A stretch of 64,000 bases of DNA from a virus. Below are positions 1-64,000 of this stretch, piece after piece. The notes under the pieces were generated by a model. That model had not been told where the DNA came from, did no database searches, and saw nothing but the letters and a program-made list of their open reading frames with translations. How positions within the stretch are numbered: position 1 is the stretch's first letter; each line of letters starts with the position of its first letter. The stretch is from positions 12,845 to 76,844 of the IMG/VR virus record IMGVR_UViG_3300037225_000466, one strand, 5' to 3'. A program made the translations under genes and the position numbers.

Positions 1-273
1 CACCTTGCCTCTTGTCTTTTCTGGGACAAAAATATTATTCATACCGTCGTTTTTCATTAATAAACTATTTGCGAGGACTATTTCATCGAGTTCAAACTTG
101 TATTCTGGAAAATTAAAAGTCTCTTCCATCGGTTCTAATCCTAAATACCTTCGCTCAAAATCCCTGTCATACGCATCTCTCGCTTCTTCATACGTAAAGA
201 TTGCCCCTATATGTTTTGACCTATATCCTGAACCACCACTCCCCAATGAAAAACCTGTCCCTAAACTTGGCAT
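1..273 (-). CDS. Hypothetical protein, runs off the window start (MPSLGTGFSLGSGGSGYRSKH...)
   Basis: Own translation: GGAGGAG RBS before ATG at 273, open to position 1; same strand as neighbours. Confidence 0.7.
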   Translation of the reverse strand, partial: MPSLGTGFSLGSGGSGYRSKHIGAIFTYEEARDAYDRDFERRYLGLEPMEETFNFPEYKFELDEIVLANSLLMKNDGMNNIFVPEKTRGKV

Positions 274-281
274 ATCTCCTC

Positions 282-848
282 CTATATTTTCACATTTAAA
301 AAACTTCCTGCTCCGCAGTTTGCGGAAATCAGGCTGGAATATGCTCGACTCTGGTCGATTTTCTGCATTTTTTGTGCGAGACTTAATACGTTTTGGGCAT
401 ATTTATTGCCGTGAAAATCCACTCTCGCCAAATACCAGCGTGTCTCTTTGTAGATATTCTGGAATTTTGGCGGTTTCTCTTTATGCCCGTATTGGCGTTT
501 TACCATGTTCCGCAAATATCCTATCCCACCTGAATAAGCGGTGAGAATTGCGAGTTGACTGCCTCTGTATTCACGATTAAACCTTGCTAAATAGTTCTTC
601 ACTCCGCAACGCAAACTTGCCCGTGTCTCTTTCGGACCCCCTTTGACCTGCATTGTATTTGCTCCCCAGTTACATTCCCAACTCGCTACTGCATAGACTA
701 AATATATCTTGACAGGATAAGTCTTGACAAGACTCTCAACATAATCCCCGTACTTTGCCCGTGCTTTGAAATAACGAGACCAGTTGATGTCACGGGCGGA
801 TAGACTTGTCGTAAACAAAAGAAATATTATTAATAATTTTTTAATCAT
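282..848 (-). CDS. Secreted lysozyme-fold / lytic transglycosylase (SLT)-like protein
   Basis: Signal-peptide-like N-terminus; AVASWEC (catalytic Glu region), NTMQV, and ILTAYSGGIG resembling the SLT AYNAG motif. Confidence 0.55.
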   Translation of the reverse strand: MIKKLLIIFLLFTTSLSARDINWSRYFKARAKYGDYVESLVKTYPVKIYLVYAVASWECNWGANTMQVKGGPKETRASLRCGVKNYLARFNREYRGSQLAILTAYSGGIGYLRNMVKRQYGHKEKPPKFQNIYKETRWYLARVDFHGNKYAQNVLSLAQKMQKIDQSRAYSSLISANCGAGSFLNVKI

Positions 849-1108
849 TTTTCACCTCTTTTTAATGGAAAAATTTCAAGCGATTCTTTATCGCCATCTG
901 TGAATGGGTGTGGCAAATTCCTCGCTAATAACGATGGGAGATTGTCGAGATACTCCAATTCATCCCCGTCCCACCAAGCATTTTTCTCACCTGTCGGATT
1001 CCCGCCACCAAAATAGTCAATACTGAGATGTTTTTGAGTCCCCTCAATTACAAATGCTATTGCTCCTTCGGGCGTTCGGACAAAATCCAAAGGCTGTATT
1101 TTACTCAT
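845..1108 (-). CDS. Hypothetical protein
   Basis: ORF track 845..1132; GGAGAGG RBS favours the MSKIQ start at 1108. Confidence 0.6.
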   Translation of the reverse strand: MSKIQPLDFVRTPEGAIAFVIEGTQKHLSIDYFGGGNPTGEKNAWWDGDELEYLDNLPSLLARNLPHPFTDGDKESLEIFPLKRGEK

Positions 1109-1397
1109 CTTCCTCTCCATACATTTTTTCAAAATCTTCTGGCTTGAATATACTGATGAAATAGTAGTCTCTGCCCATATCTCTTGGGTCTTTTACCACA
1201 TAGTTGTCTTTGCGTAATGCGAAAGCCTGCCAAGGTGTCGCAATATACATATACTTTCCTTTTGAATCTTCTTTTTCCTCGTATTCAGTCAATGCCATAA
1301 ATTCGGAAATATCCTTAATGTTTCCTCCAGTGAATTGAACCGCCTCAATTTCATAGGGCTTCGCCTTGTATTTTTTAATCATTGTCTTTCTCTCCAA
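1101..1397 (-). CDS. Conserved phage hypothetical protein (KKYKAKPYEIEAVQFTG family)
   Basis: N-terminal K.P..IEAVQF motif and C-terminal KPEDFEKMY are typical of a common small phage family. Confidence 0.6.
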   Translation of the reverse strand: MERKTMIKKYKAKPYEIEAVQFTGGNIKDISEFMALTEYEEKEDSKGKYMYIATPWQAFALRKDNYVVKDPRDMGRDYYFISIFKPEDFEKMYGEEDE

Positions 1398-1563
1398 TTA
1401 CTTCAACAACACCAAGTCCGTCGCAGAAATCGCATTTCTGTAATGTTTCGACAATTACATTCGGTTCCATCTGTGAAGGGATATAGGCTTTCACATATTT
1501 CTCTCCCCTACATTTCGGACATTGCACGAATCTTTCGAGTTCCTCTTTACGGTAGGATTTCAT
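1375..1563 (-). CDS. Small zinc-finger protein (DnaJ-type CxxCxG repeats)
   Basis: CPKCRG and CDFCDGLG. Confidence 0.6.
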   Translation of the reverse strand: MKSYRKEELERFVQCPKCRGEKYVKAYIPSQMEPNVIVETLQKCDFCDGLGVVEVIGEKDND

Positions 1564-1850
1564 TCTTCCTCCAAAAATTTATGATACAATTTTTTCATTC
1601 CATTCACAGCAGCTCCGACATTGTCGTCTTCATGCCGCAATTCGTTAATCTCTCGGATAATATTCCGAACTCGGATTTCACTACGATTAAAGTAATCTCC
1701 AATCCACTTCTGAGGCATCCCAGCCTCCATGTGTAAAACGTAAAATAAGATTTTGCAGGCTAATCCGTTTTCCTTCGTTCGGCGTTTCTTGGAATTTATG
1801 TCAATCTTATTTTCAAGAATGACTTGTTTGATAAATTTTTCAATAGCCAT
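1560..1850 (-). CDS. HTH protein resembling DnaA C-terminal DNA-binding domain
   Basis: GMPQKWIGDYFNRSEIRVRNII resembles the DnaA domain IV helix-turn-helix. Confidence 0.45.
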   Translation of the reverse strand: MAIEKFIKQVILENKIDINSKKRRTKENGLACKILFYVLHMEAGMPQKWIGDYFNRSEIRVRNIIREINELRHEDDNVGAAVNGMKKLYHKFLEEE

Positions 1851-1895
1851 TTTTGCCCTCTTTTAAGCCCGTAGTTAAACTTTTGAATTTACCCG

Positions 1896-2138
1896 TCACT
1901 TTGTATGAGTCGGGTCGTTATTTCTTTCCTGACGTTCCGCCTGTGCCTCTGGCGGGGTATTTTCTTCTGGGAAGTAAAGTTGCTTATAATATTCTTTGGC
2001 TTTTCCCCGCCAATAACTGGCTTCGTTTCGCATAGCGTCCAACATATCCGCTGTCGCACTCAACATTTTTTCTAAGCACCCATTGGTTTGCTCGCTCTGG
2101 CTTAGTTCTTCTTCTAAAAATTTGTCTTGCTTTGCCAT
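1896..2138 (-). CDS. Hypothetical coiled-coil protein
   Basis: ORF track; AGGAGG RBS. Confidence 0.6.
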   Translation of the reverse strand: MAKQDKFLEEELSQSEQTNGCLEKMLSATADMLDAMRNEASYWRGKAKEYYKQLYFPEENTPPEAQAERQERNNDPTHTK

Positions 2139-2149
2139 ATTTCCTCCTG

Positions 2150-3952
2150 TTAGAACGGGGGTTTATCGTCATCATCCTCTTGGTTATACCAAAATTCCTG
2201 TTCCCGACTTAGCCCTAAATAGTTTTTATCTAAAAATGAACCTTCGTATCTTGTGACTCCTTGTTCGTAAAATCTCTGAGACTTAACATCAAAATCAAAT
2301 TTGACAGTCCCTGTCTCGCCCATGTAATTGTGCTTGACTTTATTGATAAACACTGCGGAATACTTGGTTTGGTTTAACTCTCTGTCAAATTCTCGCCAAA
2401 TAGTCATGCCTATTTCCGCCTTATTATAGAACTGTGCCGACCCTGAGCAGTCGTAAAGTGTAGGTATCTCGTACTGAGAAGAGCTTGCCTTCCGCCTCAT
2501 TTTCGCTGGGTGAACCACAAGGAATAAATGTAGCCCATGCTCACGCTCAAAATAAATTAGTTTATTCAAGGTCTTTTTCGTGTATTCGGTTTCTGTGTCT
2601 TGCCCGTAGTTGTGTTCTAAACAATTCCAAGGATCAATCACCAAACTCTTAATTCCCTCTTTTAAAGTTAAATAAGCCGCCGCATCGAGAATATTTTGGA
2701 CTGTATAATTCTCATTTTCAGGCAAAATCCAGAAAAAGTGTTTGTTTATAAACTCCATAGCCTCGTCTTTTTCTTCGCAACTCATTCGGTTATTATAGAA
2801 CGGAGTAAGGTTTTTCCCGATTAAAATTCTACAAAGCCTCTCTAAATGAATTTCAATTTTAGCGTTCTCAGGTGAGAAGACACCAAACTTCCAACCATTC
2901 ATAACCGCCAAAAAAACCATTAAGTTATCCATGAAATTGCTTTTGCCGTGACTTGGCACGCCAACAATTACCGTGAAACAACTATCAAAAAATTTTAGCT
3001 TTTTGTTAAAATTATTCCACCCCACCACTGCTCCGCTCGGATACCCGTTCTCATAGATATTCATTAGTTCGTCACTGCGTTCGTGTGCGTAGTGTATGCC
3101 CTCAACTGGGTACATTTCCGCCCTGTCCACACAATTCTGTAATTCTTCTTTGCCGAATTTTACCAAAACTTCATTTGCGTCCTTACAACCGTCAGGGAAT
3201 CTGACAATCCAACATCTACGTTTTCCTAATCTTCTTGCAAGTTCTTCCCGAAGTTTAATTCCAGGATTATCCGTATCGGTCGCCAAATAGATTTTTTGCA
3301 TATCGACAAAATACTCGGCACAGTTATCGAGATAAGATAATTTTGAAATAAGATTTTTTGCGTTTGGATTAATTGCTCCATCTGGAACGCTAATTGCATT
3401 TTCAAATCCAGCAACCTCGAAAGAAAGGCTATCGATTTCACCTTCGCAAATCAGACACTCGCTTTCATTTTCGATATCGTTCAATTTGTAAAATATCTTC
3501 GCCGCATCTTTTACTTGAGAGAAATGTTTATCTTTATCCCGATATTTGATATTAATCAAATCTTCACCGACAAAATAATTAAAACAAATACATTCCGCTT
3601 CTTTTCCAATCTCAGCAATATAAACTTTATCCTTCGTAATTCGATTCCGCTCGATTACAGATTTGGTGATCCCCCGTTTCTCGAACCATTCAAAAGTTTT
3701 GTCCGTAGGTGGGACTAATTCTTTTTTTATTGGCACAAAAACTGGTCTCTCTACTTTTCTTTTTTCGTGGAGCGAACCTGTCCACCCACAATTACTTGAA
3801 AAGCACTGCCAAGTCTGGAGCTGAGTATTAACCGCTAAATCCTTAGAGGTTACACGTCCACCTTTACGCCTCAAGCACTTAGGGCAATAAGTCCTTTGCT
3901 CTTCGTCGCCAGTAAGTCGAATTCCCTCTATCCCAAAGTCTTCATAAGTCAT
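2150..3952 (-). CDS. Bifunctional DNA primase-helicase (T7 gp4/Twinkle-like)
   Basis: Zn ribbon CPKC...CFSSNC; TOPRIM ICEGEID and ATDTDNPG; KDANE; Walker A GVPSHGKS; LVIDPWN; VVHP; YDCSGSAQFYNKA. Confidence 0.93.
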   Translation of the reverse strand: MTYEDFGIEGIRLTGDEEQRTYCPKCLRRKGGRVTSKDLAVNTQLQTWQCFSSNCGWTGSLHEKRKVERPVFVPIKKELVPPTDKTFEWFEKRGITKSVIERNRITKDKVYIAEIGKEAECICFNYFVGEDLINIKYRDKDKHFSQVKDAAKIFYKLNDIENESECLICEGEIDSLSFEVAGFENAISVPDGAINPNAKNLISKLSYLDNCAEYFVDMQKIYLATDTDNPGIKLREELARRLGKRRCWIVRFPDGCKDANEVLVKFGKEELQNCVDRAEMYPVEGIHYAHERSDELMNIYENGYPSGAVVGWNNFNKKLKFFDSCFTVIVGVPSHGKSNFMDNLMVFLAVMNGWKFGVFSPENAKIEIHLERLCRILIGKNLTPFYNNRMSCEEKDEAMEFINKHFFWILPENENYTVQNILDAAAYLTLKEGIKSLVIDPWNCLEHNYGQDTETEYTKKTLNKLIYFEREHGLHLFLVVHPAKMRRKASSSQYEIPTLYDCSGSAQFYNKAEIGMTIWREFDRELNQTKYSAVFINKVKHNYMGETGTVKFDFDVKSQRFYEQGVTRYEGSFLDKNYLGLSREQEFWYNQEDDDDKPPF

Positions 3953-4263
3953 AAGTAAACTGATTTCATGTGATAAATATTCTCAAATTCTTCTAAAAAA
4001 TCTGCTGGCATCCAAAATGCTTTATGCCATTTTTCGACAAAATCTTTCATAGTATGTTGAAATTGCTCCAATTTCCATCCATTTTTAATGAAAATATTAA
4101 AAGTATATTTCGCTTTTTTATAAGCCTTTCCCTCTGTTTTTGAATAATCTTCTGGAAAAACTGTGTCTAAAATAGAGAGAAATTCCTCAAAATGCTCAAT
4201 AGACAATAGGTTCTTTGAGCTGCACTCTTGATAATAAGTCAGTTCCGCCATTATTCCTCCCAT
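3949..4263 (-). CDS. Hypothetical protein between initiator and helicase (possible loader-like)
   Basis: ORF track; position; FWMPADF motif. Confidence 0.45.
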   Translation of the reverse strand: MGGIMAELTYYQECSSKNLLSIEHFEEFLSILDTVFPEDYSKTEGKAYKKAKYTFNIFIKNGWKLEQFQHTMKDFVEKWHKAFWMPADFLEEFENIYHMKSVYL

Positions 4264-4972
4264 TATTTTGTGCTCGTGAAAGCCAACTGTTAATAAATCT
4301 CAAGACACCGCTTGGTGTTTTTGTGTTTTTAGGATTGGATAGACACCAAGCCTTCATTTCTTTCATCGCTTGTAAAACATCAACAGCAGGATAGGTTTCT
4401 TTAAACATCTCAAATTCCCTTTTACAAATCGGACACTCACCTCCTATAACAGGCATTGAGAAAATAATTTCTTTTTCTTCTTGCTCAAAGGGAATTTGGT
4501 TTTCCAAATTCAGCTTTGAGCTATTTATTCTTTCTTTATTTCTTCTCTTCTTAATTTCTTCTATAATGATAGGGGTTTGCCCTTTGCTTGCCCTTTGCTT
4601 GCCCTCCACTTGCCCATCTGCTTGCCCTACGACAATATCAGAGTCTTGGTATGTTTCCCAATTTAAAATGGTTATGAGATGCCCGCAGTTTGCCGTTTCC
4701 ATTGCCAAAAAATCGTGTTTCCTTAATTTTTCTAAAGAACATCTAATTTTTTTAGTGCTGGAGCCACTTCCCGAAGCCTCCTTTATTTCTTTTAAGGAAA
4801 GTATTTTTTGCCCTGGATTTAGGGTAATTTCTTCCCCTTTCCATTCCCCTTTGGTAGTTTCCCATTCCACCAAAAGAAGCAATGTTATTAAAACAACCTT
4901 TTGTGATGGAGTGGAACTATACCAAATAGGACTATTTTTTAGTTTCCTATGAAGTTTTATCCAGCCTGCCAT
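4196..4972 (-). CDS. Phage replication initiator (lambda O/DnaD-like)
   Basis: MAGWIKLHRKL start, ITILNWETYQD, and C-terminal YPAVDV...MKAW...RFINSWLSRAQ are typical replisome-organiser signatures. Confidence 0.85.
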   Translation of the reverse strand: MAGWIKLHRKLKNSPIWYSSTPSQKVVLITLLLLVEWETTKGEWKGEEITLNPGQKILSLKEIKEASGSGSSTKKIRCSLEKLRKHDFLAMETANCGHLITILNWETYQDSDIVVGQADGQVEGKQRASKGQTPIIIEEIKKRRNKERINSSKLNLENQIPFEQEEKEIIFSMPVIGGECPICKREFEMFKETYPAVDVLQAMKEMKAWCLSNPKNTKTPSGVLRFINSWLSRAQNNGRNNGGTDLLSRVQLKEPIVY

Positions 4973-4984
4973 TGATTTTTTGGT

Positions 4985-5182
4985 TTAAATGTTGTAAGGA
5001 TTTATTAAAGGTAAATCATCTGTATCGAGTTCTATATCCTCGATAAAATCGTATTTTTTTCCATCTTCGTATTCTCCTTTTCTTGAGATACTAAGCCATA
5101 CCATGTTGTCTATGCTTGAAATTTCAAATACAGATTCCGTAGCATGACCATTCTCTCCGTGAAAATAAATTCTTATACCCAT
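4985..5182 (-). CDS. Hypothetical protein
   Basis: ORF track; GAGGTG RBS. Confidence 0.55.
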   Translation of the reverse strand: MGIRIYFHGENGHATESVFEISSIDNMVWLSISRKGEYEDGKKYDFIEDIELDTDDLPLINPYNI

Positions 5183-5202
5183 ATAAACACCTCAAAAATA
5201 AA

Positions 5203-5370
5203 CGGACTTACGGCGTGAAACAAGCATATAAACATGGGATAGCCAAGTCGATAGGTTGAACCGTAAGTCCGAAATAAATAATATATTTAATTGTTTTCAT
5301 AGATAACCATCCTATTTTTTATACTTGTTTCACGGGTACAAAAATACGAAAAGAAAATTCAGTTTCCTAA
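5203..5370 (-). promoter_or_regulatory. Promoter plus structured leader 1 (uORF 5208-5300, antisense-loop hairpin)
   Basis: TTAGGAAA-N16-TATTTTTG promoter; 11-bp stem 5203-5213/5261-5271; loop 5214-5240 complementary to 5309-5334. Confidence 0.7.
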
Positions 5371-5398
5371 TTAATTTTTATTTATTGTTTAGGTCGGT

Positions 5399-5722
5399 TT
5401 AAAAACTTTTTTCGATATACTTATTAACAGCGTAATTAACTAATTTCTTTGATTGATGTAAGTAGATACTCTTATCATCATTACTCAATTCATTCCAATC
5501 ATTTATCGAGGGTCTCTTTATTAACGAATTGAGATGTTGCTCAATTTGCAAAATCACAAAAGCAATATCCAGATAAATCATACCCAGGTCAATCTCTGCG
5601 TAATCTTCAAGATGGTCGGGATTTTTAATATTGGCAATCCCCTGCAAATCGAAATTCTGGAGCATAGCACGGTCTTGTTTATTCAACGCAAATTTTACCG
5701 CTTCACTTAACTCTTTGGTCAT
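5399..5722 (-). CDS. Hypothetical protein
   Basis: ORF track; GGAGG RBS. Confidence 0.55.
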   Translation of the reverse strand: MTKELSEAVKFALNKQDRAMLQNFDLQGIANIKNPDHLEDYAEIDLGMIYLDIAFVILQIEQHLNSLIKRPSINDWNELSNDDKSIYLHQSKKLVNYAVNKYIEKSF

Positions 5723-5903
5723 TTAGCCCTCCATATTTATTCACACTGTTAACCTTGCCAGTTCCATGACAGTTACTGCATTGAATTAACATCTGTTGTC
5801 CTTTATAATCTACAACTCCCTTATTTCCGTGTCCCTTACATTCAGGACAACGGTACTTCGGGTTGTATGTCTTGTGCACTAAGTCTAATATATTCTGCTT
5901 CAT
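5703..5903 (-). CDS. Small zinc-finger protein (CxxCxGxG x2)
   Basis: CPECKGHG and CSNCHGTG. Confidence 0.65.
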   Translation of the reverse strand: MKQNILDLVHKTYNPKYRCPECKGHGNKGVVDYKGQQMLIQCSNCHGTGKVNSVNKYGGLNDQRVK

Positions 5904-6636
5904 AGTCGATTTGTTTAAGATATAATATCACTTCACTTAAGTATCTCTCTCGTAATTCACCACTTGCTAATGCCATACGCCAGCAGGTGTCGCCTTGTTC
6001 GTTGCGATTAAGTCTGAAATAAGTCCTGCCTAAATGATACCACGCAAAACCCACATCTTCTTTATCCTCAATCATTTGCTTCAATATGTTAATATTTCTT
6101 TTACATTTTTGTTCTATCTCATTGTCAGGCATATTATAACCACTATGAGTAATATACAAAAGGCTCCTTGGGATCGTGTAAACCTGACCACCTTTTTCTA
6201 TAATATCGTCTCCGATATTTTCGTGAATTCGATGACGAAATCGGTATCCTTGATGAAGTTTGAATAATCTCAACATTGCAGTAGTGGTATCTACGACTTT
6301 ATCGGTTTGATAAATCTTGAATTTTGACTTAATTGTTACAAGGAATCCACAAGGTTCGGAAATTAAATCGAGCCAATTTTTTAGATTAGAAGAAATAATT
6401 GCTTCTTCATCCGAGTCGATACAGAGTCCCCAATCGTATACAATATCTTCATGGGGTTCTTTGTGCGGTGCCTCAGCAGTCATAATTAATGAGTTTCTTG
6501 CTTTTGCAAAATCAGATATATCTTCAAAAGTTGCATTAACATAAGCATTTAAAATGCCTGATTTCCCTCCTCCGAACTTACTTTGATTTACCTCCCAACT
6601 TACATCATGTTGGTTTATAGTCATTCCTACTATCAT
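5842..6636 (-). CDS. GT2-family glycosyltransferase with C-terminal TPR (SunS-like architecture)
   Basis: DFAKARN, DWGLCIDSDEE (DxD), FRHRIHE, HSGY, TPR-like WYHLGRTYF. Confidence 0.8.
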   Translation of the reverse strand: MIVGMTINQHDVSWEVNQSKFGGGKSGILNAYVNATFEDISDFAKARNSLIMTAEAPHKEPHEDIVYDWGLCIDSDEEAIISSNLKNWLDLISEPCGFLVTIKSKFKIYQTDKVVDTTTAMLRLFKLHQGYRFRHRIHENIGDDIIEKGGQVYTIPRSLLYITHSGYNMPDNEIEQKCKRNINILKQMIEDKEDVGFAWYHLGRTYFRLNRNEQGDTCWRMALASGELRERYLSEVILYLKQIDYEAEYIRLSAQDIQPEVPLS

Positions 6637-6679
6637 TTTCCTCTCCTTAATTTTAGGGATATATAAATTTTACTTGCAA

Positions 6680-7159
6680 TCAAACCACACCCCTCATATA
6701 ATCTATTACAATATTAATTATTTCTTCTGGCTTTAGCCACATTTCTAAGTTATAATCCTTGGCGTACCACACATCGTACTGATTGGGTTTGAGATACTTC
6801 CTGTCCTTCAAGATATTGATATTAGTCTCATGCCCGAATATCAGTGGGTCTGAAATTCCCCAAAGTACAACGCCTTTAATTCCGAGACTGTGGCAAAGGT
6901 GCGGGAAAAAATTATCAATTCCTATCCACTTCTCGCCACACTCTTTGATAAATTCTCCTAACTTTTTGATACTCGGAATAAAGCTATACCTGTTCGCACC
7001 AATTAACGCCTCGCCATAAAGTCCTATTTGTATAGTCTCGACCTCCAGAAACCGCAGTTCTTTGACGAGTTCCTTCCAATAAGGGTAATTCTTCGGGCAC
7101 TCACCACCGTCTTTATTTAGAGGGTGGAGACGGCTCCAAGGACTGATAATTAGCTTCAT
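6680..7159 (-). CDS. GT9 (heptosyltransferase-like) C-terminal domain
   Basis: KNYPYWKELV; IGIDNFFPHLCHSLGIKGVVLWG. Confidence 0.7.
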   Translation of the reverse strand: MKLIISPWSRLHPLNKDGGECPKNYPYWKELVKELRFLEVETIQIGLYGEALIGANRYSFIPSIKKLGEFIKECGEKWIGIDNFFPHLCHSLGIKGVVLWGISDPLIFGHETNINILKDRKYLKPNQYDVWYAKDYNLEMWLKPEEIINIVIDYMRGVV

Positions 7160-7359
7160 ATCGTATCGTATAAGTGACTATTTTTATAATCTTTAACTAA
7201 ATCCGTTATTTTACTTGCATTCATCTCGGAGACAATGCTATATCCACCAAAGAAATTATGCTTTTCAATTTTGGCTTCCCTAAGAGTTCTGGAAACAATA
7301 GTATTCACAAGATATAAAACCTTAGCGTCAGTCCACTCAAATTTATTCTCTTTGCTCAT
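7156..7359 (-). CDS. Hypothetical protein inserted in the glyco cluster
   Basis: ORF track; ATGA overlaps on both sides. Confidence 0.55.
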   Translation of the reverse strand: MSKENKFEWTDAKVLYLVNTIVSRTLREAKIEKHNFFGGYSIVSEMNASKITDLVKDYKNSHLYDTI

Positions 7360-10064
7360 AAGTACATCCTCCTAAAAGCGTCCTCCATATTTCCCTTCCA
7401 GCCAATCGCCGTATTCTGAGCGTAAATATCATATTGTATCATTCGCTGTTTATTCCAACCGAGTTCTGCGAGTGAGATTATCGTGCAATCTTTGTCATCC
7501 TCGAAGACCTCTGAAAAGCAGCAGGCAATTATAATATTATGAGTTTCTCCATACTTTGCCCTGATTTCAGGCAGGATTAATCTGAAAGTGAGATGGTCGC
7601 CCTGACCATTATTCAAAACTATAAATTTATCTTTTTTCAATTCGTACCCACAGCTTTGTAAATATTCGATTGCCTTTAAATCATCATGCTCCCAGAGCCA
7701 CGAATCCTTGAAACTCCTAATTCCTCCGCCAGTCATTTCCCTGAAATGCCAGACCGTTGTTTTATTTGTGACTTTCAGTTTCCAGCCTAAGCGGAAAATC
7801 TTGTGAGAGAAAATCGGCTCTTCCTGATGCCCAACTGGACTTAAATTCATAGGGTAGCCACCCGCCTTAATCCCAATCCATCTACGGTAGATAAAAGTCG
7901 AGTAGAGATGCTCAAACTCCCTGTCCTCTCCTGTCCAATGATACCATTCAGGGCAAACATCAAAGAAGTTCATCCTATAATTGCAAGACCTTGTGTAAGA
8001 CGGCAAAGGCATGATTGGTTGATTGGAATGCCAGACGTTCTGTCCTTGAGCTCCAGTCTGCCAGTCCATGTGGTCTAAAAGAATTTTTAAGGTGTCTGGT
8101 TCTGGAATATTATCGTCGTCCAGTCTCCAGATAATATCGCAGTTCGAATCATACAACATTCTTTGATGATTCTGGACTTGTCCCTTCATATTGCCCTTGG
8201 TCACGAAAACTTGGATTCCCTTATTAAAGAGAAGTCCGAAGATATAAGCGTAAAGTGGCGGCATATTTTTCTCGAAGTCAATCGCCTCTTCTGAATCGTC
8301 ATAGATTATAAGTTTCTGCGGCGGTCTGGTCTGCATACAAATTCCGATGATTGCCTTGTCTAAGGTTTTATAATACCTATACTTAGTCGAAATTTCCGCC
8401 CAGACTATCGCTTCTTTGGTGTCGTACCACTTACAGAAAAGCAGGTCCGTCGGTTCTCCAGTAGGATAAGGCATGAGTTGCCCATTATTCCATAAGTAAA
8501 GAATCTCAAACTCAGGTAAGTCCTTTTCCTGAATCCCATGACGGACATGGTGCGGTTCCCAGAAGCCCACGGGCTCGTTGAAAGGCATAGTGATAATTAG
8601 CTTCTTGCAGTATTTCTTTAACTCTTGAGCAATCTGCAAGCCGTTCTCCAAGTGCTCTAAAACCTCTAAGGCTATAATTGTATCAATAGGTTCAAAGTCT
8701 TCTTCTTTTGAAAACTTTTCCATTGCAGCGAGTTGCTCTTCGATGGTATGGCACTCGAACTTTATATTCTCGGTCCCGTATTCTTTCTCTGCGAGTTTTA
8801 TAACTTCGGGGTCTTTGTCCACTCCAAGGTATTGTAGGTTAGGGATGTCCTTTAAGAAGCGGGTTCCGTAACCATTAGAACAGCCGAGTTCAAGGATTCG
8901 ATTACCTGTAAGACTTCTGCGAGTCCATTCGTAGCGGGACTGTTCCCGAACATAGAGAGGGTTGTCTTTCAAGAAAATAGCTCTCTCGCAGTTATTGCCG
9001 TATTGTTCCTGTGCGTTTTTGGGGAGTTGATTCAAAACTTTTCGCCCTGTTTCTTCTGCTTGTTTTATAAGATTAGGTGGTGCGATTTTGACAGCTTCTT
9101 CGACAGGAATAGTTTTTGCATCTTTCTCAAACCTGCAAACTTCCATAGATATTTGCACCGATTTAATTATCTGACCATTCTCAACTTCGTTCCAAAACAA
9201 AGGACTTGACTTGGTTTGGGTGAAACCTGCTTCTTTAAGTTTATTCTTAATCAAGTCGAAGCCTTTGAATTTTGGATTTAGTTCGGCGTGGATTTCCATA
9301 TAAATATGAGAGAACTTTCTTAAAGTCTGTAAGTCCGAATTAAGGATTATCTCGTATTCTGAGCCTTCGACATCGAGTTTTAAGGCAAGGTTTTCTTGAC
9401 CTTTGACCAAATCCTTTAAAGTAATTGTCTTGGCTTTTTGACCTTTATCGCTGACCACAAAAATCTCGCCCTGTTGCTCCAAGAATAAATCGATCTTTCC
9501 TACTCCCCAGACAGCCTTATTGACCAAGGTTACTTTGTCCGAAGCCCCGCAATGCTCAATATTTAATTTAAGCAAAGCAAGATTCTCTTTCGCTGGCTCA
9601 ACCGCAATAACTTTTTCCGCACCCATCTTTAACGCTAAGAGAGTAACAAACCCTCTGTTCGCACCGACATCAATTAAGGTCTTGCCTTTAATTTCTTCGC
9701 CGAGACCATAGCCATTATTAATAATAACTTCTTTATAAATTCCTTCATGCTGTTTTTCGAGAAAAGACAAATCCATATTTTGTATGTCTACTGAAACAGG
9801 AGCCTCTGTCAGAATTTTTACTCCTTCAACTGCGACTTCGAATATATCTTGTTTTTGCAGTTCGTCGAATACGTCTCCTGTTTTAATCATTGATTGGACA
9901 CCGCCCATTTTATAGGGGGGCTTACGTTCTTTTGCTGTTTCAGCAAAATCGTTTTCTTTTTTGATTGTCATTATCTTTTCCCACCCTCTCCTCGCCGCAT
10001 CCCTTACGTCCTGCGGAAAATTCTTATTGTTTGCTATGTCTAATAAAGACGGTTCTTTCTTCAC
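7356..10064 (-). CDS. Multidomain FkbM methyltransferase + class I SAM methyltransferase + GT2 + GT9 N-terminal-like segment
   Basis: IDVGANRG/AVEP/LKLDVEGSE (FkbM); LELGCSNG/EVLEH (SAM MT); IIYDD/RLDDD (GT2); NNGQGDHLTF (GT9-like). Confidence 0.85.
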   Translation of the reverse strand: MKKEPSLLDIANNKNFPQDVRDAARRGWEKIMTIKKENDFAETAKERKPPYKMGGVQSMIKTGDVFDELQKQDIFEVAVEGVKILTEAPVSVDIQNMDLSFLEKQHEGIYKEVIINNGYGLGEEIKGKTLIDVGANRGFVTLLALKMGAEKVIAVEPAKENLALLKLNIEHCGASDKVTLVNKAVWGVGKIDLFLEQQGEIFVVSDKGQKAKTITLKDLVKGQENLALKLDVEGSEYEIILNSDLQTLRKFSHIYMEIHAELNPKFKGFDLIKNKLKEAGFTQTKSSPLFWNEVENGQIIKSVQISMEVCRFEKDAKTIPVEEAVKIAPPNLIKQAEETGRKVLNQLPKNAQEQYGNNCERAIFLKDNPLYVREQSRYEWTRRSLTGNRILELGCSNGYGTRFLKDIPNLQYLGVDKDPEVIKLAEKEYGTENIKFECHTIEEQLAAMEKFSKEEDFEPIDTIIALEVLEHLENGLQIAQELKKYCKKLIITMPFNEPVGFWEPHHVRHGIQEKDLPEFEILYLWNNGQLMPYPTGEPTDLLFCKWYDTKEAIVWAEISTKYRYYKTLDKAIIGICMQTRPPQKLIIYDDSEEAIDFEKNMPPLYAYIFGLLFNKGIQVFVTKGNMKGQVQNHQRMLYDSNCDIIWRLDDDNIPEPDTLKILLDHMDWQTGAQGQNVWHSNQPIMPLPSYTRSCNYRMNFFDVCPEWYHWTGEDREFEHLYSTFIYRRWIGIKAGGYPMNLSPVGHQEEPIFSHKIFRLGWKLKVTNKTTVWHFREMTGGGIRSFKDSWLWEHDDLKAIEYLQSCGYELKKDKFIVLNNGQGDHLTFRLILPEIRAKYGETHNIIIACCFSEVFEDDKDCTIISLAELGWNKQRMIQYDIYAQNTAIGWKGNMEDAFRRMYL

Positions 10065-11878
10065 AGTATCTCCTTAAATGTATCTATAAGTGTTTGTTTT
10101 GAAAAATTATTGACTATATATTCTTGGAATGACTTTGTTAAAAATGACAATGAATCTGGATTGTTGTACACATTTATAATACTACCAGCAAAATGTTCAG
10201 GGTCATCGTTCCCAGAAACTATCGGCATCCCCTGCCATCCTATATTCGTTGAAATTATCGGTACTCCATAATACATGGCTTCCACCACTTTCCCTTTAAC
10301 TCCCGCACCATACCTCAAAGGCACTATACAGATTCTTGCGTTTTTATAATACTCGGCGAGTTCGGGGTCGGTTACAAAGTGGTCTGGGATAACTATGTTT
10401 TGTGAGTACTTAAAACTTGCTAAAGTTATATCCAAAGGTATATCTGAACCTATGATTGTCAGCTTCATTTCGGGGATTTCTTTTAAAACCAAAGGAAAAA
10501 TCTCATTAATAAACCATAGGATACCGTCTACGTTGGGGGAGTGTTTGAACCCTCCGACAAAAATCAGACCATCACCTAATTGCTCCCTTTTTGGTGGGTC
10601 ATCATAAACATAGGGCTGAATAACCCGACCTTTTTTAACTAAATCAATTTCTTCCTGACTCGGATAAAGAATCTCATCGGCTAATTCAAAGATTTCGGTC
10701 TCTAATTCATAATACTTTATAAAAGTATGGAAAAGATTCGTCTTCTTTTTAATCTCATATTCTTTCCTTGCCCTTAAATAATGTAAGTCATGCCCATAAT
10801 AAAGAATTTTAGCATGGGTTTTATCTTTTAAGAGTTTAGCCCAATTCAAACTTTCAGGTCGACAGCACAAAACATAGTCAAATTTACTTGAATTTTCTAA
10901 AATAAAGTCTTTTCCCTCAATTATTTCGATTCCATTTTGCTCAAGTTGAGAAGTGTAAGGTTCTGGAGTTTCTCCATTCAAAGGAAGGAATTTTATATTA
11001 AGATTCATTTCAATAAATATGTCCAAAAACGCCATTACAGTCTTATCTCCAGCTCCTTTGTCGTATTGAGGGATATAATCTATACACAAAATTGTTTTTT
11101 TGCCACGACTCCTATCTCTTCCGTGGAAAATATCCATGACTCTTGGACTATATTCGGATAAGTCCCATTTTTTTGCAAAGATTTTCTGGTGCTCTGTAAC
11201 TTTAAACTCTTTTTTGCCATCAGCACTCCCTCCGCTTATGTGGACAATCTCACTTAGAGGTTGATAGACTACTTTTAGTCCAATTTTTCTTACTTTAAAG
11301 CAAAAATCCACATCTTCGGTGTATGCAGGATAGTAACGTTCGTCAAATCCGCCACATAAATCCCATGTAGAGCGTTTGAACATCATACAGGCACCGCTGG
11401 CATAGTCCACTTCTTTGAAATAATTAAATCTCGGAGCGTTAGGATCCTCGCCTACTCCATAATTTATCGCACTGCCGTCATTAAAGATAATAGCAACGGC
11501 TTCTACAAGTGTCCCATCAGGATATACTTGCTTACCACCTACCAATCCAATATCGTCAGAATATTCAAATGTTCTTTTAAGCCAGTAAAGCCACTTAGAC
11601 TTAACCATGGTGTCATTATTAAGGAGTACGATATAGTCGTCAGGGTTCATATCTATTGCATTGAGAGTATTATTGCAGTTATTGAGATAACCTTGGTTAA
11701 AAGAATGGATATAGACAGTAATTCGAGGGTCATGTATATTAAAAAATGGTTGTCCTTCGGGCGATGCGTCCTCACTAACAATAATTTTATAGTCTCCTTC
11801 CGTATTTTTAAGAATTGAGTCTATGCAATTTGCAGTAAGAATCCATTTACCATAAGTAGGTATAATGATATATATCAA
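10061..11878 (-). CDS. Fused GT2 + GT4 glycosyltransferase
   Basis: IIIPTY, VSEDAS, LLNNDT, GGFDERY..YTEDVD (GT2); FVGGFKHSPNVDG and PLRYGAGVKGKVVEAM (GT4). Confidence 0.9.
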   Translation of the reverse strand: MIYIIIPTYGKWILTANCIDSILKNTEGDYKIIVSEDASPEGQPFFNIHDPRITVYIHSFNQGYLNNCNNTLNAIDMNPDDYIVLLNNDTMVKSKWLYWLKRTFEYSDDIGLVGGKQVYPDGTLVEAVAIIFNDGSAINYGVGEDPNAPRFNYFKEVDYASGACMMFKRSTWDLCGGFDERYYPAYTEDVDFCFKVRKIGLKVVYQPLSEIVHISGGSADGKKEFKVTEHQKIFAKKWDLSEYSPRVMDIFHGRDRSRGKKTILCIDYIPQYDKGAGDKTVMAFLDIFIEMNLNIKFLPLNGETPEPYTSQLEQNGIEIIEGKDFILENSSKFDYVLCCRPESLNWAKLLKDKTHAKILYYGHDLHYLRARKEYEIKKKTNLFHTFIKYYELETEIFELADEILYPSQEEIDLVKKGRVIQPYVYDDPPKREQLGDGLIFVGGFKHSPNVDGILWFINEIFPLVLKEIPEMKLTIIGSDIPLDITLASFKYSQNIVIPDHFVTDPELAEYYKNARICIVPLRYGAGVKGKVVEAMYYGVPIISTNIGWQGMPIVSGNDDPEHFAGSIINVYNNPDSLSFLTKSFQEYIVNNFSKQTLIDTFKEIL

Positions 11879-12261
11879 AACATTTCTCCAGCTTTTTTCT
11901 GCAAAATCGTTGGGTCTATTTTTAAGGCTCTATTGCTTGCGGGTTCTTTTTTGACTAAGGACCCAGGGTTCAGGAGCTCTTGATGGAGTGTTCCGCCGTC
12001 GAACCAAACACAGCCGACGATCGGGTAAGTCTCAGGCGTTGGTCCGCATAAAGTCTTTACAGTCATTGCAGGACCTCCTGATTTCAGATAAACGATGTCT
12101 CCTATTTCAAAAGTTTCTATAAATTCAATCTCCTTAATTTTCCCGTACTGTATTCTAAAAATTGTGTTGCAGTTATAGCATAAATAAAATTGCATTGCAT
12201 CATTTCTTAGGGGTTGTCCTAAATATTCCGTAGCCTCTGAACCGCATTTTGGACAGGTCAT
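11875..12261 (-). CDS. Zinc ribbon + YodC/DUF2158-like domain protein
   Basis: CPKC...CYNC; FEIGDIVYLKSGGPAMTV...CVWFDG. Confidence 0.7.
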   Translation of the reverse strand: MTCPKCGSEATEYLGQPLRNDAMQFYLCYNCNTIFRIQYGKIKEIEFIETFEIGDIVYLKSGGPAMTVKTLCGPTPETYPIVGCVWFDGGTLHQELLNPGSLVKKEPASNRALKIDPTILQKKAGEMF

Positions 12262-12531
12262 TTATTCCTCCACCACTTTAAATCCTTCACGGATATTAAT
12301 TAATTTGCCTTCCGCCCACTTTTTGACTGTTTCCCTGCACTTCTCAATAAAATAATCGTCGTTACTTTTCTCTTCTAAGGCACGATGGGCATAGATAACA
12401 TATTCACCTTCTCTTGCCTCATAAGGTTTACAGATACAATCTGGAGATAAGGTATGTAAATCCCTTTCCGAAGAAACTTCAAGATGTTTGAATTTCTCAG
12501 GATTTTCCTGCATTGCTTCTTCTTTTGTCAT
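12262..12531 (-). CDS. Hypothetical protein
   Basis: ORF track; H...CxCxP...H motif. Confidence 0.55.
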   Translation of the reverse strand: MTKEEAMQENPEKFKHLEVSSERDLHTLSPDCICKPYEAREGEYVIYAHRALEEKSNDDYFIEKCRETVKKWAEGKLINIREGFKVVEE

Positions 12532-12664
12532 TCCTCCACTATATAATAATCAGTTGCATCCAAAAGGTCTTCATTTAACGGCACTATTTTATCGAGGACG
12601 GCTCCGTCATACAATAAAGCCTTCATTCCTTTCCGCCACCAACTCGCCCGCAGTAATTACCACC

Positions 12665-12730
12665 TACAAAAATACCACCATGGACTTCTAATACACTACA
12701 AAAATACGAAACTCCCCGCCCAAAAGCAAG
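12665..12730 (-). promoter_or_regulatory. FCB-type promoter (tandem TATTTTTG -7 elements) for the glyco operon
   Basis: ctacaaaaatac occurs twice on the + strand (about 12665 and 12696), reading TATTTTTG on minus, with TTG upstream. Confidence 0.55.
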
Positions 12731-13680
12731 AGGTTTCAAACCTAATCCCTACCTATTAAGAAAAGCATACTCATATAGGAACTATATTATGTAAACTGAC
12801 TTTAGGGTAATACTCATAAGTAACTTAAAAATAACAAAACGAGTTCTCTATATAGTATGCTAATATACCCTGATTTCTGTAACCAAAGTAGATTTTTCTT
12901 AGCCCAAAGAATAAAAGTGTTTTCCCGAAGGTTTCTAAGACTACATTCCTCTAAGTAGTAATAATAATAAAATACTTGCTTAAGAGTCATAAAAGGCGAA
13001 AAAGAGCTATCTTAGCAACATATTTACATTACTAAGTAGTATCGCCAACTAAATCTGTCTCCAAAATCCGCTGTGGGGTGATTACTTCACTCTCTCATCC
13101 TTCAATGTGTCCCCATCCCCCCATCTGTTTTTGAGATTTCTAATCGCAAAAAATATATTTTAGGTTTCTCGATATTTAAATTAACATCCTCTAAGCAAGC
13201 AAGCAAACCAGGTATATATATTGATTAGTATATACTTTAAAAAAATAATAGTTAGGTATATATTTGTATGGTTATTAATGAGTAATCACCTACATGTATT
13301 ACTTAAATAGAGTAAGTATAATATAGATACTAAGTAAGTGCATTGCAGATATGTGATTATGTAAACTAACTTTGCGGGAATGTTGAGTAATCACCTACTT
13401 GTTTTAATTACTTTATAGTTATTGCCTGTTTTATGATATAGCTGTATTGTTATAGGTATATAGTGAAACATTAACGTTTGTTAATACTTAGTTATGTAAA
13501 CTTACTGATTGTTTATATTGCTTTTTATTTAGTTTACATAATATGTACTGTTGAATATTATACAGTTGGTTACTAATATTAGACAGTTGGTTTATATTGT
13601 ACAGTGTCTTTATTTAGTACAGGTATTGCTATTAATTAAGTTATTGTATTATAAAGAAGTTATTTATTTTTTATTTATGG
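12730..13680. other. AT-rich non-coding divergent control region with repeats (candidate origin, genome-end or enhancer region)
   Basis: No ORFs; TTATGTAAACT x4; TGAGTAATCACCTAC x2; ACAGTTGGTT tandem repeats; coding strand switches here. Confidence 0.65.
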
Positions 13681-13685
13681 GAAAT

Positions 13686-13702
13686 TTGGCATAACGTTTG
13701 CT
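13686..13702 (+). promoter_or_regulatory. Sigma54 (-24/-12) promoter for the early operon
   Basis: TTGGCATAACGTTTGCT, exact GG-N10-GC spacing, 52 nt before the first early ATG. Confidence 0.6.
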
Positions 13703-13754
13703 TATTACTATAGTAACTAATTATTTTGTTTAATATTTTTAAAAGGACTGAATT

Positions 13755-13973
13755 ATGAAAGAAGTTAAATTGTTAGAAAATTACGATATTTGTACTTTTG
13801 AAAATCAATCGCAATTTATACGTTATGATTGGGAAAATATGTTTATTAATGAGGTTATCTTTATAGAAGACGACCAAAAGTCTGATTATAATCAAGTTGG
13901 ATATTTTCATGTCATTGCCTTTGCTATTAATTCTATTACTGACAATGAAGTAATCCTAAGAATAGCAAATTAA
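13755..13973 (+). CDS. Hypothetical early protein
   Basis: ORF track; AAAAGGA RBS. Confidence 0.6.
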   Translation: MKEVKLLENYDICTFENQSQFIRYDWENMFINEVIFIEDDQKSDYNQVGYFHVIAFAINSITDNEVILRIAN

Positions 13974-13979
13974 TTTTTC

Positions 13980-14030
13980 ACGTGGTTTAACTATTAGTAG
14001 TTAAGTAACTCATTATTACAAACCACGTCA
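13980..14030 (+). ncRNA. Three-way junction, degenerate tRNA-like element
   Basis: 9-bp outer stem acgtggttt/aaaccacgt; inner aacta-ttag-tagtt; gtaa-CTCATTA-ttac in the T-arm position. Confidence 0.45.
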
Positions 14031-14080
14031 AATAATAGCATTAAGCTATTTTATGTATAATTTATTTAAAAGGTCTCAAA

Positions 14081-14662
14081 ATGGAAAACTTAACAATTAA
14101 CAAAAAGTCTGTTAAAGACGAAATTGCAGAATTAGAGGAATTACTATTATCTCCATTAATGCAAAACGCAAAACAGGGCACATCATTATTTGTTCTCAAG
14201 GCAAGTTCAGAAAAAAGTCTCAATGCCTTAAAAGCTAAGGAACAAACGGAAATTTTAAACAATGGTTATTCTCAAAGTTTGTTTGAGTGTCTTTCTGTTT
14301 TCCATGAAGATTACCCAGAGCTTAAAATTACAGTAGAACAGATTAATAAAATGGTAGAGAAAGATAAAAATATTGCTCTTGGTGCAAAACAAATTTCTAA
14401 TGGTACGAAAATTAATACACCTATTAATAGCATTGAGTTTCTTACAATTACTAATGAGAAACAAGTTTTTGCAGGCGGTTATAATGCTGTCTATAAGCAA
14501 TTAGGCATTGATATTGAAAGTCTCAAGAGTGCAAACGGTAATTTTAAACCACAGGCAAGTGGCAATCCTAAGCTAAGGGAAGCACTTAGGGATTTAGGTT
14601 ATACGGAAATGACCGTAAATTATGAAAACGGTACTAATATTGTTATTGACTTGACTAAGTAA
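14081..14662 (+). CDS. Hypothetical early protein
   Basis: ORF track; aaaaggtctcaaaATG leader. Confidence 0.75.
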   Translation: MENLTINKKSVKDEIAELEELLLSPLMQNAKQGTSLFVLKASSEKSLNALKAKEQTEILNNGYSQSLFECLSVFHEDYPELKITVEQINKMVEKDKNIALGAKQISNGTKINTPINSIEFLTITNEKQVFAGGYNAVYKQLGIDIESLKSANGNFKPQASGNPKLREALRDLGYTEMTVNYENGTNIVIDLTK

Positions 14663-14669
14663 ATTTATT

Positions 14670-14706
14670 AGGTACGGTTTGCCCGTTGGTTTACCGTACC
14701 TTTTTT
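14670..14706 (+). terminator. Intrinsic terminator inside the early region
   Basis: aggtacggt/accgtacct stem followed by a T-run. Confidence 0.65.
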
Positions 14707-14820
14707 ATTCTCAAAATAACAAGTAATTAACTTTATTAGTCTTAACTAACAAATTTAGCCCTATACAAATGTATGGGTAAACAATTTTAAGAGCTTATAA
14801 GCTAAAAGGATTGGGTAAAA

Positions 14821-15090
14821 ATGAATGAAAATATAAAATTAATTGAACAATCTCCCTTTTATGTCATTAGGAATAAAAAGGGATTGTATCTTTTTAGAAT
14901 GGATGCATCTCCAAAGAATCGTTGGACTAAATCCTGGTCTTATGGATGTTATAGTTCGATTAGTCTTAAAGAAGCAATTGGCGATAAAAATGAGTTAATT
15001 TGTCAAATGATGGATAAAAGCAAACCGTTTATTTGTACTGTTAATTACTCGATTACAATTACTAAAACTAAATATCCGAAAAAGGATTAA
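14821..15090 (+). CDS. Hypothetical early protein
   Basis: ORF track. Confidence 0.6.
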   Translation: MNENIKLIEQSPFYVIRNKKGLYLFRMDASPKNRWTKSWSYGCYSSISLKEAIGDKNELICQMMDKSKPFICTVNYSITITKTKYPKKD

Positions 15091-15123
15091 ACCTAATTAG
15101 GATTCAGGTGAAAGAGAATCCTG

Positions 15124-15166
15124 GCGGAGCAAATGGTTGATGAGAGTTCGATTCTCTCCGCTCCCC
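15124..15166 (+). ncRNA. Anticodon-less mini-tRNA
   Basis: cggagca-aatggttgat-gagag-TTCGATT-ctctc-cgctccc-c. Confidence 0.65.
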
Positions 15167-15214
15167 TAATCAGCATTAAGCTGGATTTGGCAAATTTTAT
15201 TAAAAGGTCTCAAA

Positions 15215-16273
15215 ATGAATAAAGAAACTGCAATTAACAATTTTAAAGAACAAAAGATTAATCGTCGCTGGAAATCAGTGGATTGGAAATCCAATAGACT
15301 GTATTGCGAAGGCGATTATCTTTATTCCTATGGACATCACTTTTGCCTTGCTAAAAGGATGATTCGGGACGATAAACCGTTTTATTTGCTCAATGGTGAT
15401 ACGTATAGTTCGGAAACATCTAAACATCAATCCCATGTTTTAAGAGCTATGAAACCAAACGAACATACAATCGTATCGTTTACGGCTCTCCAGACAATCG
15501 GAGCAAACTATAAAGAAATTCAAGGCGATGATATTCTGGATTTCTCAGGAGCAAAAACAATGTTAATCCATTGGAAAAATGATAGGTATTATTTAGGTCT
15601 CAAAGGCAATAAACCTTTTGGCTCCAATCAACAAGGAATGCCAATCTGGGAAAAAATTGAAAAAGATTCCGAAGGAAAGATTATTCGTAAAGAAGGATAC
15701 TGGTATATCCTGGGCGGGGTGCTTATCAATGCAAATCTTTCTACCTTAGCTAAAATCGGTGATAGGGATTTTGAAAGACAAGTGAACTATAAAGCAAAAA
15801 TCTATTGTGGGATGGACGAACGGCAATATTTTATTGCTGAACTTAATCCTGATGAAAACTATTATATCGGCACAACTAATGAGGCTGTCAAATCCTTAAT
15901 GCCTTCACGTTTACGTAATGATACCGATTCTATTATCATTCGTCAAGGCGAATGGTTTTTTAGGAAAGTGGATTTTGACTTGGAAAAATTCAGAATCGAA
16001 AAGGGATTGAGTAAAACTAAACTTAATAAAGCTATAAAGTTTATTGAGTTACCACGTCGTAACGATAGAAGTTCAAGGCACGTTGTAAGAGCATTATATC
16101 CTGAGAATGGGATTAATGAAGGTTCTACACTTGTTACAGGAAAAGTGTATCATAAAAATTCATTCAATAATCTTGCAACAGGACAACACGCAATCGTAAA
16201 TTTAGATGGCTGGTTTCAGTTTTATCATAATACAGAAGTAAGAAGTGTATCGTCTCAAGGGAAAGTTGATTAA
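15215..16273 (+). CDS. Conserved phage early protein of unknown function
   Basis: YSYGHHF...YSSETSKHQS N-terminal motif and RQGEWFF C-terminal motif. Confidence 0.75.
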   Translation: MNKETAINNFKEQKINRRWKSVDWKSNRLYCEGDYLYSYGHHFCLAKRMIRDDKPFYLLNGDTYSSETSKHQSHVLRAMKPNEHTIVSFTALQTIGANYKEIQGDDILDFSGAKTMLIHWKNDRYYLGLKGNKPFGSNQQGMPIWEKIEKDSEGKIIRKEGYWYILGGVLINANLSTLAKIGDRDFERQVNYKAKIYCGMDERQYFIAELNPDENYYIGTTNEAVKSLMPSRLRNDTDSIIIRQGEWFFRKVDFDLEKFRIEKGLSKTKLNKAIKFIELPRRNDRSSRHVVRALYPENGINEGSTLVTGKVYHKNSFNNLATGQHAIVNLDGWFQFYHNTEVRSVSSQGKVD

Positions 16274-16317
16274 TCAGCAAAGGAATCAGGGGAGTTCGAT
16301 TCTCCCCGCTGATTCTA
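16272..16317 (+). ncRNA. Anticodon-less mini-tRNA
   Basis: atcagca-aaggaatcag-gggag-TTCGATT-ctccc-cgctgat-t-cta. Confidence 0.65.
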
Positions 16318-16347
16318 ATTATTTGTTTCAAATTTAAAAGGTCTACT

Positions 16348-16446
16348 ATGTATCCAATTATTTATTTATTGTGCCTTGTGGCGATTATGTTCGGGCTTGG
16401 ATGCCTCGCATATCCACAATGGACTAAGAAAGATGAGGGTATTTAA
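16348..16446 (+). CDS. Small membrane peptide MYPIIYLLCLVAIMFGLGCLAYPQWTKKDEGI
   Basis: Own translation; aaaaggtctactATG leader; abuts the next ATG. Confidence 0.6.
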   Translation: MYPIIYLLCLVAIMFGLGCLAYPQWTKKDEGI

Positions 16447-16881
16447 ATGGGATGGGATTTCTATACCGATAAGAAAATTACCAAAAAAATGGTAGTTAGA
16501 GAACTGTCAAACCAATCATTCAAATTAATGAATGGAACAAATTGCAAGGTGGTTGCATCTCGACTTGTGTATGATTCGACCGATGATAATACCTGTAATC
16601 ATTTATGGGTGGTTAAAGAAATTAGCGGGGTTAATGATAAGGGATTACGGATTGTTGATAACTATGTTATAGTCTTATATCTCCTTAAAAAAGAAAGTGG
16701 TTGTTGGGGATATAAAGGTATGGAGGAATCTTGCGAGCCGTTCTATTACGATTGCCCGTTAGAGTTTTTGGAATACGAACTAAATTATCATACTTGCCCA
16801 GATTGGCGTAAAGCTGTCAAGGCATATCATTTCCGCAAAAATCCATTAAGTGTGGTTTTAGAAGATAAGGAGGATTTATGA
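16447..16881 (+). CDS. Conserved mobile-element protein (DUF6927-like)
   Basis: MGW start; WGYKGMEESCEPFYYDCP...WR motif; family name recalled, not searched. Confidence 0.6.
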   Translation: MGWDFYTDKKITKKMVVRELSNQSFKLMNGTNCKVVASRLVYDSTDDNTCNHLWVVKEISGVNDKGLRIVDNYVIVLYLLKKESGCWGYKGMEESCEPFYYDCPLEFLEYELNYHTCPDWRKAVKAYHFRKNPLSVVLEDKEDL

Positions 16882-17153
16882 CACTCGCAGAACTAAAAAC
16901 AAATAATCCCCATTGGTTCAATCCTGAAAATCGCAGGATATTCGGGGATTTGGGTTACGGTCTCAAAACAGGTAAAAAATCAGGCAGTCAGTTTCTCGTA
17001 CAGAAAACTAATAAATGGTCTGATATGTTCGAAAAAGATAAGAAACGGATTTTCTTTGTTCTCCATCCTATTGTAAACGGGAAAATAGAAAGTGCTATCG
17101 AAGAAGATTTTTTCTCAATTAAAGAAGTTAAACAATATTTGAGGGATAAATGA
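16878..17153 (+). CDS. Hypothetical early protein
   Basis: ORF track; ATGA overlap. Confidence 0.65.
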   Translation: MTLAELKTNNPHWFNPENRRIFGDLGYGLKTGKKSGSQFLVQKTNKWSDMFEKDKKRIFFVLHPIVNGKIESAIEEDFFSIKEVKQYLRDK

Positions 17154-17335
17154 TGCACACTTATAATCTTACATTAATCGGCTCGGTGGTTTATGATAGA
17201 AATAATCATAAATGGATAGCTCAAAGAATCGGAAGAGTTATCAAATTTGAGTGCCTTGCCGATGCAAAAAGAGAAGCGGATTTACTGCTCAAGAAATTCC
17301 ACTGTTTAACTTATGATTTGTATAAAATTATTTGA
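17150..17335 (+). CDS. Hypothetical early protein
   Basis: ORF track. Confidence 0.55.
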   Translation: MMHTYNLTLIGSVVYDRNNHKWIAQRIGRVIKFECLADAKREADLLLKKFHCLTYDLYKII

Positions 17336-17345
17336 GGGATAAATA

Positions 17346-17555
17346 ATGCTAACTAAAAAAGATTTTCAAGGGATGGCTGTTGAAATTAAATCTTTAATTG
17401 CCAAAAATGCTTCTCCTGATTTTGTAGATGGCTATATTCGGGCTTGTGTGGATATAGCTGTCGAAAACCCAAACTTTAATGCAAAACGGTTTTATGATGC
17501 CTGTGGTATTGACGGCTATCCAGAAATAAGATATACAGGAGAAAGATATGACTAA
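17346..17555 (+). CDS. Conserved small phage protein (TKKDF...NPNFNAKRFYDACG)
   Basis: Motif common in early phage genes. Confidence 0.65.
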   Translation: MLTKKDFQGMAVEIKSLIAKNASPDFVDGYIRACVDIAVENPNFNAKRFYDACGIDGYPEIRYTGERYD

Positions 17556-17775
17556 TCTCGACAAAGCCGTTGATCATGCCCGCACTCTTCTCAAATCCCT
17601 TGAGTTTGGCAGTGCCTGTTTTAAAGCAGGTAAAGAGTTTAATGTGGATTCGGCAGAAATTGCTCGTGTCTTAGCTTCACACTCTGCAATGAAACGGAAA
17701 CGTACTTTTTCAGAGCAGGCGATTCTGGTTCGTGTAAAAAATGAAGTTGCAAACAAAGTAAAGGATTTAAGGTAA
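17548..17775 (+). CDS. Hypothetical early protein
   Basis: ORF track. Confidence 0.6.
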   Translation: MTNLDKAVDHARTLLKSLEFGSACFKAGKEFNVDSAEIARVLASHSAMKRKRTFSEQAILVRVKNEVANKVKDLR

Positions 17776-17960
17776 TGAAAAAATTTATTTTTAGCCGTGA
17801 ATATCTAAATGAATCCGAAGATGAGACTTGGGCGGATTTCGCCAAAGACCTTGAACAAGGTATCGAAGCTAATAAAGACGATTTCGATTGTGTCGAAGAG
17901 CCAATGGAAGATTGGGAAAATGAAATGTGGCATCAGCAAAAAGAGATGTATGAGGAGTAA
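17775..17960 (+). CDS. Small, highly acidic protein
   Basis: About one third D/E. Confidence 0.55.
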   Translation: MKKFIFSREYLNESEDETWADFAKDLEQGIEANKDDFDCVEEPMEDWENEMWHQQKEMYEE

Positions 17961-17967
17961 TCTCAAT

Positions 17968-18040
17968 GGTGATAATAGTTCAATTGGTAGAGCATCGGTC
18001 TGTGGAACCGAAGACGAGAGTTCAATCCTCTCTTATCACT
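17968..18040 (+). tRNA. tRNA-His(GTG), G-1 encoded, no CCA
   Basis: Acceptor gtgataa/ttatcac; D-arm gttc-aattggta-gagc; anticodon arm tcggt-ctGTGga-accga; T-arm gagag-ttcaatc-ctctc. Confidence 0.9.
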
Positions 18041-18085
18041 CTAATCCGCAAAAAGCGGAATTGTTAAACTTTTAAGGGTCGAGTT

Positions 18086-18421
18086 ATGAAAACAGAGTCA
18101 ATGCAAATCGTCGGAAAAGATATATATCCATTTTCCGAGAAAAGAACAGAATATAATTATCAGGTGGATTTGTCTATCAAACCAGAGATGGTGGAAATAT
18201 CGATTTACGATTCCAAGGGCAATTTGCTTCATGGCAATCTCCCTGCAATCGGACTTCGCAATGCAGAGCAAACCGCAGAACGATTACTTAATAAAATTAA
18301 GTTCAATCAAAAGTTCCTTCACTTCGATGATAAACTTATGAATGTGGAAAGTGCTTTCAGAATGGAAAGGGATTTCGTATATGGGATTTCGTTCGATTTT
18401 ATCAAAAGGAGGTCTGCATGA
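18086..18421 (+). CDS. Hypothetical early protein
   Basis: ORF track. Confidence 0.6.
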   Translation: MKTESMQIVGKDIYPFSEKRTEYNYQVDLSIKPEMVEISIYDSKGNLLHGNLPAIGLRNAEQTAERLLNKIKFNQKFLHFDDKLMNVESAFRMERDFVYGISFDFIKRRSA

Positions 18422-18798
18422 AATCTCAAAAACAAAAAGCACTCGAAGCGATAGACGAACTAATCAAAAGATATTCCACAGGTAAGACTTGGGTGAATTG
18501 GGGTGACGGGGCAAGCTGTCCACTGTGCCAAATCTATCTACTGAAAAATAAAGACATGGATTCTTGCAGGGGTTGCCCAATGGCAAATAAGGAGGGCGGG
18601 CACGGCTGTATCATACATAAAACATGGATGGATTTACAGGATGCCTATGTGGGTATTTGGGGAGAATTTGAAACTCCTTTAATTTTTACACGAGCTAAAG
18701 CATTAAAGAAATTTAAAAAGTTAATCGAAAATGAACCAGCTAAAAAATTCACGGTCAAAGGTTGGACGTTCTTTAAACAAAATAAAAAGTTTTATTAA
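18418..18798 (+). CDS. Cys-rich hypothetical protein (CPLC...CRGCP...C)
   Basis: ORF track; metal-binding motif. Confidence 0.65.
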   Translation: MKSQKQKALEAIDELIKRYSTGKTWVNWGDGASCPLCQIYLLKNKDMDSCRGCPMANKEGGHGCIIHKTWMDLQDAYVGIWGEFETPLIFTRAKALKKFKKLIENEPAKKFTVKGWTFFKQNKKFY

Positions 18799-18803
18799 TA
18801 ATC

Positions 18804-18871
18804 GGGTGGTCTTGGAGGATAATGTTACAGACCTTTCGTTATCAAATGGTTCAATTCCATTTGCCACCCCA
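18804..18871 (+). ncRNA. tRNA-like RNA lacking a D-stem, with an aberrant anticodon arm
   Basis: gggtggt/gccaccc acceptor; cttggag linker; gataatg/cgttatc stem with 12-nt loop; aatgg-TTCAATT-ccatt T-arm. Confidence 0.6.
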
Positions 18872-18914
18872 ATCCGCATTAAGCGGGCAAAAGGTCAAAT
18901 TATAAGGAGAGATC

Positions 18915-19238
18915 ATGAAAGTCTATGCTTTAGAAAATGGAGACCCTTACGATCCTCAGGATACGCCATTATGGTCAGTGGTGCGAGATGAAGACGGCAA
19001 GACCTTTTCTATCCACACCTTCGGGGTGAATATAGAAAAAGGGGAAGAAATCGAATGTGAATATGTTTGTGAACTCACTATGGATGAAATGATTGAATTT
19101 ATCAGCAGGCTGAATAAGGTCTATTTCGGCGGGATAAATACGTATGACGACAGAATGTTTAATCTTGTTGCGGTGATGGCGAGACCAGGAAACAATCCAC
19201 CGCCAGAGGATTTCGGAGGGGTGCAGGTGAATGTATGA
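18915..19238 (+). CDS. Hypothetical early protein
   Basis: ORF track; AAGGAG RBS. Confidence 0.65.
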   Translation: MKVYALENGDPYDPQDTPLWSVVRDEDGKTFSIHTFGVNIEKGEEIECEYVCELTMDEMIEFISRLNKVYFGGINTYDDRMFNLVAVMARPGNNPPPEDFGGVQVNV

Positions 19239-19435
19239 AACACTTTGAAATTATCAATAACGGAACAATCGTGAATATTAAACCTCTCACTCCAGAAGCG
19301 AAACTTTGGTTTAATCAAAACGTAAATTTCGAATCATGGCAGTGTTGTGGAGACTATGTCGCTATTGAACCAAGAATGGCGAATGATATTATTGACGGAT
19401 TTAATGCAGAACAGGAGGAAACTTATTATGATTGA
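19235..19435 (+). CDS. Hypothetical early protein
   Basis: ORF track. Confidence 0.65.
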   Translation: MKHFEIINNGTIVNIKPLTPEAKLWFNQNVNFESWQCCGDYVAIEPRMANDIIDGFNAEQEETYYD

Positions 19436-19778
19436 CCTAATTATACAAGATGATGGTAATCTCTTAATAGAATTAAGCGGAGAACCTACCGATTACGAGA
19501 AACAGTTCTATTTGGATTTGAGCCCAATAAATGCGTTATGCGAGCTATTGGATACAAGCGGCTACATTGGAAACGGCTGGCAGTTTTTAAAGCCAGAGGA
19601 TATCGGTGCGTTAATCAGCGATACTTGTCCGATAATTTCCAACGACGTGGACATCGAAGATGACGGCTCTATTTCTCATATTGGAGACATTTGGTATTAT
19701 CCAGACTATGCCGTGAGTAACGAAATCGAGATTCTATTTGAAAAAGGCAGTGTAATATTTGAGAAGGTGCGGGAATGA
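19428..19778 (+). CDS. Acidic hypothetical protein
   Basis: AGGAGG RBS favours the 19428 start. Confidence 0.65.
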   Translation: MIDLIIQDDGNLLIELSGEPTDYEKQFYLDLSPINALCELLDTSGYIGNGWQFLKPEDIGALISDTCPIISNDVDIEDDGSISHIGDIWYYPDYAVSNEIEILFEKGSVIFEKVRE

Positions 19779-19936
19779 GTGATACAGCCGCAGAACTTAT
19801 CATGGCGGCAATGCGACAGGCGGATTCAAATAACTATCAAAAATTAAGCCGAGCATTTCCACAGACTTTAGATGAATTAGAGCGAAGGTATCATAGTCCT
19901 GGCGGATTTCTGGAAGGAGAAGACCATGATAACTAA
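19775..19936 (+). CDS. Small protein MSDTAAELIMAAMRQADSNN...RYHSPGG
   Basis: Own translation; fills the gap with an ATGA overlap. Confidence 0.6.
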   Translation: MSDTAAELIMAAMRQADSNNYQKLSRAFPQTLDELERRYHSPGGFLEGEDHDN

Positions 19937-20171
19937 AAAACAAGTCCTTAATCAAATCGAAACCGAACTCGAAGAGATAGATAATATCTTATTTGACCGA
20001 GTTGAAAAGCTCTTTAAGAATCCCGAACAGATTCCCGAAGTTCTCACAGGAGACAATTTGCTCTTAACTAAAGCTATAATTATAGGCTATTTTCGGGAAT
20101 ACCATTATGATTTTCTGGAAACTTATAAAGAAGAATTTGAAACAATTTACCAATTATTAAAGGGGATATAA
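19926..20171 (+). CDS. Hypothetical protein
   Basis: ORF track. Confidence 0.6.
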   Translation: MITKKQVLNQIETELEEIDNILFDRVEKLFKNPEQIPEVLTGDNLLLTKAIIIGYFREYHYDFLETYKEEFETIYQLLKGI

Positions 20172-20641
20172 TGCGAACTGACCCGATTGACAACTCGGAA
20201 CAAACAATAGATTCTCGTGATATTATTGCGAGAATCGAGGAGTTACAGGAATATATTGAAGAATGTAAAACCGAGTTTGAAGAATCCCATACTGAATGGG
20301 AGACGAAAGAACCCGAAGACGATGAGGGGGCACATACCGAATGGCTTGCTTCGGAACCAAAAGAAGACGATTATTCTGACGAACAGGAAGAACTCGATAA
20401 ACTCCTTACGATCCAAGAAGAATGTAATTATGGAGATTGGGAATATGGGGTAACCCTTGTTAACGAATCGTATTGGGAAGATTATTGTCAAGAATTATGC
20501 GAAGATATAGGAGATTTCCCAAAAGATTTACCAAGTTATATTTCTTGTCATATTGATTGGGAAGGAGTGAGTAGGGACATGGTTCAGGACTATACAACCG
20601 TTAATTTTGACGGAGTAGACTTCTATGTAAGGCTCGACTAA
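20171..20641 (+). CDS. Acidic ArdA-like antirestriction / DNA-mimic protein
   Basis: Very D/E rich; C-terminal LPSYISCHIDWEGVSRDM resembles the ArdA YIDYE..ARD motif. Confidence 0.6.
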   Translation: MRTDPIDNSEQTIDSRDIIARIEELQEYIEECKTEFEESHTEWETKEPEDDEGAHTEWLASEPKEDDYSDEQEELDKLLTIQEECNYGDWEYGVTLVNESYWEDYCQELCEDIGDFPKDLPSYISCHIDWEGVSRDMVQDYTTVNFDGVDFYVRLD

Positions 20642-20862
20642 TGGAAGAAACAATCGAGAAACTGGAAAAATGCCAACGCAAAATTATGAAGCAGGTCGAA
20701 AAGGCTTACTCAATCGCATGGCAGTCTGGAGATGTGGATGAATTTCATGATTTTAAAGAGTATCTCAACGGCTGGCGAGACCTTATGATAGAAGCCACAA
20801 ACAAAGATAGGGTTGGCGAATTTAGCCTCGACCATATTATCGTAAAAATTGGGACATTATGA
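20641..20862 (+). CDS. Hypothetical protein
   Basis: ORF track. Confidence 0.55.
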   Translation: MEETIEKLEKCQRKIMKQVEKAYSIAWQSGDVDEFHDFKEYLNGWRDLMIEATNKDRVGEFSLDHIIVKIGTL

Positions 20863-21031
20863 AAACTAAATTCTTAAAAATCGCCGATATGAAATTAGAG
20901 GATAATTTTGAAAACATACATATCAAATTTACCCCTCTGTATTACAACCAAACTAAGGAAGTAAAACTTTTATTGGTTGAGAAGTATATAAAAATATTAA
21001 ATGATGTGAAAACCATATATTTGGAGGACAA

Positions 21032-21694
21032 ATGAGTCATTTTTTTATGGGTGTAATTGTACCCAAGAACCTTAAGGGCGATGATATAATCAAAAATTAT
21101 GTAATAGCTCAAATGGAAAATTTCAACGAGGATAATGAAGTTGATCCCTATATTAAATATTCCGCCGATAAAAAAGAAGAATATTTGAAAGATAAAATTG
21201 CTAAATATGAAAGAATGTGTTTGCCGAAATATGCAGAGCAATACATTCAAGGATATTGTAAAGAGCAATTTGAACTTTACTCGGCAATGCCTGCGGAAAA
21301 ATTCTGGGAAGAATTAATAGAATACGAAACCCCCGATAAGGATGGGAATGTTGTTTGGACCTGTAATCCCAACTCTAAATGGGATTGGTGGTGTGTCGGC
21401 GGGCGTTACGACGGGAGTATAAAAGGTATAGAGGTCGAATCCACTGACAAAGGATTTAATTTCGATAATAAGCATGAGCTATTAGAAAATAATAAAACCA
21501 CCATCGGAGAATTTCTGGCTTTAGTCGAAAAAGAAAAACAGGGCTGTTACGGGATACTCGATACTAATGGTGTATGGACAGACAGGCATGACGGCGATTG
21601 GGACTCAGAAGAAGATTGGCAAAATAAATTCGTTGAAATTTTAAAACAATGCAATCTAGAAGACTCTTTGGTTGGAGTGGATTGTCATATTTAG
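21032..21694 (+). CDS. Conserved phage protein (NPNSKWDWWCVGGRY ... VDCH family)
   Basis: MSHF start, NP..KWDW..GGR, terminal VDCH. Confidence 0.75.
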   Translation: MSHFFMGVIVPKNLKGDDIIKNYVIAQMENFNEDNEVDPYIKYSADKKEEYLKDKIAKYERMCLPKYAEQYIQGYCKEQFELYSAMPAEKFWEELIEYETPDKDGNVVWTCNPNSKWDWWCVGGRYDGSIKGIEVESTDKGFNFDNKHELLENNKTTIGEFLALVEKEKQGCYGILDTNGVWTDRHDGDWDSEEDWQNKFVEILKQCNLEDSLVGVDCHI

Positions 21695-21702
21695 GAGGGA
21701 CT

Positions 21703-21879
21703 ATGAACAAAAACTTTTATGACCTTGCTTCTCATGCACTCCAAGCTGTCCGAGAACAAGAAGCTCCATCCGATGAAATCAGGGAAGCCCTGTATTCGTT
21801 AATGGAGGAAACCGCACAATTAATAGACTCGATAGATAACGAAGTTGATGAAGATTATGAGGAGGAAGGAAATGGATAA
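21703..21879 (+). CDS. Small acidic protein
   Basis: AGGAGG RBS favours the 21703 start. Confidence 0.6.
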   Translation: MNKNFYDLASHALQAVREQEAPSDEIREALYSLMEETAQLIDSIDNEVDEDYEEEGNG

Positions 21880-22171
21880 TTTTGAAGACAAACGACGGGT
21901 AATCGCCGAAGCTGATATACTCAGTAGTGAAGTTTTGGTGCTTGGCAATTATGTGAGGGATTTAGATGCACTGATAAATTCCGCACCAGAAGAAATTGAA
22001 ATGCGGATAGATTGCTCTTTTGACCTCGCACCGAGCAAAACCCTATATCTGAATCTGGACTTAATCCCAGACTATAATAGTGTTTTATTAGTTTTGCAAA
22101 AAGCATACTCAAGAGAATTAGAGACAAAAAAGAAACTTTTTGACACGATCTCAATAAAGGTGGATGCATGA
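21872..22171 (+). CDS. Hypothetical protein
   Basis: ORF track, start adjusted to RBS. Confidence 0.6.
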   Translation: MDNFEDKRRVIAEADILSSEVLVLGNYVRDLDALINSAPEEIEMRIDCSFDLAPSKTLYLNLDLIPDYNSVLLVLQKAYSRELETKKKLFDTISIKVDA

Positions 22172-22686
22172 ATATAATTATACCAACGAGTTATAAACTT
22201 CGCCTAATCCATGATTTTTATAATATAGCCGATGACAAAAAGAAAGACTATCATAATTACGCACAAATTCGTCTCGACGAAAAGTGCTTAGTCTTGACAA
22301 ATGGCTATATTATACTTAAATTACCGATTCAGGTCAATGAACTTACAGGTCCTCCACACGATTACGTGGTTTTGGTTGACAAACTCGCCGATATTTTGGA
22401 GCAAGAACCTGGCAAAGAAGCCGTCCTGAGTTATAACGAGCATAGCGGCTGTTGGATGTACAAAGGTCAGGAATTGCTAATCGTTGATTACGCCTTTCCG
22501 CCTGTGGACTCAATCATCAAAGGCGTTATCGCAGAAAGAACCTTTGATTTATCAGAATTTAGAAAGGCTTGGACAGCGACGGGAGAAACTCAGAATATGC
22601 TGATTGAGTATGTTGAAGGGTCGAGTATAAGAATGAAGGCGAATGAGCACGAAATAATTATGAGGTCGAAATATGCTGTTAGTTGA
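22168..22686 (+). CDS. Sliding-clamp (DnaN) domain-like protein
   Basis: LVLTNGYIIL...FPPVDSII echoes the beta-clamp ATDG..L...FP.Y..VI motif. Confidence 0.4.
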   Translation: MNIIIPTSYKLRLIHDFYNIADDKKKDYHNYAQIRLDEKCLVLTNGYIILKLPIQVNELTGPPHDYVVLVDKLADILEQEPGKEAVLSYNEHSGCWMYKGQELLIVDYAFPPVDSIIKGVIAERTFDLSEFRKAWTATGETQNMLIEYVEGSSIRMKANEHEIIMRSKYAVS

Positions 22687-22845
22687 AAAGGCCCAGTTAA
22701 TTAACGAACTCGTCCCGATTATCGACGATGCAATCGATAGAACTAATACTATAAGATTTTCGGGAACCAACAACGACAAGCTGTCTGACCTCGAATGGAT
22801 TACCGACAGAGTGATTGAACATTTAGAAAAGGAAGGGAAATTAAT

Positions 22846-23274
22846 ATGAAAATTAACTCATGTAGTCTAAAAACGTTTTTAAGCTCTTCTAAGAGGACTT
22901 TCCCCCATACTGATAATTGTATAGGGGTGTTCACAAAATACATTATAGCGGCTACGGACGCTATGCTTATCCGCTATTCGTACGCAGGTGCTTCGGGGAA
23001 ATTGGGAAAAGTTGAGAACCCCAAAGTTCTTTATGATAGAAGTGATGCTGATATTCTCTATAAAAATGAAGATGTTATAGAAAATGATAAATTCCCAGAG
23101 ATGGACTCGTTCTTCTCGCTTCCAGCTTTAGCCTCGACTAAGATTAACCCTCTCTTGCTTTTCCAGCTTTGTAAAATCGCTGGGATTTCAGAAGTAACGC
23201 TTGGGCTGACTGAGGGGAATCCTATTGTAAAAAGCGGAGAATTTTTAGGATTAGTAGCGGCGGTAAAACCATGA
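22846..23274 (+). CDS. Sliding-clamp (DnaN) domain-like protein
   Basis: IAATDAMLIR...KFPEMDSFF...INPLLL...FLGLVAAV. Confidence 0.45.
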   Translation: MKINSCSLKTFLSSSKRTFPHTDNCIGVFTKYIIAATDAMLIRYSYAGASGKLGKVENPKVLYDRSDADILYKNEDVIENDKFPEMDSFFSLPALASTKINPLLLFQLCKIAGISEVTLGLTEGNPIVKSGEFLGLVAAVKP

Positions 23275-23380
23275 ATCAAAACAGAATGCTGAAAATGAAG
23301 GCTCGACTGATTGCAGTAGGCTGGCTGATCGGGATAGTGCTTATTGGAATTTTGATAAAATGTTTATAATTATGTTCATT

Positions 23381-23457
23381 AGTATCAGAGTAGTCCGCTA
23401 CAAAGTAGGAAGTTAAGAATAGATTATCGAAGGATAGGCTCTTATTACTCTGATACT
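23381..23457 (+). ncRNA. Candidate structured intergenic RNA (three-way junction)
   Basis: 12-bp perfect stem agtatcagagta/tactctgatact enclosing two hairpins. Confidence 0.45.
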
Positions 23458-23477
23458 TATATAAAGGAGAAATAATA

Positions 23478-23852
23478 ATGAATAGAAAGATTAAATTTCG
23501 GGGACAGCGAACCGATAATGGAGAATGGGTATATGGATATTATGTCCTGAATGAAGAATGGGGTAAATGCTATATATATCAAAAAGAATTTCACGAGCCG
23601 TTCTATAAGTTAATACAATATGAGGTCCTTCCTGAATCCGTCGGGCAATTTACAGGATACTCTGGTAAAAATAATAGAGAGATATATGAGGGCGACTGTG
23701 TAGATATTGATGGTTTTATAGCTCGAATAGTTTGGAGTGACGGCGGATTTTGTTTTGAAAAGAGTACAGGCTGGCTTGATGAGTGGAATTTTGCCGATGA
23801 TGTTCATAGAATGATAGTTATTACAAAGGAGAGCAAAGATGAGGAAAGATGA
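23478..23852 (+). CDS. YopX family protein
   Basis: RKIKFRG...WVYGY...ESVGQFTG...EIYEGD. Confidence 0.85.
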   Translation: MNRKIKFRGQRTDNGEWVYGYYVLNEEWGKCYIYQKEFHEPFYKLIQYEVLPESVGQFTGYSGKNNREIYEGDCVDIDGFIARIVWSDGGFCFEKSTGWLDEWNFADDVHRMIVITKESKDEER

Positions 23853-26058
23853 ATTGTGGTATAAAGATAAATTGTCCCACAGACAAGCAAAAGACCCAGA
23901 AGTTATCTATTGGCATGAAAAAGCTATTCGATTAGACAAGGCTATTAAAGAGATAGAGAAATGGAAAAGTGATTTAATAAATAGAGAATATGTCCTACAA
24001 TTACTTGAGGGAGAACCAAGATGAGGGATAAAGAAATTGAATATAAGTTAGTTCAAATTTACAATAAAAATAAAGAAAAAGGCTCCAGACTTGACAATGC
24101 AATAGCAGAGATAAAAGAAGAATACAATGCAATGTATGATTCCGACATGCTTCATATAGACGGATATTTAAGAGGTCTTAATTTTGCACTTACACAACTT
24201 GAAGGGAAAACAAAATGAAAGAAACAGAATACCTAAAAGGTAGATATTTATTTCAAGAAAGACATTACCCTAAAAATCTTGTTGAACTTTATATTTTAGA
24301 AGTATCAAAAACATCTATAAAATATCAGTATTTATCAGGATTTACAGAATGGAGGAGCAAAGAAAGTTTTAATAGCAAATATGAATTACTTGAAAGGTTA
24401 TATTAAAATGACACAATATGAAACAGCCGATAACTCATTTGGAGTACCAAAGGGGACGAAATTAGTTTATAATTCAAAAGAATATTTATTTATTTTGTAT
24501 GATAAAAACGGACAATCTCTTATTATGATGTTTGACCCTTCAAAGTTTCCTAAATATTTCCGTCCCTGTAACTCTTCCATTATAGAAGAGATAATAGAGA
24601 AAATAGTAGAAATATCAAATCCTGTTGGTGCAGAATACGGGTTTGAAAAATCTGACAAACATAAAGAAGTATTAAGAACCATCCTACATTCCTACAAAGA
24701 TAAACTATTTACGGAACAAGATATAGAAAATTTTGCAAGAACTTTTTATAAAAAGGCAGAGTCTGACTATGATAAATCGAGTCAATTTATATCTCATTAT
24801 AGCGATACATTTGAACGCTCTTTAAAAAATTGTTTAGATAAATTCCTCTCTGAAAGAGGTAAGATATGATAGTGGTTTATTACAAAACACAAAAGACAGA
24901 GGGGTGGATTTATAGGTTTTCCAGAGTACCTTACGGCTGGCTTAAATTTACATTAGATATAAACAAAAGCAAGAAATTTAAAGATAAAGAGGACTTTATA
25001 GCCCAATTCAAAGCACAATATCCACGTTCAAGAATTAATAAATACTTTCATTACTTTGAAATTAATGAGGCATTTGAAAAATACAAGGAACTAATTAATG
25101 AAAGGAACGGTAATGAGTAAGATGAAAATAATAGAACGGCTTGAACAACTTGAAGATTACTTCTTTATGGAGAGGGAAGATAATTTAACAGAAAAACAAT
25201 TTAGAGAAGAATATCTGCGAAACTTTAACGATTTTGATGTTATAGTTCAGCAATTAAAATTAGACCCAAACTCCCATAAACAATTTATACCTAATCCTAA
25301 TAATCTTGTAAGAGGGGCAAAACATGAGTAAAAAGATATTAGAAATAAATAGTTGTATAGATTGTTGCCACTCTGACCTTGAAAAGGAGGATTGGTGCTG
25401 TCTTGTCGAAGCCGATATTGAAGATATTACTACTATCCCCGAATGGTGTCCCTTACCTTCCAACTATTGGACAGAGGAACGGATACTATTATTTACAGAA
25501 TTTGTTTATAAGAATAGCAAATTATTTAATCCTTTAACGGATACTTTTGAAGAACTTATTAAAGAATTTAAAGAGAAAGTATTTAAATAATAATTATTGG
25601 AGGAACGGTCATGAGTAAGCAAGATGATTATTTTATTAAAATAAGATTAGAGCAAATGGATAAGCATAGGTGGTGGTATAAAGTGTTTGACCGTGAGATT
25701 GAAGTAGAAGAAGGAATGAGGGATTCAAAGAAAAAAGCAATTAAACGTATAAATAATATTATTGAGAAATTGTTTTGGGGGAACGGTCATGAGTAAGATA
25801 AACGATTATGATAGTGGTCTATTAAATGACTTTGGTGGTGGTAATATTAGTTGGTGGCAAGATTACATTAGGAGTGAAGTTGGTAGGTGTAACGACTATT
25901 GGAGAAGCCAACTACCTTCCAACTATTGGACAGATGAAAGGATTTGGAAGTTCCACGACTTTGCAATTACTTATGATAGTCATACTATTCCTTTACTGTT
26001 TACAGAGGATGAAGCACGTCAAAGAATTATCAAAGAATTTAAGTCTAATAATTTATGA
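23839..26058 (+). other. Array of about 10 small hypothetical ORFs (23839, 24021, 24215, 24408, 24866, 25113, 25324, 25611, 25789) with internal paralogy
   Basis: ORF track; overlapping starts/stops; shared peptide and DNA motifs. Confidence 0.65.
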
Positions 26059-26083
26059 TAACAATTAAGAGGGAGAGACGGCA

Positions 26084-26866
26084 ATGATTCGAGGCTATCT
26101 CACTAATTTTAGCGGACCATACCAAGCCTTCCTTAATCGGTATTGGGCTGAGTATTCCAATACTTATGAGGTCGGGACTCAGTCATTCAGGTACTACCTC
26201 CAGACGAAAATCCTTAGTCCTTCGAGTAAGAACGCTGTTGCGATTGGTTTGGGGAGGTTTCTGCTTTGCCAGGGAATTCTTGACCATGAGGAATACAAGG
26301 ATATTGTGCGGAATTTTCCGCCAGCAAATAAAGTCCTCCCGCCTATTGACGACTGCTTCGCAGATATCCTGAAATATGTAAGGGTCGCAAATATCGGAGA
26401 ACTTTCGAGGGAGAGGAATACAGCTTTGCTTCTTTTGATGAGCAGGTCGAGATTTAAGCTCAGGAATTTATTGGACTTGAATTTTGAAGATGTAGAAATT
26501 AACGGGAGCATGAGGTTTTTAGGTGAGTCTCACGACTTGGGTTACTGTTGCGGCGGGTTCAGACTTGGGGATTCTCTTGAGGCTTACCTTGCACTAAGAA
26601 AGGGAACGTCATTCTGGGTAAATGTGTTTCAGGAGAGATTAGGATCGAGGTACGTGGGGAGGATTCTAAATGAAGCGGGGAGCGAAGTCGGAATAAAAGT
26701 AAAGCCCTACTCAGTTTATAGCTACTCAATACGGAATAGCATTAAAACAAACGGATTGCTTAGGACGAATAGATTGTTCGGGCATTCAAATATTAATTAC
26801 ACATCAAGATTTATGGAGGTTTTAACTGCTTATGAAAATCCAACAAAATCAAAAGAAATCGGTTAA
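26084..26866 (+). CDS. Tyrosine-recombinase-fold protein, apparently catalytically dead
   Basis: RNTALLLLMSRSRFKLRNLLDL; KPYSVYSY; LFGHSNINYTSRF. Confidence 0.7.
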   Translation: MIRGYLTNFSGPYQAFLNRYWAEYSNTYEVGTQSFRYYLQTKILSPSSKNAVAIGLGRFLLCQGILDHEEYKDIVRNFPPANKVLPPIDDCFADILKYVRVANIGELSRERNTALLLLMSRSRFKLRNLLDLNFEDVEINGSMRFLGESHDLGYCCGGFRLGDSLEAYLALRKGTSFWVNVFQERLGSRYVGRILNEAGSEVGIKVKPYSVYSYSIRNSIKTNGLLRTNRLFGHSNINYTSRFMEVLTAYENPTKSKEIG

Positions 26867-26872
26867 AATCAC

Positions 26873-26901
26873 TTGCTTTTTAACCAGAAATGTAGTATAT
26901 T
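26873..26901 (+). promoter_or_regulatory. Sigma70-like promoter
   Basis: TTGCTT-N17-TATATT. Confidence 0.45.
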
Positions 26902-26914
26902 TAAGGAGTGAGAT

Positions 26915-27073
26915 ATGAAAGTCATAAAGGTAACGAAAGAGTATTTTCAGACAGAGGACGAGAAGGTTTATTTCTTCGAGCCTTTGGAAAAAGAAATATC
27001 CGTTGAGGATATGCAGAAGATTGTGGATGCAAACGAGAAATTAGTTAAGGAGTTGAAAGATGCCAAAGATTGA
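26915..27073 (+). CDS. Small hypothetical protein MKVIKVTKEYFQTEDEKVYFFEPL...
   Basis: Own translation; AAGGAG RBS. Confidence 0.65.
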   Translation: MKVIKVTKEYFQTEDEKVYFFEPLEKEISVEDMQKIVDANEKLVKELKDAKD

Positions 27074-27209
27074 ACTGATACAGGGCAATTGCTTGGAGAA
27101 AATGAAGGATATTCAAGATGGGAGTGTGCAGTTGGTTTTTACCTCACCACCTTATAACATGAGAACAAGAATTAGAAATGGGAAATATACTACTAGAGAA
27201 AGGAGATAA
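27060..27209 (+). pseudogene. Truncated beta-class amino DNA methyltransferase (N-terminal 49 aa)
   Basis: MPKIELIQGNCLEKMKDIQDGSVQLVFTSPPYN then stop; AAGGAG RBS. Confidence 0.75.
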
Positions 27210-27383
27210 ATTATATGCCGTTCTTGTTTCTGATTTGTCAGTAGCGAAAGTAACTGTAATATCTGAAAAATGGGGCTTAGGAATCAGGGTGAGATTTGAA
27301 AATGGTATGTCGTTTTTCCTTAACCCCTACCATTTATTCAAATTTAAAAAAGAGGCACAAGAATATTTGAAAGGAATTAATCA

Positions 27384-27668
27384 ATGTTAAAGTTTGAAGA
27401 TGAATCCGCCTGCCGCCGTCTTGACGACAATGAGGGGTCGATGGGGCAGGACTTTCGCTGGCTCCTACGAGAAAAGAATTGTCGAGACAGAGTCTCAAAC
27501 TATGAAATATCGGAAGCTCTCAAAGAATATTGCGAATGGAGCGACTGGCGGAATTTCGCCGAGCTTGCCCAAAAAGAAGACATTACAGAAGCCGAGCGAG
27601 TGGAATTGAACGAAATGCTGGCTACTTATAAGAAACGGTTTTCTTGGCGTAAGTTCCTTGACTTTTAA
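27384..27668 (+). CDS. Hypothetical protein
   Basis: ORF track. Confidence 0.55.
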   Translation: MLKFEDESACRRLDDNEGSMGQDFRWLLREKNCRDRVSNYEISEALKEYCEWSDWRNFAELAQKEDITEAERVELNEMLATYKKRFSWRKFLDF

Positions 27669-27692
27669 GGTGCTGATTAGAGGAAAAAATAC

Positions 27693-27869
27693 TTGCATTA
27701 TATTAGAATATTCCGTAATTTTGCAGTGTAACAATTATTAGAAACTAAAGAGAGTATTCAAATGCAATTAAAAATTAATCAGACTGCCTGCAAATCCTGT
27801 CTCAATCGCTCTCTGCGTTGTTTCAATGATTGTTACAACAGGCAGTCTGAATATTTGAGGTGGATATGA
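27693..27869 (+). promoter_or_regulatory. Promoter plus structured leader 2 (uORF 27762-27869)
   Basis: TTGC...TAATTTTG; 12-bp stem 27779-27790/27839-27850; loop 27808-27837 complementary to 27727-27755. Confidence 0.7.
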
Positions 27870-28369
27870 GAACTCATAGAAAATGTGGCACAAAGATTTA
27901 TGTACTCTGGAAATCAATTAAACAAAGATGCTACTGTCCGTCGGCTTCGCCGTATAAATTTTATGGTGGTCGTGGTATAACTATGTATGAAAAATGGATT
28001 CATTCTTTTGAAACATTTTACGAGTTTGTTTCTAAGTTGCCGAATTTTGACGAAAGTCGATTAGGTGCACACGGGTTATCTTTAGATAGAATTGACAATG
28101 AGAGAGGATATTTCCCCGACAACATCCGATGGGTTACAATGTCAATACAATCACGAAATATAAGACTATCAAAAAGAAATACTACTGGCTATATAGGAGT
28201 TTCTATTAATAAAAAATGCCCTATAAGACCATACAAGGCGGCTATCAATCTTAAAGGGTACGCTGCATTGGGTCAATTTAAAACGGCAAAAGAAGCCGCA
28301 ATAGCCAGAGATAAATGTATTATTGATAATAATTTAGAAGGATTTAACTTACAAGTTTTAAAGAGGTAA
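27866..28369 (+). CDS. HNH homing-endonuclease-like protein with AP2 domain
   Basis: WKSIKQRCY, YGGRGI, SLDRIDNERGYFPDNIRW, NTTGYIGV, LGQFKTAKEAAIARD. Confidence 0.85.
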   Translation: MRTHRKCGTKIYVLWKSIKQRCYCPSASPYKFYGGRGITMYEKWIHSFETFYEFVSKLPNFDESRLGAHGLSLDRIDNERGYFPDNIRWVTMSIQSRNIRLSKRNTTGYIGVSINKKCPIRPYKAAINLKGYAALGQFKTAKEAAIARDKCIIDNNLEGFNLQVLKR

Positions 28370-28370
28370 T

Positions 28371-29324
28371 ATGAAAGTTTTTGTAGGATTAGAGCGTATC
28401 ACGTATCTTGATGAACGCTGGTATAAAAAAATTCTCAGTCGTCAAGAATATTTTGAGGCAATAAAGAATCCCTTAATTCAAGCGAATTTCAATCACGAGA
28501 TTGAAGGTGGGCGAGCTTCTTTTTTAGCCGCTTTCGATGCCACTCTTGACAAAGAATATGAAATACCTGAGTTCTTTGAGATTAATATGCAAAGCGTTAC
28601 ATCGTTTTTTGATGTTATCGCCAAAGGCAAACAATTTCTTGAATGGTATAGGAACACAAAGGACCCGCTTGCAATATTTGAGGAAGCGGGGCAACTTGGC
28701 ACAGATTTCCACGATATGATTTATCGTGTTTTTATGGGAGAAGAGGTTGAATTTATTGAAGGCGAATCCAATAGCGAGTTATGGATGAGATTTATGTTTT
28801 GGTGTGAATGGTGGAAAGAATTCACTTCTACTCATAAAATCGAGACCCTTGAAGTTGAAAAAAAGATTTACGACCTTGGAGGTCTCTATGGTGGCACTTT
28901 AGACTGGGTAGGCATGGTTGATTCGGTACTCACTGTTTGTGACTGGAAGAGTGGGTCGTTTGTCAATTATACTGCTGAAATGCAAGTAGCTGCTTACGCT
29001 AAGACAGTGGGTGCACAACAAGGCTTTATTGTCCAATGTAATCCGAGTCTGACGACGAAAAAGAAATATAAGGCAATCCCTCTTAGTCAATCAGACTTGG
29101 ATATTCGATACGAACAATTCAAAGTAACGCAAAAAATGTTTTGGATTAATAGTTACGAAGACATTAAAGGCGGCATAAAACCAAAATCTCCTAATTACCC
29201 TAAAAAGGTAAGTTTGGAAAGTATAAAAGAATGGGCTTATAGTGAACCGCCGCAAAAGAAAACAAAGAAAAAGCCTGCACCTATTGCAGGCCCAATTATT
29301 GAAGAAACTACTAATTTATTTTAA
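28371..29324 (+). CDS. PD-(D/E)XK exonuclease (RecB/Cas4-like)
   Basis: SVT, GTDFH, E...YGGTLD...VCDWKSG...QVAAY. Confidence 0.85.
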   Translation: MKVFVGLERITYLDERWYKKILSRQEYFEAIKNPLIQANFNHEIEGGRASFLAAFDATLDKEYEIPEFFEINMQSVTSFFDVIAKGKQFLEWYRNTKDPLAIFEEAGQLGTDFHDMIYRVFMGEEVEFIEGESNSELWMRFMFWCEWWKEFTSTHKIETLEVEKKIYDLGGLYGGTLDWVGMVDSVLTVCDWKSGSFVNYTAEMQVAAYAKTVGAQQGFIVQCNPSLTTKKKYKAIPLSQSDLDIRYEQFKVTQKMFWINSYEDIKGGIKPKSPNYPKKVSLESIKEWAYSEPPQKKTKKKPAPIAGPIIEETTNLF

Positions 29325-29334
29325 GGAGGATACA

Positions 29335-29991
29335 ATGGGTTACTCAAACACGCAAACTACCCGTAACTACTTCAAAATAAAATCAGGTTACGTGGTAACA
29401 ACAATTAAAGAAACAGATAAGGATAAGCCGAAATACGCAAGTCTTATCGAAACAGCCGCCAATGTTGAAACTTATCTCAATAAGAACGGCGAGAAAGTTG
29501 TAGATATTTGTTACAGGCAATTTGAGGGTTATTTACAAAACATCTCTTTGAATACCGAAGGGAAATTTGGAATTACTTGGCTTGTAGAATTTTTAGACGC
29601 ACCCGATATTTACACTTGGGAAATCCCCGTCGACAATATGACTTTTCAGTCTTTCGTTAACTGCCTCTTGTCTTGCGAGACGGATTTTGGCAAATTGAGA
29701 TTGAAACCTTGGCTCAGTCCAAAAACAGAAAGAACCAGTCTTTATATTGACAATGGTTCGGAGCCATTAAACTGGGCGGTCAAATACGAAGACTTGCCGC
29801 CAGTTAAACCGATGCTCAATGCCAAAGGTGAAGAAATTAAAGACGCTAAAGGCAATACAATTTACGATACTTCGGCGAGAATGGAGTGGCTTAAAAGTTC
29901 GGTTGCTATAATTCAAGAGAAATTGAAGCAGCTACAGGCTGTCGAACCGAACAGGCTTGGCGAAACAGAAGACGATTCGGTGCCATTCTGA
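29335..29991 (+). CDS. Putative single-stranded DNA-binding protein
   Basis: Acidic tail EDDSVPF; follows the exonuclease; AAGGAGG RBS. Confidence 0.6.
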   Translation: MGYSNTQTTRNYFKIKSGYVVTTIKETDKDKPKYASLIETAANVETYLNKNGEKVVDICYRQFEGYLQNISLNTEGKFGITWLVEFLDAPDIYTWEIPVDNMTFQSFVNCLLSCETDFGKLRLKPWLSPKTERTSLYIDNGSEPLNWAVKYEDLPPVKPMLNAKGEEIKDAKGNTIYDTSARMEWLKSSVAIIQEKLKQLQAVEPNRLGETEDDSVPF

Positions 29992-30332
29992 TGCGTATAA
30001 TTTATTTAGTCCACCCAATCAGCGGCGACCCTGCGAACATCGCCCACTTATTGGAAATAGTAAAGTGTATCAACTTGAAATACAAGGATATAGTCCCGTT
30101 CGCCTCCTACGTTGCCGACTGCCTTGCCCTTGACGACACAGACCCTGAGCAAAGAGCAAGGGGTCTGTGGAACGACAGGGAGCTTTTCGGGCGGAAGTTC
30201 ATTCAGGAAATCTGGGTACTTGGAGACACTATCACAAGTGGGATGAGTAGTGAAATTGCAAGGGCGGAAGTATTAGGAATTCCAGTGACTTACTGGAGCG
30301 AGCAGGATATTGAAAATTTATTAACAATATAA
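29991..30332 (+). CDS. Nucleoside 2-deoxyribosyltransferase-like (DUF4406-type) protein
   Basis: IYLVHPISG...EIWVLG..ITSGMSSEIARA..LGIPV. Confidence 0.7.
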   Translation: MRIIYLVHPISGDPANIAHLLEIVKCINLKYKDIVPFASYVADCLALDDTDPEQRARGLWNDRELFGRKFIQEIWVLGDTITSGMSSEIARAEVLGIPVTYWSEQDIENLLTI

Positions 30333-30344
30333 AGGATTTTAAAA

Positions 30345-30716
30345 ATGGAACAATCGATTAACGAACTATCAATTAATGGGAAAATCTATGTTCCCAAAGA
30401 TTCAATCCAAAACAAGGTAACTGATACAAGCGGGTTGCCTTATGTTATGTGTAGGACTCATACAGCCGGAGTTTTTGCAGGATATCTAAAAGAACGTAAT
30501 GGTAAAGAAGGTATTTTGTTAAATGCCCGTAGGATATGGTATTGGGACGGAGCGGCTTCATTATCTCAATTGGCTACCGAAGGAACAACTAATCCTTCAA
30601 ATTGTAAATTTCCATGTGAAGTAAGCGAAGTAACGTTAACAGAAATTATTGAAATTATACCAATTACAGAGGTAGCTAAAAAGAGTTTAGATAAGGTGCC
30701 AATATGGAAACAATAA
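30345..30716 (+). CDS. Conserved phage protein (DUF6948-like)
   Basis: VMCRTHTAGVFAG...ARRIWYWDGAASLSQLA; family name recalled, not searched. Confidence 0.75.
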   Translation: MEQSINELSINGKIYVPKDSIQNKVTDTSGLPYVMCRTHTAGVFAGYLKERNGKEGILLNARRIWYWDGAASLSQLATEGTTNPSNCKFPCEVSEVTLTEIIEIIPITEVAKKSLDKVPIWKQ

Positions 30717-30943
30717 AAGATGGCTCTGGCTCTGGCTCTGGCTCTGGCTATGGCTATGGCGATGGCTATGGCTATGGCTCTGGCTCTGGCTCTGACTCTG
30801 GCTCTGGCTATGGCTATGGCGATGGCTCTGGCTTTGGCTCTGGCTATGGCTCTGGCTATGGCGATAGCTCTGGCTATGGCTCTGGCGATGGCTCTGGCGA
30901 TGGCTATGGCTCTGGCGATGGCGATGGCTCTGGCTATGGCTAA
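30704..30943 (+). CDS. Gly-X (X=S/Y/D) repeat peptide, copy 1
   Basis: METIKDGSGSG...; hexamer repeats TGGCTC/TGGCTA/TGGCGA. Confidence 0.6.
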   Translation: METIKDGSGSGSGSGYGYGDGYGYGSGSGSDSGSGYGYGDGSGFGSGYGSGYGDSSGYGSGDGSGDGYGSGDGDGSGYG

Positions 30944-30983
30944 TATTGATTAAAAAATTTATTAACAATATAAAGGTGCCAAT

Positions 30984-31157
<174 letters not shown>

Positions 31158-31194
31158 TATTGATTAAAAAATTTATTAATATTATAGAGGAACT

Positions 31195-31566
31195 ATGAAA
31201 AAACTAATATTGTTTTTACTGTTAGGAGTGGTCGTAGGCGTGATGAGCACAATAATAGCATTTGAAGTTTCTATGCCAAAATCATTCTCTATAAAAACAA
31301 CTCCACGCCAAGAAAAATGGATTCTTCTTAGAAGTATGCCAGACGTTATACAACAAATAAGTACAAATAAAACCACATTCAATGACTATGTGTTGACTTA
31401 TGGTAATAAAGATTTAACTACTGAGCCTTCCATGCTTTCTTGGGGCGATACGATGGCTATAAATATTTATAGAGAGTATATTTCAGGGGACACAACTTAT
31501 ATCCGTAAAAGATATTTGCTGTGTGGGAAAAGCGACACAACTGAAATCATAGTGAGCACAAAATGA
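31195..31566 (+). CDS. Membrane-anchored hypothetical protein
   Basis: Hydrophobic N-terminus. Confidence 0.6.
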   Translation: MKKLILFLLLGVVVGVMSTIIAFEVSMPKSFSIKTTPRQEKWILLRSMPDVIQQISTNKTTFNDYVLTYGNKDLTTEPSMLSWGDTMAINIYREYISGDTTYIRKRYLLCGKSDTTEIIVSTK

Positions 31567-31757
31567 AAACAATACAAATTAAATTCACCGTTGAAGTCCC
31601 CAAAGAGACCACCGAAGAGGACTTGACCGCCTGGCTGAACTTCCACTTGGGGGTTAGCCCGAAAATACCTATGAAGAACACACTCTGGGAAAACGGCCTT
31701 AAAGTAATTAATTGGAAATATGAGAAAAAGAATATACAAGAAAACAACTTGGAATAA
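31563..31757 (+). CDS. Hypothetical protein
   Basis: ORF track. Confidence 0.55.
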   Translation: MKTIQIKFTVEVPKETTEEDLTAWLNFHLGVSPKIPMKNTLWENGLKVINWKYEKKNIQENNLE

Positions 31758-32250
31758 ACAACCAAAGAAAACAAGTGATCCTTTGGTTCGAGCTCTGGAA
31801 AAGCCAACTTGGGATATATTTTCCTTGGACATCCGACTGCGGGACTGTGATGAAGACGGGAACGGTTTTTGTGCGACCTGCGGGAAGCCTCTCTGGTGGT
31901 TCCATGCTGACGCTGGTCATTACGAGAACCGTGCCTGTAAGGCTATTAAATACGACAGATACAATGTAAATTTACAATGCAAATACGATAACGGTCTCCG
32001 TGAGGGCATGAAAGACCGCTACGCTAATTTTATAGAGAGGAAGTACGGGGTCGAGAAACGCCGTGAGCTTAATATGAAGGCTAAGTTACCACATAAGTTT
32101 ACGACTGGAGAGCTCATGGCGATCTTTAACACTTCTTATCGAAATGTACGAGACTCTAAATTCCCAGAAGCCCAAAAGAAAATTAAAAAAATACTCGCCG
32201 ACTATGCGAAATGTGGCGGGATTATCAACGAGGGATTAAGTATAAAATAG
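31720..32250 (+). CDS. NinG/Rap-like junction endonuclease
   Basis: FSLDIRLRD...CATCG...DAGHY...NVNLQC..DN. Confidence 0.85.
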   Translation: MRKRIYKKTTWNKQPKKTSDPLVRALEKPTWDIFSLDIRLRDCDEDGNGFCATCGKPLWWFHADAGHYENRACKAIKYDRYNVNLQCKYDNGLREGMKDRYANFIERKYGVEKRRELNMKAKLPHKFTTGELMAIFNTSYRNVRDSKFPEAQKKIKKILADYAKCGGIINEGLSIK

Positions 32251-32257
32251 GAGAGGA

Positions 32258-32677
32258 ATGAATATTAAGGTTAGAATCTGGGATAGTCATAAAAAATGTT
32301 TTTTATTAAGAGAAAAATATTTTATATACGGGTTGTCTTTAGACGGAGAATTGATAAAATGCCATGCTTCTGGTGATGAAGCGGGATTTGACTATTATGA
32401 CAACCCCAACATTGAAATTATGCAATGCACGGGTCTCGAAAGCCTCAACGGCAAAGGTAAAGAAATTTATAGACTGGACATACTCTCAAATAGTAGAAAG
32501 ACTGCCAATTTTATCGTCGACTGGGACGACCGCAAGGCTATGTTCAACGGATTCTACCTTAATGGCGACGGGACTTGGGACGATGCTTATGAAGGCAATT
32601 TATCAATGTTACAAGACCTTGAAGTAATTGGAAATTTTTTCGAAAACCCCGAACTTTTAAAGGATTCAGATGACTGA
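32258..32677 (+). CDS. YopX family protein
   Basis: IKVRIWD...MQCTGL...KEIY..DI...EVIGNFFENPELL. Confidence 0.85.
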   Translation: MNIKVRIWDSHKKCFLLREKYFIYGLSLDGELIKCHASGDEAGFDYYDNPNIEIMQCTGLESLNGKGKEIYRLDILSNSRKTANFIVDWDDRKAMFNGFYLNGDGTWDDAYEGNLSMLQDLEVIGNFFENPELLKDSDD

Positions 32678-32921
32678 CCGCACCCAATATTACGCAGACT
32701 ATTACAAAGGACATCAAGAAACAATCAAGCAAAAACGTCTCCAGCATAAAGACGAATTGTTTGAGTACATTGGCAAACAGGACTTCTCCAAATTGCCTAT
32801 TCGTAAAGCAATGTGGCTTGTTAAGGAATTTCGGAGAATCGCCGAAAAAGAAAGAATTAAAAAATCCAGTATGAAAGCATGGAAAGAATATTTTGATAAG
32901 AATAAAAGGAAAAGAAAATGA
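32670..32921 (+). CDS. Basic hypothetical protein
   Basis: ORF track. Confidence 0.55.
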   Translation: MTDRTQYYADYYKGHQETIKQKRLQHKDELFEYIGKQDFSKLPIRKAMWLVKEFRRIAEKERIKKSSMKAWKEYFDKNKRKRK

Positions 32922-33634
32922 ATTTCTTAGAAGAAAACATCGACAAGGTCTTATGTATGGACGCAGTTGAATGTATGAGGCTAATCCCTGATAAAACGGT
33001 AGATTTGATTTGTACGGATCCTCCGTATAGTATAAGTGATAAGGGAGGTAGTAAAAAGGTAAAAAATTACTCCATATTTAGAAACGATTGGGACAAAGAC
33101 TTCAATCCTCTTCCTTTCCTCGACGAGGCTTTTCGAATCATCAAGGACAACGGGCAGATAATTGTTATGTGCAATCGGAGTCTTTTGGGGACTTATCTCA
33201 GGTACAGAAAGGAACAGGACATTCTCCATTGGTATCATCCGACCAGAGTCCCAGCTTTTAGCAAAGTTTTTGCACCAACTATTGAATATGCAGTTTGGTG
33301 GACGAATCCTGATTATACGTTTAATAAAAAATATGCCAAAACTAATGTGTTTGATTATTTGAGACCGTACCAACTTAATCAGAAATATCCTCATCCAAGT
33401 CAGAAACCTACTCATTTAATTAAAAAGTGGATTCAGGTTTTAACGAATCCAGGGGATATGGTTATAGATTTTTTTGTCGGAAGTGGTACGACTGCTATTG
33501 CGGCTTTAGAGATGGACAGGCATTTTATAGTCAATGATATTAGTCCAGAGTATGCAGAAATGACAAAAAAAAGAGTTGCTTTACATCATAAAAAAATTTA
33601 CTATTTCAGCCCCTGTAAAACCAGTGCTTTGTAA
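32918..33634 (+). CDS. Orphan beta-class amino DNA methyltransferase
   Basis: TDPPY; HPSQKP; DFFVGSGTT. Confidence 0.92.
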   Translation: MNFLEENIDKVLCMDAVECMRLIPDKTVDLICTDPPYSISDKGGSKKVKNYSIFRNDWDKDFNPLPFLDEAFRIIKDNGQIIVMCNRSLLGTYLRYRKEQDILHWYHPTRVPAFSKVFAPTIEYAVWWTNPDYTFNKKYAKTNVFDYLRPYQLNQKYPHPSQKPTHLIKKWIQVLTNPGDMVIDFFVGSGTTAIAALEMDRHFIVNDISPEYAEMTKKRVALHHKKIYYFSPCKTSAL

Positions 33635-34083
33635 ATTATCAGCATAGTGAGAAAAGCCGTTCTGCTTGTGAAGTGGGAGCCGTGCTCTTTGTAGAGGTCG
33701 TTAAGTTGGACAAGTGCTTTGTAAGTAATATAAACATCTATAATTTCGGAAGCGGGGAGGCGATGATTGTTTTTCACGAATCCTTCATCTTTAGTCCAGT
33801 TGATTCCAGAACCGAGCCCCGTACTAAGTATTACATATTGGACAATTTCAGGCAGTTCGATTTCCATGCCATAATGCTTTAACCACCAATCGTGGATAAT
33901 GGCAATGTATTTGTTTGCACCTGGGTTAACCTGTACTTGTTTTGTCCTAAGAGTATCTGAATCTCTTTGAATATCTTTTTTCCATTTATTCCACCGTCCG
34001 TCCTTCTTTGGTTCTTGTTCTTTTGGGGGGCTCTTCTTTTTTGCTACTTTATATTCCTTGCCCTTATAAATACAGACTATCAT
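33601..34083 (-). CDS. Hypothetical protein
   Basis: ORF track. Confidence 0.6.
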   Translation of the reverse strand: MIVCIYKGKEYKVAKKKSPPKEQEPKKDGRWNKWKKDIQRDSDTLRTKQVQVNPGANKYIAIIHDWWLKHYGMEIELPEIVQYVILSTGLGSGINWTKDEGFVKNNHRLPASEIIDVYITYKALVQLNDLYKEHGSHFTSRTAFLTMLIIYKALVLQGLK

Positions 34084-34742
34084 TTCAACCCTTTGATTTT
34101 GAAAAAAGCGTATTCAGTGTTGACGGCGTAGTTCTGGTAAATCTCGGCTACTCTTTTATAATCTACTGGCATTTGTAATTCTCGGCAACTGTCACATATC
34201 GGGAAAAGCAGACCATCAACTTTTTCAAGCTCGAAACCGTCCGCGGGTGCGTCGAAAGAGCCGCAGCAGCAGCATTGATAATATTTTAAAAAGTTGTGGT
34301 CGAATATTGAGGAACTATAAGGCATGTGTCTTGCTATGAAATCACGAATTTCCGATAGTCCGTCCGTCTCTTTCCTCACGATTAAGTTCCTGACTTGTGC
34401 CTTAAGGTCGCCCTGTGGGTTTTGCTGGGCTTTCATTAAGTATTCGGCGACTGAATGAGCTTCGAATCTCCTAATGTCGTCCATAAGGAATTCCAACTCA
34501 ACCTGTGAAATGGTTTGTAATTGATCGTATTCTTCGCCTGTGATTTTTAGATATTCGCAAATTTCTGGCTTACTCATTTTGAGTGTTGGGAGCATACGGG
34601 AAAGATAGTATTTCTGCGTGATTACAAGTTTCTCCTCTGCGAGAATTTGCTCGTGAAACTCTGTGATTTTGTCGTCAGATTTGTGGATTATCACAAGACT
34701 ACCTTCATCAATCGTACACTTTTGTCGCTTGAGCCGCCGCAA
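34080..34742 (-). CDS. Hypothetical zinc-binding protein
   Basis: CCCCG...PICDSC. Confidence 0.6.
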   Translation of the reverse strand: MRRLKRQKCTIDEGSLVIIHKSDDKITEFHEQILAEEKLVITQKYYLSRMLPTLKMSKPEICEYLKITGEEYDQLQTISQVELEFLMDDIRRFEAHSVAEYLMKAQQNPQGDLKAQVRNLIVRKETDGLSEIRDFIARHMPYSSSIFDHNFLKYYQCCCCGSFDAPADGFELEKVDGLLFPICDSCRELQMPVDYKRVAEIYQNYAVNTEYAFFKIKGLK

Positions 34743-34865
34743 ATGCTTTTAATCCATTTTTTTTTAGACTTATAAACCATCACTCTCCCGCAATGATTGC
34801 ACTTATAAAGATTTACATCTTTACCTATTGTGCCTACTCGCATTGGAAATTTTTCTTTCTTCATA

Positions 34866-35132
34866 TCAATCCCTCATTCTTGGTTTGAATTGGTCAGTAA
34901 ATTTTATAGGTCTCGTTATCCATATTGGTTCTTTTTTAGGTTTTGGTCTATATTGAATATCAAAATAACCTTTTTCTCCCTTATATCTCAATCCTATCCT
35001 ATCGTATCCTATTTTTTGCTCAAGGTTGTGAGAATTTCTTACAGCATTTATATCCCTAAACGGAATCATATTTGTTGTTTTTAATTCTTCTTCTAAATTT
35101 ACTTTTTCGATTTCTGTCTCTTCTGGTGTCAT
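34866..35132 (-). CDS. Hypothetical protein
   Basis: ORF track. Confidence 0.5.
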   Translation of the reverse strand: MTPEETEIEKVNLEEELKTTNMIPFRDINAVRNSHNLEQKIGYDRIGLRYKGEKGYFDIQYRPKPKKEPIWITRPIKFTDQFKPRMRD

Positions 35133-35133
35133 T

Positions 35134-35538
35134 TTAATTAAACTCGTGGATTCTATTTAACTTAGCATTTTTAAGTAATTTTTCCTTTAAAGTAATATCA
35201 TTCAAATATACGCACTTGCCTTCAAGATATAGTTTTGCTATATACTCTTTTAATCTAAATTTTGGTCTTGGATAAGGAAGTTTTGCAAAAGTTAAATACA
35301 TCCTTATCATATCATTATGTTTATGTCCGTGTTTACTTTTTATAATGTGATTTTTTATTAGACAATTTATGATTTTTAACATTATATAGTTATCATATAT
35401 AGTCTGTTTGTAACTTATCGGTTCTTCTTTTGGAAGAAGCTCTGACTTTTCTTTTCTTTGCATTAGCCTACGATTTCTCATTTTGTAGACCTCTATTTTT
35501 GCAAAAACTTGTTTTTTTTCATTTTTACTTAATTGCAT
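35134..35538 (-). CDS. Basic hypothetical protein
   Basis: ORF track; GCAGAGGA RBS. Confidence 0.55.
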   Translation of the reverse strand: MQLSKNEKKQVFAKIEVYKMRNRRLMQRKEKSELLPKEEPISYKQTIYDNYIMLKIINCLIKNHIIKSKHGHKHNDMIRMYLTFAKLPYPRPKFRLKEYIAKLYLEGKCVYLNDITLKEKLLKNAKLNRIHEFN

Positions 35539-35751
35539 AACATTTTCCTCTGCATCTTATATTAAGTAGCCGTTACCAAATACCAATAGATAGAATATCC
35601 TCTGCTAATATCTTGCAACATAGAATCTTAGTATTTTTCTGATTATGCAGTCTACCTGTCGTCATGTTGGGACGGAGCAGGATTCCAATTCTATGCCGTC
35701 TATCCTTGATTTACTTTTCATTTAAGGTTTCCCCTCGGCTGTTGAAATAAG

Positions 35752-35928
35752 TTATAAAGACCGTATATAAAAAAATTCCGACGGAGTTGTATAGCAGAGG
35801 ACCGTCGGAATTTTATCGGTAAAATTTCTTTTACCTACAAATTTATTTTTTATGTCAAAATTTTCTTTCATTTTCCTCTGCTTTATTTTTCCTATACGAA
35901 ATTAATACATTTTTATTTTATTTCCTAA
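35752..35928 (-). promoter_or_regulatory. Promoter plus structured leader 3 (uORF 35752-35871, terminator with antisense loop)
   Basis: TTAGGAAA-N16-TAATTTCG; 13-bp stem 35772-35784/35802-35814 with U-tract; loop pairs with 35874-35882. Confidence 0.7.
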
Positions 35929-35952
35929 TGAAAATTTTTATAATCCGTACAA

Positions 35953-38900
35953 TTACTTATTTTCCAAAAAATACTGCAAATTAATATTTGGCTTGTTCGA
36001 CTTCCTATATCTTACCTGCACCCCGCTCTCAGACTGCTTTTCGTAAGCGGACTGGACTGCCATTGCTTCATATTCTCTTCTCACCGCACTTTTTGCTCCC
36101 TCAATTACCTTCTTAAATTCAACGTCCGAGGTCCCTGGCGTTTGGTAATTTTCGCTGGGGTGGATTTTGGAATATAATTCCTGCCTGAATGTCGGGTCGT
36201 CTAATTTATCATCAATCTCCTTGATTTTTGCTTTGTATTCATCTTTGGTCTCTTTCCATGCGTCGATAATATCGTTCTTTAATTTATCAGCATTGAGGAT
36301 TGGCTTTCCGCCCTCTTGTTCGTTTGCGAGAAGTTCTCTCTCGGCTGAGTCCTTATTCCTCTTTACTCCGTCTACTATAATTTCTACCCCTCCAACTCCG
36401 AGAGTCTTCTTGATGTACCGTGCCTGTAAGGCTGGAGTGTTTGTGGGATTTTTGTCCTCTCTCATTAACTCGGCTTCCCATTTTTGGTGCAGTGGCTTCC
36501 CAAGCCCGACATCCTGCAAAGCGTTGTACCATTTATAGTCTCCTGTCGGAGCACCTTCCTTATCGAGTTTTTTGCCTCCCGAAAGATTAAAGTATGCTTC
36601 AATTCCTCTCTGTGCTACTGGCGGGACGATCCCTCCCTGTGTCAAAGCTCCCCACAGTTTCTGAGAAACACTCTTATTGCCGTCGGAAACTTCATTGATA
36701 ATTTTTATAATAGAACTTAACATAAAAGGATTCCCGATTTGCCCTAAAACATCATGTAGGCTGAAATCCCTGTCCATTAACATTGAGAGTACATTGTATT
36801 CAGTTGCCTGCCTTAAGCTCTTTGCAAGGGTTCTGTCGATTCCGACTTTCTCTAAGCCGTTTTCTATATGTCTCCAGATTGCCTCGGTCCCTGTTTCTTT
36901 AGTCACACTCGGTTCATCTTTATTGTCTCCTCCTATTTGTCTCAGACCGTCATAAAGAATCCCTAATGCTGGCAAAGCCCTAACTCCGTGCATGAACATT
37001 CTTAGAAAAGACCTTGTTGTGAAATCTACAATGCCTCCAGCTTTTAACGGGTCAGCATGAAGAGCTTTCTGTGCCTCAATTAAGTAATGCCTGAAATTAT
37101 TAGCCGTCGGTAAAAAGAATTTGGTTATAGGAGCTAAGAGTTTTTGGTTTCTTATACCCTGTACGATTTTAGTTGTGTTTGAAGGTGTGAAACTTCCTTG
37201 TGCTTCGGCAATCCCAGAAATAACCTTATTCTCAATTTCTCTAATATACTGTTCCTCTGTGAGCCCGCTTCCTTCAAATGGATACTTAGCCATTAAAGCC
37301 TTCCGCATGACTATCGCTCCGACCTCTCTGCCGTTTCTCCATGCCTGCTTGGGCAACCAGAGCATTGCGTTCTGTACACCTCTTTGCAGGTTTGGGGTGT
37401 GCTCGCTTCTGAATAAGTTATCCGCTATTGTTTGACTCTGCATAACTCTACTGTCAATTTCTTTCTCTAATGAGTTTTTAACATTAATATCAAATGTTGG
37501 AGCCTTTAATTTTCCGAGCATTGATTTTATTTGTGCGGGTACGCCTTCCCAAATCGGAACGAATGTCGGGAGACCGTTGGACTTTAATAAATCAATAGTA
37601 TTCATTAGCACACCTTCAAGATGCCTTGCGTAGGTATTAGCATTGAAAGTTAAAGCCCCTGCACCTATCCAGTTAGAACCGCCTTGTACCCATCTGCCAG
37701 GGTCGTATACGCTACCGTCAGCCGTGGTAATTGTCCCCTGCCCTATTAATTGCCCAAAAGGGTTTACTCTTGGGGTTTGCTGGGCTTGCCTTGCCTGCTC
37801 TTCGAGCCACCTGTTATGCCTGTTTATTCCAGTCTCTTTATTGTTGATGGTCTCCAATAACTGCTTCTGTGCGGTTTTTGAAGTTGCATTTCTTTGTAAC
37901 TTATCGTACTGCCTTAAATTCTCGTGCTCCATGTTATTGTAATGAGCAACCACTGCCTTCTTGGGGCTCATTTCAGTATGAGTAAAGGCATAGTTTGGAG
38001 TGGGCTGTTCTATTGACTGTCTGCTTGAAAGCCTGTGGATTAAATTCGTGAACCTGTCGCTGTCGCCACTTTTTATAATCTCATTGACTTTGTCTATTTG
38101 CTCAGGTGTCATTCCTTCAAGTTTTTTAATGGTCGGTTCGTCGAGCTCAGACTTCCCGCCTCTGCTTACATATCCTAAAAGAACATTAGCATTTCTTTCG
38201 TTCTGGTTTAAACGATAAGGCATTTCCGTAGGGACGAAAGATTTGACTTCGACTTCGACCTTTCTCGGTTTCCCAGTTGCTGGGTCAATAGGAGTATCAA
38301 CTATTTCGCCTCGGTGGTTGTACATTTTATCAACTGTACCCTTGGCGTTGATTAACTTATCTTCGTTTCGGCTTCCCTCTGTTGGTTCAAATCCCAGTTT
38401 CTTTAATTCGGCTACATCGTTTTTTAGCATTTCTTTTCTGGTTTTATAGCCTTTGTGAACCCTTATTAAAGATTCTTCGGGTTTAACTCCAGCCTGCCTT
38501 ATATCCATTTGCCACTGATTTCCGCCACTGTTTAATTGAGGTATATAGTGGTCTGCTTCGCTGGTTTTCTGGAATCTGTCGTAATCAGCAAGATAACTAA
38601 CATCCTTTTTTAACTGAGCAATTTCTGATTTATAAGGACCAGCTTTGTCGGCAATCTGAGTCTTGATTTCTACATTTGCTTTCTTTAACTCCGCCATCCT
38701 TATTTTAATCTTAACGGGGCTCGCTTCGTTGTCGGTTGCAAGACGAATCTTTAACTTCTGCAACTCAGCATTATTCTTCTTGAAAGTTTTATTCTGGTCT
38801 GAGACCCACTTTTCTCTCTGAGACTTTACTTTCTCTAAAGCGGGCTTTGTCTCAGTGTCGATTTTCTTCTGGAGTTCGTCTCGACTAAGTAGTTTTTCTC

Positions 38901-41900
38901 CGAAAATAGAGTTATCAATTTGGAAGCGAGTGTTCTCGTTGTGGAGATTCCTCAATGCCTGATAACCGCTATACGCTTTCTCTGGGTCGAGCCCTAAATG
39001 AGCAAGCTCTGCCTTGATATTCGCTTCGGAAGTTATCCCTGCTTTCACCGCCGCCAAACCTTCTATTGCATCTTTATAGCGAAGCGGAGAAAGATTGCCC
39101 GCCTTCCTTTGGTTTGCAAGGCTTCTCTCTGCGTTTTTGACTTCGTTTATTGCGTGGAAGATATTTTGGTTAGCCTGTATGATTTTGCCAAAATCCTCGT
39201 GGCTGTAATTTTTGCTTAATTCTCCGTATAATTCTGCGGTTTTTGCATTGTGTATCCCAAAGGTTTTTTCTGGATAAACAAAAGTGTTCCAAGAAAATTC
39301 GCTTTCTTTTCGATTCAAAAGGGTCTTGAAATTATCAGGATTATAATGATTATTTTTATTAAAATTTGAGAGCATGGAATATTTTGAATTTGTCCTATCA
39401 GGCTGTTGCTCTTGCATCCCTTTGTTAACTTCACCTGCTGGAGTATTTTTGAAATACTCGTCTAAAGCACTGAGCTTTTTGCCTGTTTCGTGGGGCTTAG
39501 TCCCTCTGATTGATTTATAGACCTGTTTTATCCCTTCGGGGATATTGGCAGGGAAGGAATAAAGTAAACCCGAAAATGAGCCTTCGTTATTTTTTGCTAT
39601 CTCTGAATTTTTTGTAGCTTTTTCTACGCCCAAAGCCTCGGAAGGTATATCTAATTTATTATTTTTATATAAATCATCCATCATTTTATATAATTCTGGA
39701 TGAGCTTTAAACACCTCTTTCGCTATATTCAAAACGTTTTTATGCACTATGTTGGGATTTTTTACTATATGATACATCGATATAGCATTAGCCAGTCTTT
39801 CTTCTGCCAATTTATATATATTAGCTTTCGGTGCGTTTATATCCAAACTAATATCATTATATCCCTTTGGGAATACTTTTTGCAAGTACTTTATCCAGTC
39901 TTTCTTTATGTTTACATAGAGTCCATTTATCTTCCCACTTGAAATTTTATGTGAAATAGCATGCCCAAATTCGTGCATTAAAACATCAGCATTAGGCGAG
40001 CTTACTATGTTGCCATCATAGTGGGGCCATTCATTGTTAGAGATTTTTATATTACCTACAAGACCCCCATATTTATCCAAACTTGGAATTATTTTTCCTA
40101 TATCGGTACCCTTTATATTTTGCCCTACCTTTAATCCTGTCGGTCTATCGGGTTTATTAGCCGCAAGTCTTGCTCGTTTTTCTTCTAATGCCTGCCCTTC
40201 TCGAATCTTCATTTCTTTTTTATATCGCTTTAACTCTTCGTCAGACATCGGCTCACCTACCAAAATAGGCATATCTGGTTCACTTTTTTGTTTTAATGAT
40301 TTTTCCTCTTTGGTGGTACCAATAGCTACTTCACTTTTTTTTTCAGTTTTATCTATTATTCTCCCCGTTTCAGGCGGGTTCGCCGAACCTTTTTTAAGTT
40401 TTTCTTCTGTATAAGGTTTGATTAAACCCTTGCCAACTTTGTTGTTAAAGAAATTAGTTCTATCCCTTAAACTAACAACCCCATCTTTATCGATTGTGAG
40501 ATACACATCTTTCGGGAGTAAGTTAGTCTGGATTACCGAAGCCCCGTCCCCTCTGGGTCGAATTGCATTTTGTATTTGCTCAATATCCTTTTGCAAATCT
40601 GGGTCAATTCTAACTTTATTCGCAATTATATTGGGATTCTCTTCTATTGCCTTTTTGTCAATATAAGTTTCTTTGGCTGAATCAAAAGGTTTTGTAGCCG
40701 TTTCGAGTTTTCTGGATTCGTTCTTTGCTAATAATTGAGGAGACTCTACTTTTGGAGGTTCGGTTTTTTGAGTCGCCACTTCTTGTTTAGAAGGCTTGCC
40801 TTCAATCGCACTCTCTTGTTCAAAAGATTTCTTATTCTCTGATGGAGGGTACACTTTCCTCCCTTGTTCATCTCTTTGGTATATATCTGTTGCTTCAGCC
40901 TGTGGCTCAGAAACGGCTTCTGCCTCTGGTTTGACCGTTTCTATTGGCTTTGGAGTTTCGACGGCTCCTACGGGCTGCAATTCCTTTAAATCTGGACTTG
41001 CCTCAATCATGGTTTTTATCTTCTGCATTTTTTGTGCGGAAGTCATGCCTTGCGTTTTTCCTAATAATGGTGATCGGGTTCCATCGATGTCTTTGTGATT
41101 CTGGAGACGCCTGATTACGGTTTCTGGGGTCTCATTGGTCATAAGGTTTGAATAACGGGTGTTGACCGCTGCCTGCCTTAGAGCCTTTTCGTCGGGAGTC
41201 GTTTCTCCTTTTAAGTCTTTGGTGTTTATATCACTGATAGTTTCATTCACATTCTCATCTGGCATTACAGGTTTGTTGTTCATCCAGTCAGAAACAAATT
41301 TGCCGAATTCTTCGGGAGTGTCTGGAAGCCTTTGATTGATTTTTTGAAACTGAGCTTCCATATATTTATGACCTTCGGGATTTGAAGTGTCTAAATAAGG
41401 CTTAATTTTATTCCCGTTTGCGTCTTTAGTTATCTTTTCTCCGTTTGGAGCGTCAAAATAATTTTTTATACCGTATTTTTCCACAACTTCTGGGTGGTCA
41501 GCTTTTACATTATTAAGGTCAGCTTTTGAAATATTATCAGAAACATCAAAAGCTACATTTTTCTTCTCCTCTGGAGTGTAGGAATCAACAGGTCTGCCTT
41601 TTTCTGTATAACTCTCATTCGGGACGTCGGAAATTGGTGCTGAAAGTGCGGGAGTTGTTGGCGGTGCTTCATAACTTGGATTCGGAACTTCCTGCCCCGC
41701 TTTTGCCTTTTGTGCGACCATCATGTTCAAACGGTCAATTGCATCAGGGTCGTTTTCTATGACTTTTTTGTAGCCTCGGAAGAAATTGTCCATTTTCTTA
41801 ATTTTGCTTGCAGGCATTTCAGATATGTTAGTATAAGGCTTCCCGCTCTTGTAAGAATTTTGGAAATCCGTATAAAGATTATCTTTGGCAGTTTGCCCAG

Positions 41901-43221
41901 CTTTATCACCGTTTGCCTTGGCTTCCGCCATCACGTCATATACTCTTGCCTTCCATACGTCGGCATCAGTCCCGAAATCTTTGCCCGCCGCAATCCTCGC
42001 TTTTACCATCGGCAAGTCCATAGCTGTAAACATTACCGTTTGCAAAGCTGTGCCTTTTATTACGTTTTGCCAGTAATCACTCCAGCCATTTGGTGTTTTC
42101 CCTTCAAGAACATTGAAAGTCTCTGTCGCCGCAGTTGAAGGTAGAGAGATTGCCGCTGACTTTAACGCCGATTTCCATATTGCCTTCGGAATAGTATTTG
42201 TAGGGTCAGCCCAGATATTATGAGCTCCCTTTATAAATAATGCGTTCGTCATATAATCGACTGCGGTTTTAGCCAACGCCCCAGTTGCGGTAGATTTTTG
42301 GTCAAGAGCATCCTGTACATTCCCTATTGCCTGTGGGATAGTAAGTGCCGTGCTTGTGCCTATTGTGCCGAGTCCCGCCCCGCCTGTTGCCGCACCGATT
42401 GCTATTGCACCCGCTATATCGCTTGCCATCTGACCATATTGCCTGAGACTATTCTCGCCCGATGTCCCCTCTTTTAAAACTTCGGGTCTCACTACATTTT
42501 TTTGCTGAGTAATTAAATTCTGAATTTTATTGACTATATCCTCATAAGGATTCTGAACCCCCGTGAAAGCACCAGTAGTTCCAAGCGGAGTCCGTGCTTT
42601 TTGAGTTAATTGTTCGTTGGTCTGCGGGGCAACCATATTAATAATAGCATTTAATCCCGCAGTTGTTGCCTGCATCCCTGGCGTGATATTATTGACCACA
42701 TCCAATCCTGTAGTTGCCCAGTCTGGGAGTCCAAGGGTTTGAGTTATCCTATTTGAAATATCTTGCCCATATTTTATAGGTTTAGTATCACCATTATCGA
42801 CTTGCATAAAAGGCAGTTTTTCTGTTTTTATACTCCCGTCTAAATCTTTGTAGGTTCTATAAACTTTACCTGAATTAACCCCATCTGGTTGATACTGCAC
42901 CGCACCCTGATTCATCCATCTCATAATATTATCAGGAGTGTAGGCAACATTAAAATTGATATTAGGGTCAGGTTGATATGCTGACGGTTTATATTGAGCT
43001 AAACTATTTATCTTTTGTTGCACCTGCGAAGTTGTAGGTGTTAAAGAACCTGTGACCCAATCGGCAACGGGTTTGACCACCTGCGTTGCCATATTGGTCA
43101 TATTATTGAAAGTCTTACCTAAATCATCAAACCAGCTTCCGCCGTTGGATTGGGCGGGAGTTTGCGGTTGCTGATTTTGCTGGGCTTGATATTCGTCGCC
43201 GCCCATCCATTTATTACCCAT
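35953..43221 (-). CDS. Giant internal virion/ejection protein (large polyvalent protein-like) with zincin motif
   Basis: 2422 aa; Gly/Ala-rich helical region; LMHEFGHA...EERLAN; last gene of the ejection cluster. Confidence 0.7.
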   Translation of the reverse strand: MGNKWMGGDEYQAQQNQQPQTPAQSNGGSWFDDLGKTFNNMTNMATQVVKPVADWVTGSLTPTTSQVQQKINSLAQYKPSAYQPDPNINFNVAYTPDNIMRWMNQGAVQYQPDGVNSGKVYRTYKDLDGSIKTEKLPFMQVDNGDTKPIKYGQDISNRITQTLGLPDWATTGLDVVNNITPGMQATTAGLNAIINMVAPQTNEQLTQKARTPLGTTGAFTGVQNPYEDIVNKIQNLITQQKNVVRPEVLKEGTSGENSLRQYGQMASDIAGAIAIGAATGGAGLGTIGTSTALTIPQAIGNVQDALDQKSTATGALAKTAVDYMTNALFIKGAHNIWADPTNTIPKAIWKSALKSAAISLPSTAATETFNVLEGKTPNGWSDYWQNVIKGTALQTVMFTAMDLPMVKARIAAGKDFGTDADVWKARVYDVMAEAKANGDKAGQTAKDNLYTDFQNSYKSGKPYTNISEMPASKIKKMDNFFRGYKKVIENDPDAIDRLNMMVAQKAKAGQEVPNPSYEAPPTTPALSAPISDVPNESYTEKGRPVDSYTPEEKKNVAFDVSDNISKADLNNVKADHPEVVEKYGIKNYFDAPNGEKITKDANGNKIKPYLDTSNPEGHKYMEAQFQKINQRLPDTPEEFGKFVSDWMNNKPVMPDENVNETISDINTKDLKGETTPDEKALRQAAVNTRYSNLMTNETPETVIRRLQNHKDIDGTRSPLLGKTQGMTSAQKMQKIKTMIEASPDLKELQPVGAVETPKPIETVKPEAEAVSEPQAEATDIYQRDEQGRKVYPPSENKKSFEQESAIEGKPSKQEVATQKTEPPKVESPQLLAKNESRKLETATKPFDSAKETYIDKKAIEENPNIIANKVRIDPDLQKDIEQIQNAIRPRGDGASVIQTNLLPKDVYLTIDKDGVVSLRDRTNFFNNKVGKGLIKPYTEEKLKKGSANPPETGRIIDKTEKKSEVAIGTTKEEKSLKQKSEPDMPILVGEPMSDEELKRYKKEMKIREGQALEEKRARLAANKPDRPTGLKVGQNIKGTDIGKIIPSLDKYGGLVGNIKISNNEWPHYDGNIVSSPNADVLMHEFGHAISHKISSGKINGLYVNIKKDWIKYLQKVFPKGYNDISLDINAPKANIYKLAEERLANAISMYHIVKNPNIVHKNVLNIAKEVFKAHPELYKMMDDLYKNNKLDIPSEALGVEKATKNSEIAKNNEGSFSGLLYSFPANIPEGIKQVYKSIRGTKPHETGKKLSALDEYFKNTPAGEVNKGMQEQQPDRTNSKYSMLSNFNKNNHYNPDNFKTLLNRKESEFSWNTFVYPEKTFGIHNAKTAELYGELSKNYSHEDFGKIIQANQNIFHAINEVKNAERSLANQRKAGNLSPLRYKDAIEGLAAVKAGITSEANIKAELAHLGLDPEKAYSGYQALRNLHNENTRFQIDNSIFGEKLLSRDELQKKIDTETKPALEKVKSQREKWVSDQNKTFKKNNAELQKLKIRLATDNEASPVKIKIRMAELKKANVEIKTQIADKAGPYKSEIAQLKKDVSYLADYDRFQKTSEADHYIPQLNSGGNQWQMDIRQAGVKPEESLIRVHKGYKTRKEMLKNDVAELKKLGFEPTEGSRNEDKLINAKGTVDKMYNHRGEIVDTPIDPATGKPRKVEVEVKSFVPTEMPYRLNQNERNANVLLGYVSRGGKSELDEPTIKKLEGMTPEQIDKVNEIIKSGDSDRFTNLIHRLSSRQSIEQPTPNYAFTHTEMSPKKAVVAHYNNMEHENLRQYDKLQRNATSKTAQKQLLETINNKETGINRHNRWLEEQARQAQQTPRVNPFGQLIGQGTITTADGSVYDPGRWVQGGSNWIGAGALTFNANTYARHLEGVLMNTIDLLKSNGLPTFVPIWEGVPAQIKSMLGKLKAPTFDINVKNSLEKEIDSRVMQSQTIADNLFRSEHTPNLQRGVQNAMLWLPKQAWRNGREVGAIVMRKALMAKYPFEGSGLTEEQYIREIENKVISGIAEAQGSFTPSNTTKIVQGIRNQKLLAPITKFFLPTANNFRHYLIEAQKALHADPLKAGGIVDFTTRSFLRMFMHGVRALPALGILYDGLRQIGGDNKDEPSVTKETGTEAIWRHIENGLEKVGIDRTLAKSLRQATEYNVLSMLMDRDFSLHDVLGQIGNPFMLSSIIKIINEVSDGNKSVSQKLWGALTQGGIVPPVAQRGIEAYFNLSGGKKLDKEGAPTGDYKWYNALQDVGLGKPLHQKWEAELMREDKNPTNTPALQARYIKKTLGVGGVEIIVDGVKRNKDSAERELLANEQEGGKPILNADKLKNDIIDAWKETKDEYKAKIKEIDDKLDDPTFRQELYSKIHPSENYQTPGTSDVEFKKVIEGAKSAVRREYEAMAVQSAYEKQSESGVQVRYRKSNKPNINLQYFLENK

Positions 43222-43231
43222 ATTCTACCTT

Positions 43232-44581
43232 TTAATATTCAAAATGTCCTATACCCCACCTGTGAGCCGCCTGTAAAGCACCGAATGTTCTGCCGACCGT
43301 TCTTATAATATGTTCGCCTACTTGATGGGCGTCTATATATTTATCTTTCTGAAACGTATCATTATGCCCATGATAAATAGGAAGAATCTGCCCTGCATTT
43401 TGCTTGGCAAATTCCTCGCTTTGGTCGAGCACCCATGTTTTTATGGGCATCGCCTCTTTCCCTATTGTTATATTGCCATTATTCTCTTTCACTATATCCT
43501 TCCAAGTTTTGCCCTTGTCCTCAGACATACTTTTGTTCAATCCCCAAGGTTTTCCATTTCTACTGGGAATTAAAGCAGCGGCTATTTTTTGAGAGGTCTC
43601 ATCTGCATTCGGGTCGTTCGCTACCATATTTTTATAGTCTTGAATCCGCCTGTTCATAAAATCGTCATATTTTTGGTAAAGTCCTGAATTTTTCCAGGCG
43701 TCCCCATAGCGTCCCCGAAACATATAAGAATTATTAGCCATCTCCCTATCAACATCATGCTTTGTCGTTGTTCCGCCTCCTGGGTCTCCAAAAATTATAG
43801 TATCAGGAGCCGCTGGGTCAAACGGTTTATAATTTTGCCCTTCTTTATTAAAGTTATATAACGCTCCAGAATCTGGCGGTTTTGTTTGTGCTGGCGGATG
43901 AGGATTGTGTTCCCTGCTTCTCAACTCCTGAAAATGAGAAATCTCATATTTCGGTTCAACCAACTCAAAGTTTTTAGGATTCATAACAGGCAACGGTTCT
44001 GGATTACCTGTAAATATTTCTCCACTGGCATCCCTTGACCGCCCTAATGCCTGTGCCTGCTCTGTATTTATTATTGAAGAAAGCGAGGAATTTGGACTCT
44101 TTCCAGTAACCAAATTATTCCAATCTTGGAGTCTTTGATTCGCCTGCTTCATTATATTCCTATTCTCATCGAATTGTTGCATGGCTTGTCCAATCAGACT
44201 TCTCGACCAGTCAACTTGTTCCTGATTGACTTGATAGGGTTGAGTGGCACTTGCCTCAAAACGCTCCCCTGCATGGATATTTTTAGGGAATACGCCTTTT
44301 ACCTCAGCTTCTGCGGGATTCTGAATTAGCCCCGAAGCCGATGTGTTCGGGACGCCGAATTTACTCGCATAGGATTGCCTCGCCCGTGCTTTCAAATCAT
44401 CAAAGGATTCCTCCCCTCCAGAACCTGTTGGCGGGGTTTCGGAAGCACCCGCTGTTTGGTCTGGCGTTCTTGTATCATATTGCATTGGCAACGTGCCAAG
44501 TCTTAATATTCCTTCTGGATTAAACGGCATTCTGTTTAAAACTGTTCCTGGAATTCCATTCATTGATGTCATGTCAGCCAT
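43232..44581 (-). CDS. Putative internal virion protein
   Basis: Position in the ejection cluster; essentially Cys-free. Confidence 0.55.
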   Translation of the reverse strand: MADMTSMNGIPGTVLNRMPFNPEGILRLGTLPMQYDTRTPDQTAGASETPPTGSGGEESFDDLKARARQSYASKFGVPNTSASGLIQNPAEAEVKGVFPKNIHAGERFEASATQPYQVNQEQVDWSRSLIGQAMQQFDENRNIMKQANQRLQDWNNLVTGKSPNSSLSSIINTEQAQALGRSRDASGEIFTGNPEPLPVMNPKNFELVEPKYEISHFQELRSREHNPHPPAQTKPPDSGALYNFNKEGQNYKPFDPAAPDTIIFGDPGGGTTTKHDVDREMANNSYMFRGRYGDAWKNSGLYQKYDDFMNRRIQDYKNMVANDPNADETSQKIAAALIPSRNGKPWGLNKSMSEDKGKTWKDIVKENNGNITIGKEAMPIKTWVLDQSEEFAKQNAGQILPIYHGHNDTFQKDKYIDAHQVGEHIIRTVGRTFGALQAAHRWGIGHFEY

Positions 44582-44592
44582 TTTATATCTCC

Positions 44593-45393
44593 TTAGTCAT
44601 AAGTTTGTTCCTTGTCATTAACTGGTGGCGGATTGTAATTACCTAAAAAATTCAAAGGTGTTTGCTGCAATAAATCAGAAGCCCTTTGTGCTATATATGG
44701 TGAAGTCTGATAATTCATTCGACCATAAGCAGGATTCCCTGGTCTTATTACAAATGCACTTGTTATAGCATTGAAATTCTCGTCTGGCATTTGAATTAAC
44801 GATTGTTGATTGTCGAAATAATTATTTACGAATTTTTGAGAATTTAAATAATTTGGATGTTTTTCCAATTTATTCGCCGTATCATTATCTCCAGCCGCTC
44901 TCGCTTGGGCTATAAGTGCTTGTGTCTCGTTCACATTTTGCTGATGTTTTATAAAATCCGCCTTCGCACTATTTGCATAATTTACTTTCTTGTTCCAAAC
45001 TAACTCTTTACCGAAAGCATCTTTCTCAGGCAAAGTCTGTTTGTACGCCTGGATATTTTTCAAAGCCTCATTGAGCATATTGACTTTTTGAAACTGAGGG
45101 TTTATATAAGATGACACATTTGGGTTTCCTGTATATCCACTTACATCCCCCGAAGCATCGTAAACATTTTGTATCCCATTATTATATTGGTCTGATTTGT
45201 GCAGCAACATATTGCTCTGAGGACTCCCTAAGGGATATTTTGCGGCTTCTTTTATTAAATCCGAAGCACCCTTCATCTTCTCGGCAAGTAGTCCATATCT
45301 ATTTTGTTGGTCTTGAATCGCTACATTCTGCAAACCTTCAAAATTATCAGGTTTCGCTTCTGCTAATACTGGGTTTTCTAAATATCCTCTCAT
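44593..45393 (-). CDS. Putative internal virion protein
   Basis: Q/N-rich, helical; position. Confidence 0.55.
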   Translation of the reverse strand: MRGYLENPVLAEAKPDNFEGLQNVAIQDQQNRYGLLAEKMKGASDLIKEAAKYPLGSPQSNMLLHKSDQYNNGIQNVYDASGDVSGYTGNPNVSSYINPQFQKVNMLNEALKNIQAYKQTLPEKDAFGKELVWNKKVNYANSAKADFIKHQQNVNETQALIAQARAAGDNDTANKLEKHPNYLNSQKFVNNYFDNQQSLIQMPDENFNAITSAFVIRPGNPAYGRMNYQTSPYIAQRASDLLQQTPLNFLGNYNPPPVNDKEQTYD

Positions 45394-46340
45394 TATGATT
45401 TTCCTCCTAAAGATATACCATTTGGAAATAAATTAGGTAAAGAGCCGTTCTCTGTTGGCATTTCTGTATTCCCAGCATTCGGATTGTTTGAATAATACTT
45501 TTGCCACAACGGGCTCATTGAGTTCCAATAGTTTTGTGCTCCCTGATTGGAAATGGCGTTCATCCCTTGTTTACCCATTCCTGCCGCAAGTCCAGCAAGC
45601 GGGTTCTCAACGTTATCCGCAGTAGCCAAAGCCCCTTCTGTATTCATCCCGGCCATTGCACCTATCGGTGCTTCCGCTCCATGTATCTTAGCGGCAAAAG
45701 GCTGTACATTCGTGGCGAATTGCTGTGCTTTATCTTGATTTAGCAATTCAGAGGCTCCATGTTGGAACGAGCCAGCCTGACCTAATGCTCCCTGCATTAA
45801 CTTCCCAGACTCTCCGAGTGCCTGTGCATTGCTTCCACCAATCCCTTCTCCGAGTTTTGCAATCATTCCCATTCGTGCCGAGGCAGGTGTACCAGCACTA
45901 TTCTTGAGAACGTCCCGCAATCCTCCGTATTGGCTTTGCTGAGCTTTCAAAGCCTGTTGTCCGCCGAGCAAAGCGTTAGAAACTCCTTCTCTGCCGTAAG
46001 CGTTCATAGCGTTAGCCGCAGATTTCGCTTGTGCGGTATTCCCCAAAGAAGCTAATTTTTGCTGGAATGTATTCCCGACCGCTTGCCCTGTCTGACCTGC
46101 TTCGTTATACATCCCCGCCTGATTTAAGGCTCCTTGCTTTTGAATAGCCATATTATAAGCGTTTTCCTGTGCGGTTTTAATCAACTTCTGCGTCTGGGCA
46201 CTCCCTGAAAGAAATCCGCCAGTGAGCTCGTCGATTCCTCTGCCGAGAAGATTTCCAGCCGTACCAGCAATCCCTCCGCCAAGTAAAGACATAAGCCCAT
46301 CTCCGCCGCCGCCAAATAATAAATCCATTAAACCTGCCAT
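45393..46340 (-). CDS. Putative ejection/pilot protein
   Basis: Gly-zipper N-terminus (LLGGGIAGTAGNLLG); A/G/Q-rich body. Confidence 0.6.
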   Translation of the reverse strand: MAGLMDLLFGGGGDGLMSLLGGGIAGTAGNLLGRGIDELTGGFLSGSAQTQKLIKTAQENAYNMAIQKQGALNQAGMYNEAGQTGQAVGNTFQQKLASLGNTAQAKSAANAMNAYGREGVSNALLGGQQALKAQQSQYGGLRDVLKNSAGTPASARMGMIAKLGEGIGGSNAQALGESGKLMQGALGQAGSFQHGASELLNQDKAQQFATNVQPFAAKIHGAEAPIGAMAGMNTEGALATADNVENPLAGLAAGMGKQGMNAISNQGAQNYWNSMSPLWQKYYSNNPNAGNTEMPTENGSLPNLFPNGISLGGKS

Positions 46341-46351
46341 AATTTTTCCCT

Positions 46352-48304
46352 TTATATTGCTCGAATTTCTGTTGTTCTAAAATGTATAACACAATTTATA
46401 TCTGTGCCGCCTGCCCCTATCCCATAATTTAAATAAAACTCTATATAAGGTTTATCATACTGTGGTATTCCACCCACTATATCCCATTTAATAGACATCC
46501 TTAGCTTCCAACTTTTTGCATTTTCTACATTCCAAAAATTTGGCATTTGGTCAGTGATGACTGGCCACAACTGCGTGTCGGCTATGTCGGGCGGACTACT
46601 TGTATGTCTCACTATAACTCCAGTCCAGCCTAATCCTGAAAACCCTGAAAGCCCATGATAAGAAGGACACCAGACCGCTGCTTGCATACTATTGGTTCTC
46701 TTTTTCGCAACAGCCAATATTTCCCAAGCGAAAGCAAAGTTATCTGGGATATAAAATCTTCCAGTCGCTCCAGGTCCATTAAGTACCATTTCTTGTGGCC
46801 CGTCCCCACTACCCGTTGTCCCTAACAAATAATCGCTTCTCTGTGCCGTTCCATATCTTGTATAATCGTTTGTTCCATGTGGATCGCCAATAAATGCAGC
46901 ATGAGCCTCTTGCCCGAATACCCTTACTCTGCCATAGGCACCGCCAGAAATCGTACCGACTTGGACATTATTATAAGATGAATTAAAAGAAGTATCTGGA
47001 GTAATAATATTATTGTATCCTCCACTTATTGCTCCCCAATCCGCTTCGCCAGAATAGCCATAAATATAATTTTCGCTGCCACCCCCTATGACTCCCCACG
47101 CTCCCTGTATAATATTTTCGCCGCCACCCCCTATCGAAGACTTACCGCCTGTGTCCCCTGCAACCTGTGGATATATCTGATTGTAATAGCCACCACTAAC
47201 TACATTTTGCAACCCACACACAATATTTGCATAACCGCCGCCAATGACAGCGTAGTCGCTTCCCGCTGTGTTCGGTGCCATTATTCGATTGTCTTTACCC
47301 CCAGCAATTACGTTCCAGCTGCCCTCCGCAACCATATTCGCTGCTGTTCGGTTCATCTGTAAATCTACCGACTGTGGTCCACGTTTATTCCCGCCTACTG
47401 CTGTTGCATCTGGGACTTGCAGCATAAAAGAACCTGCGCCAACTGGACTTATCACAGCATCCATGTGGTCGCCAGAAGTATTGTCTCTATAATGAGGATA
47501 AAATTGGCTTACCTTTATCGTTCGATTGTCGGCTACATTCCCAGAAACTCCGTGATACTGGTCATCTTTTGCTTCTTCCCAATAATTTAACTGTGCAGGA
47601 TAGCCACTTATCCCAGACCATCCAGAAGTTCCAGAAAAGCCACTGTATCCAGAAAAGCTACTATATCCAGAGTATCCCGACCTGCCGCTGAATCCTGAAA
47701 TTCCTGAGAATCCACTTGTCCCTGAATAGCCCGATTTCCCACTAAATCCACTTGTACCAGAATAACCGCTATAACCGCTTATTCCAGAATATCCTGATAT
47801 CCCCGAATAACCGCTTATACCACTAAATCCAGAGAACCCACTGAATCCACTTGCCGCCTCACCACCGTTTAATCCACTGAATCCACTTACGCCAGACCAC
47901 CCGCTTATTCCTGAATACCCACTATACCCACTTCTGCCGCTATAACCTGAGATGCCACTAAATCCACTCGCCGAAGCATCCCCATTTAATCCTGAATAGC
48001 CACTCACTCCAGAAAAACCTTGGTCTCCTTTATCTCCTTTGTCGCCTTTCCCTGATTTGATGGGAGAAAGAGCAGGCGTATTGTCTACCGTCTGCCCTCC
48101 ACCCATTGTTACTTGTTTTATTACTTCTGTCGTTTTCTCGGAAACTTTTGTAGTCAATCTTCTTAACTCATCATTCGCCATCGCAGTCCCTTGTTTCGTG
48201 CTGAAATCAGGGATATCCACAAATGTATTTTTGTTCGGGTTCGGGTCTTTCGTCCCGCCGAATTTTACACTTGTAGTTTTTGGCGTTTGAACTATTTTCT
48301 TCAT
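46352..48304 (-). CDS. Tail fibre with (Ser-Gly-X)n stalk and beta-roll head repeats
   Basis: About 140-aa SGF/SGY/SGI tract; six GG..N.I repeats; start at MKKIVQ via ATGA overlap. Confidence 0.7.
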   Translation of the reverse strand: MKKIVQTPKTTSVKFGGTKDPNPNKNTFVDIPDFSTKQGTAMANDELRRLTTKVSEKTTEVIKQVTMGGGQTVDNTPALSPIKSGKGDKGDKGDQGFSGVSGYSGLNGDASASGFSGISGYSGRSGYSGYSGISGWSGVSGFSGLNGGEAASGFSGFSGFSGISGYSGISGYSGISGYSGYSGTSGFSGKSGYSGTSGFSGISGFSGRSGYSGYSSFSGYSGFSGTSGWSGISGYPAQLNYWEEAKDDQYHGVSGNVADNRTIKVSQFYPHYRDNTSGDHMDAVISPVGAGSFMLQVPDATAVGGNKRGPQSVDLQMNRTAANMVAEGSWNVIAGGKDNRIMAPNTAGSDYAVIGGGYANIVCGLQNVVSGGYYNQIYPQVAGDTGGKSSIGGGGENIIQGAWGVIGGGSENYIYGYSGEADWGAISGGYNNIITPDTSFNSSYNNVQVGTISGGAYGRVRVFGQEAHAAFIGDPHGTNDYTRYGTAQRSDYLLGTTGSGDGPQEMVLNGPGATGRFYIPDNFAFAWEILAVAKKRTNSMQAAVWCPSYHGLSGFSGLGWTGVIVRHTSSPPDIADTQLWPVITDQMPNFWNVENAKSWKLRMSIKWDIVGGIPQYDKPYIEFYLNYGIGAGGTDINCVIHFRTTEIRAI

Positions 48305-48882
48305 AACTCCATTAAAGAATAACTTAAACCTACAAAAACTCCGACACAATTGCCCCAACCGCTTCCTACCAATCCGCCTCCTGCTCCCAGACCAATAGTT
48401 ATATGCCACTTCTTATGGATTATCATAGTGTCGACTCTTGATAAAGAAAGGATAGTATCAGGTCTGAATCGAATTACCGTACTCAGGAGGTTTTCTGGAA
48501 AGGCGTAAGAGCTTCTGATACTATCCCCTCGTGCAATCGTGTCAATCTCACTCGTGAATGGCTTTGTCAGAATATAGTTCTGAACCTCGCCAAATTTTAT
48601 TATTTTTCTTTCTAAAGATTTGTTACTATTAAAAATGTCCGCCGTATAATCCAAAGTGTCGCAAGGCGTTATTATCGTGTCATGCAATAGTTTGGTCCTG
48701 AAAGTCACCTGCCCCTCACCCTCAATTATCAATGGTGGCTGAGTAGTGATGATCCTCAACGTGTCTGTCTTGCCTTTCACATACTCCACAGTTCCCTTGG
48801 AATGGAATACTGTCAGCATCAGGGCGACACCTAATGCTATCCCGATACCTATTGAAAGTGCGTAATATTTTACATTACTCAT
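48301..48882 (-). CDS. Putative spanin-like membrane protein
   Basis: N-terminal TM; DT-repeat body; C-terminal amphipathic beta strands; lysis cassette. Confidence 0.5.
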   Translation of the reverse strand: MSNVKYYALSIGIGIALGVALMLTVFHSKGTVEYVKGKTDTLRIITTQPPLIIEGEGQVTFRTKLLHDTIITPCDTLDYTADIFNSNKSLERKIIKFGEVQNYILTKPFTSEIDTIARGDSIRSSYAFPENLLSTVIRFRPDTILSLSRVDTMIIHKKWHITIGLGAGGGLVGSGWGNCVGVFVGLSYSLMEL

Positions 48883-48983
48883 TTTTTGCCCGTTGGTTTT
48901 TTAACAAGTTTCACAAACGACTTTGGTGTGGCTACCTTTATCATTGGAGACGGCACTTTAGGTGCTGGTTTTGATTTTGCCAT
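48879..48983 (-). CDS. Lys/Pro-rich peptide MAKSKPAPKVPSPMIKVATPKSFVKLVKKPTGKK
   Basis: Own translation; GGAGG RBS; ATGA overlap. Confidence 0.7.
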   Translation of the reverse strand: MAKSKPAPKVPSPMIKVATPKSFVKLVKKPTGKK

Positions 48984-48984
48984 G

Positions 48985-49047
48985 TTACTTTCCTCCCTTT
49001 GGTTTTTTAACTTTTTTGCTTGGTCCTTTTTTAGTCTTTTTACCCAC
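48985..49047 (-). CDS. Lys-rich peptide MGKKTKKGPSKKVKKPKGGK
   Basis: Own translation; GTG start with GGAGG RBS. Confidence 0.5.
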   Translation of the reverse strand: MGKKTKKGPSKKVKKPKGGK

Positions 49048-49105
49048 AATTCTTCCCTCCTTTTACTGGTTTTGGTTTGGGTTTTGGTGCTGGTTTCTTT
49101 GCCAT
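49040..49105 (-). CDS. Lys/Pro-rich peptide MAKKPAPKPKPKPVKGGKNCG
   Basis: Own translation; TAAGGAG RBS. Confidence 0.65.
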   Translation of the reverse strand: MAKKPAPKPKPKPVKGGKNCG

Positions 49106-49121
49106 GTTTCTTCTCCTTAAA

Positions 49122-49766
49122 TTAATGAATAAACGGCAGTCTTATTACTGCCAGTAAAGTTATATAGTCTCTTGTTCTTTCCCGAACTCTGTCTCCATTA
49201 CTTGAGCCTGCTTTGTTGGTATTGCCCTCGCAGGTTGCAGTGACTCTCATGCTTTGCATATATTCTATTAGCCCTGTGTGCCCTGACCAATCTTTGCCAA
49301 TATCTGCTTCCACACTTTTCCCTTCCTTCATACAGAATATATCAGCAGGCTTTATAAGTTTATATGCTCCAATTTTCTTCATCGAAATTACCTGTAAACC
49401 AGAACCTATCTTTTTTGCATATCTTAATTGAGTCGCCACCCTTGCGGTTTTCATTAACGGGTTCGGTCTACCTTCGGCTTTGAAAGTCTTATCTACCATA
49501 TTGTAAACATAAATCATGCACCAATAAGGTCCTTCCTGAAAAGGATTTTTAGGGATTGCTATTCCTACATTTAAAGCCCATACGTCTATTTCAGGACTAC
49601 GATTGATAGGTTTACCATTATGATAGATTTCTCTTACATAAGTATAATGTCTCGCAGTGTCTATAAGAGCAGGAACCTTACAAAGACACGGCAAGGGCAA
49701 CAGCAAGGATAAAGAAACCACTATCCAAACTGATTGCAATCGAATCCTGAGAGATTTTCTCATCAT
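49122..49766 (-). CDS. CHAP-domain endolysin with signal-peptide-like N-terminus
   Basis: PYWCMIYV; GHTGLIE; TCEGNT. Confidence 0.8.
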   Translation of the reverse strand: MMRKSLRIRLQSVWIVVSLSLLLPLPCLCKVPALIDTARHYTYVREIYHNGKPINRSPEIDVWALNVGIAIPKNPFQEGPYWCMIYVYNMVDKTFKAEGRPNPLMKTARVATQLRYAKKIGSGLQVISMKKIGAYKLIKPADIFCMKEGKSVEADIGKDWSGHTGLIEYMQSMRVTATCEGNTNKAGSSNGDRVRERTRDYITLLAVIRLPFIH

Positions 49767-50010
49767 TTTTGAAATCCTTTCGGTGAAACAAAAACTTGTA
49801 AATCATAAACATCGCAAAAACGAGACCTACGTTTAGGATTTTATTCGCAATCGTAACCAAATCAACCTGTGTTACGGTAATAAAAATTATCGTAAAAGCA
49901 ATTCCCACCGCAAAAATGATAAGTGAGAAAAGCAAGTTGCTTGTTATGTGCCTGAAAAAGCCAACTGGTTTAGGTGTTGATTCAGGCGTATTAGTTGTTT
50001 CGTCAGCCAT
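49678..50010 (-). CDS. Putative holin (3 TM)
   Basis: Three hydrophobic segments; overlaps the endolysin. Confidence 0.6.
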   Translation of the reverse strand: MADETTNTPESTPKPVGFFRHITSNLLFSLIIFAVGIAFTIIFITVTQVDLVTIANKILNVGLVFAMFMIYKFLFHRKDFKNDEKISQDSIAISLDSGFFILAVALAVSL

Positions 50011-50402
50011 CAGTTCTTTTCCTCAATATGTTTAACAATCATTGCCTTAAGGTCGATAAATTTATCGTCAAAATTATCGAACCTTGTATTCGTTAATTCT
50101 TTCATATCAGCAAAACCTTGTGTCAAAACCTTAACATCAGTGTTTCTCATACCTTTTACGAGATTTATGTCTTCCTGCATTGTCCCAAATCTTATTTCTG
50201 TCGCCAACTCTCTGTCCGACCTGCAAGAACGAAAAGCAGTTTCAAGGGCAGCGAGTCTGTCGAAATGCTCCTTGTCCTCTTTGTCGGTGTACTGTTTTTC
50301 TTCTTTTTTCGTGTTCCTATTCACAATCCTGTACATTAGAACACTCGTTACGAACATCCCAGCCGTTGCTATCGATAATATTATATTTGCCATATTCACC
50401 AT
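50010..50402 (-). CDS. Membrane-anchored coiled-coil protein (holin/antiholin-like)
   Basis: N-terminal TM plus coiled coil. Confidence 0.45.
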   Translation of the reverse strand: MVNMANIILSIATAGMFVTSVLMYRIVNRNTKKEEKQYTDKEDKEHFDRLAALETAFRSCRSDRELATEIRFGTMQEDINLVKGMRNTDVKVLTQGFADMKELTNTRFDNFDDKFIDLKAMIVKHIEEKN

Positions 50403-50410
50403 AAACTCCC

Positions 50411-51391
50411 TTAAATTATCATTTGTATTTTATTTAACCCTGGAATCGTATAAGTTATTGTCAATTTTGGTTTATTCGTCGTATCGTCCGCCGTATTACA
50501 TTGCAAAATATAATAATCTTGGAAATAATTGCCTGAATAACCATCCAAATCTAAGTTGCCCCTATACATAAAAGAAGTAATCCCCAACGTTGAAAGATGG
50601 GACAAACCCGCTGCATTTAACGCCATATCCTTATATTGATTCCATGTTGTTGTTTTACAATTTATCCTCGTTACATACTCAATCGCACCAGTTATAGTAA
50701 CACCAGCACTATAATCTCCAATCACTACGTTCGATGTCGACGCAGGTGTGCAAGAACATACCCCCATAGTAAACGTTAGAGTCCCATAGGTAGCATTTGT
50801 AGGATATATTGATAAAGTACCAGCAGTTATATTCGCACCTACCAAACTCGTTAAATCAAAATTGCTTATAGTCCTCATTATTTGATTATTACCGCCTCCA
50901 TTGGAACTATTAACAGCCAATACTGTGAAATAATTTGCAATAGAAGCATAAGCAGAATTTGCATTTGTATAATTTCTACGAGTATCCCAATCGATTGTAG
51001 TAATTGCATTTGAAACCAATAATCCATCGCAGGGACTAACTGCACCTGCCGCCGAATAAAATGGAGTGCTGTCGTATCCCAAATTTAATGCAGGACAATA
51101 TTTATTCGCAAAACCTATATCAAATCTGTGCATTAAATTCCATATTCCATGTAACCTATAATACAGACTCTTTGCTATTGGTTCTCTACTCCAAAATTGA
51201 CCAATCCTATATTCCCTATCCAATCCTAAATGAAAAGAATTTGGAGTTATTTTCATTACTGGTAGATAAGAATCAAATTCCGTAATACCTAAAACTTCTC
51301 TCGCCCTTTCCCGTACACTTGGTATAGGAAAATTTAAGGCTATTTTAAGCCAGTGCTGATTTTTCTCAAACCATATTTTATCAAATACCAT
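50411..51391 (-). CDS. Putative receptor-binding protein (DNRLRE/CBM96-like beta domain) with paralogous N-domain
   Basis: MRTISNFDLTSL...ITAGTLSIY...NKPKLTITYT. Confidence 0.55.
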   Translation of the reverse strand: MVFDKIWFEKNQHWLKIALNFPIPSVRERAREVLGITEFDSYLPVMKITPNSFHLGLDREYRIGQFWSREPIAKSLYYRLHGIWNLMHRFDIGFANKYCPALNLGYDSTPFYSAAGAVSPCDGLLVSNAITTIDWDTRRNYTNANSAYASIANYFTVLAVNSSNGGGNNQIMRTISNFDLTSLVGANITAGTLSIYPTNATYGTLTFTMGVCSCTPASTSNVVIGDYSAGVTITGAIEYVTRINCKTTTWNQYKDMALNAAGLSHLSTLGITSFMYRGNLDLDGYSGNYFQDYYILQCNTADDTTNKPKLTITYTIPGLNKIQMII

Positions 51392-52893
51392 TACGAATAA
51401 TCCATCTGTACTGAAATAATTAAATTCTTCGGCGAACCATTTATTGCTGTTACTACTGGGGCAATCACATCGTTATCCGCTACGCTCACTGGTGTCGGCG
51501 TGACTTCTGCTACTGTCTGTGCCGCTGTTAAACTTGTGAATCCAGTAATATCACTGCCATTTTTTTGCAACTTAAAGCTAACTGATGTGCCGCCATTTAT
51601 TCTATATCTGCATTTCGATAATTGTAAAGTCCTTCCACTTCCTACTGCCGCAAACATTGGGTTGATAAAATCTGTATCCCCATTTGGTACATTCACCGGA
51701 CCTGGAATTGTCCATGTATGAGGGAACCTAAATGTTGCTGGATTTCCACTAAATCCTGAATAACCGCTTGTTCCAATCCCTGAGTAACCTGAAAAACCCG
51801 AAGTACCAATTCCTGAAAATCCGCTAATACCACTAAATCCTGAAATTCCACTAAAACCGCTTATTCCAGAGAAACCGCTTGTGCCACTAAACCCTGAAAT
51901 CCCAGAAAATCCACTTATTCCACTAAATCCAGAAGTACCAATTCCTGAAAATCCTGAGAATCCAGAAGTCCCTGCTGGTCCAGTACCGCTCGTTCCGCTG
52001 AATCCAGAAATTCCTGAAAATCCTGAAATACCACTATACCCCGAACTACCAGGATTATTCCCAGAATATCCACTGAATCCACTATCACCTTGTGCCCCCG
52101 AAAAACCAGAATAGCCCGATTTGCCAGAATAACCCGCACCGCTTTGTCCAGAATATCCACTCAATCCCATTGGTCCAGTAGCTCCAGTTCCGCCGCTGAA
52201 ACCTGAGTATCCCGAATATCCCATTGGTCCGCTGTAACCTGAATAGCCAGATGCCCCAATTCCAGAAAATCCGCTCAGTCCACTTAGTCCAACATAACCT
52301 GAATATCCAGAAAAGCCAGAGTAACCCGAATCGCCTTGCATCGAAGCACTCTCGCCAGAGAATCCTGAAAAACCGCTAATCCCAGAATAACCAGAGTTCC
52401 CTTGCGGTCCAGTCCCACTCGCTCCGCTAAATCCAGAGAATCCCGAAGTTCCTGACCTACCAGAAGTTCCACTGTACCCCGATTGTCCTTGCCCCGAAAA
52501 ACCTGAGTAACCTGATGTCCCAACTCCTGAAAATCCACTTGCTCCAGTTTCGCCAGTTTGCCCTGAAATCCCAGAAAATCCAGAAAATCCACTATAACTT
52601 GAATAACCAGAAAACCCACTAAATCCTGAGAATCCCGACTGTCCTTGTCCAGAAAAACCCGAAAAGCCAGAAACACTCTGCCCTGAAAATCCCGAATACC
52701 CCGAAGTGCCAGTATCGCCTTTTTGTCCGCTGAAACCAGAGTATCCCGCTCCAGAATAAGAGACTTGCATTGGAATAAGGGTACCGTTTTCAGAGCCGAT
52801 TAAACCAGTATAGCCTTCTAATGAAGGAATGTGAAGAAAATCTCCTCTTAGATACTTAACGTCTTCCCGTCTTTTCTTAAAAATATTACTCAT
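51391..52893 (-). CDS. (Ser-Gly-X)n fibre protein
   Basis: About 335-aa triplet tract plus C-terminal beta domain. Confidence 0.7.
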   Translation of the reverse strand: MSNIFKKRREDVKYLRGDFLHIPSLEGYTGLIGSENGTLIPMQVSYSGAGYSGFSGQKGDTGTSGYSGFSGQSVSGFSGFSGQGQSGFSGFSGFSGYSSYSGFSGFSGISGQTGETGASGFSGVGTSGYSGFSGQGQSGYSGTSGRSGTSGFSGFSGASGTGPQGNSGYSGISGFSGFSGESASMQGDSGYSGFSGYSGYVGLSGLSGFSGIGASGYSGYSGPMGYSGYSGFSGGTGATGPMGLSGYSGQSGAGYSGKSGYSGFSGAQGDSGFSGYSGNNPGSSGYSGISGFSGISGFSGTSGTGPAGTSGFSGFSGIGTSGFSGISGFSGISGFSGTSGFSGISGFSGISGFSGISGFSGIGTSGFSGYSGIGTSGYSGFSGNPATFRFPHTWTIPGPVNVPNGDTDFINPMFAAVGSGRTLQLSKCRYRINGGTSVSFKLQKNGSDITGFTSLTAAQTVAEVTPTPVSVADNDVIAPVVTAINGSPKNLIISVQMDYS

Positions 52894-52917
52894 AGTTTTC
52901 TCAATTTATATTTAAAA

Positions 52918-53877
52918 TTAAAATCTCATAAAAGGAAATGGCGGTTTTGTTGCCGTCCCTCCCCCTGCGGTATATGTTATTACAAGTTTAGGATAGTAGC
53001 CTGCACCTTTTTCAGCAAACCAACAGCCATTGCGATAACTTGAAGTTCCACAAGTTACATTTGAATAATCGTGGTCGTATTCTCTTGCACTTATTTTGCA
53101 GGCAGAATTATTGTTAATCCATGTATAATCATTTAAAGTTATATCATTATATCCAGTATTATTCCATGAAGTAGTTTTACCGAGATAAAGTCCTGTAAAC
53201 GCTTGAAAATCTGATGTTGTCAATGTTGCCGATTGTGTACCTTTCATTACACACGCATTACTTTCTTTGCCATCATCACAAGAATTATTAAAAGACATAG
53301 TTGCCGCACTCACGGTTTTACCACTTCCCATTGAGGAAGTATCAAAATAAAAAAACCCACGAAAAATAAATATATCTGGACTTTGAAACCTTGCCCCCAT
53401 ACACCAAAAATCATTTGCAGTATGATAAGCCCAATCGCCAGGAGATTTATCGTGTACGGTTGCCCAAACCGCACCGCCATAAGCATATACATACCCATCC
53501 GCCGTTGTACTATTTGCCGTTATTGAATCATATCCCATATTAAAGGCAGGAAAAAATCTATTTGCTATTCTCATATCCCATGAATGAATAGGCATTAAAA
53601 TACGCTCAAAGTTCTTCCTAATATGATTGCTATTTGAATCCAAAGAATAAAAATTACCCATTCTTATATCTTTGTCCACTTGGTAATGTACAGAGTTTCC
53701 TGTTATCTTTGCTATCTTATATTTCGGGTCTAAGTGGTCACAACAAATAATATTATCTCGGAAATATTCACGTACACGAGGTATAGGATTATTTAATAAA
53801 AGCAATAACGGATATTGATTTAATCTATACCAACTTCTTGAACCAAATTCAGGTAATATTTTAGCTACATGAATCAT
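52918..53877 (-). CDS. Putative receptor-binding protein (DNRLRE/CBM96-like), paralog of 50411..51391
   Basis: FRGFFYFDTSSM...VSAATMSF...YPKLVITYT. Confidence 0.55.
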   Translation of the reverse strand: MIHVAKILPEFGSRSWYRLNQYPLLLLLNNPIPRVREYFRDNIICCDHLDPKYKIAKITGNSVHYQVDKDIRMGNFYSLDSNSNHIRKNFERILMPIHSWDMRIANRFFPAFNMGYDSITANSTTADGYVYAYGGAVWATVHDKSPGDWAYHTANDFWCMGARFQSPDIFIFRGFFYFDTSSMGSGKTVSAATMSFNNSCDDGKESNACVMKGTQSATLTTSDFQAFTGLYLGKTTSWNNTGYNDITLNDYTWINNNSACKISAREYDHDYSNVTCGTSSYRNGCWFAEKGAGYYPKLVITYTAGGGTATKPPFPFMRF

Positions 53878-54067
53878 ATATAAATTTGATTGTGATTAGA
53901 ATTGCGAACAAAATAAATACAATCGTATTATAAGCAAAGACAGCAACAACGATTCGAGTACATTTATCTATTAATTTCCGCCCTATATTATAATGACTTA
54001 TAAAAACAGGCACTGCAAACATCAATATTACTTCTAAACAAGCATTTATAACATAGACTGACTTCAT
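53861..54067 (-). CDS. Small two-TM membrane protein
   Basis: Two hydrophobic segments. Confidence 0.5.
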   Translation of the reverse strand: MKSVYVINACLEVILMFAVPVFISHYNIGRKLIDKCTRIVVAVFAYNTIVFILFAILITIKFIYDSCS

Positions 54068-54085
54068 TAATTTACCTTCATATAA

Positions 54086-54334
54086 TTAAGCATATTTAGT
54101 TTTCACTACTTCCAAATATGAATTTAAAAACCTATCCCTTTCTTCGTCAGTTACATCAAGTTGTAAACCAAAGACTATATGTTCTTTTAATTCTGAACTA
54201 AGTACACAAGGAATATCTTCCCCTGTAATCTCGTCTTTTTGCGTACCTCTTACAACGTCATTGAAGTTTACATCAACTCGTCTGATGCCTTCAGAATCCT
54301 TTTTGTCGTCATAATTAATTTGATATTCTATCAT
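54086..54334 (-). CDS. Hypothetical protein (possible fibre chaperone)
   Basis: Acidic; directly after a fibre gene. Confidence 0.5.
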   Translation of the reverse strand: MIEYQINYDDKKDSEGIRRVDVNFNDVVRGTQKDEITGEDIPCVLSSELKEHIVFGLQLDVTDEERDRFLNSYLEVVKTKYA

Positions 54335-54351
54335 ATTATTATCCTTTCATT

Positions 54352-55677
54352 TTACGCAATTGTATCCCCTACTAAATACCATACGTTAAGTGCAGTATGC
54401 AGAAGGCTTATCCCTGAATATTGAGCGGCGCAACTAAGTAAACCTCCTTTTGCATTTATTATGACTCCACCTGCGGCGGCTATCGTTAATTTCCCTGTGC
54501 CTATTTGTAAAACCGATATTTGTGCCCCAAGTGCTATCCCTTGATTCGCATTAGTATCTACCGTAAAGGTCGTTGGACTGGAAGAGCTCCCTGTAACGAG
54601 TGCCCCGTCATCGGTTGGAACGAAGGTATAGGTAGTACCAGATTGGGGATTTACTGTAAAATGAATCGAAGCCGCACCGCTATATCCAGAGAAGCCACTG
54701 AAACCCGAAGTACCCGCACTCCCGTTAGTGCCAGAATATCCACTCGCACCATTAATACCACTATATCCACTTGTCCCAATCCCACTAAATCCACTTATCC
54801 CTGAAAACCCAGAAATGCCACTAAATCCAGATATTCCACTGAAACCAGAAATGCCACTAAATCCAGATATTCCACTGAAACCAGAAATTCCACTAAATCC
54901 ACTCGCTCCGCCTGATCCTATACCGCCAGCAGTTCCAGAAAATCCACTCGTACCTGAAAATCCAGAAGCACCACTGAAACCTGAAAACCCGCTTGCTCCA
55001 CTGTCAACCCACTTTAACCCAGTGTCAGTGGTCACATCGGATGATAAGAATTGGTTAGGACCTGGTGCATTTAATATTATCGGGGTACTAGGTGACGAGA
55101 AACTTATTAGTTGTCCCTTCCCCGTTCCTATGCTGTTGTGTATCGCAGCAGGGTCAGTGTTTCCACCACTATATCCTGAAAATCCAGAAGCACCAACGCC
55201 TGAAAATCCTGAAAAACCTGAAAGTCCAATAGCTGAAAATTGTCCATCCTGTCCAGAAAATCCTGAAAGTCCCATTGGTCCCTGAAGTCCGATATCCCCT
55301 TGGTCTCCTTTTTCACCTTTCTCACCAGAGAATCCACTGTACCCACTAAATGAAGCGATACCATCAAGACCAGAGAACCCGCTCGCTCCCATTGGTCCCA
55401 TAAGTCCAACATCACCTTGCTCGCCTTGCGGACCCATCCTACCTCGGATTCCTTCAATACCCTGCTCCCCAGAAAATCCAGAGAACCCAGAATAACCGCT
55501 CGCAGTAGCCAAACCGTCCCTGCCCGAATAACCGCTTGTCCCCATTAAGGTAGGCATTGCGACTATTATCCCGCCAGAAACTCCTATCGGTCCACTGTAT
55601 TGAGACAAAGACTGAATCATCGCACCTTGCTCTTGGTCGATTACTTTGCCGAATCCTGGAAAATATCTTTTGCTCAT
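54352..55677 (-). CDS. Collagen-like / (Ser-Gly-X)n fibre protein
   Basis: GXY and SGX tracts; C-terminal NPQSGTTYT...IGAQI.VLQ.GTG...WYLVGD fibre-tip domain. Confidence 0.72.
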   Translation of the reverse strand: MSKRYFPGFGKVIDQEQGAMIQSLSQYSGPIGVSGGIIVAMPTLMGTSGYSGRDGLATASGYSGFSGFSGEQGIEGIRGRMGPQGEQGDVGLMGPMGASGFSGLDGIASFSGYSGFSGEKGEKGDQGDIGLQGPMGLSGFSGQDGQFSAIGLSGFSGFSGVGASGFSGYSGGNTDPAAIHNSIGTGKGQLISFSSPSTPIILNAPGPNQFLSSDVTTDTGLKWVDSGASGFSGFSGASGFSGTSGFSGTAGGIGSGGASGFSGISGFSGISGFSGISGFSGISGFSGISGFSGISGFSGIGTSGYSGINGASGYSGTNGSAGTSGFSGFSGYSGAASIHFTVNPQSGTTYTFVPTDDGALVTGSSSSPTTFTVDTNANQGIALGAQISVLQIGTGKLTIAAAGGVIINAKGGLLSCAAQYSGISLLHTALNVWYLVGDTIA

Positions 55678-56306
55678 CTTAAATAATTGTGTATTGGTCT
55701 CAAATTAATCAGTAAACTATTTATCTGTGTGTAAAGTTCCCCATACATTTCTATACTGTATTTTACAGGCTTTCCGATATCGTCATCTCCGTTTTCTGTC
55801 GTCGGCACACAAGTTAGTATATTATGTTGGGTACCCGAATAAGGAGTCTCATAATATTCATTATTATATGGCGGATTCGAACCATTATTATCATCTAAAT
55901 CCTCTGTGGGATTAAAGGCGAATATTTGTTCTGAGCCTGTATCTTGAATCCAATTTTGTGCTACCTCTTTGAAAGTTCTGAAAACTAAAGTTATTGGTCC
56001 TTTGCTGTAAATATTAAAAACAGTGTCCCGAATTCTCTTTATGAGAAGTTCGTCATCTGCTGTGAACAGTTTTGTTTTGTTTAACCATTTTATCGGGACG
56101 TATTTCGTTGGAAAGAAATCATAGATTGTCCTTTGTACCCAGTTGTATTTAATCTCATTCCCATCTAATGTAAACCCAAATAATAAATTTGACATCTCCT
56201 GTTCGTCAATTACTGCGTCCCTGTCTATATAAGAATAATTGATATTGTCGGACTTATTCTCGTAAGGCGTTTCAACATATATCCCGCAAAAACTTATATC
56301 ATTCAT
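55674..56306 (-). CDS. Tail protein, possibly the C-terminal domain of the nozzle
   Basis: Starts 1 nt after the nozzle stop; WLNKTKLF...IKRIR. Confidence 0.5.
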   Translation of the reverse strand: MNDISFCGIYVETPYENKSDNINYSYIDRDAVIDEQEMSNLLFGFTLDGNEIKYNWVQRTIYDFFPTKYVPIKWLNKTKLFTADDELLIKRIRDTVFNIYSKGPITLVFRTFKEVAQNWIQDTGSEQIFAFNPTEDLDDNNGSNPPYNNEYYETPYSGTQHNILTCVPTTENGDDDIGKPVKYSIEMYGELYTQINSLLINLRPIHNYLR

Positions 56307-56307
56307 A

Positions 56308-59300
56308 TTAACTCTCTGATAATTCTGGATTAATTGGATCGGGTAAATGATAGGTCACTGGCAAAACGTCAGCACTTCTCATCTCACCCAGTGAATTAGT
56401 ATAATAAAGCCTTACCATTTGCCTGCCCTCTGAAATTTCTGAAAGTTTCGTGTCTCCGTCATGCTTGGCGGGATTTTTCGGGTACTCGAATTTAGTCGCA
56501 TATTTTTTATTTAGACCTACTACATAAATATTCCCATTCATAACTCTTTGTTTGCCGTATTCCTCCTGTAAGTCAATTATTGCGGGAACATTCAGATAAA
56601 GTTCGTCGTAGTATTGGTTGTATCCGCAGGAAGCGTCTCTGATTGAATCAGAGTTTACATTTAAAACAAATTGAAGCTCCTCGTTAAATAATTGGTCGGC
56701 TGCTTCGAGAGAATTCCCGTCGAACTTCATTAAACCTTTCCAACTCAAAAAATAAAGTACATTGTCTATATTTATAAGAGTATTCGGTGCGATACAACCT
56801 ACGTTATCGCTAATTTTGTCCATTCTTTCGATTATCGGGCTGTCTTGTTTTATAAGCAATCTATAAAGCGAATGGCTCTTAAATACTAAAATATTCCCGT
56901 ACTGAATCTCCATTCCTGTAATTTCGTCGCCGTCCCCGCTTCCTACTTCCCAGATATTTTCAAGTCTTATTACATCAGGTTTCATCGGGTCAGAAGCACA
57001 AATCCCAGATTTATAGTCCGTGATTTTTGGTACTGGTTCTTCTAAGAGCTTACCCGAAGGAAGATAGTCGTCAACAAAAACTCCTTCGTTATATTGAGTT
57101 TGATTTGAGGGATTCAAGTCTTTGATTTCGCCGATATAGTAGTATTTATCATCATCATTCCTTGAACCGCATAACCTTATAGTGGCTTCATCTGGTGACA
57201 CGACTTCCGTTGTGACTTGGTCGCTGTATCCATCAGAAGTAAAAATATTACCGTTTGTAGAATTTTCCCCGTATGGGCTCCCGTTATAAATAACACTTCC
57301 TTTTGTCACCCTGTATTTTAATATTTCTTGCGGTATAGTCGCAGGGGTGTCTGATTTAACGCTTATATCTATTCCTGCATAACTATTGATATTTCTGTAA
57401 ACCTGTATTCTCTCAACGTAATCCGTGTAAGACGACGGCATTAAATAAAGAATTGAAACTAAAGGTAATCCCATATCTTTGTAAGAGGAGCCGTTAGCTA
57501 CGGAGGCGTGCCCAGATGTGTTTGACGGTATTATTGAAGGCGTAAAATTTCTCGCTACTTCTGAGAGCACGCCATTCACATCTTCATATATATATTTATA
57601 TAGAATATTGATATATTCGTCATCCCAATTGTAACCCTTATCGTTATTGGAATCGAGTACAATGCAACTCGTCGAAGGCACTATCCCTACTGGGTTATCC
57701 CCTGTAAAACCGTAATTTTCTTTAGGCTGGAGAGGCTGCCATGTCTGCAAAAGATTAGCGTAAAATATTATCTCATAGAGGCTAAGATTAAATCTTGACT
57801 TCAACGCTACTCTTAAAGCATCGGTCTCATTTGAATTGTACCCGAAGTCCAAGGCGTTGTCTTTTATCTGGTCGAAGTAATAAAAGCCTTTATGATAATG
57901 TCCCCAATCAGTAGGGTTGTCTTTATCGCAATAGAAAGCCTCTCCACCATAGAATTTATTCGGGTCTCCATCTGGTAACCCTGCTTGCTGTAAAAATTCA
58001 GGGTCGTCTTTTCCAATGTTATATCTTCTTATATCCACACTCGCTACTAAACCATATTCGTGCGGGTCGAAGTCATTTGCATGGGAACACTTCGTTCTGT
58101 AAATCAAAAGTTTCTTTGCCCTGCGAGGTACATCTGTGTCGCCTATCTGAATACCGAGTCTCGGTGCTCCGAACAATAAAGAACTTGGGAAGTAAGCGGT
58201 GATTTGCTCGGTTCCTGTGAAACGCTGGGCGTCGGTGGAGAAAACCGTAATATCAACATTGTCGACAGCGTCATATTTTTTAATCGCTATCATCCTCGCA
58301 GTGTCATCTCCCTGCACTGCATAATTAGAATAGACCGCAATACCTTCCCTTAGGTTTCTATGGAGTGAGCTATAATGAGTAATATCATTTATTCTCCCGT
58401 CTCCCCTATCCAGCCTCTCAACATACTCGTAAGAAGCACCTACCGACTGAATGGAAGAGCTGTCAAAGTCTATTTTACTACCATTTTGCACAATAGGTAT
58501 TTCGCAACAACCGTTTAATATCAATCTATTTATGACTTCTTGCGGGATATCGCTACTCACCACACTATTTAATTTATCGCTTTCATTTTTTATACCCCTT
58601 ATTATCTCAAATGGTCTGATTTTATTTAACTGCACCCCTGTAAAAGTCCCGACATAATCGTCTGTATCGACATTGTTATTCGTGTCCTCTGGTATGCTTA
58701 TTATATTTATATAAATATCCGAAGAATCCCCACTATAATTTGCCGTCAAAACATTATAGTACTGCAACCCTTCAATTATCGAGTCGTCGTTATTTAAATA
58801 ATTATTCACCTTATTCCCGCCTACGATTTGAGGAAAGTATGGATACCATACATTTGGAGTAGTGTTGTCATTGAAATTATCAGCTAATGCAATATTATAA
58901 ATCTGCGACCCTACTCCAATGTGATGCTTTTCAAATACCAATCTAATGTTTTTGCAATTATAATTGATAGTCATATAATTAGAGGTTAATTGCGATATGA
59001 CCTCTCTTGAATATCCATGTCCGTAATAGTCCCTATATAGCAGCCTTAGTCTCCCCTCGTCGTCAAACAAAGAATTTTGCGTAATATCTTTTATCGACTG
59101 GAATATTGGGACTACTATTTTTCCGAATCCATATATTATATGTTTATCTATTGTTCTATAGATGCTGTCACTTGACAAATCTGCTATCCAACTATCCTTC
59201 CACTTCTTATCCCCACTCACTCCATCATTATAGGCAACTCCAGCCCCTTCCCAAACAAATCCTTTTAATTCAAGATTTGTACTTGAAAAAAACATTGTTG

Positions 59301-61923
59301 CTTGAACCATAATATCAGATTTTTCAAGTAGAGAAGTTGTTATTAAATCGTAGTCATCTATTACGTGGAGTTTCCCGCCAAACCTGTGATTGTTGTTCTC
59401 ATATAGTTTTAATTTGAGCTCGGCGAAGTGCCTCCCAAAATTCGTCAGAATGTAATTATCTTCCCAACAATGCCATCCATGTCCGCCCCCTGGATTTGTC
59501 CCACCCGTCCAAGAATCTACCGTAAATGTGTCGGCTGTGTTTGATAAAACATTAGCCTCTTGCCCTTCGCAAACCAATATAGTTCCAATATAGTCATTCA
59601 CAGTCATTGAAAGCCTTGTATCGGTTAATGAGTTGTTTGTTGTGAAAACCGCTCCATTTGCAGTCCCGCTTAAAACCTCTACGGAAACTGCTTCTTTGCT
59701 GTAATAAGAAGGTAAAAGAAGTTTCGGAGGGACCCAAATGTTTAACCCGTTATTTACATAAGGAGAAATCGGCTCAAATACCTGGCTTTCCAAATCTGTA
59801 AGTTCATTATACTTCGGTCTGTGGTAAGTCGTGCTTTCACTCCCGCTTGTGCAGAGCTCATCGTCTTTTGTCATTGACCATAGTTGGTCTGGGGCTGCAA
59901 TATCAGCACTCGGTGCGGAATAATCTCCTTCGCCAAAATCCCAAACAAAACGGTATTTCCAAACCCCAAGAGGGACTTCGTTCCCACGATTCGTTTTAAC
60001 TACAAGTTTTGTAACCCTTGGTGCATTAGGAGTGAGTTTGGTAAAAAATCTGTCAAGTTCAGTCAAATAATAATTTGTTTCGGAATAATTTTTTCCAGAG
60101 CAAAGAAAATATTGTTGTTTAAAATCATCCCAAATATAAATATCTGGGGCTATATCACTTTCTAATTTGCCATCCGTGTTTGTATACTTTTCTTTTTTAA
60201 ACTCTAATTTTCCAAGAACGTCGTCATATTCGGTAGCCTCTTCTGCGTTAGAAAAGATATAATCATAATCGGTCTTTACATAACAATAGGCACTGCAAGG
60301 ATAATATGGCGGTACATTTATTGTCATATTAGAATCAAATTGCGAAGCGTAATCATAAGAATATGCAGGAACATAAGAAATTAAGTTGTTTATCTGGAAT
60401 GACTCTCTTGGGAAAAACTGCATAAAAGAAAATAAAGTATCAAAATTATCATTACTGATTTTATTTTTTATTTTATTCCTCAGTGCGTCTATCTCTTGAG
60501 GAGTTTCGTCCGTTGGGTAATTCGCCGAATCTCCCAATGCCCCTTTATAATTATCGTCACTTACTTTGCAAACCTTCTTCGGCAGAGCATACTGGTACAA
60601 TCCCATCCCACTTTCCACGCCTGTCGTTGCGTCGTTTTCCTGTCCTGTTACCGTTCTGTTCGTAACTTTAACCGTATTTATATCAAAAGTCTGGATTGTA
60701 TTCGGTCTCAAATGGAATTGGTCAGCTCGGTCTTCGTACACATTTAAAGTATCGACCTCTTTCTCGTTCTCTAAAACCATATCTCCGTTGATTCTGTCTG
60801 AAATTATCAATCTGTCCCTGTATTGCTTCATTTGGATATATTGATAATTCCAGTAGTCTTCGGTCACTGTTTTAGTGTAAGTCCCCGAAAGCACTTCATC
60901 ATCTATTCCACCTAAGAAAGTCTCACCTTTTGTATAGGTTTCCTGCTGACTGGGATTTACTTCTATAATAGACCAGTACATTTTGACTTCCCCAGTTCCT
61001 GCGGTGCTAAAGGTTATCGGTGAACCAAATCCGTTGTCGACCTCAACGCTTGTGCCAACTATTGAATTGACTATATAAGTATCGACATCATTAATTTCAG
61101 GAGGCAGAGTCCCCGAAGAATAAAAAGTAATGTTCATCCCCTGGGTTATCCCAACAAAATCCTGCACTGCGACCAAAGGAGAACCGCCAGTAAAAGTTAT
61201 GACTGAATTTAAAGCCGTTATGTGGTGAGCATTTCTTTGTATTACAAGCGTATCGCTGGTTACAATATAAGACTCGTCATGATGTAAAGCAGGTGCTTTG
61301 ACTGCATAGGTCGGTAAAACACTTTTATCAATATCAACGTAACCTGGTAAATTTCTGTTAGGGGCATAAAGTTGATTTAAAATCTCATTTTTGCCTTTTG
61401 GTTCTGCATCTACTCCATCAAAAACATTCATAGTATCCGATACTGGAGTATGTTTTGATGTCTGGCTGTAATATAGAACCTGATTTTTATACTTCCCCGA
61501 CAATGGACTAAATAGAAATGCAAGATAATTATTTTGAGTATCTTCTAAACTCGTTGGAGTCGGTCTCACATCTTCGGTATATAGTTCGGCGGGTTCCCCG
61601 ATTTCCAGACCTCTTAAAGCATAAACCATAAATCTGTCCGTATCGAATGCTTCCCACCTATGAGATAAAGAGATTTCCCCAATCCCAACAATCCCACAGT
61701 TAAATATATAGGTATCTACTGTTTTCTTTATGTTATCAGAAGTCGTTGCCTGCGGTGCCCTTTTCAATAATCCATATAAATAACCATTCCTTGTTCCGAG
61801 TTTTCCGATTTTATCCAATCTCAAATTGACAATATCCCTCGAATAACCGTCGGGAATCAACTCTGCCGCCATTGCATTGTTGAGTCCCTCGAATTTGATT
61901 ATATTTATTTTACCGTATCCCAT
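56308..61923 (-). CDS. Large tail nozzle / tubular protein B-like (P22 gp10/T7 gp12-type) with insertions
   Basis: FEGLN...NLRLDKIGKLGTRNG start; DGDEITGM...ILVFK...VGCIAPNTL...LYFLS..G beta-propeller motifs. Confidence 0.7.
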   Translation of the reverse strand: MGYGKINIIKFEGLNNAMAAELIPDGYSRDIVNLRLDKIGKLGTRNGYLYGLLKRAPQATTSDNIKKTVDTYIFNCGIVGIGEISLSHRWEAFDTDRFMVYALRGLEIGEPAELYTEDVRPTPTSLEDTQNNYLAFLFSPLSGKYKNQVLYYSQTSKHTPVSDTMNVFDGVDAEPKGKNEILNQLYAPNRNLPGYVDIDKSVLPTYAVKAPALHHDESYIVTSDTLVIQRNAHHITALNSVITFTGGSPLVAVQDFVGITQGMNITFYSSGTLPPEINDVDTYIVNSIVGTSVEVDNGFGSPITFSTAGTGEVKMYWSIIEVNPSQQETYTKGETFLGGIDDEVLSGTYTKTVTEDYWNYQYIQMKQYRDRLIISDRINGDMVLENEKEVDTLNVYEDRADQFHLRPNTIQTFDINTVKVTNRTVTGQENDATTGVESGMGLYQYALPKKVCKVSDDNYKGALGDSANYPTDETPQEIDALRNKIKNKISNDNFDTLFSFMQFFPRESFQINNLISYVPAYSYDYASQFDSNMTINVPPYYPCSAYCYVKTDYDYIFSNAEEATEYDDVLGKLEFKKEKYTNTDGKLESDIAPDIYIWDDFKQQYFLCSGKNYSETNYYLTELDRFFTKLTPNAPRVTKLVVKTNRGNEVPLGVWKYRFVWDFGEGDYSAPSADIAAPDQLWSMTKDDELCTSGSESTTYHRPKYNELTDLESQVFEPISPYVNNGLNIWVPPKLLLPSYYSKEAVSVEVLSGTANGAVFTTNNSLTDTRLSMTVNDYIGTILVCEGQEANVLSNTADTFTVDSWTGGTNPGGGHGWHCWEDNYILTNFGRHFAELKLKLYENNNHRFGGKLHVIDDYDLITTSLLEKSDIMVQATMFFSSTNLELKGFVWEGAGVAYNDGVSGDKKWKDSWIADLSSDSIYRTIDKHIIYGFGKIVVPIFQSIKDITQNSLFDDEGRLRLLYRDYYGHGYSREVISQLTSNYMTINYNCKNIRLVFEKHHIGVGSQIYNIALADNFNDNTTPNVWYPYFPQIVGGNKVNNYLNNDDSIIEGLQYYNVLTANYSGDSSDIYINIISIPEDTNNNVDTDDYVGTFTGVQLNKIRPFEIIRGIKNESDKLNSVVSSDIPQEVINRLILNGCCEIPIVQNGSKIDFDSSSIQSVGASYEYVERLDRGDGRINDITHYSSLHRNLREGIAVYSNYAVQGDDTARMIAIKKYDAVDNVDITVFSTDAQRFTGTEQITAYFPSSLLFGAPRLGIQIGDTDVPRRAKKLLIYRTKCSHANDFDPHEYGLVASVDIRRYNIGKDDPEFLQQAGLPDGDPNKFYGGEAFYCDKDNPTDWGHYHKGFYYFDQIKDNALDFGYNSNETDALRVALKSRFNLSLYEIIFYANLLQTWQPLQPKENYGFTGDNPVGIVPSTSCIVLDSNNDKGYNWDDEYINILYKYIYEDVNGVLSEVARNFTPSIIPSNTSGHASVANGSSYKDMGLPLVSILYLMPSSYTDYVERIQVYRNINSYAGIDISVKSDTPATIPQEILKYRVTKGSVIYNGSPYGENSTNGNIFTSDGYSDQVTTEVVSPDEATIRLCGSRNDDDKYYYIGEIKDLNPSNQTQYNEGVFVDDYLPSGKLLEEPVPKITDYKSGICASDPMKPDVIRLENIWEVGSGDGDEITGMEIQYGNILVFKSHSLYRLLIKQDSPIIERMDKISDNVGCIAPNTLINIDNVLYFLSWKGLMKFDGNSLEAADQLFNEELQFVLNVNSDSIRDASCGYNQYYDELYLNVPAIIDLQEEYGKQRVMNGNIYVVGLNKKYATKFEYPKNPAKHDGDTKLSEISEGRQMVRLYYTNSLGEMRSADVLPVTYHLPDPINPELSES

Positions 61924-62495
61924 TATTTATATTGCCCCATGTAATTTTTGACTTTCTTTAAGTACGCCTGCGTCTGTCCAAAAGGCGGTACACCGCCGTA
62001 TTTGTGGACGTTGCCAGGTCCCGCATTGTAGGCGGCTATCGCATAATCCGTATTCCCGTTAAATTTATCGAGCAAATACTTCAAATATTTAGTGCCTGTC
62101 ATAATATTGTCTTCGGGGTCATAGGGATTCTTTCCCCCCATCCACTTAAAAGTAGAGTCAATTAACTGCATCGTCCCCTTAGCCCCAGAGCTCCGATTCA
62201 TCGCTCTCGGATTTCCCCCTGACTCACTATGAATAACACCTTTTATTAGGCTTGCGGGTACTCCGTAAGTGCTCGAAGCATTATCCACAATATCGTTAAA
62301 CTGGTCATATCTTGGTAATTGAGGTTGTTGAATCATTGAACTTACAGGAGCCGCAGGAAGAATATTTTGCGGTTCCTTCAAAGGCACTTTCCATGTGGGC
62401 TGCACAAGTGCAGATGCAACCGATGCCACATCTGTCTGCGGGAACAGAGCTTGCAACTGTTTACTCAATGGGGTCGATATGTCAAATTTTGCCAT
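61923..62495 (-). CDS. Lytic transglycosylase (SLT), probably virion-associated
   Basis: VIHSESGGNP; GAKGTMQL; AIAAYNAGPGNV. Confidence 0.93.
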   Translation of the reverse strand: MAKFDISTPLSKQLQALFPQTDVASVASALVQPTWKVPLKEPQNILPAAPVSSMIQQPQLPRYDQFNDIVDNASSTYGVPASLIKGVIHSESGGNPRAMNRSSGAKGTMQLIDSTFKWMGGKNPYDPEDNIMTGTKYLKYLLDKFNGNTDYAIAAYNAGPGNVHKYGGVPPFGQTQAYLKKVKNYMGQYK

Positions 62496-62497
62496 TT

Positions 62498-63274
62498 TTA
62501 ATGATTAACTGGTGATAAAAAATAACTTCTTGTCATACCTTTATTGTAAGTGGGCTTGTTAATTTTTGCCCTCTCAACATCTTTTAAGTACCAATCCTCA
62601 AAAACCTTGTAATTTGCACTACCTTTACTTCTTATGTAGTCTGCAATAGCATAATTTAAAAATGTGTTCTCATAAGGAGCAAGCCTTTGCGTCAGCGACG
62701 CTGTCTGAAACTCTGTGTCAAAAGCAACCTCAGTTAAAAAGAAATCTGCCCACTGTGAACTATTTTTGGAAAACGCCTGTATATCTGGAACATACCATAA
62801 AGAAAGCGTCAAATCATCTAAGTCTGGATAAATAGTTATTACATTTTGCCAGATTGTCGCTATTCTCGCAGTTTTAGTCACGTTAGTTCTTATTCCGTCG
62901 GCAGTCGAAAAGGTTAATTCTATCGGTTGCCTGTCAAGCCTTTGACTATAAGCCGCAGGTGCTTCCTGATGACCTAAAGGATAAAGTTCGACATCCCTCT
63001 GGAATTGAGTGTGTCCTTGGAGTAAAATAGTTTTATCGCTACTATCTTTCAGTGCTACCATCCTCAGCATATCGTCAGGAGCGTAAAATACGTCGTCTAC
63101 TATATCTCTGTTCAAAGTGCTGAATCCGTCCACAAGTTCGACTTCTCTTTGAAAGTTTTGCATACCTCTTGTATAAGAACGCATGAAAGCCCTCTCGGTT
63201 ATGTCGAGCTTCTCAGTATAGGAAATCACGCTCTCCCTGAAATCGCTAAATAATTCTGCAAAAGTTGAAGCCAT
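62498..63274 (-). CDS. Head-tail adaptor / tail tubular protein A-like
   Basis: Helical N- and C-termini around a beta core (ITIYPD...LWY); upstream of the nozzle. Confidence 0.55.
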   Translation of the reverse strand: MASTFAELFSDFRESVISYTEKLDITERAFMRSYTRGMQNFQREVELVDGFSTLNRDIVDDVFYAPDDMLRMVALKDSSDKTILLQGHTQFQRDVELYPLGHQEAPAAYSQRLDRQPIELTFSTADGIRTNVTKTARIATIWQNVITIYPDLDDLTLSLWYVPDIQAFSKNSSQWADFFLTEVAFDTEFQTASLTQRLAPYENTFLNYAIADYIRSKGSANYKVFEDWYLKDVERAKINKPTYNKGMTRSYFLSPVNH

Positions 63275-63462
63275 TATTTATCCTTTTTATAATTTTGACC
63301 TTTTTTAGTCAATTTATTCGTGCCCTTTTTAAGGTACCCGTTTCTCTGTAAAGCTGCAGAAGCGATAGCCCACGCACTCGACTCGGCGGCTTTCGGGCTC
63401 TTGCCTTTCTTCATTTGCTCCTGCATTATCTGGTCGCTTAAACTATGTAACATTTGCGGCAT
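63274..63462 (-). CDS. Small basic protein
   Basis: Lys-rich; SAWAIA helix. Confidence 0.6.
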   Translation of the reverse strand: MPQMLHSLSDQIMQEQMKKGKSPKAAESSAWAIASAALQRNGYLKKGTNKLTKKGQNYKKDK

Positions 63463-63869
63463 TATTTACCTCTTATATTTAATAAAGAACTCCAATCCAT
63501 AGAGGGGAAATATGAGGAATTGAAATATACGTTCCTATTCGCAGGAACCCCCCCATTCCAAATTACATCATCTTCTGGCTGATAATATTTTTTTTGAGCT
63601 TCATGCAATTTTAAAGCATAACTATTGGCTTCTTCTGGCGAATCAAATTTCCCCAAATATTTATTTTTTGTATGATAATAGTCTATGGCTTCTTGTCTAT
63701 TCATTACTTTACCTTCTTCACTTATCGTAGGTATCAAGATATGTTTACCACCCTCCTTAAAAGTCATCGACCGTAAAGTGCTATAAGAGTTATCTGGATT
63801 TATAACAATGGGTCTATTAGATAAATCCATATTCCCAGAATAGTTCAATAAATCGCTCGCCCCAGCCAT
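63462..63869 (-). CDS. Conserved phage virion-region protein
   Basis: NRPIVINPD..STLRS...LIPT...LGKFDSPEEA..YA..LH. Confidence 0.65.
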   Translation of the reverse strand: MAGASDLLNYSGNMDLSNRPIVINPDNSYSTLRSMTFKEGGKHILIPTISEEGKVMNRQEAIDYYHTKNKYLGKFDSPEEANSYALKLHEAQKKYYQPEDDVIWNGGVPANRNVYFNSSYFPSMDWSSLLNIRGK

Positions 63870-64000
63870 TATAACTCCTTGCTCGGAAGTAACTGAGACT
63901 CCTGAGCCAATTTAGTTTGATAACGATTATTAATTGTCTTGTTCATGTAAATTATTTCCTGATTGACTACTTCTTTTGCGACTTCGGCGTTGATATTTTC
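63869..64000 (-). CDS. C-terminal end of a structural-region protein (partial)
   Basis: Open frame from the window end to TAA overlapping the next ATG. Confidence 0.55.
   Translation of the reverse strand, partial: ENINAEVAKEVVNQEIIYMNKTINNRYQTKLAQESQLLPSKEL

Follow-up and report, generated by a model that had tools for sequence, protein, structure and literature searches.

The early operon of this uncultured peat phage raises the question of why a small hairpin with a GC-closed stem and an A-rich loop recurs at its gene junctions. The window analysed here comprises 64,000 nucleotides (positions 12,845 to 76,844) of the virus record IMGVR_UViG_3300037225_000466, and motif scans covered the whole 76.8-kb genome. 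An earlier reading, made from the letters of the window alone (the sequence-only reading), had proposed four main copies, and both direct reading and the whole-genome scan found all four where it had placed them:

Hairpin A, 14034-14050, plus strand: aatagc-ATTAA-gctatt, a 6-bp stem with loop AUUAA, -4.6 kcal/mol.
Hairpin B, 15171-15183, plus strand: cagc-ATTAA-gctg, 4 bp plus a U-G pair, loop AUUAA.
Hairpin D, 18045-18059, plus strand: tccgc-AAAAA-gcgga, 5 bp, loop AAAAA, -7.6 kcal/mol.
Hairpin E, 18874-18886, plus strand: ccgc-ATTAA-gcgg, 4 bp plus a U-G pair, loop AUUAA.

The motif class was defined as GC-A[AT][AT]AA-GC with a stem of at least four Watson-Crick pairs. A search of the full genome, as the sequence-only reading had suggested, returned four copies on the plus strand versus none on the minus strand, all of them early intergenic, compared to a mean of 0.24 copies on both strands together in the dinucleotide-shuffled genome. 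The four hairpins fall within 704 nt of early intergenic RNA, and shuffling this 704-nt sequence produced at least one motif copy in just 18 of 20,000 shuffles. In addition, the 9-mer GCATTAAGC occurs three times in the 76,844-bp genome, each time on the plus strand and at one of these hairpins, and three other phage genomes (150 kb) contain one motif copy in total. The four main hairpins are far beyond chance.

Comparing the four copies confirmed that their stems vary while pairing is kept: 16 of 16 cells are paired, both sides have changed in two of the four pairs (the outer two), and the two closing pairs are fixed throughout. The loop AUUAA is identical in three copies, and the AAAAA loop of copy D differs from it at two of five positions. 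RNAalifold returned the hairpin as the sole consensus structure from the linker to the ATG; with no other structure shared, the ribosome site therefore stays open. Together, the distribution over the strands (four versus none), the covarying stems and the non-palindromic loop suggest that the hairpin acts at the RNA level, on one strand.

What precedes the hairpins is likewise patterned, with a structured element and a short linker ahead of each copy and one further element of this kind, mini-helix C, between B and D:

Structured element before hairpin A, 13980-14028, plus strand: long plain hairpin, 9-bp basal stem ACGTGGTTT/AAACCACGT, no T-loop.
Linker before hairpin A, 14029-14033, plus strand: CAAAU.
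tRNA-like element B, 15123-15166, plus strand: canonical T-arm GAGAG-TTCGATT-CTCTC at 15142-15158.
Linker before hairpin B, 15167-15170, plus strand: UAAU.
Mini-helix C, 16282-16319, plus strand: acceptor plus T-arm with loop TTCGATT, followed by a CUAAU trailer.
True tRNA-His (GTG), 17969-18041, plus strand: 67.5 bits to RF00005, G-1 present, CCA not encoded.
Linker before hairpin D, 18041-18044, plus strand: CUAA, after U73 (18040).
tRNA-like element E, 18804-18870, plus strand: 7-bp acceptor stem GGGTGGT/GCCACCC, T-arm AAATGG-TTCAATT-CCATTT.
Linker before hairpin E, 18871-18873, plus strand: AAU.

The proposal that the hairpins sit just 3' of tRNA-like elements held for B, D and E, where a T-arm is present, but not for A, whose upstream element is not tRNA-like because it is a plain long hairpin without a T-loop. 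The latter begins 6 nt past the stop codon of ORF 13755-13973, and the whole spacer holding it has a fold z of -3.1. C, D (the true tRNA) and E each have an acceptor stem that stacks on a T-arm whose loop fits UUCRANY; B shows this arrangement in part, and A lacks it. The acceptor-like stem of element B is ambiguous, as it can be paired either as 4 bp stacking on the T-stem or as 6-7 bp (GGCGGAG/CTCCGCT), and an 8-bp hairpin (15098-15123) lies upstream of the element. In element E, a D-armless tRNA according to ARAGORN in mitochondrial mode, a single central hairpin replaces the D and anticodon arms. The trailer C-N-A-A-U follows five of five structured elements, mini-helix C included, and is all that the sequences upstream of the hairpins have in common. 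Mini-helix C, which precedes a 32-codon membrane-peptide ORF (16348-16446), has the trailer and leader of the other junctions but, as had been noticed for the mini-tRNA assigned to 16272, no hairpin.

Copies A and B have AGCAUUAAGCU in common, as well as the 16-nt leader TTAAAAGGTCTCAAAATG, and copies D and E have AAUCCGC...GCGG in common; this sharing points to two duplication pairs. Since the four copies form two similar pairs, no more than about two of the compensatory events behind the covariation are independent, and neither close relatives nor sequence variants were found. The duplications would also suit a hairpin without a function of its own, carried along while a cassette of structure, hairpin and leader was duplicated and spread by recombination among the early genes, much as promoter-stem-loop cassettes have done in T4-type phages. 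Short conserved gene-junction blocks are good substrates for such recombination; the hairpin-less junction at mini-helix C, with its matching trailer and leader, fits as well. We nevertheless consider such a passenger improbable, since pairing survived two-sided changes in two pairs while the hairpin-to-leader spacer diverged freely between copies, and since neutral drift predicts a loop that changes no slower than the stem.

The position of the hairpins relative to their neighbours is narrowly set. Each begins 2-5 nt beyond the point at which the upstream structure ends, taken as its last paired base or its discriminator. From the hairpin end to the ATG the distance is 26-31 nt in all four copies (27-32 if the A itself is included), and to the Shine-Dalgarno site it is about 14-18 nt. 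The individual distances to these two sites are 17 nt (AAAAGG, 14068-14073) and 30 nt (ATG at 14081) for hairpin A, 18 nt (AAAAGG, 15202-15207) and 31 nt (ATG at 15215) for B, 14 nt (AAGGG, 18074-18078) and 26 nt (ATG at 18086) for D, and 17 nt (AAGGAG, 18904-18909) and 28 nt (ATG at 18915) for E. The AAAAGG/AAGGG leaders described downstream of the hairpins are thus present, except that in copy E AAAAGG lies only 2 nt past the hairpin and AAGGAG at 18904-18909 is probably the working Shine-Dalgarno site. Two further features had been linked to the set:

Candidate fifth copy, 14792-14803, plus strand: agc-TTATAA-gct, perfectly palindromic; weak stem (3-4 bp, -2.8 kcal/mol).
Intrinsic terminator, 14670-14706, plus strand: 9-bp basal stem plus U6, after ORF 14081-14662.

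The candidate is a doubtful member, as its loop differs and it directly adjoins AAAAGG with no spacer. The terminator is indeed present inside the operon and is the only clear one, with three of the four hairpins downstream and copy A upstream of it. None of the four hairpins was listed as an intrinsic terminator by the scan, and no U-tract follows B, D or E.

We tentatively favour, at slightly less than an even chance, a reading in which an endonuclease cuts at the (C)UAAU linker and the hairpin then serves the downstream mRNA as a stabiliser or insulator at its 5' terminus. Host polymerase would make the early genes as long transcripts that carry, at four junctions, a stable fold, a short single-stranded A/U linker (C)UAAU and a small GC-closed hairpin, and a host endonuclease would cut in the linker or at its start. 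At the tRNA-type elements the enzyme might be RNase Z, cutting just past the discriminator; in the A/U linker it might be RNase E, G or Y. Which of them could act would depend on the RNase set of the host, and RNase P/Z action is uncertain at A and B because B is an imperfect tRNA mimic and A none. The upstream fold would then shield the 3' end of the upstream piece, or leave as tRNA, whereas the hairpin, with only 2-5 unpaired nucleotides ahead, would become the 5' terminus of the downstream mRNA and could hinder 5'-end-dependent decay by the RNase J1 exonuclease or by 5'-monophosphate-stimulated RNase E. By preventing mispairing between leader and tRNA-like fold, it may also keep the ~16-nt A/U spacer and the Shine-Dalgarno site accessible.

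The CCA-less tRNA-His, a direct observation like the anatomy, its statistics and the covariation, bears on this cleavage. Because its CCA is not encoded and it has no promoter or terminator of its own, the tRNA must be cut from the operon transcript at its 3' end to function, and the mRNA of ORF 18086 must therefore start at or just before hairpin D; a cut past hairpin D is disfavoured because the hairpin would then block 3' trimming of the tRNA. The only RNA-library contig in this region, of depth 2, bridges the tRNA-His/hairpin/ORF junction, although such a contig cannot show RNA ends. As known from the E. coli ompA and B. subtilis ermC/aprE leaders, 5'-terminal stem-loops no longer protect an mRNA beyond a limit of a few unpaired nucleotides, and by analogy the 2-5 nt offset would fall inside this limit. 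In the distant phage G005, also a Shine-Dalgarno user, a mini-tRNA is followed by a 4-bp GC hairpin, GGAGG and ATG, and the hairpin end lies 27 nt upstream of the start codon. Of the roles put forward in the sequence-only reading, a 5'-protective hairpin after tRNA-like cleavage is the best anatomical fit (2-5 nt offset, CCA-less tRNA-His, fixed start-codon distance); every cleavage and the stabilising effect are inferred.

Several observations stand against the stabiliser reading. Three copies have the identical AUUAA loop and the identical two closing pairs, although a stabiliser of the ordinary kind would work without a set loop. For that class structure counts and not sequence, so that stem changes are tolerated as long as pairing persists; here the outer pairs covary, but loop and closing pairs are conserved beyond what the class calls for. 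Moreover, the stems are short and weak (-4.6 to -7.6 kcal/mol, below classical stabilisers), and mini-helix C has the trailer without the hairpin. Because of the conserved loop and closing pairs, a protein-binding role in general is possible, and the hairpin could be a sequence-specific docking site at which a phage or host protein reads these positions and controls translation, stability or elongation of each early cistron. A (nearly) invariant apex on a covarying outer stem is the usual signature of such recognition, the A-rich pentaloop on a short GC stem has an outline like boxB, the terminator at 14670-14706 lies downstream of the first copy, and a translational operator, too, could be expected at a fixed distance from the ribosome site. 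We still judge docking rather unlikely: the early ORFs are without Pfam or PHROG function, arginine-rich motif or known RNA-binding family, and the loop of copy D departs from the others. Less probable again is a combination of both ideas, in which the GC-AUUAA-GC apex would dock a dedicated factor (an early protein or a host RNase adaptor) that couples the cut to stabilisation or translation of the next cistron, a 'leader-cap' on tRNA punctuation with copy C deliberately unprotected.

Antitermination of the boxB/N type, the special case of docking that the sequence-only reading had raised, was not supported by any of the tests applied and has at most a very slim probability. The boxB fold has a GNRA-like pentaloop with a leading G, such as GAAAA or GACAA, on a 5-bp stem, and none of the loops here (AUUAA three times, AAAAA once) begins with G. 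The best upstream match to boxA (CGCUCUUA-like), judged by eye, was 6 of 8 positions at copy D alone, in a stretch that is the tRNA acceptor strand plus trailer, and is not convincing. No recognisable antiterminator was found, as no early ORF exceeds 5 Arg per 20 residues or belongs to a Pfam/PHROG family of known function. Instead of one nut site per operon between promoter and first terminator, there are four copies in 5 kb, one per gene near the start codon. Elsewhere in the genome, one short middle-region ORF (27060-27209) contains 6 Arg per 20 residues.

The hairpin might alternatively act in DNA, either extruded as a promoter for an unrecognised phage RNA polymerase of the N4 type or as the site of a protein that binds or recombines DNA. 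In N4, the early promoters are small hairpins whose loops are conserved and whose stems vary; a position 27-32 nt ahead of the ATG would leave a leader of sensible length, and the phage encodes two giant proteins (2422 and 1871 aa) without assigned function. However, neither giant protein has T7-like or double-psi-barrel polymerase motifs or a match to solved polymerases, and no cognate single-subunit enzyme was recognised by motif, family or PDB match in these or the other proteins examined, nor any polymerase in the rest of the annotated genome, although a very divergent enzyme might escape such comparisons. A double-stranded operator would not be expected to vary in its stems as these hairpins do, nothing at the DNA level would explain the tight link to 3' ends of tRNA-type folds, and a host-type promoter lies upstream of the operon. 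A DNA-level role is thus highly improbable.

The regulation of early operons in phages is generally attributed to promoters and terminators. If the favoured reading of cleavage followed by a 5'-terminal hairpin is true, stability and yield of individual early messages would be set by a compact module at each junction, made up of fold, A/U linker, capped hairpin and open ribosome site, that recruits host tRNA-processing or mRNA-decay nucleases. The idea of tRNA punctuation would then reach from organelles to phages and gain a defined 5'-protective part, and a small portable element of ~25 nt would become available with which to adjust the stability of cistrons in synthetic operons. Through its conserved loop, a 'structure only' hairpin could be cleanly told apart from a 'protein-bound' one.

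Structured elements at phage early-gene junctions are known from T7, where early RNase III sites cut polycistronic RNA into stable pieces, and from the T4 PeSL (promoter-stem-loop) regulatory cassettes that travel between genes; the stems here are, however, too short for RNase III, and no sigma-70-type promoter follows them. Operon cuts that leave a 5' hairpin on a stabilised downstream mRNA occur in B. subtilis cggR-gapA and at the RNase E sites of T4 gene 32. In S. aureus saePQRS, a duplex directs RNase Y to a site 6 nt upstream of it, and the cut yields a stabilised downstream fragment (PMC5449607). The phage junctions resemble this arrangement in their intergenic single-stranded A/U segment directly 5' of a stem-loop, in a proposed cut a few nucleotides ahead of the duplex and in a downstream product that would be structure-first, but they differ in stem length (4-6 bp versus the 24-bp sae duplex), in the conserved loop, the four recurrences and the tRNA or tRNA-like fold 5' of the hairpin, and cleavage here is only proposed. 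With the lambda/P22 nut sites (boxA plus N-bound boxB) they share a short GC stem, an A-rich five-base loop, an early phage transcript and a terminator downstream, but not the leading G, boxA or an N-like protein, and the four copies keep a fixed start-codon distance. Plant mitochondrial t-elements are described as mRNA end-forming signals in one account (PMC1920247). As in mitochondrial tRNA punctuation, a true tRNA and acceptor/T-arm mimics lie between protein genes of one transcript and may be cut by RNase P/Z; in contrast, the setting is a phage operon and one of the four junctions has a plain hairpin in place of the tRNA-type element. The strategy itself is known, and what is new relative to tRNA punctuation is the extra conserved hairpin added after the tRNA-type element.

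The four main hairpins, A (14034-14050), B (15171-15183), D (18045-18059) and E (18874-18886), all lie on the + strand at the positions originally assigned to them, as direct reading and a whole-genome scan confirmed. The 9-mer GCATTAAGC occurs three times genome-wide, every time on the + strand in the early region. For the hairpin class, defined as GC-A[AT][AT]AA-GC and a minimum of four Watson-Crick pairs, the genome-wide motif search returned four copies on the + strand and none on the opposite strand, all of them in early intergenic RNA, and dinucleotide shuffles of the whole genome gave a mean of 0.24. The early intergenic sequence (704 nt) contains all four copies; when it was shuffled, at least one copy appeared in just 18 of 20,000 shuffles. 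Three other phage genomes used for comparison (150 kb) held a single copy in total. The class was defined post hoc, with the data already seen, which is immaterial given the size of the excess. The hairpins are thus a genuine RNA family, non-random and strand-specific.

In the four-copy alignment, 16 of 16 cells are paired and the two loop-adjacent pairs are invariant, while the next two stem pairs differ on both sides (A-U/C-G and U-A/C-G). The claim of covarying stems therefore holds insofar as both sides change with pairing kept, but copies A and B are alike, as are D and E, so that only about two independent compensatory events remain and covariation provides modest evidence for the hairpin. 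Three DNA runs were all identical to the window and supplied no natural variants against which covariation could be checked. Pairing was kept although the neighbouring spacer diverged, which makes it quite unlikely that the hairpin is a passenger of a duplicated junction cassette. RNAalifold predicted the hairpin as the sole structure between linker and ATG, with a moderate stability of -4.6 to -7.6 kcal/mol. A fifth "variant" at 14792-14803, whose stem is 3-4 bp and whose loop differs, abuts AAAAGG and was left out of the count.

To characterise the folds upstream of the hairpins, 5-bp stems around a TTCRANN loop were searched for in the whole genome. Four canonical T-arms (G-C closed, GTTCRAYYC) were found on the + strand, all in the early region (15142, 16290, 18016 and 18845); the remaining three matches, at 40952 (+), 39458 (-) and 21444 (-), were without the G-C closing pair. 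The upstream elements are as follows:

13980-14028, + strand: element A, a long plain hairpin with no T-loop, preceding the first hairpin
15123-15166, + strand: element B, with a perfect T-arm and an ambiguous acceptor stem register
about 16282-16316, + strand: element C, an acceptor/T mini-helix of 13 bp with no hairpin downstream
17969-18041, + strand: element D, a genuine tRNA-His (67.5 bits) with G-1 present and CCA not encoded
18804-18870, + strand: element E, with a T-arm, an acceptor stem of 7 bp and a single hairpin in the centre

Element E was called a D-armless tRNA by ARAGORN in mitochondrial mode, and tRNA-His was the sole Rfam match at E values up to 10. The sequence-only reading had placed the hairpins after tRNA-like elements, which applies to three of the four copies (B, D and E) but not to A, where the fold is a plain hairpin; its remark that no hairpin follows mini-tRNA C was borne out. 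Common to all five junctions is a stable fold starting 0-32 nt past a stop codon, then C-N-A-A-U, with the hairpin next at four of the five. Complete acceptor stems in elements C and E spoke against derivation from an attP or a tRNA fragment, and this origin was rejected. Pseudoknot pairing of the UAAU linker with the loop's AUUA was likewise discarded: copy D does not have it, and sterically it is improbable.

Spacing is similarly regular. In every copy, 2-5 nt separate the upstream fold from the hairpin start, and the hairpin end lies 27-32 nt ahead of the start codon, with about 14-18 nt to the Shine-Dalgarno site. For copy E this spacing is given by AAGGAG at 18904, which is probably the working Shine-Dalgarno site rather than the AAAAGG adjoining the hairpin. 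No other gene in the genome has a comparable hairpin in its non-coding leader. Near-identical leaders (AAAAGGTCTCAAAATG; 14068-14083 and 15202-15217) precede unrelated early genes, a third unrelated early gene has the leader variant AAAAGGTCTACTATG at 16336-16350, and the 8-mer AAAAGGTC also lies directly 3' of hairpin E.

We tentatively regard the hairpin as a 5' stabiliser and insulator of every released cistron, a reading to which we give somewhat less than an even chance. The strongest argument for such processing comes from copy D. The tRNA-His is without its own promoter, terminator or encoded CCA, and a CCA-less tRNA within operon RNA becomes usable when both ends are cut and CCA is then added. 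Because this tRNA must be excised, the mRNA of ORF 18086 would begin at a processed end a few bases from 18041, and hairpin D, four bases beyond such a cut, would form its 5' terminus. A cut downstream of hairpin D would instead leave a structured trailer, hindering 3' trimming of the tRNA. The matching trailer and spacing suggest that the same cleavage event may take place at B, E and A, where candidate cutters would be RNase Z at tRNA-type folds or RNase E, G or Y as A/U-specific endonucleases acting on the linker. The earlier proposal of a 5'-protective hairpin is accordingly favoured by the anatomy, with cleavages that we infer at all junctions. In E. coli and B. subtilis, 5'-terminal stem-loops are known to protect mRNA only when very few unpaired bases lie ahead of them. 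One RNA-library run yielded three contigs at a depth of about 2, and contigs can neither reveal ends nor rule out DNA carry-over; one of them (17972-18183) begins 3 nt into tRNA-His from its 5' side and crosses the hairpin into ORF 18086, which at depth 2 is not interpretable.

Conservation of the loop and two closing pairs goes beyond the need of a plain stabiliser. Since a plain stabiliser needs no fixed loop, recognition of the hairpin by a sequence-specific binding factor stays alive as an explanation, albeit one we consider unlikely. Within that estimate, the boxB/N-like antitermination first suggested has at most a very slim chance and fails on each testable point: the loop is missing its leading G, boxA is absent, the early ORFs include no arginine-rich or known antiterminator protein, and there is one copy per gene as opposed to one per operon. 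A role at the DNA level, for instance as an N4-type hairpin promoter, is very unlikely, as no polymerase was recognised among the annotated proteins and the two giant proteins of the structural region are without polymerase motifs or matches:

35953-43221, - strand: ORF of 2422 aa, with no Pfam/PHROG family and no significant PDB match
56308-61923, - strand: ORF of 1871 aa, with no Pfam/PHROG family and only a weak PDB match (E = 6e-4, aligning residues 1020-1115 with XoxI, a small protein)

The virus record, which occurs in peat metagenomes, comprises 76,844 bp with direct terminal repeats (window, bases 12845-76844) and encodes a portal, terminase, head protein, collagen-like fibres and a primase-helicase. 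Small + strand ORFs without known function form a block from 13755 to about 33.6 kb, and all hairpins fall within its first 5 kb. The block starts where the coding strand switches, and an AT-rich control region containing a host-type promoter lies ahead of it. Upstream of the first early gene, TGGCAT-AACGT-TTGCT (13687-13702) matches the sigma-54 -24/-12 consensus (GG-N10-GC), and an overlapping sigma-70-type promoter was also scored (13686-13714, TTGGCA-17-TATAGT). Two adjacent small ORFs (30704-30943 and 30984-31157) have near-identical leaders and a common N-terminus, METIKDGSGSG, the remainder being almost wholly Gly/Ser/Tyr/Asp repeats. Regarding the host, the primase is closest to phages of Bacteroidota, glycosyltransferase homologues are scattered across Bacillota and Bacteroidota, and a Shine-Dalgarno site precedes 58% of long ORFs (12% background), unlike G003 and G004, two relatives of Bacteroidota type.

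No close relative was found in IMG/VR, cultured phages or a large protein collection. In IMG/VR, neither the 352-aa early protein nor the glycosyltransferase nor the portal, each used as a single query, gave a relative, and those found for the primase-helicase all had only 25-39% identity. A 7.6-kb stretch had zero blastn matches among cultured phages, and a search of 5.8 billion proteins with the 352-aa protein reached at most 29% identity over full length. In IMG/VR, the GCATTAAGC...AAAAGGTC pattern had 118 matches, none after a T-arm, and a composite pattern (T-loop, AAT, hairpin) had 26, none with a paired T-stem. In metagenomes the composite pattern had at least 120 matches; among those listed, 44 had a paired T-stem, mostly ordinary bacterial tRNAs in which CCA-AAU plus a terminator fitted by chance, and stem extension beyond the pattern showed no enrichment. 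Other viral loci (1.29 Mb) contained zero tRNAs and so gave no background for hairpins after tRNAs. The listed matches include a phage-like fragment (L175, 2107 bp) reading tRNA-His-CCA-AU-tagcAAAAAgcta-33 nt-ATG, a layout that is suggestive and indistinguishable from chance. Its seven tRNA genes, one of them of amber-suppressor type with anticodon CTA, are interleaved with small ORFs; several end about 20-25 nt ahead of the next start codon, and a tagc-AAAAA-gcta hairpin follows the tRNA-His. A bacterial rRNA-operon tRNA-Ala followed by CAGC-AUAAA-GCUG (locus L272) was uninformative.

A distant 58-kb phage, G005, uses Shine-Dalgarno sites as this phage does and has T-arm elements at about 3619 and 3864 (+) and 57113 (-) (also locus L127, 1262-1600), one of them scoring 28.3 bits against the tRNA model, slightly below cut-off. 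A hairpin follows each of the three: two short GC-rich stems with 5-6-nt loops and one 7-bp stem with a 9-nt loop. One junction has the full layout of stop codon, mini-tRNA, 4-bp GC hairpin, GGAGG and ATG, with 27 nt from hairpin end to ATG. The G005 loops differ from AUUAA, so that this loop is specific to the present phage. Our literature search found no description of such a module in phages. In S. aureus, a downstream duplex directs RNase Y to cut 6 nt upstream, whereby the downstream fragment is stabilised (PMC5449607), and plant mitochondrial t-elements are reported to set mRNA ends (PMC1920247). The hairpin module is best read as a new variant of this known operon-processing logic, joined to tRNA-type punctuation.

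Follow-up and report, generated by a model that had tools for sequence, protein, structure and literature searches.

Genomic context of leader 3

The window analysed in this study is a stretch of 64,000 nucleotides corresponding to bases 12845-76844 of a single virus contig, which has a length of 76,844 bp and a G+C content of 38.8%. On the minus strand, a run of structural genes of approximately 28 kb, including collagen-like fibres and ORFs of 1,871 and 2,422 aa, ends at position 35953. It is followed by a gap of 414 bp, the second largest in the genome, inside which leader 3 is located (Table 1). Downstream of the leader lies an operon of five orphan ORFs, the first of which encodes 134 aa (ORF134), and this operon runs head-on into plus-strand genes ending at 33634.

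None of the five downstream ORFs matched a PHROG or Pfam family, and the ESM protein atlas was uninformative for their products, HTH proteins being hinted at only weakly. The 220-aa ORF exhibits an HTH-like stretch together with a Cys4 cluster. A search among 5.8 billion proteins with ORF134 and with residues 1800-2422 of the 2,422-aa protein returned only the queries themselves, while an exhaustive HMMER search with the last 1,200 residues of the latter protein returned the query and one weak match (E = 8.5e-5). The 2,422-aa protein was also found to be absent from five phages having the same primase/helicase. The clusters to which ORF134 and the 2,422-aa protein belong indicate that a second, near-identical contig exists, with a length of 76,667 bp.

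Table 1. Features of leader 3 and of the downstream operon. Positions are those of the window.
Feature	Position	Strand	Description
Promoter-like element	35897..35928	minus	TTAGGAAA (35928-35921), 16 nt, TAATTTCG (35904-35897); motif match
Box 1	35869..35882	minus	AGCAGAGGA (35882-35874); SD and start of the 39-codon uORF
uORF, 39 codons	35752..35871	minus	ATG at 35871; passes through the terminator hairpin, stop 14 nt past the U run
Internal perfect TAnnTTTG box	35838..35845	minus	TAAATTTG; inside the leader
Small 7-bp hairpin	35818..35835	minus	GGUAAAA/UUUUACC; just 5' of the terminator; in MFE and centroid folds
Intrinsic-terminator-like hairpin	35814-35769	minus	13-bp stem, 17-nt loop, 7 U
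Anti-box a'	35792..35801	minus	UCCUCUGCUA; 5'-most 10 nt of the loop; complement of each of the three boxes
Unremarkable sequence		minus	~160 nt between the hairpin and box 2
Box 2	35598..35607	minus	TAGCAGAGGA; best loop match, 10/10
Box 3	35541..35553	minus	GCAGAGGA (35553-35546) inside the second 13-mer copy; SD of ORF134
Downstream operon	33601..35538	minus	Five orphan ORFs of 134, 88, 57, 220 and 160 aa; presumed regulated cargo

Terminator hairpin with a large loop

The intrinsic-terminator-like hairpin of leader 3 surpasses every other hairpin of the 76.8-kb genome in the length of its perfect stem. Its 5' arm (35814-35802) and its 3' arm (35784-35772) are complementary at 13 of 13 positions, with a core of 9 bp (UUCCGACGG) that is extended to 13 bp by A/U pairs. 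The U run corresponds to T35775-T35769, seven residues, four of which lie within the 3' arm; the G+C-rich stem and the U run of an intrinsic terminator are thus both present. The hairpin alone was predicted to have a folding energy of -17.2 kcal/mol, and leader 3 as a whole folds better than all but 1 of 200 shuffled sequences (z = -3.4). A preliminary description of this DNA had proposed a 13-bp terminator with a U-tract on the minus strand, which is confirmed here at the position given in Table 1. Its loop is 17 nt long (35801-35785) rather than 10 nt, UCCUCUGCUA constituting only the 5' part of it. Terminator loops usually comprise 3-8 nt, and as the consensus terminator scanner allows only loops of this length, the hairpin was not listed by it. 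Once the hairpin has formed, anti-box a' is predicted to be largely accessible, with a probability of being unpaired of 0.92.

As the hairpin is the first terminator 3' of the 28-kb structural operon, immediately after the gene of the 2,422-aa protein, it could be a plain terminator of that operon. The boxes described below would then be leftovers of small duplications of RBS-start segments, and the match between them and the loop a by-product. We regard this explanation as improbable: a loop of 17 nt is unusual for a plain terminator, and the number and position of the boxes are also difficult to reconcile with it, as detailed in the next section.

Sites complementary to the loop

The loop was found to be complementary to three sites on the same strand, as previously noted: 9 of 9 nt at 35882-35874 (box 1), 10 of 10 nt at 35607-35598 (box 2) and 8 of 8 nt at 35553-35546 (box 3). 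With box 1, the nine contiguous pairs are part of a match of 11 out of 12 nt overall, and the duplex energy amounts to -16.6 kcal/mol; the corresponding values are -17.5 kcal/mol for box 2 and -15.2 kcal/mol for box 3. Box 1 is located 72 nt upstream of the antisense stretch, whereas boxes 2 and 3 are located 184 and 240 nt downstream of it. The antisense stretch is therefore flanked, on one strand, by complementary sites upstream and downstream, as in C4-type RNAs. One of these sites coincides with the RBS of the first gene, since the GAGG of box 3 precedes the ATG of ORF134 at 35538 by 8 nt, which is a good spacing. The anatomy put forward in the preliminary description, with the antisense stretch lying between its own upstream and downstream targets, is in agreement with these positions.

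The exact repetition of a 13-mer, which had also been reported, was verified: GCAGAGGAAAATG is present at 35881-35869 and at 35553-35541. The identity between boxes 1 and 3 extends 5 nt past the complementarity to the loop, so this part of the repeat is not explained by loop pairing. The ATG contained in the copy at box 3 opens a frame of 4 codons only. Box 2 is not followed by a start codon and hence cannot serve as an RBS. With regard to accessibility, box 1 has a probability of being unpaired of 0.77 in the read-through RNA, and box 3 sits in the 27-nt loop of a weak, AU-rich hairpin of 8 bp (35568-35561 with 35533-35526).

The octamer GCAGAGGA occurs in excess in the genome, with 6 copies on both strands versus about 1.2-1.4 expected. 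Four of these copies are concentrated within 336 bp (35546-35881), and the other two are inside coding sequence. In a shuffle test in which the hairpin was kept fixed and its flanks were dinucleotide-shuffled 20,000 times, with a site defined as at least 8 nt complementary to the loop, one site was obtained in 895 shuffles, two sites in 15 and three sites in none. The preliminary description had named, as an objection to its model, that the octamer might be a common RBS variant across the genome. This was rejected, because, among 118 ORF starts, only that of ORF134 has GCAGAGG in front of it; the genes of this phage mostly carry RBSs of the AAGGAG/AGGAGG type. The complementarities at leader 3 and their excess are statistically solid.

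These results can be set against the reading of the hairpin as a plain structural-operon terminator. Anti-SD-like, CU-rich loops match purine-rich RBSs easily, and with G-U pairs allowed the loop also reaches -15 to -17 kcal/mol with three other RBSs. Furthermore, both the locus and its two neighbouring genes are orphans, and signs of selection are consequently absent. Nevertheless, three sites never arose by shuffling, and the loop matches best at box 2, a site other than an RBS. As the sequences flanking the boxes are unrelated, they do not stem from a segmental duplication, and the layout in which a loop matches a 5' segment recurs twice more in the genome.

It is also conceivable, although we judge this to be even less probable than a plain terminator, that the boxes are protein-binding sites. 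They would constitute either the RNA operator of a translational repressor or a DNA operator, and the copy in the loop would be a competitor or incidental. Sites of the RegA or CsrA type comprise an SD, an A-rich spacer and an AUG. The 13-mer likewise spans an SD, an A-rich spacer and an AUG, and it contains a GGA. The 13-nt identity between boxes 1 and 3, which exceeds the loop-pairable part by 5 nt, the spacing of 52 bp between boxes 2 and 3 (approximately five helical turns) and the presence downstream of the 220-aa ORF with its HTH-like stretch and Cys4 cluster would all be compatible with a bound protein. However, the boxes have nothing in common beyond 8-13 nt, and no candidate binding protein was found in PHROGs, Pfam or the ESM atlas. 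The single inverted copy lies exactly in the 17-nt loop, a placement which by chance would occur in the 414-bp gap in approximately 1 of 40 cases. In addition, the sequences of the two other leaders built in this way are quite different, and such diversity is more readily reconciled with RNA-RNA pairing than with a single protein site.

Promoter-like elements and uORF

Upstream of box 1, the promoter-like element was found to have the same spacing as in leader 1, as stated in the preliminary description. The pattern TTAGGAAA-N16-TAnnTTYG is present at leader 1 (5370) and leader 3, nowhere else in the genome and in 0 of 300 genome shuffles, the pattern having been defined after both sites had been seen. 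Both boxes of the leader 3 element deviate from the consensus. The element may alternatively be read as TTAG-N20-TAnnTTyG, which is close to the Bacteroidetes -33/-7 form. On the basis of these motifs, the element may be used as a promoter, with a putative RNA start near 35890-35886. The internal TAAATTTG box could serve as an alternative start and would give rise to an RNA of ~65 nt devoid of box 1, but it lacks a TTTG at a distance of 19-21 nt on its upstream side. In the interval from the hairpin to ORF134, no match to TAnnTTTG or to a sigma-70-like element, and hence no second promoter-like element, was found, so the five genes probably rely on transcripts reading through from either the leader promoter or the late operon. 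The ~220 nt in this interval are no more structured than shuffled sequences (z = +0.3).

The uORF, which did not match any family, has the GAGG core of its SD 3 nt before its ATG, a distance that is short for initiation. Its stop codon is situated past the U run and would therefore be missing from an RNA that ends at the terminator. Leader 3 is not an attenuator of the trp type, because the uORF passes through the terminator and contains no evident sensor codons, nor a run of any one codon.

Predicted folding of leader 3

In the nascent RNA, considered from ~35886 to the last nucleotide of the loop segment, box 1 is paired with the loop in the MFE structure, indicating that the helix can arise ahead of the synthesis of the terminator's 3' arm. 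In the full leader of 122 nt, the hairpin fold has a predicted energy of about -25.5 to -25.7 kcal/mol versus -23.1 kcal/mol for the fold with box 1 paired to the loop, only nested folds being considered. When 401 nt were folded, the MFE structure comprised the pairing of box 1 with the loop instead of the hairpin. Nested folding cannot display pseudoknots. An H-type pseudoknot holding both the hairpin and the helix between box 1 and the loop seems sterically possible, given that 0 nt separate the 5' arm from a' and that 8 nt are left in the loop. Should the two helices coexist in this manner, no antiterminator would result.

Similar leaders in the same genome and in other phages

Leaders 1 and 2 exhibit a 5' segment adjoining the start of a uORF, followed by a stem of 11-12 bp whose loop of 47-48 nt contains the complement of that segment. 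The duplex energies between the loop and the upstream segment are ~4.5 to 6 sd past those of shuffled loops in leaders 1, 2 and 3, with 0 of 60 shuffles reaching the observed value in each case. Among the other large hairpins, 6 of 7 did not go beyond the shuffles, and the hairpin at 1742-1813 did so weakly, in one orientation (2 of 60). The long loops of leaders 1 and 2 were also used in genome-wide duplex scans, which were non-discriminating, as comparable energies are attained in many windows by extended weak pairing. Two hairpins of 12 bp, at 23381 and 48450, were considered as further leaders and rejected, since their loops showed no more complementarity to upstream sequence than shuffled loops did. 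These two hairpins have only a 9-mer in common.

For each of the three leaders, the long-range helix is predicted to be the first to form in the nascent RNA, and the long-range and hairpin folds lie within about 2-5 kcal/mol of each other. The energies of the two competing folds are -34.0 versus -28.9 kcal/mol in leader 1 and -28.4 versus -30.6 kcal/mol in leader 2.

For comparison, we used four IMG/VR phages (loci L001-L004, alignments A1 and A2) whose primase/helicase is 36-39% identical. Their leader occupies the same place, before a small ORF and a ~240-aa gene which are followed by the primase/helicase, and it retains a conserved promoter, TTTG-N20-TAATTTTG. In these leaders, the loop of a small hairpin (AGGUAGAAGG and variants) pairs into the 50-nt loop of a 10-bp hairpin, after which come a U run and an ATG. 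Among the four sequences, 5 of the 10 pairs of this long-range helix show compensatory changes on both sides, an extent of covariation that was reached by 0 of 500 shuffles. The leader loop of the four phages has a single partner, in cis. As the loops of leaders 1 and 2 and of the co-varying leaders each have one partner, namely the 5' segment of the same RNA, the interaction that these leaders share takes place in cis.

A covariance model, R1, was built from alignment A2 of the four phages' leaders. Its sole match in the window is leader 3 (35849-35765), which is weak (19 bits, E of about 0.3 with a rough calibration); leader 1 reached 12 bits, and nothing was obtained for leader 2. Leader 3, leaders 1 and 2 and the leaders of the four phages were thus shown to have the same architecture, without being demonstrably homologous. 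They have in common a Bacteroidetes-type promoter, a 5' purine-rich, SD-like segment, a pyrimidine-rich stretch in a large loop, a hairpin of 10-13 bp, a U run and a location just before the first gene. In contrast to the loops of 47-50 nt with one partner found in the other leaders, leader 3 has a loop of 17 nt with a' at its 5' side, leaves ~230 nt before the gene and is accompanied by two additional downstream boxes.

Searches for relatives and transcripts

The collections searched contained no relative of leader 3. A blastn search with positions 35000-36300 against 50,697 phage records returned no match, and scans of IMG/VR with ORF134, the hairpin and the C-terminus of the 2,422-aa protein returned nothing. 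A scan of metagenomes for the stem, with every loop length from 12 to 22 nt allowed, retrieved four unrelated chance hairpins, none of which was accompanied by boxes. At the gathering score, Rfam yielded nothing except a tRNA in the whole window. The Rfam C4 family, which covers P1/P7 c4, P4 CI and IsrK-like RNAs, gave no match at E up to 10 over 35400-36000. Leader 3 is therefore not a member of the C4 antisense RNA family, although its layout is alike.

Four short contigs of this phage (34359-34602, 38338-38488, 38699-38804 and 40209-40371) were present in one peat metatranscriptome, and two further metatranscriptome runs gave nothing usable. As the contigs lie outside the leader, they are uninformative either way with respect to the leader RNA. 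The RNA runs with pieces of the phage genome are labelled peat metagenome.

Two other types of element were considered for this locus. A replication origin or a pac site was rejected by reasoning only, the boxes being too short and dispersed and the terminase-like genes being far off. A nut or put site was rejected because no boxA- or boxB-like elements were seen by eye.

Discussion

Judged by its sequence, the design of leader 3 looks like that of an RNA switch. The reading that we favour, with somewhat less than even confidence, is that leader 3 is a switch acting in cis, in which the 5' box, by pairing with the loop, would compete with the terminator or reshape it and thereby set the level of read-through. 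We prefer it because the sole inverted copy of the box lies in the loop of the hairpin with the longest stem in the genome, and because leaders 1 and 2 show the same pair of nearly balanced folds. The arguments for such a mechanism come from internal statistics and from analogy. The use of the promoter, the termination, the pairing inside the cell, the direction in which the effect goes and the mode of action, in cis or in trans, are inferred.

According to this cis-acting model, the RNA would start at the leader-1-type promoter near 35888, or run in from the structural operon, and box 1 (AGCAGAGGA) would be made first. Approximately 72 nt further on, the 5' arm of the terminator would emerge, directly followed by the exact complement of box 1. 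Box 1 could then pair with the loop stretch before the 3' arm exists, and the resulting fold would either compete with the terminator or be knotted onto it as an H-type pseudoknot. Box 1 may be occupied by a ribosome loading on the uORF, or by the loop of another copy of the leader RNA, and any such occupant would set the loop free. If the pairing competes with the terminator, read-through into the five genes would depend on box 1 being free. On the read-through RNA, the loop of the hairpin may shift to box 2 or box 3, with which it can form 10 of 10 and 8 of 8 pairs, respectively. As box 3 is the SD of the first gene, the same loop could also damp the translation of ORF134, its RBS being masked either in cis or by the short terminated RNA. 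Boxes 1 and 2 would then serve as competing decoys.

The model advanced in the preliminary description, in which the RNA acts as an antisense RNA in trans, appears to us unlikely, while deserving to be weighed in detail. Here the exposed loop would bind box 1 of RNAs still being made and favour termination, and would bind boxes 2 and 3 of transcripts that have escaped it and block the RBS of ORF134. The source of the loop, to which we attach the same low level of confidence, would be the terminated RNA of ~120 nt, the 65-nt RNA starting from TAAATTTG or the 3' end of the late structural mRNA. The presentation of an antisense stretch in a loop, with targets on both sides, corresponds to the layout of seqA/seqC in P4 CI and of c4 (PMC4825925, PMC12197685), and terminated leaders that act in trans have precedents in IsrK (PMC4825925) and rnTrpL (PMC6614838). 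The presence of three boxes for one loop would be more sensible if the loop RNA were in excess, and the terminated form would accumulate, given that the hairpin is the end of the 28-kb late operon as well. Box 2 matches best without being an RBS and so looks like a pure RNA target, and the location of box 3 in a hairpin loop corresponds to the geometry of a kissing interaction. On the other hand, a terminated RNA from the upstream promoter carries box 1, which is predicted to mask the loop intramolecularly, and in the other leaders of the same layout the only partner of the loop is in cis. The Rfam C4 model does not match, and only 8 bp would be formed at the RBS. Silencing in trans by a short terminated RNA, similar to that by P4 CI or P1 C4, is possible, but in our view it is not the likeliest reading.

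To our knowledge, RNA-only switches located in the leader of their own operon have been described in very few phages, namely P4, P1/P7 and Gifsy-1 (IsrK), all of which are enterobacterial. A broader proposal, which we hold to be rather doubtful, is that three operons (replication, HNH-exonuclease-SSB and the orphan five-gene operon) are governed by one undescribed class of leaders. In this class, the 5' end of the RNA would pair with the loop of a terminator-like hairpin, and in leader 3 the arrangement would be extended to a P4-like circuit in trans, in what is probably a lytic phage infecting Bacteroidota. The content of this circuit, which we consider equally doubtful, would be that the terminated leader or the 3' end of the late mRNA forces termination at box 1 and stops translation at boxes 2 and 3; if true, it would represent a protein-free timing or immunity switch.

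If the switch is real, the logic of P4, P1 and IsrK would have arisen independently, without homology to C4, in an uncultured soil phage with Bacteroidetes-type promoters, and the genome would contain three leaders of similar construction, leader 3 among them. It would constitute a compact system of ~350 nt with one loop and three boxes, in which the antisense loop is split among an antiterminator partner, a decoy and an RBS. As the controlled genes are all orphans, such a switch would offer a route to when they are needed. It would also call for caution in annotation, since phage terminators with large loops could be regulators.

With regard to known systems, the P4 CI RNA is cut from an untranslated transcript and groups with the IsrK-like RNAs (PMC4825925). 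As with seqA, seqB and seqC of P4, the antisense stretch of leader 3 lies in the leader of its own operon and has complementary sites on both sides in the same transcript, and premature termination in the leader is the outcome in P4 and the proposed outcome here (PMC4825925). In both, the transcript that carries the targets is also the source of the regulator. Unlike P4 CI, the end of the leader 3 RNA would result from an intrinsic terminator rather than from processing, one of the targets is an RBS, and there is no sign that the phage is temperate or a satellite. The c4 RNA of P1/P7 comprises 77 nt (Citron & Schuster 1990; PMC12197685). Its short, loop-presented stretches bind around an RBS of the same operon and block translation, which is also proposed for leader 3 (PMC12197685). 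In contrast to c4, which exposes two segments (a' and b'), leader 3 exposes a single loop segment of 8-10 nt, and the covariance search indicated neither structural nor sequence similarity between them. In addition, c4 is released by processing and is the immunity repressor of an antirepressor, whereas the cargo of leader 3 consists of five orphan genes. P1 also has upstream copies of the c4 target.

Like IsrK of Gifsy-1 (PMC4825925) and rnTrpL (PMC6614838), leader 3 has an arrangement in which one promoter would give rise to both a short terminated RNA and a long read-through mRNA, with a small ORF in the leader. The short form of these two RNAs base-pairs with mRNA in trans (PMC4825925, PMC6614838). 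rnTrpL is controlled through the Trp codons of a leader peptide that stops before the terminator, whereas the uORF of leader 3, without evident sensor codons, continues through it. IsrK, for its part, activates the translation of the long form, whereas leader 3 is proposed to mask an RBS.

Leaders of similar layout

The arrangement of leader 3, in which the loop of a terminator-like hairpin is complementary to boxes on the same strand, has counterparts in two other leaders of this phage. In leaders 1 and 2, a loop of 47-48 nt carried on an 11-12-bp stem was found to be complementary to a 5' segment, and each leader contains a small ORF (uORF) that enters or crosses the stem. In minimum-energy modelling of the nascent RNA, the long-range helix is predicted to form first. 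The calculated energies of the two nested folds differ by no more than 2-5 kcal/mol.

We also identified a leader upstream of the replication genes in four distant phages sharing the primase/helicase of this phage. This leader apparently has not been catalogued so far. Its promoter reads TTTG-N20-TAATTTTG, and a 7-bp hairpin exposes a 10-nt loop (AGGUAGAAGG and variants) complementary to the large loop of a 10-bp hairpin, which is followed by a U run and an ATG lacking a Shine-Dalgarno (SD) site. Compensatory changes were observed in five of the ten long-range pairs.

Coordinates of the features described (window positions unless a locus is named)
Feature	Position	Strand	Remark
Leader 1	5185-5370	-	5' segment complementary to loop
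Leader 2	27700-27870	+	5' segment complementary to loop
Replication-gene leader	L001:3586-3719		conserved; IMG/VR phage
Replication-gene leader	L002:2122-2251		conserved; IMG/VR phage
Replication-gene leader	L003:3586-3715		conserved; IMG/VR phage
Replication-gene leader	L004:3021-3150		conserved; IMG/VR phage
Gene, RBS duplex	12262-12531	-	-16.6 kcal/mol
Gene, RBS duplex	11875-12261	-	-15.7 kcal/mol
Gene, RBS duplex	32258-32677	+	-14.9 kcal/mol
220-aa orphan	34080-34742	-	HTH-like stretch, Cys cluster
57-aa orphan	34691-34864	-	CxxC zinc-ribbon-like motif
Metatranscriptome contig	34359-34602		>=99% identity
Metatranscriptome contig	38338-38488		>=99% identity
Metatranscriptome contig	38699-38804		>=99% identity
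Metatranscriptome contig	40209-40371		>=99% identity
Perfect 12-bp hairpin	23381-23457		53-nt loop
Perfect 12-bp hairpin	48450-48526		53-nt loop

Possible targets and downstream genes

The leader-3 loop forms strong duplexes, some including G-U pairs, with three further RBS regions; over 118 gene starts, its duplex energy has a mean of -6.6 (sd 2.9). These regions could be additional trans targets or, alternatively, the duplexes could reflect a generic anti-SD likeness of the CU-rich loop.

Within the downstream operon, the 220-aa orphan has its HTH-like segment in the region of KPEICEYLKITGEEY, and its C-terminus bears the cluster CCCC...CDSC. The motif of the 57-aa orphan is accompanied by weak Pfam hints (E 0.01-0.04). 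The set of regulated genes may thus include two small proteins that bind nucleic acids. One of four short contigs matching the phage in a single 2018 peat metatranscriptome run lies within the 220-aa gene; the four could represent RNA or carried-over DNA.

The two perfect hairpins elsewhere share the arm word TAGTATCAG, beyond which nothing could be aligned, and no upstream complementarity to their loops was found. Finally, the promoter-like elements of the phage genome belong to the Bacteroidetes -33/-7 class, with a TAnnTTTG box that is kept in relatives, yet most genes carry strong AAGGAG/AGGAGG SD sites at normal spacing. This combination is odd, given that SD pairing plays only a small part in Bacteroidota.
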